A stretch of DNA of 45,910 nucleotides from Rhizaria sp. SCN 62-66. Its lineage: Eukaryota. The stretch is taken from positions 1-45,910 of the forward strand of contig MEDY01000243.1 in assembly GCA_001724265.1 (NCBI GenBank), written 5' to 3'. This document shows positions 1-45,910 of this stretch, piece after piece; the first letter of the stretch is position 1; every line of letters starts with the position of its first letter. The translations under genes were made by a program, and so were the position numbers. Below the pieces are notes generated by a model, which worked only from the letters and a program-made list of their open reading frames with translations, was not told the origin of the DNA and searched no databases.

Positions 1-3000
1 GTGGCCGTCGCCGCCGTCGCCGTCGCCGCCGCCCGCGCCCGCGCCCGCCTCTGCGTCCGCGCCCGCGCCGCCCGCGCCGCCGCGCCGCCGCCGCTGCGCC
101 GCACCGCCCGCGTCCGTAAGCCAGGCGCGCGCGGGGATCAGCACTGACTCCTCCCAGTCGCCGCTCCACAAACGCACCTTGGCCCTCTTCTTCTCGGCCG
201 CCTCGGCCGCCGCCGTCGCCGCCGCTACTGCGGTAGTGGTCTTGCCCTCGTCCGCCGCAGTCTCGCCCTTGCCTTTGCCCGCGTCTGCACCGGCGGTGGC
301 AGCGGCGAGTGCGCGCCGCGCGAGCTTGCGCTGGCGGCGAGTGCGGACGGACTCGGCGCGCGTGACCGCGAGCACGGCGTCCCAGGCCTCGTCGTGGTGG
401 CCCAGCAGGTACAGCATCAGGTCCTCGGTCCAGCAGTGGCGCCAGAGTCGCCGCAGCGGGGCCGCGGCGCGGTGGCGCGCCAGTTCGCGCGCCACCTGGA
501 ACGTGGCGTCGCGCAGCACGGCCTGCGAGTCGCCGCGGACTAGCCGCTGCCCCGAGGGTAGAGTGAGCCCGTACACGGCCACGCCGCGCCGCGCCACGCC
601 CAGCGGCGGCTCCGAAGACAGCGGGGGCGCAGGCACGGACGCAGACGGGGCTAGGGTAGCAGTCGCAGGGGTGACGCCAGGAACGCTGATCGTGGAGCTG
701 ACAGCAGCGGTATTCGTGCTGTTGATTGCGGCCGTAGTCATGTTTAACCCAGGAGCTGAGTTGCCACTGTTGCCGGTGTTCTCCAGCGCGAGCGCCGCGG
801 CGGCCGCGGGCACGGGCCACAGACGGAAGACAGTGGCCGCCGCGAGGCGGTGGCGGCGGCGGCGGCGCAGACTGCGGGCCTCACTGTCGTCCTCACTCGA
901 TGACGATGACGACGACGAGCTGGAGCTGCGCGAGCTCGAACGGGAGTCAGAGCTCGAAGAGGAGCTGGAGCTAGAGCTGCTGCTGCTGCTGCTGCTGCTG
1001 GAGCTCGAGTCAGAGCTGCTTGAGCTGCTGCTGCTGCTGCTGCTGCTGCTGTCGGCGTGGTGGCGGCGGCCGTGCCGCTGGCGGCGCTGCTGCTTGAGCG
1101 CCTGCTTGCGGCCCGCGCGCGCGTTGGTGCGCAGCCGCTTGAAGGGCAGCTTGGGGTACTTAGTCAGTGAGCGCGCCAGCGACACGTCGGAGTAGTCCTC
1201 TAAGGGCTCAGGCCCGCCCGCGCCCAGGGCGCCCTGCGGCCGCTGCGGGTGCTGCTGGAATTGCGGGTCATCGTAGTCGCCGTCCATTGCCCCAGGCTCC
1301 GCATTAGCAAACGCATTCACACCCGCAGCACCAGCAGCGGAGCTCAGAGCATATGCGCCGCCGGCAACAACGCTCTCGTTGCCGCCCCTGCCCCTCCGGT
1401 CAAAGACAGACCGACGGCCGCTGTTGCTGCCGTTGCTCGCGAGGCCGAGACTGGCCCACGCCGCCGCTGCAAGCCAGAGCGCGGAGAAAGCCCCGCGCAG
1501 CTTGGGCTCCCAGCCTACGCGGACCATGTGTGTCCAGCGCTGCCGCCGCCACCACGCCACCGTCGCTGCGCCCGCCAGCGCCTCGGCCTCGGCCTCGGCC
1601 GCAGACGCAGACGCAGGTGCAGACGCGCTGTATACAGACACAGCGCCTGTGTTGGTCCCGACGTTGTTGGCGCCTGTGGCGGCAGAGACCCAGCCGACGG
1701 TGGCGGCGGTGGCGGCGGAGCGGGCCGCTGGGTGCGCCGCGGCGTGTTTAAACCCAGTGTAAGTGTTCATGTAACTACTCACGGAGGCGCTGTCCCCGCC
1801 GGTCGCGGCCGAGGCCCAGTTGGCGTATACGAGGCGCGCCAGCAGCCGTCGCAGCGCGGGGGACGCGCCCGCGGGAGCGCGCACACAGCTGCCGCCGGCG
1901 CCAAGAGCGGCTGTAACGTCAGCGCTCGAATTCGCGTCAGGATACAAACTGTTATCATCGCCGTAGCCGTAGCTACAGCCGAAGCCGTAGCCAAAGCCGT
2001 AGCCATAGCCGGAGCCCTGCGCGTGTTGCTGCAGGCGGAGGCCCGCGCCGGTCTGGGACAGCGGGCGCGGGCGCGCGGCGGCCGAGGTCGCGGCACCCGC
2101 GGCCGCCACGCCAGGTGCGGGCGCAGCGGCCAGTGCAAATGCGGCAGCGGCGGCGCGGCGGCGCGCGGCGCGGAGCAGGCGGCGCACCGTCTTGGGCGGC
2201 CGTAGCGGCGTCGGCAACGGCGGCAGCGACAGAGACAGAGACGGCGCCTGCGCCTGCGTCAACAGCTGCGGCTGTGATTGAGCAAACGGAAGCCTCTGCT
2301 GCTGCTGTTGCTGCTGTTCTTGCTGACCCTGCTGTTGCTGGAGTGGCAGAGCAGGGTATCGGGGCAGGGGCACAATGATGGGTGCAATGGCTACAGTGGC
2401 CTCTTGCCGGCGCCACCACTGCTGCTGCGGCGACAAACTCTCTTGCTCTTGCTGCTGTTGTTGCTGCTGCTGCTGCTGGCGCGCGTACGACTGCGACCGG
2501 GGGCCCGCGAGCGGGTGCAGGTGCGCGTAAGACTGCGCCGACGCCGCCGAGTGCGCCGCGGAGTGCGGCAGCGGTAACGGCAGGAACACGGCGGACAGCG
2601 GCGCCACAGCAGTCGCAGTGACTGTCGCAGTGACAGTCGCATCGGCCGCAGTGTTGTAAGCAGCAGCCTCGGCTTCGGCCACAGGAGCGCGGGCAGCCGC
2701 GGCGTCCGCGTCAAGCGCACTCGCACCGATGCCCGCGCGGTCGCGGTTGCTGTTGCTGTTTGAGGAGCTATCGGTATGCTGAAGCTGGAACTGTTGCTGC
2801 TGTTGCTCTCGGCGCGCGCGCGCAGCCTCTTTGCCCGCGGCCACTGCGGCCGCAACCACGCGCGAGAGCGCCGCGGGCAGCGCCCCAACGCCCCAGCTAG
2901 GAAGCTCTGCTGGTAGGTTCTGCTGCTGCTGCTGCTGCTGTTGCTGGTGCTCCTGCTGAGTGCGGAGCTCGCGTTGGCGGCGCTGGCGCAGCGTGCTGGT

Positions 3001-6000
3001 GCTGGGGCTGGAGCGCAGCGCGTCGACCGCAGCGCGCGCGGCGGCCACGGCCACGGCCACCCACAGCAGCAGCAGCGAAACGGCCGAGCGCGACAGCGGC
3101 GGCAGATGGCCCTGCGCGGCAGCGGCAAACCGCTCAGGACCGGACATGGGGCTGGGGCTTGAGCTCAAGCTGGCAGAGTGACCAAGAGCAGTTGGCGCAG
3201 TCGCAGGCGCTGGCGCTGCAGCCGAAGTTGCAAGGGAAGATGAAGAGACAGCGATACTGGCATTAACGTCCGTGTGACTCACGATGTTGCTAACGGGCCC
3301 TGCGTCTGCGTCGGTGTCTGCGTCCTCGGCAATCGCGGTCACAGTGTCCGTGACAGTGTCTGTAAGCACCATCGCGGAGACGACGCGCCCCACTGCCAGA
3401 GCGAGCTCCTCGCCCAGACCGGCGCGCTGCCGCCGCCGCGCCACAGACACGGGCGCAGTTGCACTGGCGTTAGCAGTCAGCTTGCCTGTTTCAGCACCAC
3501 CACTAACACCAGAGGCGTTGGCAGCGTTACTATTGGCGTTCGCGTTGTTGCTGTTGTTGTTGTGTCGCGCGAGCATCGGCGGGGGCGCTGGCAGGCCGTG
3601 CACGTTGATCTCGGTGACGGTGACGGCGGCGGGCAGCAACACCAATACAGACAAGGGGTCCACAGCAGCAGCCGCACCAGCAGCAGCAGCAGCAGCAGCA
3701 GCGGCGGCAGCGGCAGATGCCTCAGGCTCAACTGCGCTCGTAGTCGCAGTCGCCGAGTCCGTTGCAGCGGGGGCGCCGCCATTGTAGTAAGGCGCGATGG
3801 GGACTGTGGTCGCCGCCGCGGCCGCTGAGGGCAGTACGGTGGGCAATGAACGCAGCCACAGCTCGCGCGCAGTGTACTTCGGCTCACTCCACGCACCGCT
3901 GCCGGCAGAGCCAAAGCCTGGCCTGCTGTCGAAAGCGATTGTGCCGCGCTCAAGGGTGGTCACGACGGACACGGACAGCGTCGACACTGCCGCCGCAGCA
4001 GCCTGGGCCTGCGCTAGCTGTTGTTGCTGCTGATGCTGTTGCTGCGTGAGCAGAGCGCTAGAGTCGAATTGACCTTCAGTGATGTTATCACCGTTTTGTG
4101 ACGCGCTGTCGAACACGGCGACACCGGACGCGATCGCGCTCGAGTTGCCGCTCTTGACAGCGCTGCCACCGGCGTCGTTGTTCGCCGTGCTTGTGACGGA
4201 CGGAGAGCGAAACAGCATCGCGGGCCCAAGCGACTGGGATTGTGACTGGGACTGAGTTGGTGACAGTAGCTGCGACGGCGACTGCGGCATGGATGGTGAC
4301 ACCGCTCCTGTCGAAGCAGCAGCAGCGGAGGCCGCAGTGGCCGCGTCATCTGTACCCGCGGCAGGAGCGCTCACCGCGACACCGCTATCGGCGGCCGCGG
4401 CAGTAACCGTGGGCGTGACTGTGGCGGAGAAGCCCCTGACTGCGGCGGCCCAGCGGCGGCGCTCGGCGGCGACGCGGAGCACCGTGTCCGTGACGGCGAG
4501 CCCGCCGCCGTCGGTGGTATGGCGCCGAGGAACCACCACCGTATCGCCCGACCAACGGCCCAGCACGAAGCCCACGCCCGCACCGCCGCCGCTGCCGCTA
4601 TGGGTGCCGCTGTGGAGGTTGCTGTGGGCCATGCTGGCTGGTACCGCTCCAGACGCTGAGCCAGTGCTGTTGAGGCCCGAAGCGGGCGCAGAGGCCGAGG
4701 TTGCGGCGGAGACGCAGTCGCTGAGCAGCGGCACCGGCCGGTGGTAGCCCTGAAAGCCGCCGCGCGGGGCGTGGCTGTGTCCGTGACCGTGAGCGGAGTG
4801 ACCTTGAGCAGTCGCGTGACCGTGTCCGCGGGGGGCGCTCGCTCTCGCGGCGATGCTGGTGCCGAGATTGCCGTCGCCGCTCGTGTTGTTGCCGTAAATG
4901 GCGGCCACAACGGCGGGCGCTACGGCGTCTGCGGCGGGCATGGTGGCGAAGATGATTGGCACGGGCTCCAGAGTCAGCGAACCCAGCAAAGCGCTCGTCA
5001 GGCTGTGGATGAAGGGCGAATAGTCGAATATATGAAAGAAAACAGTAAATGGGGATTTGAGCGTAAAAAAATGAAATTAGAATGTCTTGATGCATAATTT
5101 AAAGTTAAATATGACAGATTTTTGAAGAACTAGTTTTAGATGCGCGATATATTTTGTCGCAAACGTACCGTGCCATGGAGGCATCCGAGGGAGCAGTCAC
5201 TGGACAAGGCCGGCCGCCGCGGCCTCCCTTGTCATTGCCCTTGCGCCCCCCATCCTTGCCCTTGCCCCTACTCTTGTGCGCGTCCTTGTTGCCCTGTGAA
5301 GGCTGTACAGGGACATGCCGAGACACATTCGCCTCCGCATTCGTCGCCGCGGCCGCAGTTGCAGTGACTGATGCTGCGCCAGTCGCGATGTCGGCGTTCG
5401 CGACTGCGGGATCACAGACGGACATTCCATCGCTACTGCTGCTGCTTGTGGTGCCAGCGGCATCGACAGCAGAGCCGCTGTCCGCTTGCGAGCTCTCGAC
5501 ACGCGTGCTCGCCGCGCGCTCATGCTCATGAGTACTCGCCGCAAGCGTACTTGGCACATGTGTACTAGGAACATGTGTATGTGCACTCTCGGCACGCGTG
5601 CTCAGGCCAGCCTCGCTTGCAGCAGCCGGGGCCGCCGCGGAAACCGAGGCCGACATTGCAGTTGACACGGCAGCGCCGCCAGACGCCACAGTGGTCTGCG
5701 AAGAGACCGTGAGCCCGGTCGGAGTGACCGTGAGCGCGGCTGCTGAGGCCGAGGGTGCGGCGGCGGCGCTGGCGCCGGAGGGCGAGTGCAGGAGCGCCGT
5801 GGGGGTCAAACTGGGGGCGGGGCTGTGGCTGCGTTGGCTGCGTGCGGAGGAGTCGTGGCTGAGAGTCGCGGTGAGGCCGGGAGCCGACAGGGGGACGCCG
5901 TCAAGACCGCCAATAGCAGCTTTGTTGTCATCCGCGTCATTGCTAAGTGGAGAGAGATTGCTAGCAGCAATGCGAGCGCTTTCAATGTTGTTATTGTTGT

Positions 6001-8698
6001 TGTTGCTGAAACTGGCACGGGCACTGGCATTCGCACTCGCGTTCGCACTTACATCGGCACTCACATTCGCACTCGCAGCGAGTGCGCCAGTGTCGTTTAC
6101 GGCTGCGTGGCCGGCAGTGCTGCTCACTGGCCGCGGCGGCAGCGGCAGCGACGACGGCGACGGCAGCTGCGACGGACTGTGGACCTGGCTGTGCATCTGA
6201 GTGTGTGTGTGCGAGTGCGAGTCCGACCGCGACAGCGGTCGAGACTGCGTCTGCGTCTGCGTCTGTGGGATCGGCGGCTGCGCATTGGGTGCTGTGGGCG
6301 AAGTGACAGCAGCTGCAGCGGGTAAAGCCGTTGCAGTCGCGATCGCGCTGCCAACGGCAGACATTGTGATTGTGGGGCGCATCAGAGGGCTTCCAGCAGC
6401 CAGACCCGCCAATCGCGCAGCCTCAGAATCCTCCGCATCAGCATCAGCAGCAGCACCAGCAGCAGCAGCAGCAGGCTCGACCTCGAGCGGCACCGGCGCG
6501 AACACACCTGCCGAGGCCACAGGCGCGGCGGCAGCGCTCTCGGCCCCCGCAATAGCACCAGCGCTGCCGGAGAGCAGAGTGTGGCTAGCAGATCCAGCCG
6601 CCGAGTCGGCCGCAGCGACCTCTATCGCAGGCAGGGCGGGCAGCGCGCGCACGGCAGCGGGCTCCTTGACAGCCGCAGCCACGGTCGCGGGCACTGGGGC
6701 GGGCGCTGCTGCGGTGGCGGGGGCCGAGCCGGGGGCGGCCAGACTGCGGACTAGGGCGGCGGCGGCCGCAGTGGCAGCGGCGGCCGCAGTGGCAGTGGCA
6801 GGGGCAGAAACGGCCGCAGTAGCCGGGGTAGCGGTCAGAGGCGCCGGCACAGCCAGACTCTGGTTCTGACTCTGGCTTTGACTGTGGTTGTAGCCGCTGT
6901 GGCTTTGAGTCGCAGAGCTCAATGCGCCGAAGCTGCTGTTGCCTGCGGTATTGCGGCGGCCCCAAAGCCCGACGAGCTTGACCTCGCGCGGACCGATGTT
7001 GAACGTGTCGCCGACGTACACTGGCGCACCGCCACCGCCAGTGCCACCGCCAGATGCGAGGGTGCCGGCGCTGGCCGTCCGGCTCGGGGGCACTCCGGTC
7101 CCAGTCCCTGCTGCAGCGGCCGCGGCGGCGGCGGCGAGCACGGCGTCATCGCCGCTGTCGTGGCCGTGGCCGTGACCGTGGGCGGAGTGACCGTGAGCAG
7201 AGTGACCGTGAGCCTGGTCGTGGCCGCCACTGTGCCCGTGGTGGTGGTGGCTGTGACCGTATGCGTGGCTATGGCTGCGGCCGACACCAGCGTTGCCCAG
7301 CGCCTGCGCCTGCTGAGCCTGCGTCTGCAGCTGTGCCCTCGACTGCGACTGCCGCCGCACGCTGCTGCTGCCGCCCACAGCCTCACCGTTGCCGGGCACT
7401 GTATGCGAGTGGCTGTGGCCGTAGTTGTGACCGTGCTGCTCGGTGTTGGCGTGGCCGCCTCTGACCGAGAGCAAGCTCGGTCCGCGGCCGCGGTCACCAG
7501 CCTCAACATACTGATGTTGCTGCTGCAGCTGCATCTGCTGCTCACGGTCACGATCACGGTCACGGCGTTCACGCTTGCCGTGGTCGCCGTGGTTGCCCTG
7601 CCCGCGCTCCTGGCCGTGCCCCTGCTCGCGCCCCTGCTCGTGGCCGTGCTTGTGCGTGCGGATGCGGCTTTGCGCGTGACTGTGCGCCGCGGAGACCAGC
7701 GACAGCCGGGTCACAGAGCGCGCCTCAGAGCGGGCCACTGACCGCGCGGCCGACCGCGCTACTGAGCGCGCTGGCGACTTTGACCGTGACCTTGACTGTG
7801 AGCGCGACCGTGAGTGGCGCCGGCTGCTGTGCCTGCTGCTGCCGTCACGGTGGCGACTGTGGCTGTCGCGTCTGTGACCGTGAGCAGAGTGACCGTGAGC
7901 AGCGGAGTGGTCGTGGGCGGCAGCGCTGGGCTGCTGTTGCTGCCAGCTGCGACTGCTGCTGTCGCCGTCACGGAGGTGCTTAGGAATGCTGTGGTGGCGG
8001 TGGCCATGGCCTGTGTGCGCGCCCCCGACGTCGTCGCTGAAGTCGTGACTGGTGACCGTGATGCGTGCCCTCTCACGACCCTGGTGGCCTTGAGACTGAT
8101 GTTGCTGTTGGGTGCTATTGTTGTTGTTGTTGTTGTTATTGTGATGAGAGTACGGTGGCAGCGGCAGTGAGCGCAGCGGCGACGTCGGCGTCGGCGGCCG
8201 CGACAGCGCAGCCCCCTGTTGTTGAGCTAGCTGCGAGAGCGGCGGCGTGGCCGCCCGGGGCGACGGCGGCGGCAACATCGCTGCAGCTGCTGTTGCTGAT
8301 GTTGCTGTTGCTGAGGCCGCAACACCCGAGGGCGTGGGGGGCCGCGACGGCAGACGCGACGGCGGCGACTGCAGCGCCAGCTGCGTTTGAATCTGATGCT
8401 GTGAGTGCTGCGACTGCTGGGGCTGCGGCGCCTGCTCCGGCAGACAGCGCGAGCGGCTCCGTGACGAGGACGAGGGCTCGGGGGAGGCGTCCACCGCGCG
8501 GCGAGGCGGCGGCGGCGCGGGGCCAAACGGGGACGCGGGCCGGGAGCTGGCGCCGGCAAGAGCCGCGGCCACAGCCTCAGGGGCTGCAGATGTGTCGGGT
8601 TGGAGCGGGGAAGAGAGATTCTGTCCGCTGTCTTGGCGGCGCAAGGGCGTCTTTGGCGGGATAGCCGCGCGTGGCGGTGGCGATTTGCCACCGTCCAT
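1..8698 (-). CDS. Giant low-complexity (Ala/Ser/Gln/His-rich) protein of unknown function, >2,840 aa, two exons, 3' end beyond the left edge
   Basis: Exon 1 is 8698..5169 (ATG, MDGGKSPPP...), followed by a phase-2 intron 5168..5003 (GTACGT...CACAG, AT-rich). Exon 2 is 5002..<1 with no stop in that frame; it is missing from the ORF track because it runs off the edge. The junction reads ...DASMAR-LTSALLGSLTLEPVPIIF... No family recognised. Confidence 0.8.
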
Positions 8699-9251
8699 GC
8701 AAAAGAAAGACTAGATCAAAAAATAAATATAAAATCTTGGTGAGAGTGCTGATGCGCTATTATCGGACTTAACGTCTCCTCACTCAATGTCAAAATAACC
8801 TCACTTTTGATCAGAGCACTTCGTCTCCGTGTCGTCCCGGTTTGTGGTCACAGTGCCCCAAATCTTGCCAATTTGACTTTTCTAGATGCAAATGCCTTTC
8901 TTAACAATCATAACCCCATTCAAATTCAAAGTATGTGAAAGACTTATAGAGCTATTAGTTAATTTCAAGTTTGACTTGGCATGGCTCAAGCGCAAAATGT
9001 GCTATATTTATTGGAGGAGTTCTTTTTCAAGACCTTTCGTTGTCTCTGTCCTGCTTCAGTCGCTAGCAACTGTAGACGCAGGCGCAGCAAACACAGATCA
9101 TAATAAATAAATATGAATTACAATTACATGTACTAAAAAGATAAATAAAGCTTTCACAAACAAAAACAAACAGACAAACAACATCAGAGCATAACCTGTT
9201 TACCTCGCTAAGCTTAACGCTTAGCGCTTGCGCTTGCGCGTTATGCTTCGC

Positions 9252-11337
9252 TTACTCGTACTTGCCCTTGGAGGCGGCTGCGGCGGCGAGCTCGCGCAAC
9301 TCCTCCATCTCGACGGCCTTGCTGCCCGCGTACGGCGACGCGGCCGCGGGGCCCTGCTTGACGGTCACCAGCGCGGCGGCGGCGGCCGCGGCGGCGGTCA
9401 CGGCGGTCTTGACGCGGGGGTTCTTGATCTTGTAGACGAGGTTGACGGCCGCGGCAAGCACGACGAGCGCGCCCGCCTGGTGCGTCGCCGCGACGTGCGT
9501 GTGCACGTGCGACAGCAGCGTGGTGATGCCCAGCCCGACCTGCGCGGCCACGGCGCCGCCCAGCAGCAGCGCCGCGCCGCGCACCTCGGACCCCGGCGCG
9601 ACGTGGGCCGCGTTGCGAGAGAGCACCAGCGTCGCCGTCGCCGCCGTCGCCGTCGACAGCGCCAGGCACCGGTGTGTGAACTGCACGAAGGTCGGGTGCT
9701 CGAAGATGTTGCGCCACGCCGGCGACATGTACGGGTTGATCAGGTCAGACGGGATCACCTGTGCGTAGGTGCAATACAATGCGAGTGCAAGACAGAGTTG
9801 TGTTAAAGATAAGAGAGGAGAGTGAGCTATGGTCTTTGTTATTTAAGGCAAAAACTGAAACAAGAACAGGATAATCGTAAATGTGCATATATAGTCCATA
9901 TTTAACTTGATAAAGCGTCAAAATCGATTGCTAGATATATATTGCGCGAAGCTCGTACCTGTCCGCCCATGAGGGGGAACTCGTTGTAGATGAGTCCGGC
10001 CTCGTTGCCGGCCACGAAGGCGCCCGACGCCGCCGTCAGACCGGCCAGACCGGCCGTGAAGTGCGCCGTCTTGGCGAACAGTCGCGAGCCCGCGGAGGGC
10101 AGGCGCGCGCGCAGGCCGTTGAGCAGCTGGCGCACGCTCTTGCCGCGGGCAGCCTACAGTACAGCGCAGCAAGAGAGTGCAGGGAAGCGGAGACGAGAAC
10201 AGGGAAACGATAGAGAATAAAGAGAGATGAGTTAGCGACAGAAAAGAAATACAACAATATATTTGAATGTGAAAAAGAGTTAACTAACTATATATCTCAA
10301 TATAATTTTGATAACAGATCATGTTTGTTATAAAGCGGCCGACGACATACCTGGAGTCCTCCGACGGTGAGGAGGCTGAAGAGCGCGAAGGCCGAGACGA
10401 GGTGCGTGGCGAGACGGTAGGGCGAGACGCGCGCGCGGACCTTGTTGTCCTCCTCGGTGAGCCCCGAGCGGACCATCCACCAACCGATGAGGCCCTGGAG
10501 CCCACCAAGCGCGCCCGCGCCCGCGAGCAGCTTGGTGAGCGGCGACGCCACGGGCAGCCGGCGCGCGAGCACGAAGCCCAGGAAGGGCACCGCGAAGGCG
10601 AGCCCGATAAGGCGGCCCAGCGTGCGGTGGCCGTACTCCATCATGTAGATGAACTTGAAGTCCTCGACCGCCATGCCCTGGTTGTGGAGCTTGTACTCAG
10701 GACTCTCCTTGTAGCGCGCGAACTCGGCCTCCCACTCCTCGGGCGTGCGCGGGCGCTGCTCGCCGAAGAACTTCCAGTGCACCATCGAGAGACCGGACTT
10801 AGTGAGGCGCGTGAGCCCGCCCAGCACGACCATGACGAAGACGAGCGCGGCGACGAGGAAGAGCCACGTCGCCACGGCCTTGTCCTTCTGCACCAGCGAC
10901 ACGGCCACCTCGCCCGCGGGCAGCACCGTTGCGCCGTCCGCGGCCACCGCGGGGGGCGCCGCGGGGTTGTAGTACTCGCGCGGGGGCTTCACGGCCGGAG
11001 CGGCAGCGGCAGCGGAGGTAGAAGAAGAGAAGCGCTTTGCACGGGCAGCGGCGCCGGCAGCAGTGGCGACAGAGGAAGACGCGGAGGCGGTCTTGGCGAG
11101 GGCGCTGGTGGCGGCGGCGAGGCGCGCGGTGGAGAACGAGCGCGCGGAGACGACAGAAGCAAGCAGGGGAGAGTCGGTGAGGGCGCGGAGAGCGCGCGCG
11201 GCGTCGGCCGCGGGAAGCGGGGCGGCGCGGGACGCGGCGGCGGCGGCCAGCGAGAGGCTGCGCTGCATGAGCGCCTTTGATGGGATAGACAGCGCGGAAG
11301 ACGCGCGCGTCGAGAGCTTAATACTACTGCGAAGCAT
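9252..11337 (-). CDS. COX15: Heme A synthase COX15, mitochondrial, 3 exons, ~562 aa
   Basis: Exons 11337..10351, 10153..9959 and 9758..9252, joined by phase-0 introns (GTATGT..TAG, GTACGA..CAG). Motifs [60 protein letters not shown] and ATHQAG include the four conserved His. The N-terminus is an Arg/Ser/Ala-rich presequence. Stop TAA. Confidence 0.96.
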
Positions 11338-11814
11338 CTTTACGAAGATATGTCACGATATAAACGACCAGAAAGTCTTTACACGATAGCAACAACGCAA
11401 ACCAAGCAAGCCTGTTAGTCATATCTTTTCTTGCTGCCACAGTCTCCCACGTGCTCCCAGTCTGCATCGAGCTCGCTGTCGCAGTTTGTGGTTGGAACGC
11501 TAAAACACGCGATTTGAGACGACATAGAGCGAGATATAGAGATAATAGCAGTGCGATGGGCACTCATTGGAGTTTGATGGCAATTTTTTGTTGTATTGGT
11601 TTTGTTTTGAGTCTGTAGTGTTACCCCTCGCGTCGCCGCTCGGAGCAGGTCACACACACTCACTCTTAGTCAACCCCCCTCCTGTGCTCTAATATAAGTT
11701 GATGTTGTCGACGAAAGTCGCCAAACCGTCCGTGGTCAGCCCAGCTCGCCTCTCGTGACACGCGCCTGCGGTCGTTACAGCGCGTTGCACGCAAGTGAAC
11801 GTGAACGTGACGAC

Positions 11815-12396
11815 TTACGCGGTGTGGACGACGGGGTAGAGCATGACGCGGACCGTCTTGCCCAGCGCCTGGCCGGGGAGGTTCTTGCGGAAGGCGACAC
11901 GGACGGAGCCGTTGTTGCCGTGGGCGCGGATGACGGTGCCCCAGATCATGCTGTAGAGATAAAGCAGATGCAAAAAAGAGAGATAGTGTGAGCCCAAGTC
12001 AGGAAAGAAGAAGCATGGAACAAGTGGAAGCGAGATGTTGTTTGGCAACGTACCGGAAGGGAGCGCCGGCGGTCTTGGGCTTGTAGACGTAAGCGACGCG
12101 CTTGCCGAGGTAGTACTGGCTGTACAGGAGGGAAGAAGCAAAGAGCAAGAGACGAGGGATAGCAGGAGTGTGAGATACAAAATTGAGAAAAGCGGGACGT
12201 GCGGAGAGCGGCTTTACATCGAGCGCAACAAGGTAGGATTTGAGTGAACGTACGTGTCCTTGATGTCACGGACGCCGTCAATCTTGACGATGGACTGGTG
12301 CTGGTACTGGTTCATCTGCGAGCCGCGGAAGCCGGTGACGGCACCCTTGATGAAGAGGGGGGAGGAAGAGGTCTTGTTGACGGTGGGCTTGGCCAT
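11815..12396 (-). CDS. RPL35A: 60S ribosomal protein L35a (eL33), 3 exons, ~114 aa
   Basis: Exons 12396..12254, 12119..12054 and 11950..11815, with two phase-2 GTACGT..CAG introns. Spliced protein: MAKP...[17 protein letters not shown]...[23 protein letters not shown]...[41 protein letters not shown]. Stop TAA. Confidence 0.96.
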
Positions 12397-12907
12397 CTGG
12401 GTCTGCGGCGCACGCGAAGCGAGGCAAGAGAGGGGGGAAATGATGTGGGTGAGAAATAGCATGAGAGTGAGAGGGTTTCACGCAAAATACGGAAAGAATG
12501 AAGCAACGATCATGTGGGCGCGCCCAGGCAGTGGCGTGGAAGCAAGGCACACACAACGGAGGTCGAACCCAACTCGAGGCCTCGCAGTTAGCATTCCGTA
12601 CAGCGTCTTGCGGCCGTTGTCACGTCAGATATAACGAGTATGCAGTCCATCTACCAGTTGCTCGCAAAATACTATTCACAAATTACGCTCAGACCCGCGC
12701 CTGGGACGCAACAACAGTTCTATTCGCCCGCGCATTCGCGAGTTGACCGCGATGTGAGAAACAAAGAGGACGGATTTTTCGGTCCCCCCGTCTCCAAATT
12801 GCTCACGGTCATTATCGATCGACTCGCTCGCTCGCTCTGGGGACATTTGAGTTTTCATAAATATATCTCTCCTCTGACCGCCAAATCCGCTATCTCCTTT
12901 GAATACA
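12397..12907. promoter_or_regulatory. Probable bidirectional promoter / 5' UTR region between head-to-head RPL35A and RING-H2 genes
   Basis: Divergent start codons lie ~510 bp apart (12396 on -, 12908 on +). Inferred from gene arrangement only; no specific motif identified. Confidence 0.4.
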
Positions 12908-15219
12908 ATGGTACGTCTTCTAATTCCTTTTGTTTACGCAATCTATCCTCCGAAAATCTTCCTCTATCCCTGCTTTCATGGCACGAACAATTCTGCTTTC
13001 TTGAACCGAATCTTCGACTCATGTCCACTTCACCCTGTACCGGCTCTGTTCGCTCTCTTGTTGCGGGCTTCTTGCACGCCCGCGCTGCAGGAGACGGCGA
13101 TGTTTCTGCAGTATCCGCGCGAGAGCATCCGATACTTCCATTCAGTGCTGAGCTACGGCCACGTCTGCGGACCGCTCTACCTCATCAGCTCTCTCGCCAT
13201 CCTCGCCCTCGTCACCGCCGACGCCGCCGCAAACGGCGGCAACTCGGGCGCCAACGCCGATGCCGGAGGTTCCATTTTGGACTCTCTCTTGTCCTCTCTT
13301 GGCGTCGGCGGCCCTGGCGGGTTCGGCGACGGGAGCCTGGGGGACGCGCTGACCTTCCTTTGCGTGCTCTTACGCACGGCCGTCTCTCTGGCGCAGACGC
13401 CCGTGCGCTACGGCATGTCGTTCAAGATCTGGCGCGCCTCGCGCCACGCCACCGACGCCGACGCCGGCGACGCGCTTATCGCCATGAAGAACGGACGCAT
13501 CTGGCGCACCGCCGACCGCGTACGTCATCAACAACACACGAAAATATCGAAACCGTTGATGTTCTGTTAAACTCTTCTCATGCCTTGTCTTAAGTCTCTC
13601 TTCACTTAAACAATATATTGGTGTCTCCCTTTGTGTTTTGTTTTGTTTCTGGCTGATATAACGCGGCAACACAACAGATCGGCCGACTGGTGCAGTCGGC
13701 ACTTCTCGTCTCCGCCGCGCTCGCGCTCTGGCTGCTGCTCTCCCCGGCGCTGAGCTGGCTCATCTCGTGGCTGCCCGCGCCGGTCCCCGCGACCGCCGAC
13801 GCCGTTGCCGCGCTGCTCGCTGCGCTCGCCACTGCCTGCGCGCGCGCCCTCCTAGCGCCCGTAACCGCGCTCGCTTCGCTGCTCTTGCCGCTGCTCCTGC
13901 CTCCAGGGAGCACAGTGCCTCCAGGGAGCGCAGCCGCCACGCTCACGGCAACGTCGGTCGCCAACGCGGCGGCGGCGCTGCTCAAGTCTCCCGTCCTCGC
14001 CCCGTTTTTCACCACCACCACCACCGTTGCTTCCATTACCACTGCCACTGCGACTGCCTCTGCCTCTGCCGTCGTCACCGAGTCCGTCGTGGAGCTGCTG
14101 CCGGCGAGCTCGCTACTGCGGCGCGCGCTGGTGCTGGGGCTCATCGTTGGCGCTACCAACTACGCGGTCTCGCTGACTCTGCTGTGGCGGCTGGTGCTGG
14201 CGCCCGACCAGGAACGCCACGGCGGCCCGCTGCTGCTGACCGGTCGCGCTGTGGCCTCTCGCGCGCAGCTCCGGGAGCACGTGCTCACGGCGCGCACGGG
14301 CGCAATGCCCGCGAGTGTCACGCGTTCTCTCGGCAAGGAGGGCCGCGTCCGCGCCATTGCCATTGAAGGGCTCAGCAACAGCAACGCGAGCGCGAGCACT
14401 GGCACTGGCAACACTCTGGGACTGAGTGCTGGTGCGATGAGGAAGCGCGCGGCACGGCTCGCCCGCGCCGCCGCCGCCGCCGCGGGCAACATCAGCAACA
14501 ACAACAGCAACAGTAATGATTCCTCTCGAGCTCCGACTGCGACTTCGACTTCTGCCAAAGAGGACGAGGCCGCACTGCCGTTTTTGAGCACGGAGGGCGA
14601 CGCGTGCTCGATCTGCTTCGGCGGCTTCGGCTTCGCGGCCTCGGCCTCGCTGCTACGCTGCGGACACCTCTTCCACGCGGCCTGCATTGCACGCTGGCTG
14701 CAGCAGGCGGCGACCTGCCCCGCCTGCCACTATGAGCTGGGCGCGGACTGGGCCGCTGGCGCGCGCGGCCGCCCGCCCTTTGCGGGGGTCGACCCCGTCG
14801 CCGTCGCCGCCGCAGACGCCGCCATCGCGCGCGCTGAGACAGAGGCAGAGGCTGAGGCAGAGGCTGCTGCGAAGGCAGAGGCTGGGGTTGGGCAGAGTAA
14901 GCGTGAGGCCTTCATGGGCTGCGAGTGGCCTGAGGTGCTGGAGATGGCCAATCAGCAGCGGCTGCGGCAATATCAGCAATCACAGTTGCGCCAACAGCAG
15001 CAGCAGCAGCAGCAGCAGGAGCAGGAGCAGTTTGACTGTGAGCACAAGCACGACGGCTGTGACAACAACGACGACGTCAGCGACGACAGTGACAGAGATA
15101 GTGCGAGTGCGAGGACCGAGACTGTGGAGAGTGAGCTGCGCAAGCGTGTCGGTGTCAGGGCTGCGTCTACGGCTGATGCTGTTGCCGTTGCCGTTATCGG
15201 GGGCTTCTCTGCGGAGTGA
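12908..15219 (+). CDS. Transmembrane RING-H2 zinc-finger protein (putative E3 ubiquitin ligase), 3 exons, ~657 aa
   Basis: ATG-only exon 12908..12910, intron 12911..13090 (GTACGT..CAG), exon 13091..13519, intron 13520..13677 (GTACGT..CAG), exon 13678..15219. RING-H2 CSIC-x14-CGHLFHAAC-x10-CPAC at 14605..14727. Several hydrophobic segments lie N-terminal to it. Stop TGA. Confidence 0.85.
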
Positions 15220-16003
15220 ATGCGGTGAGCTTGGCGACTGCGCGACAGCAACAGTGACAAGTGGCAGCGGCAGCGGCGTTGACGGCTACAACCTGCGACA
15301 GCGACGGAAGGCTGCGGCGACTTGCGCGAACATAACATGTTAGATTTGGTTTGTTTTGGCAACAAACTGCGTTATTCAGTCAAAGATTTGATACCTAGGA
15401 CCAATACGAATACTTAAATTAACCCTTATGAATGGTCATTCCTATTTATACAGCTACATATTGTAACTCGCGACACATCTCAACCTAAATCTTGCAGCAT
15501 CTTCAAGTTGTTAACGATGAGTCGAAGGATATATCAGCTCCATTGAACGAAATGACATAAAGCTGCAACTTCCAATATGTTTTAAGCGGTAATTTCATGT
15601 GACTTCGCTTGACCTGAGAGTTATATCGTGAAATCATCAAAAATAAGCAGATTTTCAGTTTTTCGATTCACATCTCCTTCAATCGACCTAAACTTCGATT
15701 CAGCGTTATTCAGGGGATTGATCGTCAAAACGTTCTGCTTCTCTGGTAATCAACTGCTTTGATAAGTTTATTATTCATTCCTTTATTAAATTTTTGCTTG
15801 AGTGACAAGCTTCTGTGGCTTTTGATAAGTTCACTTCATACTGCTCCACACAGCAAAGATTGTTCACTCGCCAGATCATCTTCTTCTTTGTTGCGCGCTA
15901 CAGACGGTGGCTCACAAGACTAACTTGCACAGCTACACCGAAATTAAGGTCTAAAATCCGTTCATAACCGTGACAGCCGCTGGTGCTGCTCCATATCAGG
16001 GAC

Positions 16004-18619
16004 ATGGAGGACCCGAACAACACTCGGCTCAGCATCCAACGGTTGTACGCCGCGCTAGTTCCCGTCACATCCCTGGCGCCGCCGCGCGTCGCTGACCTGG
16101 ACAATCTGAATCAAGTGATCCGCGAGGCTATCCACGTTAACATGATTTGCGAAAGCGAGGTTCTCGTGCTGCTTGCACAATCTCTTGAGCTCGTCAGCGA
16201 CGACGACGACGACGACGAGGGCCAAAAGCGCATCGGCGCCATCATCGCGATCATCCGGCTCATCGTAGATCTGCGCAGCGCCGCGCTCGTCATGCTCATC
16301 CAGGACGGCATTGTCGGGCGGCTTACCGCGGCTCTGCCCCGCATCTCGAACGCGCACCGTGTGCGCTTCGTCCTGGAGCTGGTGCAAAAGATCGCGCGCT
16401 CCGCGGAGCTCACCGCGGCGCCGCGCCACGCGATGCTCGCGCACCTTTGCGCCGCGCTGCAGCAAGAGGAGCGACTGCAGCTGTGGCAGCGTCAGCAGCA
16501 CGTTGATCCGTGCCTCTTCTACCAGGCCTTCTTCATCTCAGTCAGCTACCTGTGCAAGGGCGCGAACAGGGACGACTCTTTCAGCGGTCGCATTGATCCC
16601 GGCGAGCCCGCGCCGTACGCTGCCGCGCGCGGGCTCGTGCCGATCGCGCGCGCGCTGCTCCGGCGCCACGCGACGGCTACGCTGACGGACGTTATGTGCC
16701 GCGCCAACGTCCACGAGGCGCTCTGGGCAGTGTTCGCCTGCGGCACCGCCAGCAGCGACCGTGCGGCTCGGGATGAAGCGGACTGCGACATCGCGGAGTT
16801 CGCGTTGAGCGCGGACTTCGACCTGACGATGCTGATGTTGGACGAGGCGGGCTTTGACATTTTTTACCCGCGCGTCGCCGCCTTCGACAATGACGCCTGC
16901 GCGCGCGTCTTGACCGAAGCGCACTTGGCGCACGTGGTTGCGTTCCTCGACACCGACCTGCAATGGCGCACCGACTGGGACAGGTTCGTCGCGCGCACCG
17001 TTGCGGTGGTGGCTTTGGTTGCGGTGCGCGCGCCCGCGCTGTGCGTTCAGCTCGCTGTCCACGCCCGTGCGTTTCCGAAGCTACTGAGCTGCGTCATTGG
17101 CATTTTGACCCGCTCCTTGCGGTTCAACGCCGAGAACGGCATGCACCGCGATATGGCCCTGTTGCTGGACGGCGTGATGGCCGCCGCCGCGGCCATGGAC
17201 GCGGAGAGCGCGTCCCGTGTCGCGCAGCTGCTGCTCTACGGCGACGCCTTGCAGTTCTGCTGCCCCGCGCTGTTGAATTTCGACACCTGGGGCCAGGACA
17301 GCGTGGACCGGCGGCACGAGACGAGCTGCGCACCGACTCCGGACTCTGCCGGCACAACCAAAAGCGGCACGTTTTTTCCGATGACTGCCGCTGACGGCGA
17401 CAATGACATTGACGTCGCCACTGTCGTGCGGCTGCTGCGCACGCTGCGTTTGATTATCACTGAGATGGAACGCGCCACTGCCGCCGGCAACAACTCGAGA
17501 CCCTCGCAGAAATTCTTCGCGTCCAAGTTCGCCTTCGAGCGCGGCGTGGAGGCCCTCGAGAAGCTGCGCTACGCCGACTGCGTGCACGACCCCGCTATTC
17601 CCGCCGCGGCGAAGGAGCTGGCGCAGCTGCGCTCGGTGCTCTTGCGCATTGGCGTCGTCTCGCCCGCGGACACCGCCGCGGACGAGCAGGTGCAGCGCAC
17701 TGTCGCAGATGTACGCGCGTTCGCTGAATCTTTTCCCGGCGGCTGGCGCGAGGCGCTTGACGCTCGCGTTGCGAGCAGCCTGGAGGCCTGCGGCTTCCCG
17801 CGGCGTCTCGGCAATGATGCGCAGTCGTTGTCCGCGTCTGCGTCTGTGCGAGGCAACGACGCGCCGCCGTCGGCCGCGGCGCTGGCGCTGCTACAGGCCC
17901 GCGCGCGCACCCGCATCCAGTGCTGCGCGCGCGCGACTGTTGACGCGCGACTGCTGACCGCGGATGTGGTGATGAAGGCGCGGCTGTACAACGCCAGGAC
18001 GCGCATGTGCGACGAGTACCGCCTGGTGATCCGGCTCGAGGACAAAAAGTTCCCCAGCCACGCGGCGCACTTTCGCGTCGCCGCCGTGCGGGGCGCGCTT
18101 GGTCATCGCGTGCACCGCTGCTTTACGTCTCCTAACGAGTCTTCAGCTGCGCTGCCGTTTGTCACGTTATACGGTTCAAAATTGCCTTGTGCGACGGCGG
18201 ATATCAAACTGCCCGACACAGACATCGTCTACGGCGAGTATACAGCCGCATCAACAGCTGACGCTGGTGATACTTATCCCGCTGGCACGGTGCTGATGTA
18301 CCCGCGCGCGGTCGCTCCAAGCGAGACGGTCAAGAGCGCGTGCGACATCCCGGTGTTCCTCGTCTTCAAGCCGTGCCCCACCGCGCTATTACGCGGCGCC
18401 GTACCCGTCGGCCGCGTGGTGTCGTGCGTGCCGGGGCTTATCGCGGCAAAGAACGGTAACGGCAGGGCCGAACTCTTTGACGCTACAGTGCTGCGATGCC
18501 TCGAGACGCACTGTGCGGCGCGCGAGTGCCAGAGTCAATGTCAGAGCCAGAGCCGTAGCGGCAACAAGGCTGAGGGAACGCACTCGATAATCAAATATGA
18601 AGCGCTCAGGCTGCATTGA
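16004..18619 (+). CDS. ARM-repeat (importin-alpha-like) protein with a C-terminal degenerate cyclophilin-like domain, paralogue 1, ~871 aa (start uncertain)
   Basis: Long GC-rich ORF. Helical segments resemble importin-alpha ARMs (SVSYLCKG..PYAAARGLVPIARALL; LLRTLRLIITEME..FASKFAFERGVEALEKL). The C-terminal series RLVIRLEDKKFPSHAAHFR..HRVHR..IVYGEY..PAGTVLM..VFLVFKPCP..AVPVGRVV follows the cyclophilin motif order. First ATG is 16004; a short upstream exon is possible. Stop TGA. Confidence 0.75.
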   Translation: MEDPNNTRLSIQRLYAALVPVTSLAPPRVADLDNLNQVIREAIHVNMICESEVLVLLAQSLELVSDDDDDDEGQKRIGAIIAIIRLIVDLRSAALVMLIQDGIVGRLTAALPRISNAHRVRFVLELVQKIARSAELTAAPRHAMLAHLCAALQQEERLQLWQRQQHVDPCLFYQAFFISVSYLCKGANRDDSFSGRIDPGEPAPYAAARGLVPIARALLRRHATATLTDVMCRANVHEALWAVFACGTASSDRAARDEADCDIAEFALSADFDLTMLMLDEAGFDIFYPRVAAFDNDACARVLTEAHLAHVVAFLDTDLQWRTDWDRFVARTVAVVALVAVRAPALCVQLAVHARAFPKLLSCVIGILTRSLRFNAENGMHRDMALLLDGVMAAAAAMDAESASRVAQLLLYGDALQFCCPALLNFDTWGQDSVDRRHETSCAPTPDSAGTTKSGTFFPMTAADGDNDIDVATVVRLLRTLRLIITEMERATAAGNNSRPSQKFFASKFAFERGVEALEKLRYADCVHDPAIPAAAKELAQLRSVLLRIGVVSPADTAADEQVQRTVADVRAFAESFPGGWREALDARVASSLEACGFPRRLGNDAQSLSASASVRGNDAPPSAAALALLQARARTRIQCCARATVDARLLTADVVMKARLYNARTRMCDEYRLVIRLEDKKFPSHAAHFRVAAVRGALGHRVHRCFTSPNESSAALPFVTLYGSKLPCATADIKLPDTDIVYGEYTAASTADAGDTYPAGTVLMYPRAVAPSETVKSACDIPVFLVFKPCPTALLRGAVPVGRVVSCVPGLIAAKNGNGRAELFDATVLRCLETHCAARECQSQCQSQSRSGNKAEGTHSIIKYEALRLH

Positions 18620-19226
18620 TCTAACAATAGTTCAGGGCGCTGATACGGCGTTATCTTTGCCTATGTGAGAGCAGCTCAGCTTGGCTGCGCATTCTCTTTA
18701 TTTTTGGTAGGTCTCGTTTTGCAATTCAAATCAGTAGACTTGATTGATCACTTGATCATCTCAATGATAACTTCGCAGAACAGTGTGTTCAAGTTGCGAT
18801 TTGTAAATATAACCTGTAAACTATGAGTTTAATTCTGTATTCAAGTCACTATTTCTGTTAGCTTTTAAATAGAAGGATATAATTTCACTCTTTCATCTGA
18901 CGAGACGGTTTGTGGTAGTCTCAGCAGCCTTTGGGTCCGACTTTGAAAGTAATTGCATTGAGTGTATAGCCGTATAAATGTTGTTGTTTCATTGGTTTAT
19001 ACACAAAATAGTCGTTTTGTTTTATATTTTACTGATGAATTACAATACTGACTCATATATCTATGCGAAATGAGTTGCCAGTCTCAACTTGTCCACACAT
19101 CTATCTTCACTCACTGGTCCAACCCCTCCAAACCTGTGTTATCAACGACAGAATCCTTACTGTCCAGAGACTTTACATTAATAACGCTAAAAGAAGGTTT
19201 TATATTCCGGTTTGGCATTGTAAACA

Positions 19227-21963
19227 ATGGATAACCCCGTCGTCATGCAGCGGGGCCAGCAGGAAGCGAGTAGTCTCGTCGGAAAGTCCGATCTCCACCG
19301 CATCCACATCGCTCTCGCTGCCGTCATGAGCCTGTCTGTCGACCCATCCAGTCTGACCAGTCTCAAGAACATATTCGCTTCTTGCTGGGGCCTCTCGGTG
19401 GAAGTGCTGCAAGAGAGCAACGTCCTCGAGTTGCTGCTGCAGTCGCTCCAGCTCGCCGCATCAACATGTAACAGTAACCGTCCCAACGCTGACACTCACG
19501 CAAACGCTCGCATTGGCGCCAGCGCTGCTGCTGGTTTTGACGCAACGGACGCTTTCAACCTCGATGCCGCGGACCGCGTTGAGATTATCGTCGACCTGCT
19601 GCTCCACGTGAGCGTATCCCGCCGGGGCTCAGACTTCCTGCTCCAGTCCCGCGCGCTCGAGCGGCTCACGGCCCTGCTCAGCAGCGGCTGTCTCGCCTCG
19701 AGCGGGCCTCGGGGCGCCAGTAGCGTGCTGGACTTTGTCCGCAGGGCCGTCCGGCTGTTGCCTCCGGAAACAGAGGCCGCCACCAAGCACGCCGCGCTCG
19801 CCAACCTACTCGTCTACTGGCAGCGTGAGCACCACACGCAGCTGCGACTTCTGGAGCAGCGACTGGAGCGGCAACAGCAGCGGCAGCAGCAGCAGCAGGA
19901 AAACGAGGAACGCAAGTTTGCGCAAGAGCTTGAGCAGGAGCTGCAACAGGAGCAGCAGGAGCTCAATGCGCGTCTGATCAAGCGCCACTCCGAGCTTTGT
20001 CGCACAGTGGCCGCGCTGTGCGCTCCCAGCAGCGCGCAGAACGGAGACGGCCACGGCAGCGGCGGCCGCGGCAGCGACGGCCACGGCGGCGGCCACAACA
20101 GCGGGACACTCCCGCGCTATGCTGACGTGCACAGCTTTGTGCCGCTTATGCGCGCAGTGCTGCGGAGTCAGCAAACGCCGGACTCGGTGCGAGATGTCGT
20201 GTATATGTCATTGCTCGCCGTGTTTAAGTGCGGCAGCAGCAGAGGCAGCAGCAGCAGCGGGTACCATAGCAGCGAATCCATTAGCGCCAGCGATGCTTGC
20301 GCCGGTGACCCCAGCGCTGACGACATCAGCGCCGGCGACGTGAGCATCGGTGACAGCATCAGCTGCGGCGGCGACAGGCACAGCTGCAGCAGCGACAGCG
20401 GTAAGGATAGCAACGACAGCAATAGCAGAAGTGACTTCCGCAGCGATATTGCGGACTTCGCAGTCAGCGCCGACTTCGACTCGCTGCTGCTGCGGTCCGA
20501 CAACAACGCCTCGTTCCAGCTGCAGCGGTTCATGGCGCTGATGGATCACGCCACGCTTGCGCGCGCGTTCACGGCGGAGCGTCTGGCGCGCATTCACGCG
20601 CACGCGCGCGCGGCGGGCTTTGCGCAACAGCAACAGAGCGACTTGTACTACTTTGGCGGCTACGCAGGCGCGTTGGCGACGATGACAGCGCATTTCCCCG
20701 CCTTCGGCCGCCAGTTCGCCGCGAGTGAGGGGCTGGCGCAAGTGCTGCGCGACACCGATAGTAAGATCTCGACGATGTACCAGAGAGTCGTGGTGCACGT
20801 GCCGCAGAACACGGCGCACCTGCTTGACGCGCTGCTGTCCGCAAGCGAAGTCGACCATGACGCCGACAAAAACGCAAATAGAAACGCAGACGCAGATGCC
20901 GATTCAAATGCAGTAGCAGACGCAGATCAAGGCTATGATGTGCACAAAGTGATTGCTGCGCCTGTGGCACCTGTGACGCGCATTGTGCGGCAGCTGCTGG
21001 AGGCTGGCGCCGTGGAGTGCTGTTGCACGATGCTGCGCTTTCTCGTGCTGTGGAGCGCTGAAAAGCACAACATGGCGGGACAAATCGCGCGCGGTCAAGA
21101 CGCCGCGGCCACGTTGCTGCGCGTGTTGCGCGCAATGATTGCAAAGGGCGACACTGTCGTTGAGTCTCAAGGCGACACCGCGACGAATGAACTCGCACCA
21201 TCAGACTCTGCCACGCTTGCCACTGGTCGCAACAGCACTGTGAACCCCGTCGCGGCGCGCTTTGTGGCGGCGCGCGGGCCGCAGCTCGTGGAGTTGCTAC
21301 GCTACGCTGACTGCACGCAGGACGGCAACGGCACCGTGCTGGGAGAGCTCACACAGCTGCGCTCCCTATTGGCGCAACTCGGCGTGAGTGACGCTGACAC
21401 TCTTGTGACTAATAGCAATGGCCTTCTCGATAGCGCAGCCACGGACGATGACGTGCGGCGAGCCGTCGCTGAGGCGCGCAAGTGCCCGCAGCCCTCTGTG
21501 CGGTACTGGCGGTGCGTTTTCGGCGCCCATATCACGGCGGGCTTGGCCGCAGACACCACGGATTAGACTGAGCGCCCGCAGCAGCAGCGGCAGCAGCACC
21601 AGATGCAGACGCAGACGTCTGCTCCAGCGGCGGTGCACGCAACGGCGGCGCGGGCGCTGCTGCGGGTGCTGGCGCGCGAGAGCATCCAGGCCTACGCGCG
21701 CGGCGTGCTCGCGGCGCGCGGCGCGTCCGCGGCGGCCGACGTGGTGTTCCGGGCCGAGGTCTACAGCGCGCGCAGCGGGCGCCGCGAGCAGCACCGTCTC
21801 GTGGTGCGGCCGAGCGACGCCGCGGTGCCCAGCCACGCGGCGCACTTCCGCGCCGCCGCCGCGGGCAAGGCGCTGGGGGCCTGCGTCCACCCTCTTGGCT
21901 GTGCACCGCCGGAGGCGTCCTCGTCGCTGGCGCAGTTGCCACTGTTGCCGCGACAGGTGCTAG

Positions 21964-21999
<36 letters not shown>

Positions 22000-22523
22000 C
22001 GTTCGTTGCGTTGTACAGCTGTGGCAGCGGGCGCTGTGGCAGTGATCTCCTCGCATTGCCAGAGGCCGACACCGTGTACGGCGAATACACACACGTACAC
22101 AACACATGTGCGCAGCAACGGCTCAATGACACTGACACTGCTGTCAATACTGCTGCTGTTGACACCAGAGCTGCGTGTTACCCCGTCGGCACAGTGTTGC
22201 TGTCGCCCCGCGCCGTCCCCAGCACGCTGTCCATGTCCAAGCGCAGCGGCGCGCACGACACGCCGTGGTTCATCGTGTTCAAGCCGTGCCCGACTGCGCT
22301 CTTGCGCGGCGCCGTGCCTGTCGGCCGCGTGGTGTCTTGCGTGCCGGGCGCTGTAGTGCCGGGCGCTGTGGCGGGTGCTGAGGCGACGGCGCATGACGGC
22401 GGCGAAAACAACGCGCTCTTGGATGCCGACATGCTGCGGTGCTTAGAGGACATGTGTGCCGCGGAACAGCAGTGCAGCGACACAGAAACACGTTCACTCT
22501 TCACGTTTGACAGCTTCAGATGA
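19227..22523 (+). CDS. ARM-repeat + cyclophilin-like protein, paralogue 2, ~1,098 aa if the internal TAG at 21564-21566 is decoded
   Basis: Track ORFs 19227..21566 and 21603..22523 are in the same frame, separated only by one TAG. The joined protein is collinear with paralogue 1 across the junction and shares DIA(E/D)FA(L/V)SADFD, LRYADC, PSHAAHFR and VFKPCPTALLRGAVPVGRVVSCVPG. Final stop TGA. Confidence 0.75.
21564..21566 (+). other. In-frame TAG inside paralogue 2 (candidate recoded or read-through codon)
   Basis: Context: ACC ACG GAT TAG ACT GAG CGC CCG CAG CAG CAG CGG CAG CAG CAC CAG. The frame continues for ~318 codons encoding the conserved C-terminal domain. Confidence 0.7.
21966..21998 (+). 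repeat. (CAG)11 coding microsatellite (poly-Gln) inside the cyclophilin-like domain of paralogue 2
   Basis: Perfect CAG run, absent from paralogue 1. Confidence 0.9.
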
Positions 22524-23029
22524 GGCGCGCAATGCTTGAAACGACCTATGATACATCAATACAAAGCATAACACAAGATACGTGAAATGGCTTCGCTACT
22601 GATTGGACTATACTGGTTGATTAGTTTAGAGAAGATTTATGTATTGAGTTGATTTTTGTCTGTGAGACTAAAAATGGAGAAGACAGAAGTTTACTTAGTG
22701 TTGTCGTGACGCATCAAATGAGAGAGTGCGCAGCCCTACGTGGGGCGCTTTAGCGGTGCGTGACTTGAGTGACGGGACAAACTAGAGCGCTGTGAGAAAA
22801 CACACAAAAAAAAAGCACAGCTTCCGTAAAAGCCGTGTACTTTAAACATATAAACGTTTTTTGCAATTCAAACACGACGCTGTCTAGATCCCGCCTTTGT
22901 CACGCAGGGCAAGAGAGCGCTCAGAGGTAAGACGGCAGTCAACACTCACCAGACGGCGCCAGGCGCAACACGGGTTTGTTGTTGTTTGCGTCGTTTTACC
23001 GACTACTGCTAGTACGAGCAATCACGCAC

Positions 23030-23992
23030 TTACGCCTTGACGTAGGTGGACATGGCAGCGATACCGCAGAGGTTCTTGCCAGTGGCCATGCGGATGTAGC
23101 CGCCCTCGCCCCAGGAGGTGCCCCAGGAGTTACGGACGATGTAGTAGCCGGCGGCGGTGTCGTAGCCGACAGCGGCGATGCCGTGGTTGAGGGCCTTGCC
23201 GCAGGGGCCGGAGAAGATACCGGAGGAGTAGAACTGGAAGTTGGAGTTGGCCTCAACAGCGACGGAGACGACGGTGGAGGAGATGGCCTTGATGAGGTCA
23301 GCCTCGTCGTTGGCCTTGACGTTGGTGTAGGACTTGATGGTGGCAGCCGCAGTGCACTTGGAGGACTTGCAAGCGGAGCCCTGAGCAACGTAGGGGTAGT
23401 CCTTGGTCTGGCAGAGGCCGCCAGCAGCAATGACGTACTCGAAGGCGTTGGTCATGAGGCCACCCTGGCAGCCGTGGTTGCCGTAGGACGCGGAGCAGTC
23501 AACGAGCTGGGACTCGGAGAGGTCGTAGAGCTTGCCGTTGGCGATCTGGTTGGCACCCTCGATGGCGGCGTTGGCGGAGAAAGCCCAGCAGGAGCCGCAC
23601 TGGCCCTGGTTCTTCATGGCGTTGACAGCGCCCTCCTCGCGCCAGTCCTTCTTGTCGGCGTTGGCGGCGGGGAGGTTGCCGGTGTTGAGGGAGCGGGCGT
23701 AGTCAGCCTTGATGGGCTTGAGGCCGAGCTTGGAGGAGAACTCCTCGAAGGTGAGGTCGGCGAACTCGTTGACGGCCATCTGGTAGGTCACATCGGGCTT
23801 AGCGTTGTGGGCGATGATGGTGTTGAGGTTGGCCTTGAAGGTGGAGTACTTGGAGAAGAACGAGTTGGAAGAGTACTCCTTGTTGTAGGTGGACACGAAG
23901 CGGGTGAAGAGGAACTGAGTCTGGTCCTCGGTGAGGGGAGCAGCAGTAGCGACGGCGACGGAAGCAGCAAGGATGGCGATCTTGGCGGCCAT
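23030..23992 (-). CDS. Papain-family (C1A) cysteine protease, cathepsin L-like preproprotein, ~320 aa
   Basis: Signal peptide MAAKIAILAASVAVATA (ATG 23992). I29-type prodomain (AVNEFADLT). Catalytic motifs QGQCGSCWAFS (Cys), LNHGIAAVGY (His) and YYIVRNSWG (Asn). Strong codon bias, no intron in the CDS. Stop TAA. Confidence 0.96.
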   Translation of the reverse strand: MAAKIAILAASVAVATAAPLTEDQTQFLFTRFVSTYNKEYSSNSFFSKYSTFKANLNTIIAHNAKPDVTYQMAVNEFADLTFEEFSSKLGLKPIKADYARSLNTGNLPAANADKKDWREEGAVNAMKNQGQCGSCWAFSANAAIEGANQIANGKLYDLSESQLVDCSASYGNHGCQGGLMTNAFEYVIAAGGLCQTKDYPYVAQGSACKSSKCTAAATIKSYTNVKANDEADLIKAISSTVVSVAVEANSNFQFYSSGIFSGPCGKALNHGIAAVGYDTAAGYYIVRNSWGTSWGEGGYIRMATGKNLCGIAAMSTYVKA

Positions 23993-25353
23993 TTTTAGCA
24001 CAGACTGTGTTGTGAAAGAGAGAGGCGGAGATTGATAAGCGACGGGCATAAGATCAAAAGGAAGGATTTGTGAGAGAAAGTCAGCAATAAAAAGAAGCAT
24101 TTCGTCAAAGGCACTTTACTAAGTGATGGAAAAAGTAAAACAATCTACAATACAAGGAACTGTAACGCTTTGCCTTGCATTTTCATGAGAAGCATATGGT
24201 GCAAGGGATGCGGCGATGACGACAGAGATACATTCTGCCGTTCGTTCCGAGCCCGATACAGGGCACAAAACGCGCAGTGAGGCACAAACAACTCTGAATC
24301 AAGATAGAACAGAGATGGTGTGATCATAGCAGCGAAGTATTACCCGGTAACGCGCACAGGAAGAGGGTGTTTGTGTTCGGAAACAAAAGCGGCGAGCGAC
24401 GTCGCTTGCTCCTACGAAACCCCATCGAACTTTGGAGACACGATTTCAGGCACACAAAACGCATTTGTTCAGCACACAAAAAAGCTTGAAGAACATTTTG
24501 GAGGACCACGTGCGCTATGAATACAAATTCAACACCTGTAACCAGCGTGAAGCGCTTAATCATTCAAAGTTCATCAACCCCCTTGAGAGCTACTCTCTGT
24601 CCGCTCGAAGGTGCGGCTAATCTTTCTTGACGCGGCCACAGTCCGTCGGTCCGTCGACGTCGACCTGCCTGCACTCAGGCTGAAGGAACCCGAGGAGAGA
24701 TTGCGTGTTTTGACATGCATAATCAACCTGGATTGCCTTGATATTTTGTTTTGTGGCCAAAAAGAATGCATTGTGCGGTGGCAATAAAAAATACTTGTGT
24801 TGCTTCCGTCTGTGGATTGAAAAATAGAGTCTTTTGGGAAAAGGTAAATTCAAAGGAGCGCGGTTCCTTAAGAAAACACTTGATATATCGCGACATACGC
24901 AAGATCTCAAAAATAAAAAGATGTTTTAACATTGCAAAATGCACGGGCTACCCTGCAATGCAGGTTAAATTGATGTGCCTTTCATATCTTTTCAGAAATC
25001 ATTCATGCGAAGCTATAATGATGTTCGCAAGAGCGACGTAGACGCAACTACTACTAGGACTGCACGCGACTACCACAAGTTCAAACTCATGTAAAAATCA
25101 CATGAGTGTACAGAAAATCAACATATGTATTCTATTAAAGAGCTTTTTTTCTCATATCATCAATGGTCTCGAGCATCTCCTCACTCGAACAAACCCTCCC
25201 GTTCTTACCACAAGCAAAATGCTGGTCCAGATATTTTACTGATGAGGACTCTGAAACACGATGACTTCACTGGCACCACATGGCTTCGCATAATACGCGT
25301 GATATATCCCCCCTGAAACACTCTCGTCCTATTCAAACAAGCGGTGTTGACTC

Positions 25354-27942
25354 TCAAAAGTCGTATCCGTAGGGGTTCTTGTTGCTCGGCGGCACGCGCC
25401 CGTCACCGCTTCCAGCGCCAGCGCCACTGGAAGGGGCGGCGGCGGCAGCGGCGGCCCTGTTCTGCGCCATGTCAACAGCGCTGAGGCCCTGGGGTCCGCC
25501 GTTGCCGCCGCTGTGCAGCGCAAGCCCCGCGAGCCTGGCGTTGACGCCGAGCGCGTCGTGTCCTGCGCCGGCGGGGAAGTCGACGTGCGTGCCCTCGGTC
25601 CCGTCGTCCTCGTACTCGTCGTCGCCGTCGCCGTCGCCGTGGTCGTCGTCACCGTAGCCGTCGTCGTCGCCGTCACCACCCTGGCCGTAGCCGTCGTCGT
25701 CGTCGCCGTGCGCGGCGTCGGGGTTCCAGTCCAGGTAGTCGGGCCGCTCGGCGGCGCGATACTCGTCCACGAGCGTGTGCGCGACCTCGCGCGCGTCGTC
25801 CAGCTCCTCCAGTCCCTCGGCAAACAGCGAGCCGCGCCCACGGTAACCGTCCAGGAACGCGTTGCGGCGCCGCAGCAGGTCGTACTGCCGCAGCGACTTG
25901 AGGAACAGGCTGTGGATCGCAGTGTTGTTGGCCATCATCAGCCCGGACACGCGGTGCGAAGACTGGGTATCGTCGCAAACAAACAGAAGACAGATTGGTA
26001 AAGAGCAAAGAATAAGCATAAAATAAGATAAACAATCCATATTAAAACAAAATATCAAAAAAAAAGTTCCTAATAGAACACAATAAAAGTGCATTTTGGG
26101 AGCCTTCTATGACCATATCGTAGTTTTCTTCCTCAGTTTGTTTGCCTTATCGTTTGGACGTACGTGAACGAAGGGCGACTTCTTGGAGATAGTGACCTGC
26201 ACGCTGGCGGGGCCCCAAGGAATAAAGCGCGCAAGACGGCGCTCACGCACGCGCTGCAGCGCCTTGTGCACGTCTCCGGGGTCCACGTCGCCCTGTCAGT
26301 GTGTAGCAAGAAAAAACAAAGAATACAGATCGATCGACAAGAATTAAAATGAGAAAAAGATAAAATAAGATCATATCAACATGAGACTGTTTGAAAATCA
26401 CATCGAGTTACAAATAACACAAAACTACATTAGTTTAATAAGAAAACACAACAATATTAGCGACTAACGAATAACGCATACCTGGATGACGTTGAGGATG
26501 GAGAGGTAGAGCCCCTTACGCGTGGGGCACGACACCATCGTGTTCTTGGGCTGCAGCAGGCGCGACATGACGTCGTACACGGAGGTCTTGCGCACCGAGC
26601 TGGCGCCGTTATCGCCCGTCAGCGGCGTGTAGCCCGTCAGCAGGAAGTGGCAGCGCGGCGTGGGCACCAGTCCGCCGACGAGTCCGGCCAAGTCGTTGTT
26701 GGTGTAGCCCGGGTACCGCAGCGTCGCCGTGGCCGTGGCCATGACGGTCGACACAAGCGCGTTGGTCTGGCTAAAGGTCGGCGTCGCCAGGTGCAGCCGG
26801 TCGGCCGCGATGCGGTTCAGCGCCGCGTTGTCGAGCACGATCACGCAGTCGGCGTTGAGCGTCAGCCGCTTCAGCGTCAGCACGCTGTTGTACGGCTGCA
26901 CCACCACGTCCGAGCTCTCCTCGTGGTTGGGGAACACCGAGTACGTCTGGATGACCTTCTTCGGGTAGCGGTCGCTGATGGCCTCAAGCAGGAAGGAGCC
27001 CATGCCGGAGCCCGTGCCGCCGGCGATCGAGTGGCAGAGCTGGAAGCCCTCGAGCGAGTCTGCGCCGTCGGCCTCGCGGTCGAGCGTCTCGATCACCTCC
27101 TCGGCCACGGACTCAGCCAGCGCGTAGCCCGCGGCCCAGTTGTTGCCCGCGCCGCCGCCGTCCTTATGTACGAACACGTTCTCGGGGTTGTATAGCTTGC
27201 GCTGCTCGCCAGACATGATGCCGTTGATCACGCGCGGCTCCAGGTCCAGCAGGATCGACCGCGGGACATAGTGGTCGTCGTCAGCCTGAGCAATCAACAG
27301 TGCAGTTACATACAGAGAACATGGAACAATACAAGATCGAGTGAGTTAAGCTAAAAATGAGAATTATCGAGACTATACAACAAGATGAGGATAAATTCCG
27401 CGCTAAAATCACAATAGAACTTAGCTTAAGTCTTAAATATAGTCATTATCAATCAGTGCTTATCGTTTTAGCTTTGTTTTCCTTAGCTTTGTTTTGCTAT
27501 GTTTGAGCTTATAAGAGTTAAGACGTACCTGGTAGAAGAAGACATCTTTGCGGTCGTTGCTCTGGGCGGCAAAGTCGTGGAGAATGCCGTCGAGGCTGAT
27601 GCCGTGCTCCTCGCACAGACGCTTCCAGAACTCAGTGCCGACTGCACACAGAGACAAGAGCGATAAAGACAAAGTGTAATCATTGCAAGAGCGAGATAGC
27701 GAGAGAAATAACAAAGTGGGTTGTGAGCATTGTTGTAGTCCAATAGAGCAAAAATGTTGAATTAGATTCAGAGGCAAGACTAGACAGTTGCGCACAAAAT
27801 CATTGCATGGTGTGGCTCTAAGCAAGATGCTAGTGGCACAGCGGCTTTGAGATATGCGGAGAACACAAAAGATTTCAAGGAGTTTTGACGCACTTTGGTT
27901 GCCGCACTGGCCGACCTGAAGAGTAATAATCTCGTGAGGCAT
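25354..27942 (-). CDS. TUBG1: Gamma-tubulin, 5 exons, ~567 aa including a long C-terminal extension
   Basis: Exons 27942..27894, 27641..27529, 27285..26482, 26292..26164 and 25962..25354. Motifs [88 protein letters not shown] and [10 protein letters not shown]. Stop TGA. Confidence 0.97.
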
Positions 27943-28913
27943 TGTTGTGTGATGTTATAGCTTCAATGAGCGCGTGTGAAGTGTGTTTCTGTGTGGACTA
28001 CAACTCTGAAGCGAAGGCGCGCGCGTTGTGCGTGTGCTTTAGTGTACGAAGTCAGGAACCAGCTCTCTGACGCGGATGCAGTAGTAGCAGGTGTAACAAA
28101 GCGTTAAAAGTTGAAGTGGTAGCGCAGGCTCGTGTTCTCAACAACAAACAACAGCAACACAGGAGCAGTCGCGAAAGATCACGGGTGCGTGCACAGCTAA
28201 AGCGCGAACGAAGAGAGACGACTGGAAGAGGATAACAAGAGACGGGAAAGACAAAGTGAGCGCGCAAGCAAAGGAAAGCATAGCGTATGCAGCGGAATAG
28301 CAGTGATAGACGTACACGCAACGACTGCGGGGCAGGCGGTCGCTAGCAAGGAGCAGCGAAGACTAGCGCGGGAGCTGTGCGATGCTGAGTGGTGGCGGTA
28401 AGAAAGAGGCTGCAGAGGGGAACAAATACAGTGAAACACAAAAATAAGATTTGATTAGGTATAGAAGCATGTAGTTAACCAGCGTTAAAGTGTCAATACT
28501 CTCATAACGAGTTCAGGTATGCGTGGGGAGAAAGGACGAATTCAAACTTGGAGGCGCTCGGTGTGTGGAGGGCGCGCAGAATCGGACAAGAGTGATGCGA
28601 GATAACGCGTTCGACAGTTGAAATAGCATTTTACATCCAATCACAAATATGTGTCTGAATAATCATAGTTAAATTTTAGCTCCAGATAGCGATCACAATG
28701 CCGTTTACCACGAGTCTATTACAATGCGTCTCAACCGAGTGCTCTCGCTTGCTTTTGGTTTGACCGAAAGCCCATCTTCCACCAGTTTCAAGCGTCACCT
28801 ATTTTATATGTAAGAACAATACGAGCCTTCTAAGATATAATTGTAACTTTTTATTAACACATGTTGCGTTCGTCTTCTTAGGCGTTGTTCTAGGTCTTCA
28901 TATCCTCGGATTA

Positions 28914-30008
28914 ATGCAGAAGCCTGGAAACGGCCCCAAGCGGCCCCCTCTGCTGGCCGCCGCTCTCTTCGCCGCAGCTGCTCCAGCCGCGCCCCACGAC
29001 GGTTCCGATGTTGACTGTGACAGCGATGACGACGGCTTGCGGACTCCCTACGACTTGAGCTCCTCTTGCGACTCGTCACGCTTCGCTACCCCTGATCCCG
29101 AGGCTGCCGCTGCAGCTGCTGCTGCAGCTGCTGCCGCTGCCTCGGCGGCTGCAACATCAACACAATCAGCTGCAGAGACCGCAGTCAATGCCTCTACTGT
29201 TCCTGTGACTGATATCAAGTTCGCAACTGCAAGCAGCAGCATCTTCAGTCCCGACCACAGCGATCACGACGAGGACGACGGTCTCGCCGGCATCAGCAAC
29301 TACTACGAAGACAAGCATAACAACAGCAAGATCACTGCTCCTGCTGTTGCTGCGACCCCGACTGCGACTACGACGAGCAGCGCCTTAATCGCCGGCAGCA
29401 GTCACAAGGAGGAGGACCTGGAGGAGTTTCTCCGCGACTACGGCGGCGGCGACGACGACGACGACGACGAGTATCTGAACGAGTTGCACGCGATGAATGC
29501 GGGCCTGGTGTTTGTCTCACAGCCGCAGGCCCCTGTGCACAGTCACGCCCGCAATCACAGTGACAGCTGGAGCGACAGCAATCACAACCACGACAGTGAC
29601 GCTGATGATGGCAGCGGTGTTGATGACAAGGATCATGGTGACGATGAGGAAGAAGAAGAAGAAGAGGAGGAGGAACAACAGCCAAAGCTCAGCACCAACA
29701 CTGGCAGCGGCAGCACTACAGCCCCAGCCAGTGACCATGACCGTGACCATGTGGATGGCAGTGACCGTGAGCCCAGCGAGACCGCCAGTGACGGCGAGCC
29801 TGACTCTCTGGACGCTCTGGACGCTCAGGACACTCAGGACGCTCTGGATGCGCTGAGCGCTTTGGGCGTTTTGGGGGAGCCGGTGGAGGACGCCGAGGCC
29901 GCCGCGGCGGGCATTGAGCGCGTGCTGCCGCTGTGGCGCATCTTCGAAGAGTCGGACGGCTCTGGTGCTGAAGACTCCAGTCAGAACAACAACCACCACA
30001 ACGACAGC

Positions 30009-30081
<73 letters not shown>

Positions 30082-30389
30082 GTGTCAAGAGTAAGAGCAA
30101 GAGTGCTGAGTTTGGCGATCGCAGTGACAGTGAGTTTGAGTACAACAGTGGCAGCGACGGTGACGACGGTGACGGCGACACTGCCAGCGCAATCAACAGC
30201 AAGGAGACTGGTGTGAAGAGTAAAGCGAAGACGCGTGCCAGCACGTATGACGCCGAGTTCTTCGGGACTTCGGACGACGATGCTGATGATGACGCTGGCG
30301 GTGACGACTTAGATGAGGACTTGGGCAAAGTCCTTGAAAACGACAAGCAATACGCCAAGTGGAAGCAAATGTTGCGTCACCTGCGCTAA
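28914..30389 (+). CDS. Acidic, low-complexity (Asp/Glu/Asn/Ala-rich) hypothetical protein, 491 aa
   Basis: Single ATG-initiated ORF between AT-rich spacers, ending TAA TAA. Short ordered-looking islands (LEEFLRDY, IERVLPLWRIFEES, KQYAKWKQMLRHLR). No family recognised; an upstream exon cannot be excluded. Confidence 0.7.
30009..30080 (+). repeat. (AAC)24 coding microsatellite (poly-Asn)
   Basis: Perfect 72-bp AAC run, in frame within 28914..30389. Confidence 0.95.
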
Positions 30390-30794
30390 TAAGCTTCACA
30401 AGCAACAAGCGACCATCTGGTCTCTCTGACGATACTTAATGATGACTTGATACTTAGACTAACCCGTACTCAAATGAAACTTAGAAACTTGATCGTTGTT
30501 CGCTTCGTGCGCAACTCACTGCATGGATTGATGTTGATGAATACTAATACAAAGCAAATGTTACTTCACTTCTCGCGTTATTAATATTAAGTAATAAGAG
30601 TTGTTGTGACAATGCATCATCAGCAGCAAAGTGAGGAGCGGATACGGCACAAATACTGTGCTACGTGTACGCATAGCACATCAATGGCACCTCGGAGTAA
30701 TATTAAAGTCTTACGGGCACTGCGGGTGAGCGCGGGGAATCGCGCGGGGATCCAAAAAGGTAAGTGCGCGGCATAGTGCGGCGCGGGGCTAAAC

Positions 30795-30802
30795 AAAAAA
30801 AA
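30795..30802 (-). terminator. RNA polymerase III oligo-T terminator of tRNA-Asn
   Basis: T8 on the - strand, starting 2 nt after the tRNA discriminator base. Confidence 0.75.
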
Positions 30803-30804
30803 TA

Positions 30805-30878
30805 CGCTTCTGGCTGGGCTCGAACCAGCGACCTTGCGGTTAACAGCCGCACGCTACTACCAACTGAGCCACAGAAGC
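30805..30878 (-). tRNA. tRNA-Asn-GTT: tRNA-Asn (anticodon GTT), intronless
   Basis: Minus strand reads GCTTCTG TG GCTC AGTTGGTAG TAGC G TGCGG CT-GTT-AA CCGCA AGGTC GCTGG TTCGAGC CCAGC CAGAAGC G: a full cloverleaf with A and B boxes and no encoded CCA. Confidence 0.97.
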
Positions 30879-31386
30879 ATCTACTTAGATTTCCTAGTTA
30901 TAACTATCAAATGTAAGTATTTGGATGTGCCGCGGTCGAAATTTTATATATCAATATCAAATAAAAACAACAAGGTGTTTAGCTTTAGAATAGTTTCGTA
31001 TGTAAACAATATTAGATAAAAACAATAAACCTAAAAAGCCTATGTGTCATAATTAGCATCGATATATTCAGGGATTTTTAAGTGTGCAATATAAAAAAAG
31101 AAAAAAATGTTCATCGTAATCATTGATCATCAAGTCCAGTTAAGCTAGCCCAGTCACGTTGGATATCTGTAAACCTAAGATTTAGTTCAAATTCGATTAT
31201 GGGGAGATCTTTGTTTGTTTACATCAGCGTATGTATTGTTTGATTCTATATATCGCATCATTCTGATTGAATGACCAGCATTTTCATTCCTCATCACTGT
31301 CACAGTCACAATTTTGTTGCTCACAGTCACAACAAATAAGCTTAATATATTCCACTTGCTCACAGTCAATTTTCACGGTTTCTTCC

Positions 31387-32997
31387 TCAGGGGCCGCCGA
31401 CGGTCCAGCCGAAGGCGAGCGCGGCGCCGTCCCTGGCGGCCTCGAGGCTCTCCAGCTTGTCGCCGAACCCGAACGCGCTGCCGGGCGCCGCCGAGGGGGC
31501 CAGGTGCGCTTTGGGCCGGCCCGCGAGGTGGTTGTTGTTGACGACGCCCGTGCGCTTGCAGACCTCGTCCAGCAGGCGGCCCACGGTCCAGCGCTTGTCG
31601 GCCCAGACCACCGCGCGCAGCCCCGCGCGCACAAGCGCGGGCGGCAGCCGCACAGTGCCTGTGACCGCGGCGGGCGCCGTCGCGGCCGTGGGCAGCGCGG
31701 CGGCGGATGGGAAGCGGATCACGAGGCACACGCGCGACGCGATGGGGATGGCGCTGTCACCCACGGCCTCCTGCTGCAGCTTCTGCAGTGCGGAGCCCGT
31801 CGCGCGCGCCCCGAAGCGGCCCTCGGGCGCCGGCAGGTACGACACAGGCTCCGCGGGCGCCGCCATCGAAGTCGCAGTGGCAGTGGCTGTGGCAGCGGGG
31901 GATAGAGCGGGCGGCAAGCCGGGCGACGGCGAAGGGGAGATCGCGGGCGACATAGCCGGAGACCTGCCTGAGGCCGGAGACAGCAAGTGCGGCGGCGTCC
32001 GCGAAGCAGAAGCAGCGAGGCTCTGACCGGGAGCGGAGAGAATCGGGCGGCTTAGGTTCGGCACTGAGTACACTGGCGGCGCCGCGCTCGCAGTAGTTGC
32101 GGCCGCAGCCGGAGCATTCGTCGCGCTCGTGGGGGGAGCGGGGCCGTGCGCCACACTCGCACTGGCACTAGCGTTGCGATGCTGTTGCTGCTGTTGTTTC
32201 GCTTGGATTTCGCTCTGCCTAGCCTCGCGCTTAATGCGCAGCTTCTCAAGCAGCGCCTGCGAAGCTGACTTGATCGTGCCAAAGAGGCCTCCCTTGCTAT
32301 CCTCAGCGCCTGCCCCTGCGCCAGCATTGGCAGCGGCAGCGGCAGCGGCGCCGGCCTTGCGGTTGGCGACGAGCGCCGCGCGCGCGTCCCGCGCCCGCTG
32401 CGCGTGGGCCGACGCGGCCTGGTCGCAGTGATGATCGTCGGGGAAGCGGTGCGACAGACAGTAGTTGCCAAAGCACTTGGGGCACTGGATCACCGAGAGC
32501 TTGTCGCGGTTGGCGCAGGAGCCCGCGTCGCAGTGCCAGGCCTGCCGCAGCGCGCGGCGTTGCTCATCGGAGAGCGCGAGCAGGTGCTCTTTGCAGCCCG
32601 ACTGGATGTGGCGGTCCACGAACTCGTCCTTGGAGCCGTCGCGCGGCACGCGCACAAACTGCGCGCACACGGGACAGCGCGGCATCGAGTTGACGGTGGA
32701 GATGTCCTCGACGCAGGCGTGGTGTGTGAGCCCGAAGTGGTCCAGACAGTAGTATTTGTCGCACTTGTAGCAGTGGTGCGGCAGAAAGTCCAGCTGCTTG
32801 CATTCGGGGTCCGCGCAATGGCGGCCCACTTCGATCAAACCCTCGCCAGACTGCGCGCGCGCAAGCAGGTCCACGGACACGGGCGCTGCGGGCGCCTTGC
32901 GCGGGTCTGAGCCGTCGGGGTTGATGTTGAACTTGAAACCCGCGGATGGGTCGTCGTCGTCCAGCGGAGATTTCTCTTTGCCTTTGTAAAAAGCCAT
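31387..32997 (-). CDS. AN1-type zinc-finger protein (AN1 - C2HC - AN1 - linker - ZFAND1/Cuz1-like ubiquitin-like domain), ~536 aa
   Basis: ATG 32997. AN1: GRHCADPECKQLDFLPHHCYKCDKYYCLDHFGLTHHAC. C2HC: PRCPVC..VDRHIQSGC. Second AN1: CDAGSC..CPKCFGNYCLSHRFPDDHHC. The C-terminal ALQKLQQEAVGDSAIPIASRV..DKRWTVGRLLD..NNN resembles the ZFAND1 UBL region. Stop TGA. Confidence 0.88.
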   Translation of the reverse strand: MAFYKGKEKSPLDDDDPSAGFKFNINPDGSDPRKAPAAPVSVDLLARAQSGEGLIEVGRHCADPECKQLDFLPHHCYKCDKYYCLDHFGLTHHACVEDISTVNSMPRCPVCAQFVRVPRDGSKDEFVDRHIQSGCKEHLLALSDEQRRALRQAWHCDAGSCANRDKLSVIQCPKCFGNYCLSHRFPDDHHCDQAASAHAQRARDARAALVANRKAGAAAAAAANAGAGAGAEDSKGGLFGTIKSASQALLEKLRIKREARQSEIQAKQQQQQHRNASASASVAHGPAPPTSATNAPAAAATTASAAPPVYSVPNLSRPILSAPGQSLAASASRTPPHLLSPASGRSPAMSPAISPSPSPGLPPALSPAATATATATSMAAPAEPVSYLPAPEGRFGARATGSALQKLQQEAVGDSAIPIASRVCLVIRFPSAAALPTAATAPAAVTGTVRLPPALVRAGLRAVVWADKRWTVGRLLDEVCKRTGVVNNNHLAGRPKAHLAPSAAPGSAFGFGDKLESLEAARDGAALAFGWTVGGP

Positions 32998-33505
32998 AGA
33001 ACTATTGTGGAGGAAAGAAGACAAGAGAATGAAATGTTTAATGTTCGTTCACGTGTGGCATATGCGTGGTATTGCTTAACAGCTTTGTTGTGAGGCTGTG
33101 GAAACGCTGATGTGGAAGTAAGGACTGGAGCGGTTTTGACCGTTCACTCGAAATGCCGAAAAAGTTGCATAGACGCACTTTACAAGCGCCAATAAAAACA
33201 AAATTTTAAGAAAATAATATAAAATAAACTTTAAACACAATGGCGTATGATTGATGGATCTCTACGATAAAGATGCCTGGTATTGCTCATTTTAATTTGT
33301 TGCTGCGACCCCCTTGACTGAGGGTCACCACAAACGGGAAATCGATCCTTCTGGTCGAGTTCTTTTTCGGTTTCAAGTTACAGCGGTGTAATAACAGTCA
33401 TAAAAGGAATGTCTATCGTGAATCAACGTATTTTATTGTCTATATATCGCATTTTAAGTATATTTTAAGCTATTTAACAATGTATCACTGACATATCCAT
33501 CCAAT

Positions 33506-36500
33506 TCATATGTGATTTGTCGAGGCATCTGATTTGTCGCACACGACCCACAGTCCTTTGACCATCCCCAGGGCATCCAGCGTCTTGGTCTTGACCTTAG
33601 CGCCCTCGCTCTCGCCCTCTGCCTCAGCGCCCTCAGCAGGCGGGAGGTCGTAGTAGTCTTTCTTGACGCCGGTGCCGCCGAAGCCGTTGCGGCGGTACAT
33701 GCGCTGCGACGCCTCGTTGTTCGTCGCGGTGTCCAGAGTCAGCGTCAGCGTCAGAGACGGAGCCAGAACAGTTGTTGTTTTGCTCACGGCAGCAGCGTCA
33801 GCGTCAGAGCGCGCGCATGCGGGACTTGAATTGTGCAGCTCAACACTGAGCGCTTCATCTTCACTGTCATCTCCTTCGCGTTCATTCTGGTAATTCTTCA
33901 CAGCAGCAGCAGCAGCAGCAGCGTCACCGAGCGGCTCATACGCAAACTGCGGCACCAGCGGCCACACGGGCTGCCGCCACAGCTCAGACACACTGCTACT
34001 CGACTCTGAACCCTTAGACTGAGTGCACTTAGATCGAGTGCACTTGGGCTGCGGACCGGCGCGCTCCCAGACGGGCTGCCACCACCACAGCGCAGCATGC
34101 TCACGCAAGTCCCACAGCAGCGGAAGCGCGCTGCGCGTGCACAGCAGCAGCCACGCCTCCGCCACGAGAGAAGTATCACGCTCAGTCTCACCCTCACATT
34201 CAGTCTTACTCTCAGTCTCAGCTTGAGCATCATTCGACTCACTGATGTGCATGCCAGTCTTATTGTGGTAATGGCCAGTCGCCGCGGCCGCGTGAGATAT
34301 CGCACGGCGCGCCTCGGCGGCGGCAAGCGGGCCCCAGGCGCGGCGCATCGCGGCCGCGACGGCCTCGGCCCAGAGCGCGCAGTGAACGCCGCGCGCGCGG
34401 AGGAAGTGGCCCGGCTCGCGCGCCCGCAGCAGCGACGACAAATCCCATACAGTCGTCGCTTTATCGTTCTCTCGCTCTGCCGCTGAGTCAGTCGCTGTCT
34501 CTAGCTTTGTCAAAGCAGACTTAGACTCGCTTCCTGAGCACCGAGTGAGCTGTTTCTGTTCCTGTTCCTATTTCTGTTGCTGTTTCTGTTGCTGTTGCTG
34601 TTGTTGTGTGGGTGTCGCTCCGCAGGTGAGATGGAGCATGAACGCGCCGACGCCGCGGCGCTGCCACTCTGGCGCGACGCCGAACACGCAGAGATACGGC
34701 TGCGGCGGCTCAGTCGGCGGGGCTGGGACCAGGCCTAGCATGGTTGCGGTGGCGGAGGCCAGCGTGGCCACGGACGAGGCCAGTGCAGACACGGCGGACA
34801 CAGCGCGGCCCCATAGTGACAAAGCGGGGGACGCAGTCACCGCGGTGGGTTGTTGCAGTTGTTGTTGCAGAGATTGTTGTTCGTTCATATCGACAAAGGG
34901 GGCAATGGCATCCAGTGAACAGACTAAATCAGCACGATTGGCTGAGAAATAGTCCAAAAACGCGCCGTGCTGCGTTTGTCCTTCTTCCACAATCTCGCTC
35001 CTGCTCAGGGCCATCGCCCGCCGCAGCCGCATAAACCACTCACCAGGCTCCGTTCCAGACACAGACGCAGATAGCGACGCAGAAGCAGTTGTAGAGTGTT
35101 CGCTAGAGAGCCTAGATTGGCTCTGAGAATGCTTATCACAGGCTGCTGCGCTTCCTGTCACTGTCGCTGCTAGAGTCACAGCGCCGGTGCGCCGCCGGTG
35201 CGGCAGCGACTGCGCCCTGGGCGCCAGCGCGCGGCGGGCGGCGGCGAGCGCGGCGGCGCGCGGGCGTGAGTGGCGCAGCGGCGGCGCGTACGCAAACAGG
35301 CGCCGGGCGGGGGCGTGGCGCGGGAAGAGCAGCGGGAAACACTGCGCGCCCTTGCTCGATAATAGCAACGGCGACGACGACACTGGCGCTTGCGCTGAGG
35401 CTGAGGCTGAATCGGAGTTAGAGTCGGAGTCAGAGTTGGAGTTAAAGTTGGGCTCAGAGGGTTCAGAGCTGCTGTTTGTGGTGGCAAACAAGCTTGAGCT
35501 CGAGCTTGTGTTATTGTGGCTGTCAAATGTAAGGGGAGTCGTGGGAATGTAAGGGGCCGGCACGGCTTCGTTCAGCACCGGCTTCATACGGGCGACTGAA
35601 AAGGCAATGACGCTCTCTTGTCCGTCTTCCGGTGCTGAGGTCTTTATAATACTTAGGCCGGAGTCGCAGGTACTTAGATCAAGCGCGGCGTCGAGGTCTT
35701 GCTGCAGGACGACGTCGTTGAACGTCACAACAGGAGCCGTCGTCGCGGTGTTGCTATTGCCGCCGCCGCTGTTGCTCGGGTTACAACGGCCGTACACGTG
35801 TGTGCCGCGATACAGCTGCGACGACCGTGGTGTTGGTGTTGCAGCAGCTGTTGTAGCAGCAGTTGCAGCGAGGTTGTCAGTCACTGAAGTAGTCGTAGTC
35901 GTTGTTGTTGTTGTTGATGTTGCCAGGTGCCAACAGTCGCCGTAGCACTCGTACAGCAACGCTTGCGGTGGCGCGGTGGTGCCGGCAGCAGAAAAACTCG
36001 TAGTATCAGTGCCAGTCGCAGAGCGAAAGATGCATGGTGAGGCCGATGCAGAGGCAGAAGGAGTGATTTCGTGCCAGTGGCGGCTAAATGGGCAAAAAAG
36101 GGTCCCAGCAGCAGCCTCCTCGTCATCAACCTCAGTCTCAGTCACAGCATTAGCGGTGAGTCGGCGGCGCAGCGGCGTCCAGAGTGCGCGCGCACAGCGT
36201 GCCGGGGCAAGCCCATGCCGCGCAGCGCCGCGGGCAAGCGCGGCAAGCAGCGCGGCGCCGGGGTCATGGCCGGGCGCGGGCGTAGCGACGAGGAGGTAGG
36301 ACGAGAACTCGTCCTGGGTGAGCAGCGCAGGGTAGTATTCGGCGTCGTATTTGACCGGGAAGAGCGCGTCCTGTAGCGGCAGTTTTGAGATATAAGACAG
36401 ATTAAAGAATAAGGTGTCTCATGGTATGCGCAAGATATGAATAAAGACGTATTGTACAAGGTATAGCTTTGCAGAGATGATGGGTGGGAACGTACGTGGA

Positions 36501-36588
36501 GCGATTGCAAAGGATTTAGGTCGCGCGGTTGTACCATACGGAGTTTGACAAACCGAACCCCATTTAGTGGAGAGGAAGTTCTGCTCAT
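33506..36588 (-). CDS. GNAT N-acetyltransferase (Naa50/Naa60-like) expanded by large insertions, 2 exons, ~985 aa if the internal TAG at 34570-34568 is decoded
   Basis: Exon 36588..36496, phase-0 intron 36495..36371 (GTACGT..CAG), exon 36370..33506. N-terminal LRMVQPRDLNPLQSLHDALFPVKYDAEYY; beta3 VIAFSVARM; acetyl-CoA motif A YLCVFGVAPEWQRRGVG (~34640-34700). After the TAG come motif B LTLDTATNNEASQRMYRRNGF..KKDYY and LDALGM (~33570-33750). Stop TGA. Confidence 0.8.
34568..34570 (-). other. In-frame TAG inside the GNAT gene (candidate recoded or read-through codon)
   Basis: Minus strand reads CAA CAG CAA CAG CAA CAG AAA CAG CAA CAG AAA TAG GAA CAG GAA CAG AAA CAG. The TAG occupies a CAG slot of an (NAA CAG)n repeat, between GNAT motifs A and B. 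Confidence 0.75.
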
Positions 36589-37142
36589 CAAAAGCGCCAG
36601 ATAGAAGTCAATATACTATTTTACGGACCTTACACGGCGCGCGCCATGTCGGAAATCGTGGGCCACAAGCGCGTTGCTGTAGGCTGTGGTTCGCGAAAAA
36701 AGCGGGCAAGCAGTGGGGCCGGAGAGCCATCAAGATTTTTACATTGACCAACTGAAGTAATCTATGAGTATAACGGACTTCAAGTGGTGTTATTGTTGTG
36801 TCACAAGCTGTTTATATCGTTATTTGTTTTTGAAATTTGGTCACACGTTGTTATTTTTGCTGTGCACGTGGTTGCCGCAATCGCTCTCCAATCACGATCA
36901 AGGACGACGCACCCACTTCTAATTCAGCGTTATTCTCGCGTGTACCAACAATAACTTGGCGTGATCGCTGCACGAGACGGCGAAAAAGTGCAGTTTAAAT
37001 TGGCACAAAATGGATTCACCCCACATGACTGCGATCTCGCAGCTGTTTATCACACCCGAACTTTGGTAGTTCCTGCCCCTCCATGCTTTTCTTGATTTCA
37101 CTGTTGGTGCTCACGAAGTTTCAACCCCCGCCATTTGTACAG

Positions 37143-39510
37143 ATGCGTGCCCCCGTCCGCGCCCTGTGCGTTGCCGCCTCGGCCCTTCTTCTTTGCTCCT
37201 CGCTGGCCTCCGCCGCCGAGACGGAGACGTTCGTGATTCCCTCCACCTTCCCGGCCACGATCCCGGCTGGCGCGCCCGCGCCGTCGTTCCGCGCCGTCAT
37301 GGGCCCCGACTTCGTCTTCGACCCTGCCGCGGCGTACAGGCTGTCCTTCTGCGATAGCGCTGTCCCGGCTGCCGACACGACCGTGACGGCTGCCTACGTC
37401 CACGCCTCTCTCGAGCAGTTCGCTTTCTCCGGCGAGAACAACAACTGCACGGCCAAGCTCGCCGCCGCGGGCTCGACCACGCCCGTCGAGCTCGGCGCCG
37501 TCGCCTTTACCAACGAGTTCCCCGACACCGTCGTCACGCAGTTCCTGCCCACCTTCTACAACGCGCGCGCCGCGACGGCCGCCACGATCTTCGTCGTCTC
37601 GGGCACCGGCCTCGACGTCGTCAAGAAGGTCGTGGTGCACACCGTGGCGCCCGAGCTCTCGTCGCTCTTGCGCTATGCCACCAGCTACGTCTACAACGAC
37701 GACGGCTCCGTCTCCCCGGCCTCATCCCCCGAGTTCGCCCTGGGCGAGGGCGACGACGTCTCCGCCGAGTGCACGAAGCTCATCGCCACGGCCACCACCG
37801 TCGCCTGCACGCTCCCGTCCTTCCCTGCGACCGCCCAGGTGCCGCGTGTGCTCACGGTCACTTACCTGGACGCCGCGAACGCGCCCGTGGCAGAGCACAC
37901 GATCGAGGCGACCCCGGCCGACGTGCCCGTCAACTACGCGCCCTCGGCCGTGGCGCCCGCCGTGCTGCCCACCGGCGTCACCACCAAGCTCACCGTTACC
38001 TTTCCCAAGCCCGTGCCCGCGACTTACCCCTGGTCTGCCGTCTTCGTCAACTCCGCGACCATGCTGCCCGTCATCGGCGCCACCGTGTCGCCCCTTATCT
38101 TCGCCGCGGACCGCCTCTCGGCGACCGTGGAGGTCACTGTGCCCGCCGACGCCACCGTCACCGGCAAGTACGCACTGTCGCTGGGCCAGGCCGCACTGGT
38201 CTCCGCGCCCACGGCGTACTCGTACATCAACGAGCGCGACGAGGAGGTTTTTGTCGTTGACGGCGCGGACTCGGCCAAGGCCGCGAAGCAGTCTCTGTTC
38301 AACACGGCCGTCGTGGCGCCCAGCTCCTTCGAGCTCACCGTCTCGCAGTCCGTGGTGACCATCGGCGCCGTCTTCCCGGGCGCCGTGCACGTCAACACGC
38401 TCTCGCTCGACGGCACGCACCTTCGCATCGACCTCGCGTCGGGCACCTTCCCCGCCGGCGGCGCCGTTACCGTCAACGGCAAGTACGCCGCCGTGGTCTC
38501 GGCCAGCCCGCTCATGGTGACCCTCAAGGGCGTCAAGCTCGAGGCGGGCCCCGTCACTGTGGCGCTTAAGGACTCGCTCAAGGACGACGCCAAGACCGTC
38601 GCCGAGCTCGCTGAGGCGTTCACAGTGTACGGCGCCGCTGCGGACAAGGTTTACCTGGCGCACGAGTACGCCATTGCGCCGCTCGCCGTCGCCGTGGGCG
38701 CCACCACCAACGTTATCTTCACCATGACGAACCCCGAGAAGAAGGCCGTGACCGTCGACGTCGACGCGACGACCGGCATCGTGCCCGACACCAAGCACTC
38801 CGCGGGCTCCACTTACGTCACCGTGCCCTTCAAGAACACCGGCAAGGAGATGTTCAAGAGCGTCAACGTCAAGTTCCACGTCGGCGACACCGTGCTGCCC
38901 GCCGTGATGCAGTACGTGCCGCAGCCTGTGCCCAAGAGCGTCACTCCCGCCAAGATCGACATCAAGGTACGTCCGCAACAACGTTTCTATGATGTTTCCG
39001 TCATAAGATCGATAATATATATATATCTATTTTTTTGTTATCACAACTCTCACTTTTCGTGCTTTTTGTTTTGTTTTGTTCACACTATAGTCCAAGACCG
39101 CGACCAAGGTGACCGTGGGCCTCGGCGCCGACTACACTGGCACGCTGCCGCTCGTGATCACGCTCTCCGACGCCAACGCCAAGGTCACCGACTCGGCCTT
39201 CGACGCCAAGACCCACGCCGTGACCGCGAACGTAGACTGCACCACCTGCACCATCGGCTCCAAGGTCCTCACCGTGACCTTTGCCTACTCAGCCGGCGTC
39301 CACGACACGTCCACGACCGTGGAGGTGGTCAACACCAAGTCCGGCGGCGGCGACGACTCGAACGTGTGGTACTGGGTGCTCGCTATCGTGCTCACTGCCG
39401 CGCTGGTCGTCGGCGCTTACTTTGGCTACAAGGTCTACAAGCGCCGCCAGGTCCGCAACACCATGCTCGCGCAGTCGCTCAACGAGGACTCGCCCTACCG
39501 CATGCTCTAA
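37143..39510 (+). CDS. Type I membrane protein with a beta-rich (IPT/TIG- or Ig-like) ectodomain, 2 exons, ~747 aa
   Basis: Signal peptide MRAPVRALCVAASALLLCSSLASA. Exon 37143..38966, phase-0 intron 38967..39090 (GTACGT..TAG), exon 39091..39510. TIG-like strings (FVVSGTGLD..CTKLIATATTVACTLPS), TM helix VWYWVLAIVLTAALVVGAYFGY, and a short tail KVYKRR...SPYRML. Stop TAA. Confidence 0.85.
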
Positions 39511-40501
39511 GCGCGAAGCAGAAAGATACTGACCTCCGCTTTGTGCTGCGACGTGCCGCGACAGTCTAGCTCGGCATCTCTGTGCTTTTCTTGCTGTCTC
39601 AGCCTGATTAACTTTTGTTGAAACAAATTTGACTTTGTTTCATTTGGCTGCGTCTTAAACAGCTCACAATGTGTGTACCTCGTTTATGCAAGACTCTGTG
39701 CTAACTAAGTGTTCATAGCTCCATGAGCGAACTTGTAAACAACGATGTAACACATTTTCAGTTTCCTACGCCGCTAAATTCAAACACAACTGTCGCGCGC
39801 TCGCTGCGCTTGTGTCTCTCCTTTCTTGCTTGACACGACACCCGCCACCTTAACCAATATTTTGCGTCGACTTTTTGTTTTGTTGCTGTCGTTTGGGTTT
39901 TAGATATCAACGAACCCGTTATCTTTTGGATTTGCTTTCCTTTGTTTTTCTCCATGGGATCTCATCGTCACATCATTGAGTGTTTGTCACCCGACCATGC
40001 GTGACTGCTCACATTTATAAGCTCTTGCGTTTACCACTTACGAGTAGAGTCTTTTTCAAACACTCACATTTTATGCATGTTTTACAGCCGATGACCATCC
40101 ATACAGTCTGTTTATTTTGAATCCATTATCATCGATCCCCGCTTTGACTATGTTTATTATCCTTTTCAAGTTATCGTGACTCTGTCTGGATTTGGTCCCA
40201 CAGTCGCGCCAGCTCGGTCTCTCTGCAGAGAGCCAGCAAAGGACGATGACGAGGCTGATTTAGCAAGTCGGATGCGTGCTCATGCCATCGTCATAATAGT
40301 TCTTCACAAACGATTCCGTATTGTCATGATTGTGAATATGCTGTAAATATACTTTTATTTCTCCAGACCATTTCTTTGCTCTCGAACTCATCGTGATACG
40401 ATCCAACTCCGCCCCCCTTGTCCTGGCCCTCTGCTAGCCCTCCTTTCCTCGAGCCAACAGATACTTTCTTTCTACAAATTGGACGGCTTTCCGCGTGATC
40501 A

Positions 40502-43500
40502 ATGTCCTCCACTGGCCCTGGCAGCGACCAGCGCCCTCTGCGCCCCACAGTCTCATCTTTTGCGCGAGACCCCCTTGCTTCGTCCCCCGCTTCCTCCCCG
40601 ACGGCCGCCGCCTCCGCCACCTCCGCCTCTGGCGCCGCCGGCGCGTCGGCCGAGAGCGCGCAGTCCTCGCAGCTCGCCCGTCTAGCGGGCCTTTTTGGCG
40701 GCACCCCGCTGCCCGCGCCAGTCCCCCCACGCGCTGCCACTGTTGCTGCCACAGTCTCCGCCGTGGCTGCTCCCAATCCTGCGCCTCAGCCTCCTCAGCA
40801 ACAGCAGCAACAGCAGCAACAAGCGGGCTCTGTTTCGCCTACAGCCTCTTCCGCAGCCACAGTCTCTGTATTGACTAAATCTGATTTCCCAATTGCGCCC
40901 GCTGGCGCTAGAGTCAACAACACCAGCCCCAGTTCCAGTGCGAACGCAGGCTCTTCCAGTTTAAGTTCTAGCTCTAGCTCTAGTTCTAGTTCTGCAGCGC
41001 CCGCGCGCCGCGGTGGCGCCAGCAACAGCTTCGGCTTTGGTGGCGCCCAGGATGACGACGACGACGACGACGATGGCGGCGGCGGCTTCGGCGGCGGCAA
41101 GAGCGCGCTTGCGCTGCTTGACGCCAGCATTAAGGCCATGGCCGCCGAGACAGAGACCGAGCCAGACTTCGGCGGCCGCGGTGGCAGCGGCTTCAGTCTG
41201 AACAGTGGCGGTGACAAGGGCTTGGGCTCTCGCAACGACATTATTTCCAGCGCAACTTCCGCGACTGCGGCCCGAAACAGCAAGGTCGATAACAAAGCTG
41301 CTGCTGCTCCCGTCACTTCGGCTGCGACCTCAGCTGCTGCGTCCACTAAAACGGCAGCACAGGCTGCGAATGCGGAGCCTGCTACTGCGACTGCGTCTGC
41401 ATTGCCGCTGCCCCAGCCCCAGCCCCAGCGTCAGCCTCTGCCTCAGCCTCAGTCTGCTGCTGCTGCTGCTGCTGCAAGTGTGAGTCGCTCCACAGCCTCA
41501 GCCTCAGCCTCGGCCACTGCGGCGGTCGCGTCGGCCACCGCCGTCTCCTCTCTGCCTGCCTCCCCGTTCCCCCCGGCGTCACCCAACGCCCCCCGCACCG
41601 CCCCCGCGTCCGCCTCCGTCTCCGCCGTGACGGCCACAGTCACCGCGCCCGTGCCAGCACCCGCGGCCGCGCCAGCGCCAGCGCCAGCGCCGGCGCCGCC
41701 GCGGCCACGCGCGGTGCGCATGCGGCCGATCAGCGAGTGGAAGCACCTGTCGGTGGACGAGGTGGTGCGCGACGCGCTGGCGACCTCGCGCATCGTGCAC
41801 GCTCTCCAGCACCTGCGGCTGCGCATGCCTCTCTCGCTCGACCTGGAGCACCAGGGTGACGGCGGCGACGCCGCACGCACGGCCGACGCCATTATCGCCG
41901 ACTCGGCCGGCAGCTGGGAGGAGGCCGACGAGGAGGATGTCGCGCTCGCTCTGTCTGCGGCCGCAGCGCAGTTCCAGCAGGCCAGTGCCGCCGCCACTGG
42001 CTCGCAAAATAGCGCGGGCGTGGACGCCAAGGCACTCGTGCTGCTTGCGAACAATGCCAAACAGCAACAACAGCAACAGAATCAGCAACAGCAAGGTCAG
42101 CTTTCAACAAAGACCTCTGGCAGCGGCGTTAACAGCGGTATCTCTGAGGCAAGCAGCAGCGGCGTCGGTAGCAACGCGGTGACCGTGAGCAACGTGCGCG
42201 GCTACGGCACGCGCCCGCTGCGGCGGTTTGACTTCGACTCCGCGGAAAGCAAGTCGTGGCAGCTGGCGTGGCAGTTCTGGCGCGAGCGCGCGGGCCGCAA
42301 GGTGTACACGCTGCTATGCAGTGATGACGTCGACGCGACGATGCTGGCCACGCACGTGCTCTCGCTCTACGCCGAGGACCCCGTGTCGTTCTTTTCGCAC
42401 GTGATGATGCGCACCAATCGCGCCGGCCTACGCGCGGGCCTGTACCAGCACCTGGCGCACGCCATGGCCGCGCAGCGCGTCGCGCTCACGGTCATCGTTA
42501 TGAAGAGGAAGAGTCAGAAGCAGGACAAGGGCTCGCGCACTCGTCGCGCGCAGCTGGAGAACCACCAGCAGCAGCAGAGCCGGCTGCAGTTGACGCATCT
42601 CACCACCGGCGACTCACCCGCCCCCCAATTAGACCGCGAGGCTGAGCCCCCCTTGGACCGCGAGATCGCCCGCGTTGAGCAGCACGAACTCGCGGACACC
42701 GCGCCTCTGCTGGCGCGGCGCGACCACCTGCTGCAGGCGTACCTCACTCTGCTGCTCCGGTTGTATCCCGCCAGCGGCTACCACGCCGCGCGCGCGCACC
42801 TGCAGACGGCGCAGCTGACGGTGCAGTACCCGGTTCCCGCCGCGGGTGCCGTTCCCGCGCTGGCGCTCACCGGCGCGAGCCGCGTGTTGACCGAGCTGGC
42901 GCCGCCGCCGGAGCGCGCGTTGCAGCGCCGGCGCGCGCAAGACGCCGCCCGCGGCCGCGCGTCCTCCTCCGCCGCGGCGGGCGCGGGGCTTGCCGGCGGC
43001 GGCGGCGCTGATGGTGGTGCTTGGGGCAAGCGCGCGCGGGACATCGCGGGCGGGTTGTATCGCGCGGTCAAGGGCATGGTCGCCAAGGAAGGCATCTTTG
43101 TGCCTACGACGAACGACGACGACGATGACGACGACGGCAATAACAATAATAACGGCGATGATGACGACGATGACAACAACAACAACGGCGACGACGGCGA
43201 CAACGACGACGACGATGATGATGATGATAACAATAACAACGGCGACGGCAGCAGTAACGCTGACCCCAACAGTCCCGACTACGCCGGCAGCCGCAGCACG
43301 CGCCGCAGCGGCCGCAACAACAAGAACAGTCTCGCCACGCTCGCCGCCGCGCTGTCCCCGGCGCTGGTGGCGTCGTCGCCGCTACTCGCGGCCGCCACGG
43401 ACCCCGCGGCCGCGGCGGCCTCTGCGCGCATGGCGACGCTGGCCCACTGGGCGCAGGTGCGCGCGCGGCACCGCCAGCAGCGCGCCGCGGCCGCCACCGC

Positions 43501-45910
43501 CGCGGGGCTGCCCGCGTCCGGCGCCGCGACGACCGCGCACCTGCACTCGCTCGCGGCCTCGACCAACGCCGTCTCGCGCGCGGCTGCGGCGCGCGCGCTC
43601 GAGGCGGAGCGTGCGCGCGAGGTTGCCGCGGCGCGTGCGCGGCCCTTTGGCGCGCACGCGGGCGACGGCTACCTGCCCACGTTCGGCGCCGTGCTCGACC
43701 GGCCGCAGGTGCTCGCGAGCAAGGGCGCGCAGGCCGCCGCGGGCAGCGCCGCCGGCGGCCTCACTGGCGCGGGCGCTGCTGTTCCCGCGACAGCGCTCGC
43801 GTCGGCTGCGGCCGCGGCCGCCGCGGCGGCGGAGACGGCCGGGCAGAGCGCGGGCAGCGTCACTGCGGCCGCGATTACAGCTTCGGTTAATGCGGCGACT
43901 GCTGCGGCGACAACGACGCTGGCCGTGAATGCCAACTTTGCCGCCGCCACCGAGAGCGAAACGGCTGCGCAGGCGCTCGGCATCGCCCCTTCGGCCCTGC
44001 GCCAGACCACCGCTGGCAGTATCACCGCAGCGACTGCGACTGCAAGTGCGAATGCATCGCGTGCGAGCCGCCGTCGGTCCCAGCGGACAGGTGCCGCCGC
44101 TGCAGCCGCTGTGGCCGCGGCCACCGCCTCCGCCGCGGCGGCCGCGTCGTCTGCAGCGGCCGCCTCTGCGCACGCCGGCGTGCCAGAGCAGAGCCGGCCT
44201 GACGTGGCGGCGCTGTGGCGGCCCTCGCCGCTCGCGCTGGCCGCCGCGCTGGCCGCAATTAATGCGCGCGCGCGGCTGCACGCGGCGACCGCGGCCGCGG
44301 CGGCGCGCTCTGTTGCGCTGCTGCTTGCCACGGCCGCCGAGGCGCCGCTGTGCGCCGCGCCCGAGAGCGTTACCGCGCCCGCCGTCGCCGCTGCGGCCGC
44401 GGCCGCGGTCAAGAGCACACTCGCAGCGGGCGCCGCGGCCGGCTACGACCTGCTGACGCCAGCGCAGCCCGCATACTTGCGCTCCTCGTACCCGCTGTCG
44501 CTGTCGCCGCTGCTGCGGCGCGCGCGTTACTGCCCGCCCGGCGCGCCCGCCAGCGCCCCGCCGCTGGCGCTGCTGCCGCTGGGCGCTGCTGCGGCCGCCG
44601 CGGCCTCGGCCGCCGAGCCCGCCGCGCGCGCCGACCCGTCGCTCATGTCGGACTTCGTGGTGCTGGGGCCTGTGCTGGACGCCCGCGCGCGCGCGCTGCG
44701 GCTGCTGCGGCGCCGCGAGCGCGCGTTCGCCGTTGTGCGGGAGAAGGAGGGCGAGCTGCGGCGCGCGCAGCGGGCGCTGGAGAGCCACAACACCGCCACG
44801 GCGGCGCTCGCCCGGGCCGGTGACGGCGACGGCGACGGCGACGGGTCTGCGGACTCGGAGGCGGACAGCCACAGCGCTAGCGCTGCGATAATGCCGGCAT
44901 ATGACAACAATAACAACTACTTCGCTGCTTCTAGAGGTGCTCGTACTGGTGGCTTCGAGTACAGCTCTTCCACTGCGACCGCGACGGAGGACGCTGAACG
45001 TGACCGAGTGAGCAGTGTCAGCGGCGCCAATGCGATGCCGCTGGGCGCCGCGCTGGCCGCCGCGACCTCTGCGCTGGCCAACGTCTGGTCTCTGGACCGC
45101 ATCGTGGGTTCCGTCGTCCCCGAGGGCTCGGTTGTGCTCACTGCCGCCGGCGCCCGCAGGCCCACCGCCGCCGCCAACGCAAACGCCGCCGCAGCCGCCG
45201 CGGCGGCCGCCGCAGCCACCGCCGCGGCCGCGGCCGCGGCGTCCAACGCGATTGGCCCCAGCGATGATCCGGCGTCCGCCGCCGTTGCCAGCCAAAATGA
45301 GGCCGCAGCAGCCGCCGCGGCCGCCGCGGCCGCCGCTGCAGCAGCCGCGGCCGCCGCCGCGGCCGCTGCGGCCGCCGCGAGCAACTCCGTGGCCGTGTCC
45401 GTGGCGGGCGCCGACACGTTCGCGTCGCCCGTGCTGGGCGGCGGCAGCGGGCGCTCGCTGGCCTCGGCGGCGGCTCGGCACTCGCGGCGGCTGCGGCGCC
45501 TGCGCGCGCGCGAGGCAGCGGCCACCCGGCGGCGGCAGCGCGAGACAGTTGAGGCCGCGATCGAGAGCAACCTGGCGACGCAGCGGCAGATGCTCGCGCA
45601 GATGCGCCGCCACGGACTCGCGCTCGACGCCGAGGGCCACGTCGTCGTGCACCCGCACCCCGTGCACGGCCACGGCAGCGGCGGCCACGCGGCGCCCGAG
45701 CCCGTGTCGGCGGCGGACCTGACCGCGGCGCGGCGGCGCGTGGCCGCGATCGTGCACCACCACCACCGGCTGCTGGCACAGCGCCACGCGCTGACGGCCG
45801 CCGCCGCGCGCGCGCGCCGCGCCGCCGCCGCCGCGCGCCCGCGCGTGCCCGCGCCGCCCTCACTGCACGGCCGCGGGATGGGGCTGCTTACGGTCACCGC
45901 CAAGGGCGCC
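40502..45910 (+). CDS. SPG11: Spatacsin (SPG11)-like protein with low-complexity insertions, >1,800 aa, 3' end beyond the right edge
   Basis: ATG 40502 (MSSTGPGSDQ...), with the frame open to the window end (hence absent from the track). Ordered islands WKHLSVDEVVRDALATSRIVHAL (~41738), AGRKVYTLL..LSLYAEDPVSFFSHVMMRTNRAGLR (~42290-42435) and LLRLYPASGY (~42750) resemble, in the same order, the spatacsin solenoid start as I recall it from animal and plant orthologues. The ORF is secure; the identity is moderate. Confidence 0.6.
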   Translation, partial: MSSTGPGSDQRPLRPTVSSFARDPLASSPASSPTAAASATSASGAAGASAESAQSSQLARLAGLFGGTPLPAPVPPRAATVAATVSAVAAPNPAPQPPQQQQQQQQQAGSVSPTASSAATVSVLTKSDFPIAPAGARVNNTSPSSSANAGSSSLSSSSSSSSSSAAPARRGGASNSFGFGGAQDDDDDDDDGGGGFGGGKSALALLDASIKAMAAETETEPDFGGRGGSGFSLNSGGDKGLGSRNDIISSATSATAARNSKVDNKAAAAPVTSAATSAAASTKTAAQAANAEPATATASALPLPQPQPQRQPLPQPQSAAAAAAASVSRSTASASASATAAVASATAVSSLPASPFPPASPNAPRTAPASASVSAVTATVTAPVPAPAAAPAPAPAPAPPRPRAVRMRPISEWKHLSVDEVVRDALATSRIVHALQHLRLRMPLSLDLEHQGDGGDAARTADAIIADSAGSWEEADEEDVALALSAAAAQFQQASAAATGSQNSAGVDAKALVLLANNAKQQQQQQNQQQQGQLSTKTSGSGVNSGISEASSSGVGSNAVTVSNVRGYGTRPLRRFDFDSAESKSWQLAWQFWRERAGRKVYTLLCSDDVDATMLATHVLSLYAEDPVSFFSHVMMRTNRAGLRAGLYQHLAHAMAAQRVALTVIVMKRKSQKQDKGSRTRRAQLENHQQQQSRLQLTHLTTGDSPAPQLDREAEPPLDREIARVEQHELADTAPLLARRDHLLQAYLTLLLRLYPASGYHAARAHLQTAQLTVQYPVPAAGAVPALALTGASRVLTELAPPPERALQRRRAQDAARGRASSSAAAGAGLAGGGGADGGAWGKRARDIAGGLYRAVKGMVAKEGIFVPTTNDDDDDDDGNNNNNGDDDDDDNNNNGDDGDNDDDDDDDDNNNNGDGSSNADPNSPDYAGSRSTRRSGRNNKNSLATLAAALSPALVASSPLLAAATDPAAAAASARMATLAHWAQVRARHRQQRAAAATAAGLPASGAATTAHLHSLAASTNAVSRAAAARALEAERAREVAAARARPFGAHAGDGYLPTFGAVLDRPQVLASKGAQAAAGSAAGGLTGAGAAVPATALASAAAAAAAAAETAGQSAGSVTAAAITASVNAATAAATTTLAVNANFAAATESETAAQALGIAPSALRQTTAGSITAATATASANASRASRRRSQRTGAAAAAAVAAATASAAAAASSAAAASAHAGVPEQSRPDVAALWRPSPLALAAALAAINARARLHAATAAAAARSVALLLATAAEAPLCAAPESVTAPAVAAAAAAAVKSTLAAGAAAGYDLLTPAQPAYLRSSYPLSLSPLLRRARYCPPGAPASAPPLALLPLGAAAAAAASAAEPAARADPSLMSDFVVLGPVLDARARALRLLRRRERAFAVVREKEGELRRAQRALESHNTATAALARAGDGDGDGDGSADSEADSHSASAAIMPAYDNNNNYFAASRGARTGGFEYSSSTATATEDAERDRVSSVSGANAMPLGAALAAATSALANVWSLDRIVGSVVPEGSVVLTAAGARRPTAAANANAAAAAAAAAAATAAAAAAASNAIGPSDDPASAAVASQNEAAAAAAAAAAAAAAAAAAAAAAAAAASNSVAVSVAGADTFASPVLGGGSGRSLASAAARHSRRLRRLRAREAAATRRRQRETVEAAIESNLATQRQMLAQMRRHGLALDAEGHVVVHPHPVHGHGSGGHAAPEPVSAADLTAARRRVAAIVHHHHRLLAQRHALTAAAARARRAAAAARPRVPAPPSLHGRGMGLLTVTAKGA

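Follow-up and report, generated by a model that had tools for sequence, protein, structure and literature searches.

Gene content and terminators of the window

The window, i.e. the whole stretch of 45,910 nucleotides that was analyzed, derives from an uncultured wastewater protist that is aerobic and GC-rich; its aerobic lifestyle follows from the presence of COX15. Eleven genes are complete. Five of them end in TAA: COX15 (9252-9254, minus strand), RPL35A (11815-11817, minus strand), a cathepsin L-like gene (23030-23032, minus strand), the open reading frame at 28914-30389 (terminator 30387-30389, plus strand), and a membrane-protein gene (39508-39510, plus strand). The other six end in TGA, namely a RING-finger gene (15217-15219, plus strand), the gamma-tubulin gene (25354-25356, minus strand), an AN1 zinc-finger gene (31387-31389, minus strand), a GNAT acetyltransferase gene, and the two members of a gene family, WIN1 and WIN2. 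No gene ends in TAG, so that the terminator list of the initial annotation (11 genes, TAA or TGA, never TAG) was confirmed gene by gene. Two apparent terminators were rejected. The raw open reading frame 37083-39569 seems to end in TAG, but this is an artefact of an AT-rich intron: the membrane-protein gene really ends at TAA 39508-39510, and the TAG at 39567-39569 belongs to its 3′ untranslated region. Likewise, the TAA at 5105 is intronic and belongs to a large gene that spans 1-8698.

Introns were read in the gamma-tubulin, RPL35A, and membrane-protein genes and in the 1-8698 gene. All eight are AT-rich and about 120 to about 260 nt long, with the 5′ splice site GTAYG in seven cases and GTGCGT in one. 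COX15 is also split by an intron.

Across 10,855 codons of the window genes, a tally that includes a small amount of intronic sequence from the 1-8698 gene, we counted two in-frame TAG, no TAA, and no TGA. Both TAGs (21564-21566 on the plus strand and 34568-34570 on the minus strand, hereafter TAG1 and TAG2) are exonic, and each is the single interruption of a different gene, as had been proposed. The initial annotation was equally right that TAA and TGA are missing from the reading frames and that TAG is rare against CAG and CAA, making up 2 of the 487 Gln-type codons (0.4%). If nonsense changes hit the window genes at random, about 64% of them would be expected to give TAG, and two TAGs out of two have p = 0.41. 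With an expected TAG share of 15, 20, or 25%, the chance of finding no TAG in 11 terminators is p = 0.17, 0.09, or 0.04, respectively; the last value agrees with the chance of about 4% given before for a share of one quarter. The pattern in the window is real, yet within the window alone it is not beyond chance.

Two genes interrupted by TAG

TAG1 is codon 780 of WIN2 (19227-22523, plus strand), an intronless gene of 1098 codons that is terminated by TGA and open throughout except for this codon. It is preceded by GAT and followed by ACT. WIN2 combines a helical N-terminal part with a putative C-terminal cyclophilin-like domain, and its tandem paralog WIN1 (16004-18619, plus strand; 871 aa; terminator TGA) has no in-frame stop. 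The two paralogs are 37% identical over 460 columns that span the TAG1 position. WIN1 and five metagenome homologs (741-935 aa) align with WIN2 unbroken across TAG1, which itself sits in a linker that varies among family members. The family has 59 invariant columns; 40 of them follow TAG1, and every one of these is kept in WIN2. The 779-aa product that ends at TAG1 was found on five contigs from two sources, and the open reading frame behind it likewise on five contigs. An ATG occurs 12 codons past TAG1, and gene callers have recorded the 306-aa remainder as a separate protein.

A structure model of these C-terminal 306 aa (pLDDT 70.7, pTM 0.73) was compared with known structures using Foldseek. 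The top rows were nearly all cyclophilins, at weak E-values of 0.03-0.5 and TM-scores by target of about 0.5. PF00160 was found in 28 of 30 Atlas feature matches. Neither a Pfam search nor a PDB profile search with the C-terminal domain of WIN2 gave a match, and no relatives were detected when genome contigs and viral contigs were scanned with a profile of the family alignment. The exact WIN1 sequence was absent from the protein collection, probably because gene callers chose other start codons.

TAG2 is codon 617 of 970 in the GNAT acetyltransferase gene, whose main exon occupies 33506-36417 on the minus strand and ends in TGA (33506-33508). It is the sole stop in the frame 33506-36418, and 353 codons remain open after it. 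TAG2 lies within a CAA/CAG/AAA repeat, with AAA before and GAA after it. Frame and splice motifs point to a probable first exon at 36540-36588 (minus strand, ATG at 36588), which would be followed by a 122-nt intron (36418-36539, GTATGG...GAG). The GNAT profile PF00583 is split colinearly by TAG2: positions 50-81 match before it (E = 5.7 × 10−4) and positions 96-116 after it, the latter piece being weak when taken alone (E = 0.21). A search with the 970-aa product found no homolog at E ≤ 0.001 among 7997 candidates of 533-1698 aa, and it is the split Pfam match, and this match only, that argues for the unity of the gene. Guessed half-products of the GNAT gene were absent in an exact look-up as well, probably owing to other start codons chosen by gene callers. 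The claim that conserved sequence continues downstream of both TAGs was thus upheld, by the 40 invariant columns in WIN2 and by the GNAT profile resuming past TAG2.

Around neither TAG did we find an intron of the AT-rich GTAYG/GTGCGT kind. The sole GT..AG candidate that could hold TAG1 was rejected, as its removal would delete a conserved family motif. Since the introns of this organism look different and frame and homology run through both sites, we take both TAGs as exonic. At the DNA level, contigs of run X1 (6992 and 10,847 letters) showed no difference at either TAG, although this run is possibly the source sample itself and its agreement may not be independent. Among the pieces listed for X3, coverage stops at 21512 and resumes only at 34920, leaving both TAGs uncovered, and none of the RNA pieces listed covers TAG1 or TAG2. 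CAG/CAA repeats artificially raise the read depth around both sites. Of the confirmation in DNA and RNA reads that had been suggested, the listed pieces thus gave none that is independent at the DNA level and none from RNA.

The gene family in a relative

The family of WIN2 was also found in a relative, at 23 loci (L001-L023; 90 kb). Among 10,200 homology-supported family codons in these loci, we counted 21 in-frame TAG, one TAA, and no TGA; two further in-frame TGA occur in L017 and L019, in copies that are also frameshifted. As TAG is expected to make up 43-47% (about 45%) of nonsense changes in the relative, at least 21 TAGs out of 24 has a probability of about 2 × 10−5. Frameshifts affect three of the 23 copies (L017, L019, and L023), and these three are real pseudogenes. 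Without them, 18 TAG stand against one TAA and no TGA (P about 6 × 10−6). L004 and L018 each carry two to three homology-supported TAGs, and no further lesion was seen in about 800 codons. Evolution of the family is fast (dN/dS 0.4-0.7), and its young paralogs (dS 0.2-0.36, dN/dS 0.4-0.55) have acquired TAGs but neither TAA nor TGA. In this relative, TAG is tolerated inside intact family copies, whereas TAA and TGA are not.

In four copies (L008, L013, L014, and L016) the TAG sits 5-25 codons before the usual end. Conserved sequence follows it, i.e. the second Cys of a CxxxxC motif in L013, L014, and L016, and in L008 a tail and TGA shared with L006. These four TAGs could be true terminators. 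TAG would then end 4 of 19 copies, which is within the usual range for this codon. Terminators of different family members do not count as independent observations.

Outside the family the picture differs. None of the relative's five non-family genes has a TAG terminator; together with the 11 window genes this makes 0 of 16 (p = 0.01-0.07). In 7332 non-family codons, including those of a P-type ATPase and a TIG/TRP protein of 1929 codons, a single TAG was seen, near an N-terminus and probably upstream of the start. At the rate observed in the family, 15 would be expected (P = 4.5 × 10−6), and hence TAG does not serve as an unrestricted sense codon. Identity between the family members of the relative and those of the window is only about 30-55%, so that the trait is carried over to the window by inference.

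Sequence context and inserted residue

In the relative, 13 of the 21 in-frame TAGs are directly preceded by T, compared with 26% expected (P = 6 × 10−4). Including the two window sites, T precedes 14 of 23 in-frame TAGs but 7 of 27 real terminators (Fisher's exact test, p = 0.02). CAG codons have a context of their own, with G in front in 50% of cases. On the downstream side (+4 base and next codon), in-frame TAGs showed no clear bias.

All aligned TAG columns are variable, and no TAG falls into a Pfam-aligned column. When column likelihoods were calculated at the TAG positions, all 20 log-likelihoods were negative. By BLOSUM score, E, S, Q, and K rank first in a test that cannot recover known residues in this family; in the same low-power setting, hydrophobic residues such as Leu score particularly poorly, and Trp takes the bottom rank or one close to it, no column being Trp-rich. 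The earlier, tentative assignment UAG = Gln was therefore not borne out, since the column analyses, powerless in this family, gave no consistent residue. Judged by the CAG/CAA-rich context only, Gln is a plausible inserted residue. No tRNA(CUA) was found in the 136 kb of the window and the 23 loci, which is too little sequence to be informative; the window contains only a tRNA-Asn(GTT), and the 23 loci contain no tRNA.

Interpretation and alternatives

Because the same TAG-only pattern recurs many times in the relative, the lineage probably reads UAG through. In-frame UAG with continuing frame and homology occurs in both window genes and at 21 sites in the relative's family, and a TAG-specific in-frame excess is to be expected if UAG termination has been lost at the level of the lineage. 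We thus hold with moderate confidence that UAG is translated through in this lineage, perhaps inefficiently. The initial annotation had UAG read as sense; this part is supported by the TAG-specific excess in the relative's intact copies. A clean reassignment agrees less well with the data, as TAG is far rarer than in known UAG = Gln codes and, apart from the one probably upstream of a start, does not occur in the relative's genes outside the family. UAG does not behave as a regular codon across gene classes (0.4% of Gln-type codons in the window, 1 in 7332 non-family codons in the relative), and its rarity and gene-class bias fit inefficient or ambiguous UAG better.

According to this proposal, UAG would no longer be an efficient stop in the protist studied here or in its relatives. 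Ribosomes would read through in-frame UAG and insert an amino acid, yielding full-length proteins from both window genes, while UAA and UGA would still end translation. Decoding presumably takes place at the ribosome, where the agent could be either a tRNA whose anticodon is CUA or a combination of near-cognate tRNAs and poorer recognition of UAG by eRF1. Such decoding may be inefficient or costly; a cost would explain why TAG is rare, gathers in weakly constrained genes and regions, and prefers an upstream U.

Reading the case more broadly, we tentatively suggest, with rather less confidence, that a deep-branching aerobic wastewater protist is caught in an ambiguous-intermediate stage, in which UAG has been dropped as terminator and is decoded sufficiently to be tolerated, though only in weakly constrained genes and regions and preferentially after U, with UAA and UGA remaining strict. 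If true, it would offer the first view in nature of the uncoupling of UAG and UAA before full codon capture. With a UAG that is read through while rare and restricted to tolerant genes, the ambiguous-intermediate and codon-capture models could be tested in nature, as could the way in which eRF1 loses UAG yet keeps UAA. On the practical side, standard gene callers split these genes, recording the 779-aa and 306-aa halves of WIN2 separately, and annotation of metagenomic eukaryotes of this kind would therefore need a different code table.

Under a standard code, the TAGs might be young CAG-to-TAG nonsense alleles fixed in a clonal wastewater population, with the relative's family decaying and truncated or split products or fresh pseudogenes as the outcome. 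We consider this unlikely, although several observations agree with it: TAG is the commonest nonsense product expected in the GC-rich window genes (64%) and is missing from well-conserved genes; both window TAGs lie in variable or low-complexity stretches; the ATG 12 codons after TAG1 opens a remainder recorded as a protein of its own; the family evolves fast, with frameshifts in 3 of 23 copies of the relative; and the near-C-terminal TAGs of four copies could be real stops. Yet fresh nulls would be needed in two of about 14 genes within 46 kb, in the absence of any further lesion across some 10,900 codons and with all 40 invariant columns downstream of TAG1 kept. The lesion mix of pseudogenes (TAA, TGA, frameshifts, and lost residues) was seen only in L017, L019, and L023, and not in the window genes. 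Decay predicts TAA plus TGA to TAG at 55:45, whereas in the intact copies TAG leads 18:1, and L004 and L018, with their two to three TAGs each, are otherwise free of lesions. Moreover, the T bias before TAG is unlike the context of CAG, where G prevails.

The code could also be standard if the A of UAG were deaminated to inosine before translation, turning UAG into UGG (Trp). This mechanism can rescue TAG alone among the stops, and T before TAG (14 of 23 sites) as well as a hairpin loop at 15 of 22 sites would suit it. We nevertheless regard such RNA repair as quite improbable. The hairpin share does not differ significantly from that at control TAGs lying out of frame within these genes (75 of 139; p = 0.25), and in-frame sites fold less stably than these controls (weaker mean energy). 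Trp fits the aligned columns worst, or almost so, and editing does not predict that TAG is avoided as terminator. Two RNA-labelled runs list no A-to-G difference at either TAG, with cover there unproven and minority variants dropped from contigs. The phylogenetic position argues against editing too, albeit weakly. Gamma-tubulin is 70-79% identical to matches from many supergroups, and in a FastTree phylogeny of this gene alone (37 of 120 matches listed, i.e. 17 with an organism name and 20 others picked by hand), the window groups only with the contig protein P0018, outside the fungal-animal clade. Finally, an assembly or sequencing error or an overlooked intron holding the TAG is very improbable. 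The assembly is a metagenome, and TAG2 lies in a simple repeat to which contigs from other genes also map (loose ends near 34607). However, the product ending at TAG1 recurs on five contigs from two sources, the X1 contigs are identical across both TAGs, and frame and homology are unbroken with no AT-rich GTAYG-type intron around either site, so that an artefact is largely refuted.

Comparison with known codes and editing

The literature cases cited in the initial annotation (UAG = Gln in Iotanema, UAG = Leu in a rhizarian, and some ciliates) are as stated there, according to the text of the respective papers (PMC5304391, PMC11687900). A literature search on UAG codes in activated-sludge eukaryotes and on newer UAG-only codes yielded no matching organism.

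In filamentous ascomycetes, ADAT-dependent A-to-I editing carries out a 'premature stop correction' of UAG; in Fusarium graminearum, 70 genes besides PUK1 are reported to depend on this correction, the position two bases ahead of the edited A is slightly enriched in U, and hairpin loops contain 62% of the sites (PMC11156358, PMC4817773). The present case shares in-frame stops of the TAG type only in otherwise intact genes and a U-rich upstream preference. It differs in the lack of hairpin enrichment, in the lack of Trp at homologous positions, and in a gamma-tubulin apart from fungi.

UAG-only codes have further been described in phyllopharyngean ciliates (Leu, Gln), Protocruzia tuzeti (Gln), and Scotinosphaera (Ser) (McGowan et al. 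2024, PMC11687900). As in these codes, the meanings of UAG and UAA appear uncoupled here. Their description draws on many genes, whereas our evidence comes from 46 kb plus 90 kb of a relative; our organism is GC-rich, has conventional spliceosomal introns, and is no ciliate. The rhizarian exLh (Sainouroidea) reads UAG as Leu, with 384 in-frame UAG in 71 genes; its terminators are UAA (56) and UGA (15) only, and UAG is rarer in highly expressed genes (PMC5304391). Recoding of UAG only would be common to exLh and the present case, and the expression bias of exLh parallels the gene-class bias seen here. In contrast to exLh, Leu fits the TAG columns badly, UAG usage is lower by orders of magnitude, and in the weak gamma-tubulin tree the window does not group with two rhizarian sequences.

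The fornicate Iotanema spirale uses UAG for Gln and keeps UAA and UGA as stops (Panek et al. 2017, PMC5304391). UAG makes up about 8% of its Gln codons and occupies conserved Gln positions of housekeeping genes (PMC5304391). The combination of in-frame UAG with UAA and UGA ends is alike, and the Gln-rich context of both window TAGs would fit Gln. Unlike in Iotanema, UAG accounts for only 2 of 487 codons (0.4%) and is restricted to variable or low-complexity stretches, and our organism, having COX15, is aerobic.

Codes with ambiguous stop/sense codons are described for Condylostoma, karyorelict ciliates, and Blastocrithidia. Their ambiguous codons are abundant, whereas TAG is rare here. As in these organisms, the codon may be sense internally and stop near the 3′ end, which would fit the four near-C-terminal TAGs of the relative's family.

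In-frame TAG codons and gene ends in the window

The window is a eukaryotic contig densely packed with genes, with a GC content of 55-72% in exons and 30-45% in spacers and introns. Metagenomes from bioreactors, wastewater, and activated sludge, sampled in several studies, contain near-identical DNA, and so, in part, do RNA-labelled libraries. Eight introns were read, distributed over four genes (the large gene at 1-8698 and the genes for gamma-tubulin, RPL35A, and the membrane protein). They are AT-rich, span ~120 to ~260 nt, end in YAG, and start with GTAYG in seven cases and GTGCGT in one; the COX15 gene is split in two by an intron outside these eight. The long ORFs 1-4941 and 5105-8698 (minus strand) belong to a single gene, which exceeds 2,800 codons and is interrupted by an AT-rich intron of ~165 nt (5′ site GTACGT near 5168, 3′ site CACAG near 5003, minus strand). 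No Pfam match was found for this gene, whose 3′ end lies outside the window, and the TAA at 5105 was rejected as a terminator, being intronic. Gamma-tubulin shares 70-79% identity with sequences of many supergroups; in a single-gene tree including 37 of the 120 listed matches, it paired with a contig protein outside the fungal-animal clade.

Further features were noted. No RNA gene was found in the window other than a tRNA-Asn (GTT) at 30804-30879 (minus strand), on which ARAGORN and Rfam agreed. The GC-rich stretch 12640-14300 (60-77% GC), upstream of the RING gene, contains several long ORFs that overlap one another on both strands and offers no clear gene model; it resembles low-complexity sequence that is non-coding or antisense. 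One minus-strand frame at 13602-14915 is open only if two TAGs are read through. In the cathepsin region (23030-24100, minus strand), contigs of the wastewater runs X5 and X6 carried, at high depth, a variant that differs by small indels and numerous substitutions (23063-23219), which points to a diverged, highly expressed cathepsin in related strains or species of other wastewater samples.

The initial annotation had proposed that UAG is read as sense, probably Gln, while UAA and UGA remain stops. The two in-frame TAGs on which it built, TAG1 (21564-21566, plus strand) and TAG2 (34568-34570, minus strand), were confirmed in position and frame. TAG1 is codon 780 of the 1098-codon frame 19227-22523. 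TAG2 is the sole stop in a frame that extends from 36418 to 33506 and exceeds the ATG-to-stop ORF in length; read by eye, ATG 36588 is the probable start of the gene, which would contain a 122-nt intron. The ~10,900 coding codons comprise two TAG and, as had been claimed, neither TAA nor TGA; the 11 complete genes do end in TAA (five) or TGA (six), never TAG. The TAG at the end of the raw ORF 37083-39569 was rejected as a terminator: it is reached only by reading across an intron, and the gene ends at TAA 39508-39510. Taken alone, the TAG pattern of the window is not significant: p = 0.41 for both lesions being TAG, and p = 0.04-0.17 for 0/11 TAG terminators.

The two interrupted genes

The gene carrying TAG1 is a member of a family specific to the lineage. 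Five homologs from metagenomes (741-935 aa) and the tandem paralog (16004-18619) align with it unbroken over the TAG1 position, a variable linker in the family alignment. Downstream of it lie 40 of the 59 invariant columns, and all 40 are retained in the interrupted gene. The predicted model of the C-terminal 306 residues (18-row alignment; pLDDT 70.7, pTM 0.73) retrieved nearly exclusively cyclophilins among the top Foldseek rows, with weak E-values (0.03-0.5), and Atlas gave PF00160 on 28 of 30 feature matches. Pfam gave no match for the family, and a PDB profile search with the C-terminal part returned none. For the C-terminal half, the former label 'ARM-cyclophilin' is therefore plausible.

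The 779-aa product ending at TAG1 was found on five contigs (Logan and ENA), as was the ORF following TAG1. Contigs of run X1, which may be the source sample, are identical to the window at both TAG sites; the listed pieces of X3, X5, and X6 fall outside both. The single GT..AG intron candidate over TAG1 was rejected, as it would delete a conserved family motif, and neither TAG could be placed within an intron of the organism's own type.

In the GNAT gene (33506-36588), TAG2 splits PF00583 into profile positions 50-81 upstream and 96-116 downstream, the latter piece weak when taken alone (E = 0.21), and is followed by 353 open codons. No homolog was found in a search with the whole product. 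Within 33506-36417 (minus strand), several hundred low-complexity residues are inserted between the N-terminal FPV.Y region, motif A, and the C-terminal motif, a layout unusual for an acetyltransferase.

TAG-specific excess in a relative

Scanning the family alignment against JGI metagenome contigs yielded 23 loci (L001-L023; GC 47-62%), all from one metagenome. The organism behind them, hereafter the relative, carries a multi-copy family (at least 23 copies versus two, in tandem, in the window), with one locus identical to protein P0008 and one to P0004. When family proteins were aligned to the loci by tblastn, the alignments crossed 19 stops: 15 TAG, three TGA, and one TAA. Counted in frames bounded by TAA or TGA and restricted to homology-supported parts, 10,200 codons contained 21 TAG, one TAA, and no TGA. 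Two of the TGAs are internal (L017 and L019); the third is the terminator of L014. Random nonsense changes would be TAG in 43-47% of cases, given the family codon usage and over varying transition and GC-to-AT biases, so that at least 21 TAG among 24 stops has P ~2 × 10−5. L017, L019, and L023 are true pseudogenes, since they also carry frameshifts, and both internal TGAs are confined to this group. Intact copies have 18 TAG versus one TAA (P ~6 × 10−6).

Close paralogs differ by dS 0.2-0.36 with dN/dS of 0.4-0.55 (up to 0.73), indicating a young, fast-evolving expansion. After duplication they acquired TAGs and no TAA or TGA; therefore, selection still purges TAA and TGA and spares TAG, an asymmetry difficult to account for without readthrough of UAG. 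Downstream of the TAGs, conserved sequence persists. The preceding base is T in 13/21 cases versus 26% T at third positions (P = 6 × 10−4) and, including the two in the window, in 14/23 versus 7/27 at real terminators (p = 0.02); as an unplanned finding and one of a few contexts examined, this bias is suggestive only.

Three independent TAGs (L013 785, L014 2361, and L016 479) lie in three neighbouring alignment columns. These fall within a conserved CxxxxC motif, in its variable spacer, ~20 codons short of the usual C-terminus. The spot may be a permissive one; alternatively, the TAGs may truly terminate shortened proteins. In L016, the family gene is followed in frame by a ubiquitin-like ORF (~700-960); were both TAGs of this locus read through, the product would extend into it.

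Interpretation of UAG

We consider it moderately probable that UAG is translated through in the window lineage. The trait is carried over from the relative by inference, because family members are only ~30-55% identical. That the TAGs are young nonsense alleles is possible for the window taken alone; we judge this rather unlikely overall. A-to-I editing of the fungal type (UAG to UGG) is by nature specific to TAG and shares with the sites seen here a mild preference for an upstream U, according to PMC11156358 and PMC4817773. We nevertheless regard it as improbable: hairpin loops are not enriched (15/22 vs 75/139), Trp never fits the TAG columns, and editing does not predict terminator avoidance. 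An assembly artefact or hidden intron is largely excluded and appears very improbable.

Of the initial claim, which is partly supported, translation of UAG finds support in the TAG-specific excess in the relative; Gln is unproven. No consistent amino acid emerged at the TAG columns, with a scoring that could not recover known residues in the family. These columns vary and are polar for the most part; under this scoring, the worst fits were Trp and hydrophobic residues. Opposite TAG, close paralogs have Q, S, K, D, A, L, H, F, or R. Evidence from gene class, usage, residue fit, and near-C-terminal TAGs speaks against a clean REASSIGNMENT. The non-family ORFs of the relative (7,332 codons, including a P-type ATPase, a 1929-codon TIG/ephrin-receptor-like/TRP protein, and a GNAT) contain one TAG, near an N-terminus, versus 15 expected at the family rate. 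In L008, L013, L014, and L016, a TAG 5-25 codons upstream of the usual end could be a real terminator, which limits the statement that TAG never terminates to the 11 genes of the window and five non-family genes of the relative.

The reading that fits best is that UAG is decoded, though poorly. As a bad terminator, it would become scarce at gene ends; as a costly sense codon, it would be purged from constrained genes and drift into fast-evolving or low-complexity sequence, at a cost that may vary with the upstream base. Decoding might rely on a dedicated tRNA(CUA), or on near-cognate tRNAs together with a weakened eRF1. Gln would be the natural, albeit unproven, candidate residue, since a single change in the anticodon separates tRNA-Gln(CUG) from tRNA(CUA) (PMC5304391).

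Comparison with known UAG-only codes

Recoding of UAG alone, UAA and UGA being kept as stops, is described in PMC5304391 for the rhizarian exLh (Leu) and Iotanema (Gln), and in PMC11687900 for Scotinosphaera (Ser), Protocruzia, and phyllopharyngean ciliates. Within the literature searched on UAG codes, no description of an organism like the present one was found. The window probably represents a form of UAG-only recoding in an aerobic protist of uncertain placement, one in which UAG is little used and may be ambiguous. It shares with exLh, Iotanema, and the others the defining asymmetry between UAG and UAA/UGA. Unlike those codes, it lacks regular use of UAG across gene classes: TAG makes up 2 of the 487 Gln-type codons in the window, whereas UAG accounts for ~8% of Gln codons in Iotanema.

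Follow-up and report, generated by a model that had tools for sequence, protein, structure and literature searches.

An in-frame TAG inside a predicted N-acetyltransferase gene of a GC-rich eukaryote suggests that UAG is a rare sense codon rather than a terminator

The window, i.e., the whole 45,910-nt stretch of DNA that was analyzed, comes from an uncultured eukaryote of wastewater and carries on its minus strand (36588..33506) a predicted two-exon gene for a NAT-type GNAT acetyltransferase, which runs in one frame with a single break, a TAG at 34570..34568. Exon 1 (36496..36588, 31 codons, MSRTSSPLNGVRFVKLRMVQPRDLNPLQSLH) has an in-frame stop ahead of its ATG and ends at a GTACGT donor. This exon and the 125-nt, phase 0 intron that follows it (36371..36495, GTACGT...CTACAG, GT..AG type, GC 0.40) extend the gene beyond the coordinates of the original prediction. 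The intron is of the same type as both introns of the COX15 gene in the window. Exon 2 (33506..36370, minus strand) is 955 codons long; codon 601 is the in-frame TAG, and the last codon is the terminal TGA (33506..33508). When codon usage was compared frame by frame in 60-codon sliding windows, the frame of the gene was the best in 47 of 50; one of the exceptions lies at 34710, and the other two extend beyond the stop. In a local 50-codon test, a result that counts against decoding, coding signal was not called on both flanks of the TAG (-0.02 upstream, 0.15 downstream).

Motif A of the GNAT fold (Q/RxxGxG/A), YLCVFGVAPEWQRRGVG, lies upstream of the TAG at 34646..34696 on the minus strand and covers positions 50-81 of the Pfam Acetyltransf_1 profile; within YLCVFGVAPEWQRRGVGAFML, the residues QRRGVGA match the pattern Q/R-x-x-G-x-G/A. 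The TAG (34568..34570, CTA on the plus strand) falls between motif A and motif B, and the same frame continues past it through a first conserved block beyond the linker, SLLRAREPGHFLRARGVHCALWAEAVAAAMRRAW (34334..34435, defined by the alignment with L001, a relative described below), and then through motif B and the terminal strands, LTLDTATNNEASQRMYRRNGF..KKDYY..DALGM (33563..33742), equivalent to approximately residues 98-143 of NAT/RimI chains. As originally claimed, motif A precedes the stop and the later motifs follow in the same frame: LTLDTATNNEASQRMYRRNGF (33742..33680) begins 276 codons past the TAG, KKDYY 302 codons and DALGM 331 codons past it, and no further stop interrupts the frame until the terminal TGA (33508..33506).

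The TAG is embedded in a hexamer array, CAA + (VAA CAG)9, at 34550..34606 (minus strand), which encodes a Q/K/E linker and whose CAG slot is occupied by CAG in eight of the nine units and by TAG in one. The codon string reported earlier, (CAA CAG)3 (AAA CAG)(CAA CAG)(AAA TAG)(GAA CAG)2 (AAA CAG), was read again without change, and Tandem Repeats Finder placed a period-6 array at 34549-34607 (9.8 copies, 83% matches). The immediate context is AAA TAG GAA CAG, with Lys and Glu as flanking residues and G as the base after the stop, and the read-through protein has a Gln content of 4.6%. Codon choice in the GNAT linker leans toward rare codons.

The TAG is genuine and reproducible across independent assemblies. 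A contig from an independent 2025 study (X4 record 22; a study other than the source, library type unrecorded) spans 34466-35282 with no other letters and no gaps, and keeps the TAG. Among the variants listed for four runs, there is none at 34568-34570. ORF fragments ending in '...KQQQK' at the TAG were found on six public contigs (2 + 3 + 1), and the ORF fragment starting past it on five (ENA and Logan assemblies), where the contigs with TAG-bounded fragments of this gene and of the second gene described below may stem from the same few samples; two of the data sets (X2 and X3) gave identical tables and are perhaps a single one. Overall, samples with dates from 2015 to 2025 carry the same TAG; they come from two or more studies in addition to the possible source.

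The predicted protein can be assigned to the GNAT/NAT enzymes, and its two halves to one domain, at scores that are marginal. Against Pfam Acetyltransf_1, the read-through protein reached 20.7-20.8 bits vs. a gathering cut-off of 20.7, with no single stretch significant alone, compared with 11.9 bits for the part before the TAG and 18.1 bits for L001. All seven matches in a PDB search at E up to 10 were NAT or RimI enzymes (E 0.012-2.1). Motif A was matched with its counterpart in chains of archaeal Ard1 and RimI (4pv6, 2cnm, 9mto), and LDTATNNEASQRMYRRNGF..KKDYY, which is conserved in L001, aligned to approximately residues 98-143 of Ard1/RimI chains (E 0.012-2.1). Like NAT-type GNATs (Naa50/Naa10/Ard1, RimI), the protein has a Q/RxxGxG/A motif A and a motif B of the form N..A...Y...GF followed by YY, and its N-terminal FPVxY segment presumably resembles the corresponding segment of NATs. 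Unlike the solved NATs, which total 147-294 residues, it has ~480 residues between the N-terminal helices and motif A, and ~300 between motifs A and B, compared with 2 to 12 residues between these motifs in the three PDB alignments shown; the insertion is partly conserved in L001. Because the read-through protein scores 20.7 bits vs. 11.9 for the part before the TAG, and in view of the PDB spacing, both halves appear to be needed for one domain, and motif B, 276 codons past the TAG in the frame of motif A, would belong to the same polypeptide only if the TAG is read. The earlier claim that the TAG splits a GNAT fold between motifs A and B is supported, although the scores (Pfam 20.7 vs. 20.7; PDB E 0.012-2.1) are marginal. 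A single-sequence AlphaFold2 model of exon 2 (mean pLDDT 36.5, pTM 0.30) was unusable.

The relative L001 is 39% identical and consists of a single 339-codon ORF running from motif A through a linker of its own to the C-terminus. Past the linker (columns 86-131 of the alignment), 30 of 46 residues are identical to L001 with a dN/dS of ~0.32, and from motif B to the C-terminus 30 of 65 are identical (dN/dS ~0.5), compared with 15 of 25 in the motif A block before the TAG (dN/dS ~0.35); dS against L001 is saturated, and these ratios mostly reflect the time before any recent mutation. Judged by these alignments, conservation is equally high on either side of the TAG, and the downstream part appears to be under constraint; codon usage, too, stays with the gene frame there. 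L001 is continuous across the linker, but the linker is variable, and the alignment cannot name the residue at the position of the TAG. A search of representative proteins gave four matches, of which P0005 is a true relative and P0004 was dismissed as a low-complexity repeat protein; the other two are fragments from the window itself. A homolog search restricted to proteins of about the length of the read-through product gave no match, all relatives being too short for that restriction.

It had also been argued that splicing could not remove the TAG without cutting the helix of motif A, and the GT positions agree with this: there is no GT between position -73 (the Ala-Phe codons of GAFML, in the motif A helix) and +29 relative to the TAG, so the nearest upstream GT, 73 nt away, lies inside the helix. 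The three introns read in the window (one in the GNAT gene, two in COX15) are AT-rich with GTAYG donors, and no GTAYG donor was found ahead of the GNAT TAG. Local GC around the TAG is 0.51-0.64 vs. 0.40 in the gene's own intron. Since there is no near GT, local GC is high, and L001 is continuous, we judged the TAG to be non-intronic, and its removal by splicing appears unlikely. A poly(A) metatranscriptome (X7) contained 0.18 of the sampled words, with low depth on the gene, and none of the pieces listed ran across the TAG. Most of the mapped joints and loose ends had short sides and fell in repeats that are GC-rich or of the CAG type; these were treated as matches from other organisms.

A second in-frame TAG (GAT TAG ACT, 21564..21566, plus strand) is found inside the gene at 19227..22523, with coding signal on both sides in the local codon-usage test. 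Three relatives (P0130, P0131, and P0133, on contigs of 72-118 kb) cross this position as single ORFs, a single BLASTP HSP joins residues 405-1085 of the gene to residues 14-565 of P0130 (E 7e-55), and the best conserved domain of the family lies past the TAG. The two fragments bounded by this TAG occur on five public contigs each. Its context is GAT TAG ACT GAG, with Asp and Thr as flanking residues. Both TAGs are located in variable, poorly conserved linkers, and neither is aligned to a conserved column. In-frame TAG where orthologs are continuous is thus present in two of the 14 coding segments (the GNAT gene vs. L001; 19227..22523 vs. P0130, P0131, and P0133). Against decoding, such linkers are the places in a protein most forgiving of truncating or leaky mutations.

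None of the 12 gene ends in the 46-kb window is a TAG; six are TAA and six are TGA, with one of the six TAA ends (gene 12640..13593) having weak codon-usage support. If TAG ended 20-30% of genes, the chance of this outcome would be 0.07 to 0.014. The 14 coding segments, 10,950 codons in all, contain two in-frame TAG and no in-frame TAA or TGA, and the Gln codons in the same segments number 377 CAG and 105 CAA vs. the two TAG. Three apparent TAG ends were set aside: that of 22976..23998(+) belongs to an ORF antisense to a cathepsin gene, that at 26464(-) is intron read-through in the gamma-tubulin gene, and that at 39567-39569(+) lies past an intron, in a frame other than that of the gene. A scan for adjacent ORFs to be merged was dropped, as off-frame ORFs fuse by chance in GC-rich DNA. 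No tRNA with anticodon CUA is present in the 46-kb window, where the only tRNA is Asn(GTT), and the window contains no eRF1 gene. All of the evidence on the code comes from these 46 kb of the organism's DNA.

Several explanations of the TAG have to be weighed against these data. An error of sequencing or assembly in the source contig has a negligible probability: the TAG does sit within a short tandem repeat, which is error-prone, but X4 record 22 is identical across it, and the ORF fragments that it bounds recur on six and five ENA/Logan contigs. It is also very improbable that an unconventional intron removes the TAG from the RNA or that U-to-C editing alters it there. The organism does splice, with further introns in the gamma-tubulin gene and one in gene 37083 in addition to the three GT..AG introns described above, and no RNA contig across the TAG is among those listed; against this stand the lack of a GT within 73 nt upstream or of a GTAYG donor, the high local GC, the identical frame on both sides of the TAG, and the L001 ortholog, which translates its equivalent linker. 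A young pseudogene, or a truncated protein lacking motif B, with a downstream frame yet to decay, would account for one stop in an otherwise faultless frame, and with a relative at 39% identity, dN/dS has no power to date an event that is recent. We nevertheless regard it as quite unlikely, given that the same TAG persists in samples from 2015 to 2025 in at least two studies besides the possible source, that the second conserved gene in the same 46 kb must then also be a young TAG pseudogene, and that the 10,950 codons contain no disruption by TAA or TGA.

The standard code could also be retained if a recent, fixed CAG-to-TAG nonsense mutation were tolerated through a few per cent of readthrough by near-cognate tRNA-Gln, yielding enough full-length enzyme. 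A preprint on Saccharomyces cerevisiae describes readthrough of premature stops in Gln context, where a near-cognate tRNA inserts Gln and function is retained; that system uses the standard code, 2-8% readthrough, and laboratory alleles, and the stimulatory criteria given are Q-stop-Q flanks and a C after the stop (PMC13192750, preprint). The GNAT stop is comparable in that it is apparently derived from a Gln codon and lies in a Gln-rich, low-complexity Q/K/E repeat, and both TAGs are in linkers, as such tolerance would require. By contrast, its flanks are AAA and GAA (Lys and Glu) rather than Q-stop-Q, its +4 base is G and not C, the protein is just 4.6% Gln, the second TAG is outside any Q-stop-Q, between Asp and Thr (GAT TAG ACT), and 0 of 12 genes end in TAG. 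A stimulatory context (Q-stop-Q, +4 C, or a 3' motif of the CAR-YYA type, a known stimulator of readthrough) is absent at both TAGs. The standard code would not predict two such mutations in ~13 genes together with a lack of TAG terminators, and we consider this explanation unlikely. There is, finally, a minor possibility that TAG is a sense codon for another amino acid (e.g., Leu, Glu, Tyr, Lys, or Trp), as a tolerated substitution in the linker. Codes with UAG as Leu are known from a rhizarian and from ciliates (PMC5304391, PMC11687900), Gln has already given way to Lys and Glu in the other slot of the repeat (CAA, AAA, GAA), and neither TAG falls on a conserved column, but apart from the TAG the CAG slot shows no variation (8 of 9 units).

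We therefore favor, with somewhat better than even confidence, the reading that UAG is probably not a terminator in this organism and is instead a rare sense codon, most likely for Gln, with genes ended by UAA and UGA only. The original prediction had left two options, decoding, most simply as Gln, or very recent inactivation. The first is the better supported, because the TAG is reproducible, splicing is unlikely, L001 is continuous, the downstream part is conserved, a second gene shows the same feature, and 0 of 12 genes end in TAG; the choice of Gln, however, comes from the repeat slot and from precedent. Gln is favored because the TAG fills a slot that is CAG in the other eight repeat units, and because codes in which UAG only is reassigned to Gln are known. 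Both the reading of UAG by the ribosome and the identity of the residue are what we infer from this evidence. If so, the tRNA that inserts Gln at UAG would either have the anticodon CUA or be a near-cognate tRNA-Gln that reads the codon efficiently, and UAA and UGA alone would terminate genes. A single anticodon change suffices for tRNA-Gln(CUG) to read UAG. The GNAT gene would then be intact and would encode a NAT-type N-acetyltransferase of ~985 residues, with a fold broken up by long insertions, and the TAG would be a synonymous CAG-to-TAG transition in the Gln/Lys/Glu linker just past motif A.

Among known codes, those of the type of NCBI table 15, in which UAG alone is reassigned to Gln, are attributed to the fornicate Iotanema spirale, the ciliate Protocruzia tuzeti, and two phyllopharyngean ciliate lineages (PMC11687900, PMC5304391). 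The window is similar to these in having in-frame TAG in conserved genes, with TAA and TGA at gene ends, and in that the TAG is one transition from CAG. It is unlike the codes of Iotanema, Protocruzia, and the phyllopharyngeans in that TAG is far rarer (2 in 10,950 codons). The same sources assign UAR (UAA and UAG) to Gln in Amoeboaphelidium protococcarum, ulvophycean green algae, hexamitid diplomonads, oxymonads, and many ciliates (PMC5304391, PMC11687900). A stop-to-Gln reassignment in a nuclear genome is what is proposed here as well; unlike in the UAR codes, TAA is the terminator of six of the 12 genes here and is absent from the interior of the coding frames, which indicates that UAA remains a stop.

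The window has exons of ~60-70% GC, AT-rich introns of 125-225 nt, and a COX15 gene, the last of which implies aerobic mitochondria. GC-rich exons, AT-rich introns, and COX15 are a poor fit to ciliates or to an anaerobic fornicate. In a gamma-tubulin tree built from the window gene and 41 of the 120 listed matches (named taxa and the best environmental matches were chosen, and the rest omitted), the window gene is on a long branch outside the Viridiplantae, Fungi, and stramenopile clades and is otherwise unplaced. A tubulin-like match in a bacterial MAG (L002, 28% identical) was set aside, and a scan of prokaryote genome contigs for stray contigs of this eukaryote yielded none that were useful. 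In clusters of the atlas, COX15 falls in a 'Chlorophyta' cluster and the tubulins in generic ones. Keyword searches of the open-access literature returned no GC-rich, non-ciliate wastewater eukaryote with UAG reassigned, which is not proof of absence. We consider it an even call whether the DNA represents a hitherto unrecognised GC-rich, aerobic, non-ciliate lineage from wastewater reactors, in which UAG no longer terminates genes and has only begun to be taken up again as a codon for Gln. TAG accounts for ~0.4% of the Gln codons on this reading and has so far been seen in variable linkers only, where it would have arisen by CAG-to-TAG transitions.

If this is correct, the organism would offer a view, in nature, of a code of the table 15 type being reached through codon capture, and, because TAG is so little used, studies of stop-codon capture would gain a rare natural intermediate. 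It would also add to the UAG-only reassignments a lineage outside the ciliates and fornicates, in a GC-rich genome, where base composition is opposite to that usual with UAR reassignment. The organism recurs in reactor metagenomes of several studies, and existing data should therefore suffice to recover its genome, its tRNA set, and its eRF1. In addition, if TAG is a sense codon, gene calling under the standard code would split every TAG-containing gene of the organism. Public protein collections already contain the GNAT protein in pieces, one of 438 or 154 residues and another of 335, and the product of the second gene in pieces of 779 and 306 residues.

In the organism represented by the window, we favor, with reservations, a code in which UAG no longer terminates translation but serves as a rare sense codon for Gln. 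The evidence centers on a two-exon NAT-type acetyltransferase gene (36588..33506, minus strand) with an in-frame TAG at 34570..34568. As originally predicted, motif A (YLCVFGVAPEWQRRGVG, 34696..34646 minus) lies before the TAG, the motifs LTLDTATNNEASQRMYRRNGF, KKDYY, and DALGM follow in the same frame at +276, +302, and +331 codons, and no other stop occurs until the terminal TGA (33508..33506). The TAG occupies a CAG slot in (CAA CAG)3 (AAA CAG)(CAA CAG)(AAA TAG)(GAA CAG)2 (AAA CAG), a period-6 tandem array according to Tandem Repeats Finder. The gene extends beyond the span first noted, with the addition of a 31-codon exon 1 (36588..36496) that encodes the beginning of the NAT fold, followed by a 125-nt intron (GTACGT..CTACAG) and an exon 2 that starts with DALFPVKYDAEYY.

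Judging by its motifs, the encoded protein appears to be a GNAT, although marginally so by score. Pfam Acetyltransf_1 yielded 20.7-20.8 bits for the read-through protein (cut-off 20.7) and 11.9 bits for the part before the TAG alone, and all seven PDB matches of a two-ortholog profile at E up to 10 were NAT or RimI chains (best E 0.012). In solved NAT/RimI enzymes, motifs A and B are separated by 2 to 12 residues (three alignments printed), whereas the gap here is ~300 residues. The PDB motif spacing and the Pfam bits, marginal as these scores are, agree with the claim that the TAG splits one domain. An AlphaFold2 single-sequence model (mean pLDDT 36.5) was too low in confidence for use.

A second gene (19227..22523, plus strand) also contains a single in-frame TAG (21564-21566), the window's only stop flagged as coding on both sides in a 50-codon local test, which did not flag the GNAT TAG. 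Its two TAG-bounded fragments are found on 5 contigs each. Three of its seven environmental relatives (P0130, P0131, and P0133) cross the TAG site as single ORFs, and a single BLASTP HSP links residues 405-1085 with P0130 (E 7e-55). Conservation in this family, which has no Pfam match, is strongest in the C-terminal domain after the TAG, which is common to the seven relatives and includes HAAHFRAAA, YPVGTVLMYP, and DTPWFIVFKPCP..LLRGAVPVGRVVSC.

Within the window, the second gene, the gene ends, and the in-frame stops agree on TAG being read. None of 12 gene ends is TAG (six TAA, six TGA), for which the probability is 0.07-0.014 if TAG closed 20-30% of genes, and the 10,950 codons of 14 coding segments contain two in-frame TAG, no TAA, and no TGA, along with 377 CAG and 105 CAA codons for Gln; the sample for the code question is 46 kb. 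The TAA share, equal to that of TGA, seems high given ~65-80% GC at third codon positions. Apparent TAG ends were rejected at ORF 22976..23998 (+), which is antisense to the cathepsin gene, at gamma-tubulin, where the ORF reads through into an intron, and at 39567-39569 (+), where a table-11 ORF is out of frame after the intron of gene 37083. A tRNA(CUA) was not found in the window, whose sole RNA gene by ARAGORN and Rfam is a tRNA-Asn(GTT) gene (30804-30879, minus).

The GNAT TAG is real in the DNA, and a sequencing or assembly error is exceedingly improbable. Among contigs from four metagenome runs compared over 19700-39699, with X2 and X3 counted as one data set because their tables are identical, no variant at the TAG codon was found among the variants listed, and one contig from X4, which belongs to a 2025 study other than the possible source, spans 34466-35282 with zero differences. 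A public protein collection holds the gene solely as fragments bounded by the TAG, with those ending in ...KQQQK in three forms (on 2, 3, and 1 contigs) and a 335-residue tail on 5 contigs. Removal or editing of the TAG in RNA is very unlikely, although no RNA contig crosses it among the contigs shown. The original prediction held that splicing cannot remove the TAG without cutting the motif A helix, and we judge removal unlikely from base composition, a missing GT, and a continuous relative. The GNAT intron has a GC of 0.40 vs. 51-64% at the TAG region, and this intron and the two COX15 introns (GT..AG) are AT-rich with GTAYG donors. GT is absent from -73 nt to +29 nt of the TAG, and the sole upstream GT nearby lies in Ala-Phe codons of the helix following motif A. 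The relative was reached from P0005, the only true homolog of the GNAT protein in a search of 1.84 billion representative proteins, through its cluster mate P0006 to L001, a 39%-identical locus. In its last 1.1 kb, L001 has a 339-codon open frame from motif A (HLCMFGTAPRWHRCGLG) through a Gly/Ala-rich linker and motif B to the C-terminus and a TAA end; therefore, the linker is translated sequence in the GNAT family. The TAG is positioned 14 codons past the conserved LTCGA and ~45 codons ahead of the next conserved block. The 2-kb L001 metagenome contig itself looks chimeric (1-850 vs. 900-2070), with bacterial-looking ORFs in the first 850 bases (an ABC-transporter ATPase C-terminus and a small protein) and the eukaryotic GNAT tail plus an AT-rich 3' flank in the remainder.

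The sequence downstream of the GNAT TAG looks alive, and a young pseudogene seems improbable. By codon usage, the gene frame is best in 47 of 50 sliding windows, and post-TAG scores equal or exceed pre-TAG scores. Against L001, dN/dS is ~0.32 for the block right after the linker (30/46 residues identical) and ~0.5 from motif B to the C-terminus (30/65), vs. ~0.35 for the motif A block before the TAG (15/25); because dS is saturated, these values point to constraint over the long term and would not register a very recent hit. The insertion that separates motif A from motif B (~300 residues; 33743-34645 minus; L001 1021-1760) is partly conserved in L001, in LRARGVH..LWAEAVA.AMRRAW, the Trp-rich AWLL..LPLL..LRE.A.LW.W.P, and PVWP, of which only the first block is predicted to be helical, with moderate confidence. 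Under a standard code, a fixed nonsense mutation might be rescued by near-cognate Gln readthrough; we regard this as unlikely, since the TAGs are flanked by Lys/Glu (GNAT) and Asp/Thr (second gene) and the GNAT protein is just 4.6% Gln. It is doubtful, too, that TAG encodes a residue other than Gln, although no alignment column names the residue because both TAGs are located in variable linkers. The interpretation first proposed, decoding or recent inactivation, is partly supported: decoding is the best reading, and both its assignment to Gln and its extension to the whole genome are tentative. If UAG was dropped as a terminator and became a rare Gln codon, the GNAT TAG would have arisen by a synonymous CAG-to-TAG transition within a hexamer array that has CAG at this slot in every other unit, and the product would be a NAT-type acetyltransferase of full length carrying insertions of unusual size.

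Described cases of UAG-only reassignment to Gln include Iotanema spirale, Protocruzia tuzeti, and two phyllopharyngean ciliate lineages (PMC11687900), and those of UAR to Gln include Amoeboaphelidium, ulvophytes, diplomonads, oxymonads, and many ciliates (PMC5304391, PMC11687900). Because TAA is still a stop, the code here would be of the UAG-only type and, if confirmed, a further case of the known UAG-only to Gln code. Keyword searches of the open-access literature found no report of such a UAG-reassigned organism. Unlike ciliates or an anaerobic fornicate, which these features misfit, the organism combines a GC-rich genome, ordinary spliceosomal introns, and COX15.

The window is nuclear DNA of a eukaryote, with 60-75% GC in coding stretches and AT-richer spacers, and it recurs in bioreactor, wastewater, and activated sludge metagenome runs from several studies. 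In addition to COX15, it encodes a RING finger protein, an AN1 zinc finger protein resembling ZFAND1, a cathepsin-L-like protease of the papain family that carries an I29 propeptide (23030-24100 minus, TAA end), and gamma-tubulin (25354-28300 minus; at least five exons, AT-rich GT..AG introns, TGA end, no in-frame TAG). The gamma-tubulin is at most 75% identical to any match found, and in a tree of 42 rows, 41 of them picked out of 120 listed hits, the organism forms a long branch that joins none of the well-supported clades of Viridiplantae, Fungi, and stramenopiles; it is otherwise unplaced. Gene 37083 (37083-39510 plus; 124-nt intron 38967-39090) has a predicted membrane-spanning tail (WYWVLAIVLTAALVVGAYFGY) before its true end, TAA 39508-39510. 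Three very long intron-free ORFs, at 1-4989 (-), 5105-8698 (-), and 40502-45910 (+), comprise at least 1663, 1197, and at least 1803 codons; apart from a sub-threshold CDC45 match, none of them matches a Pfam domain at E ≤ 0.001, and they contain many low-complexity runs.
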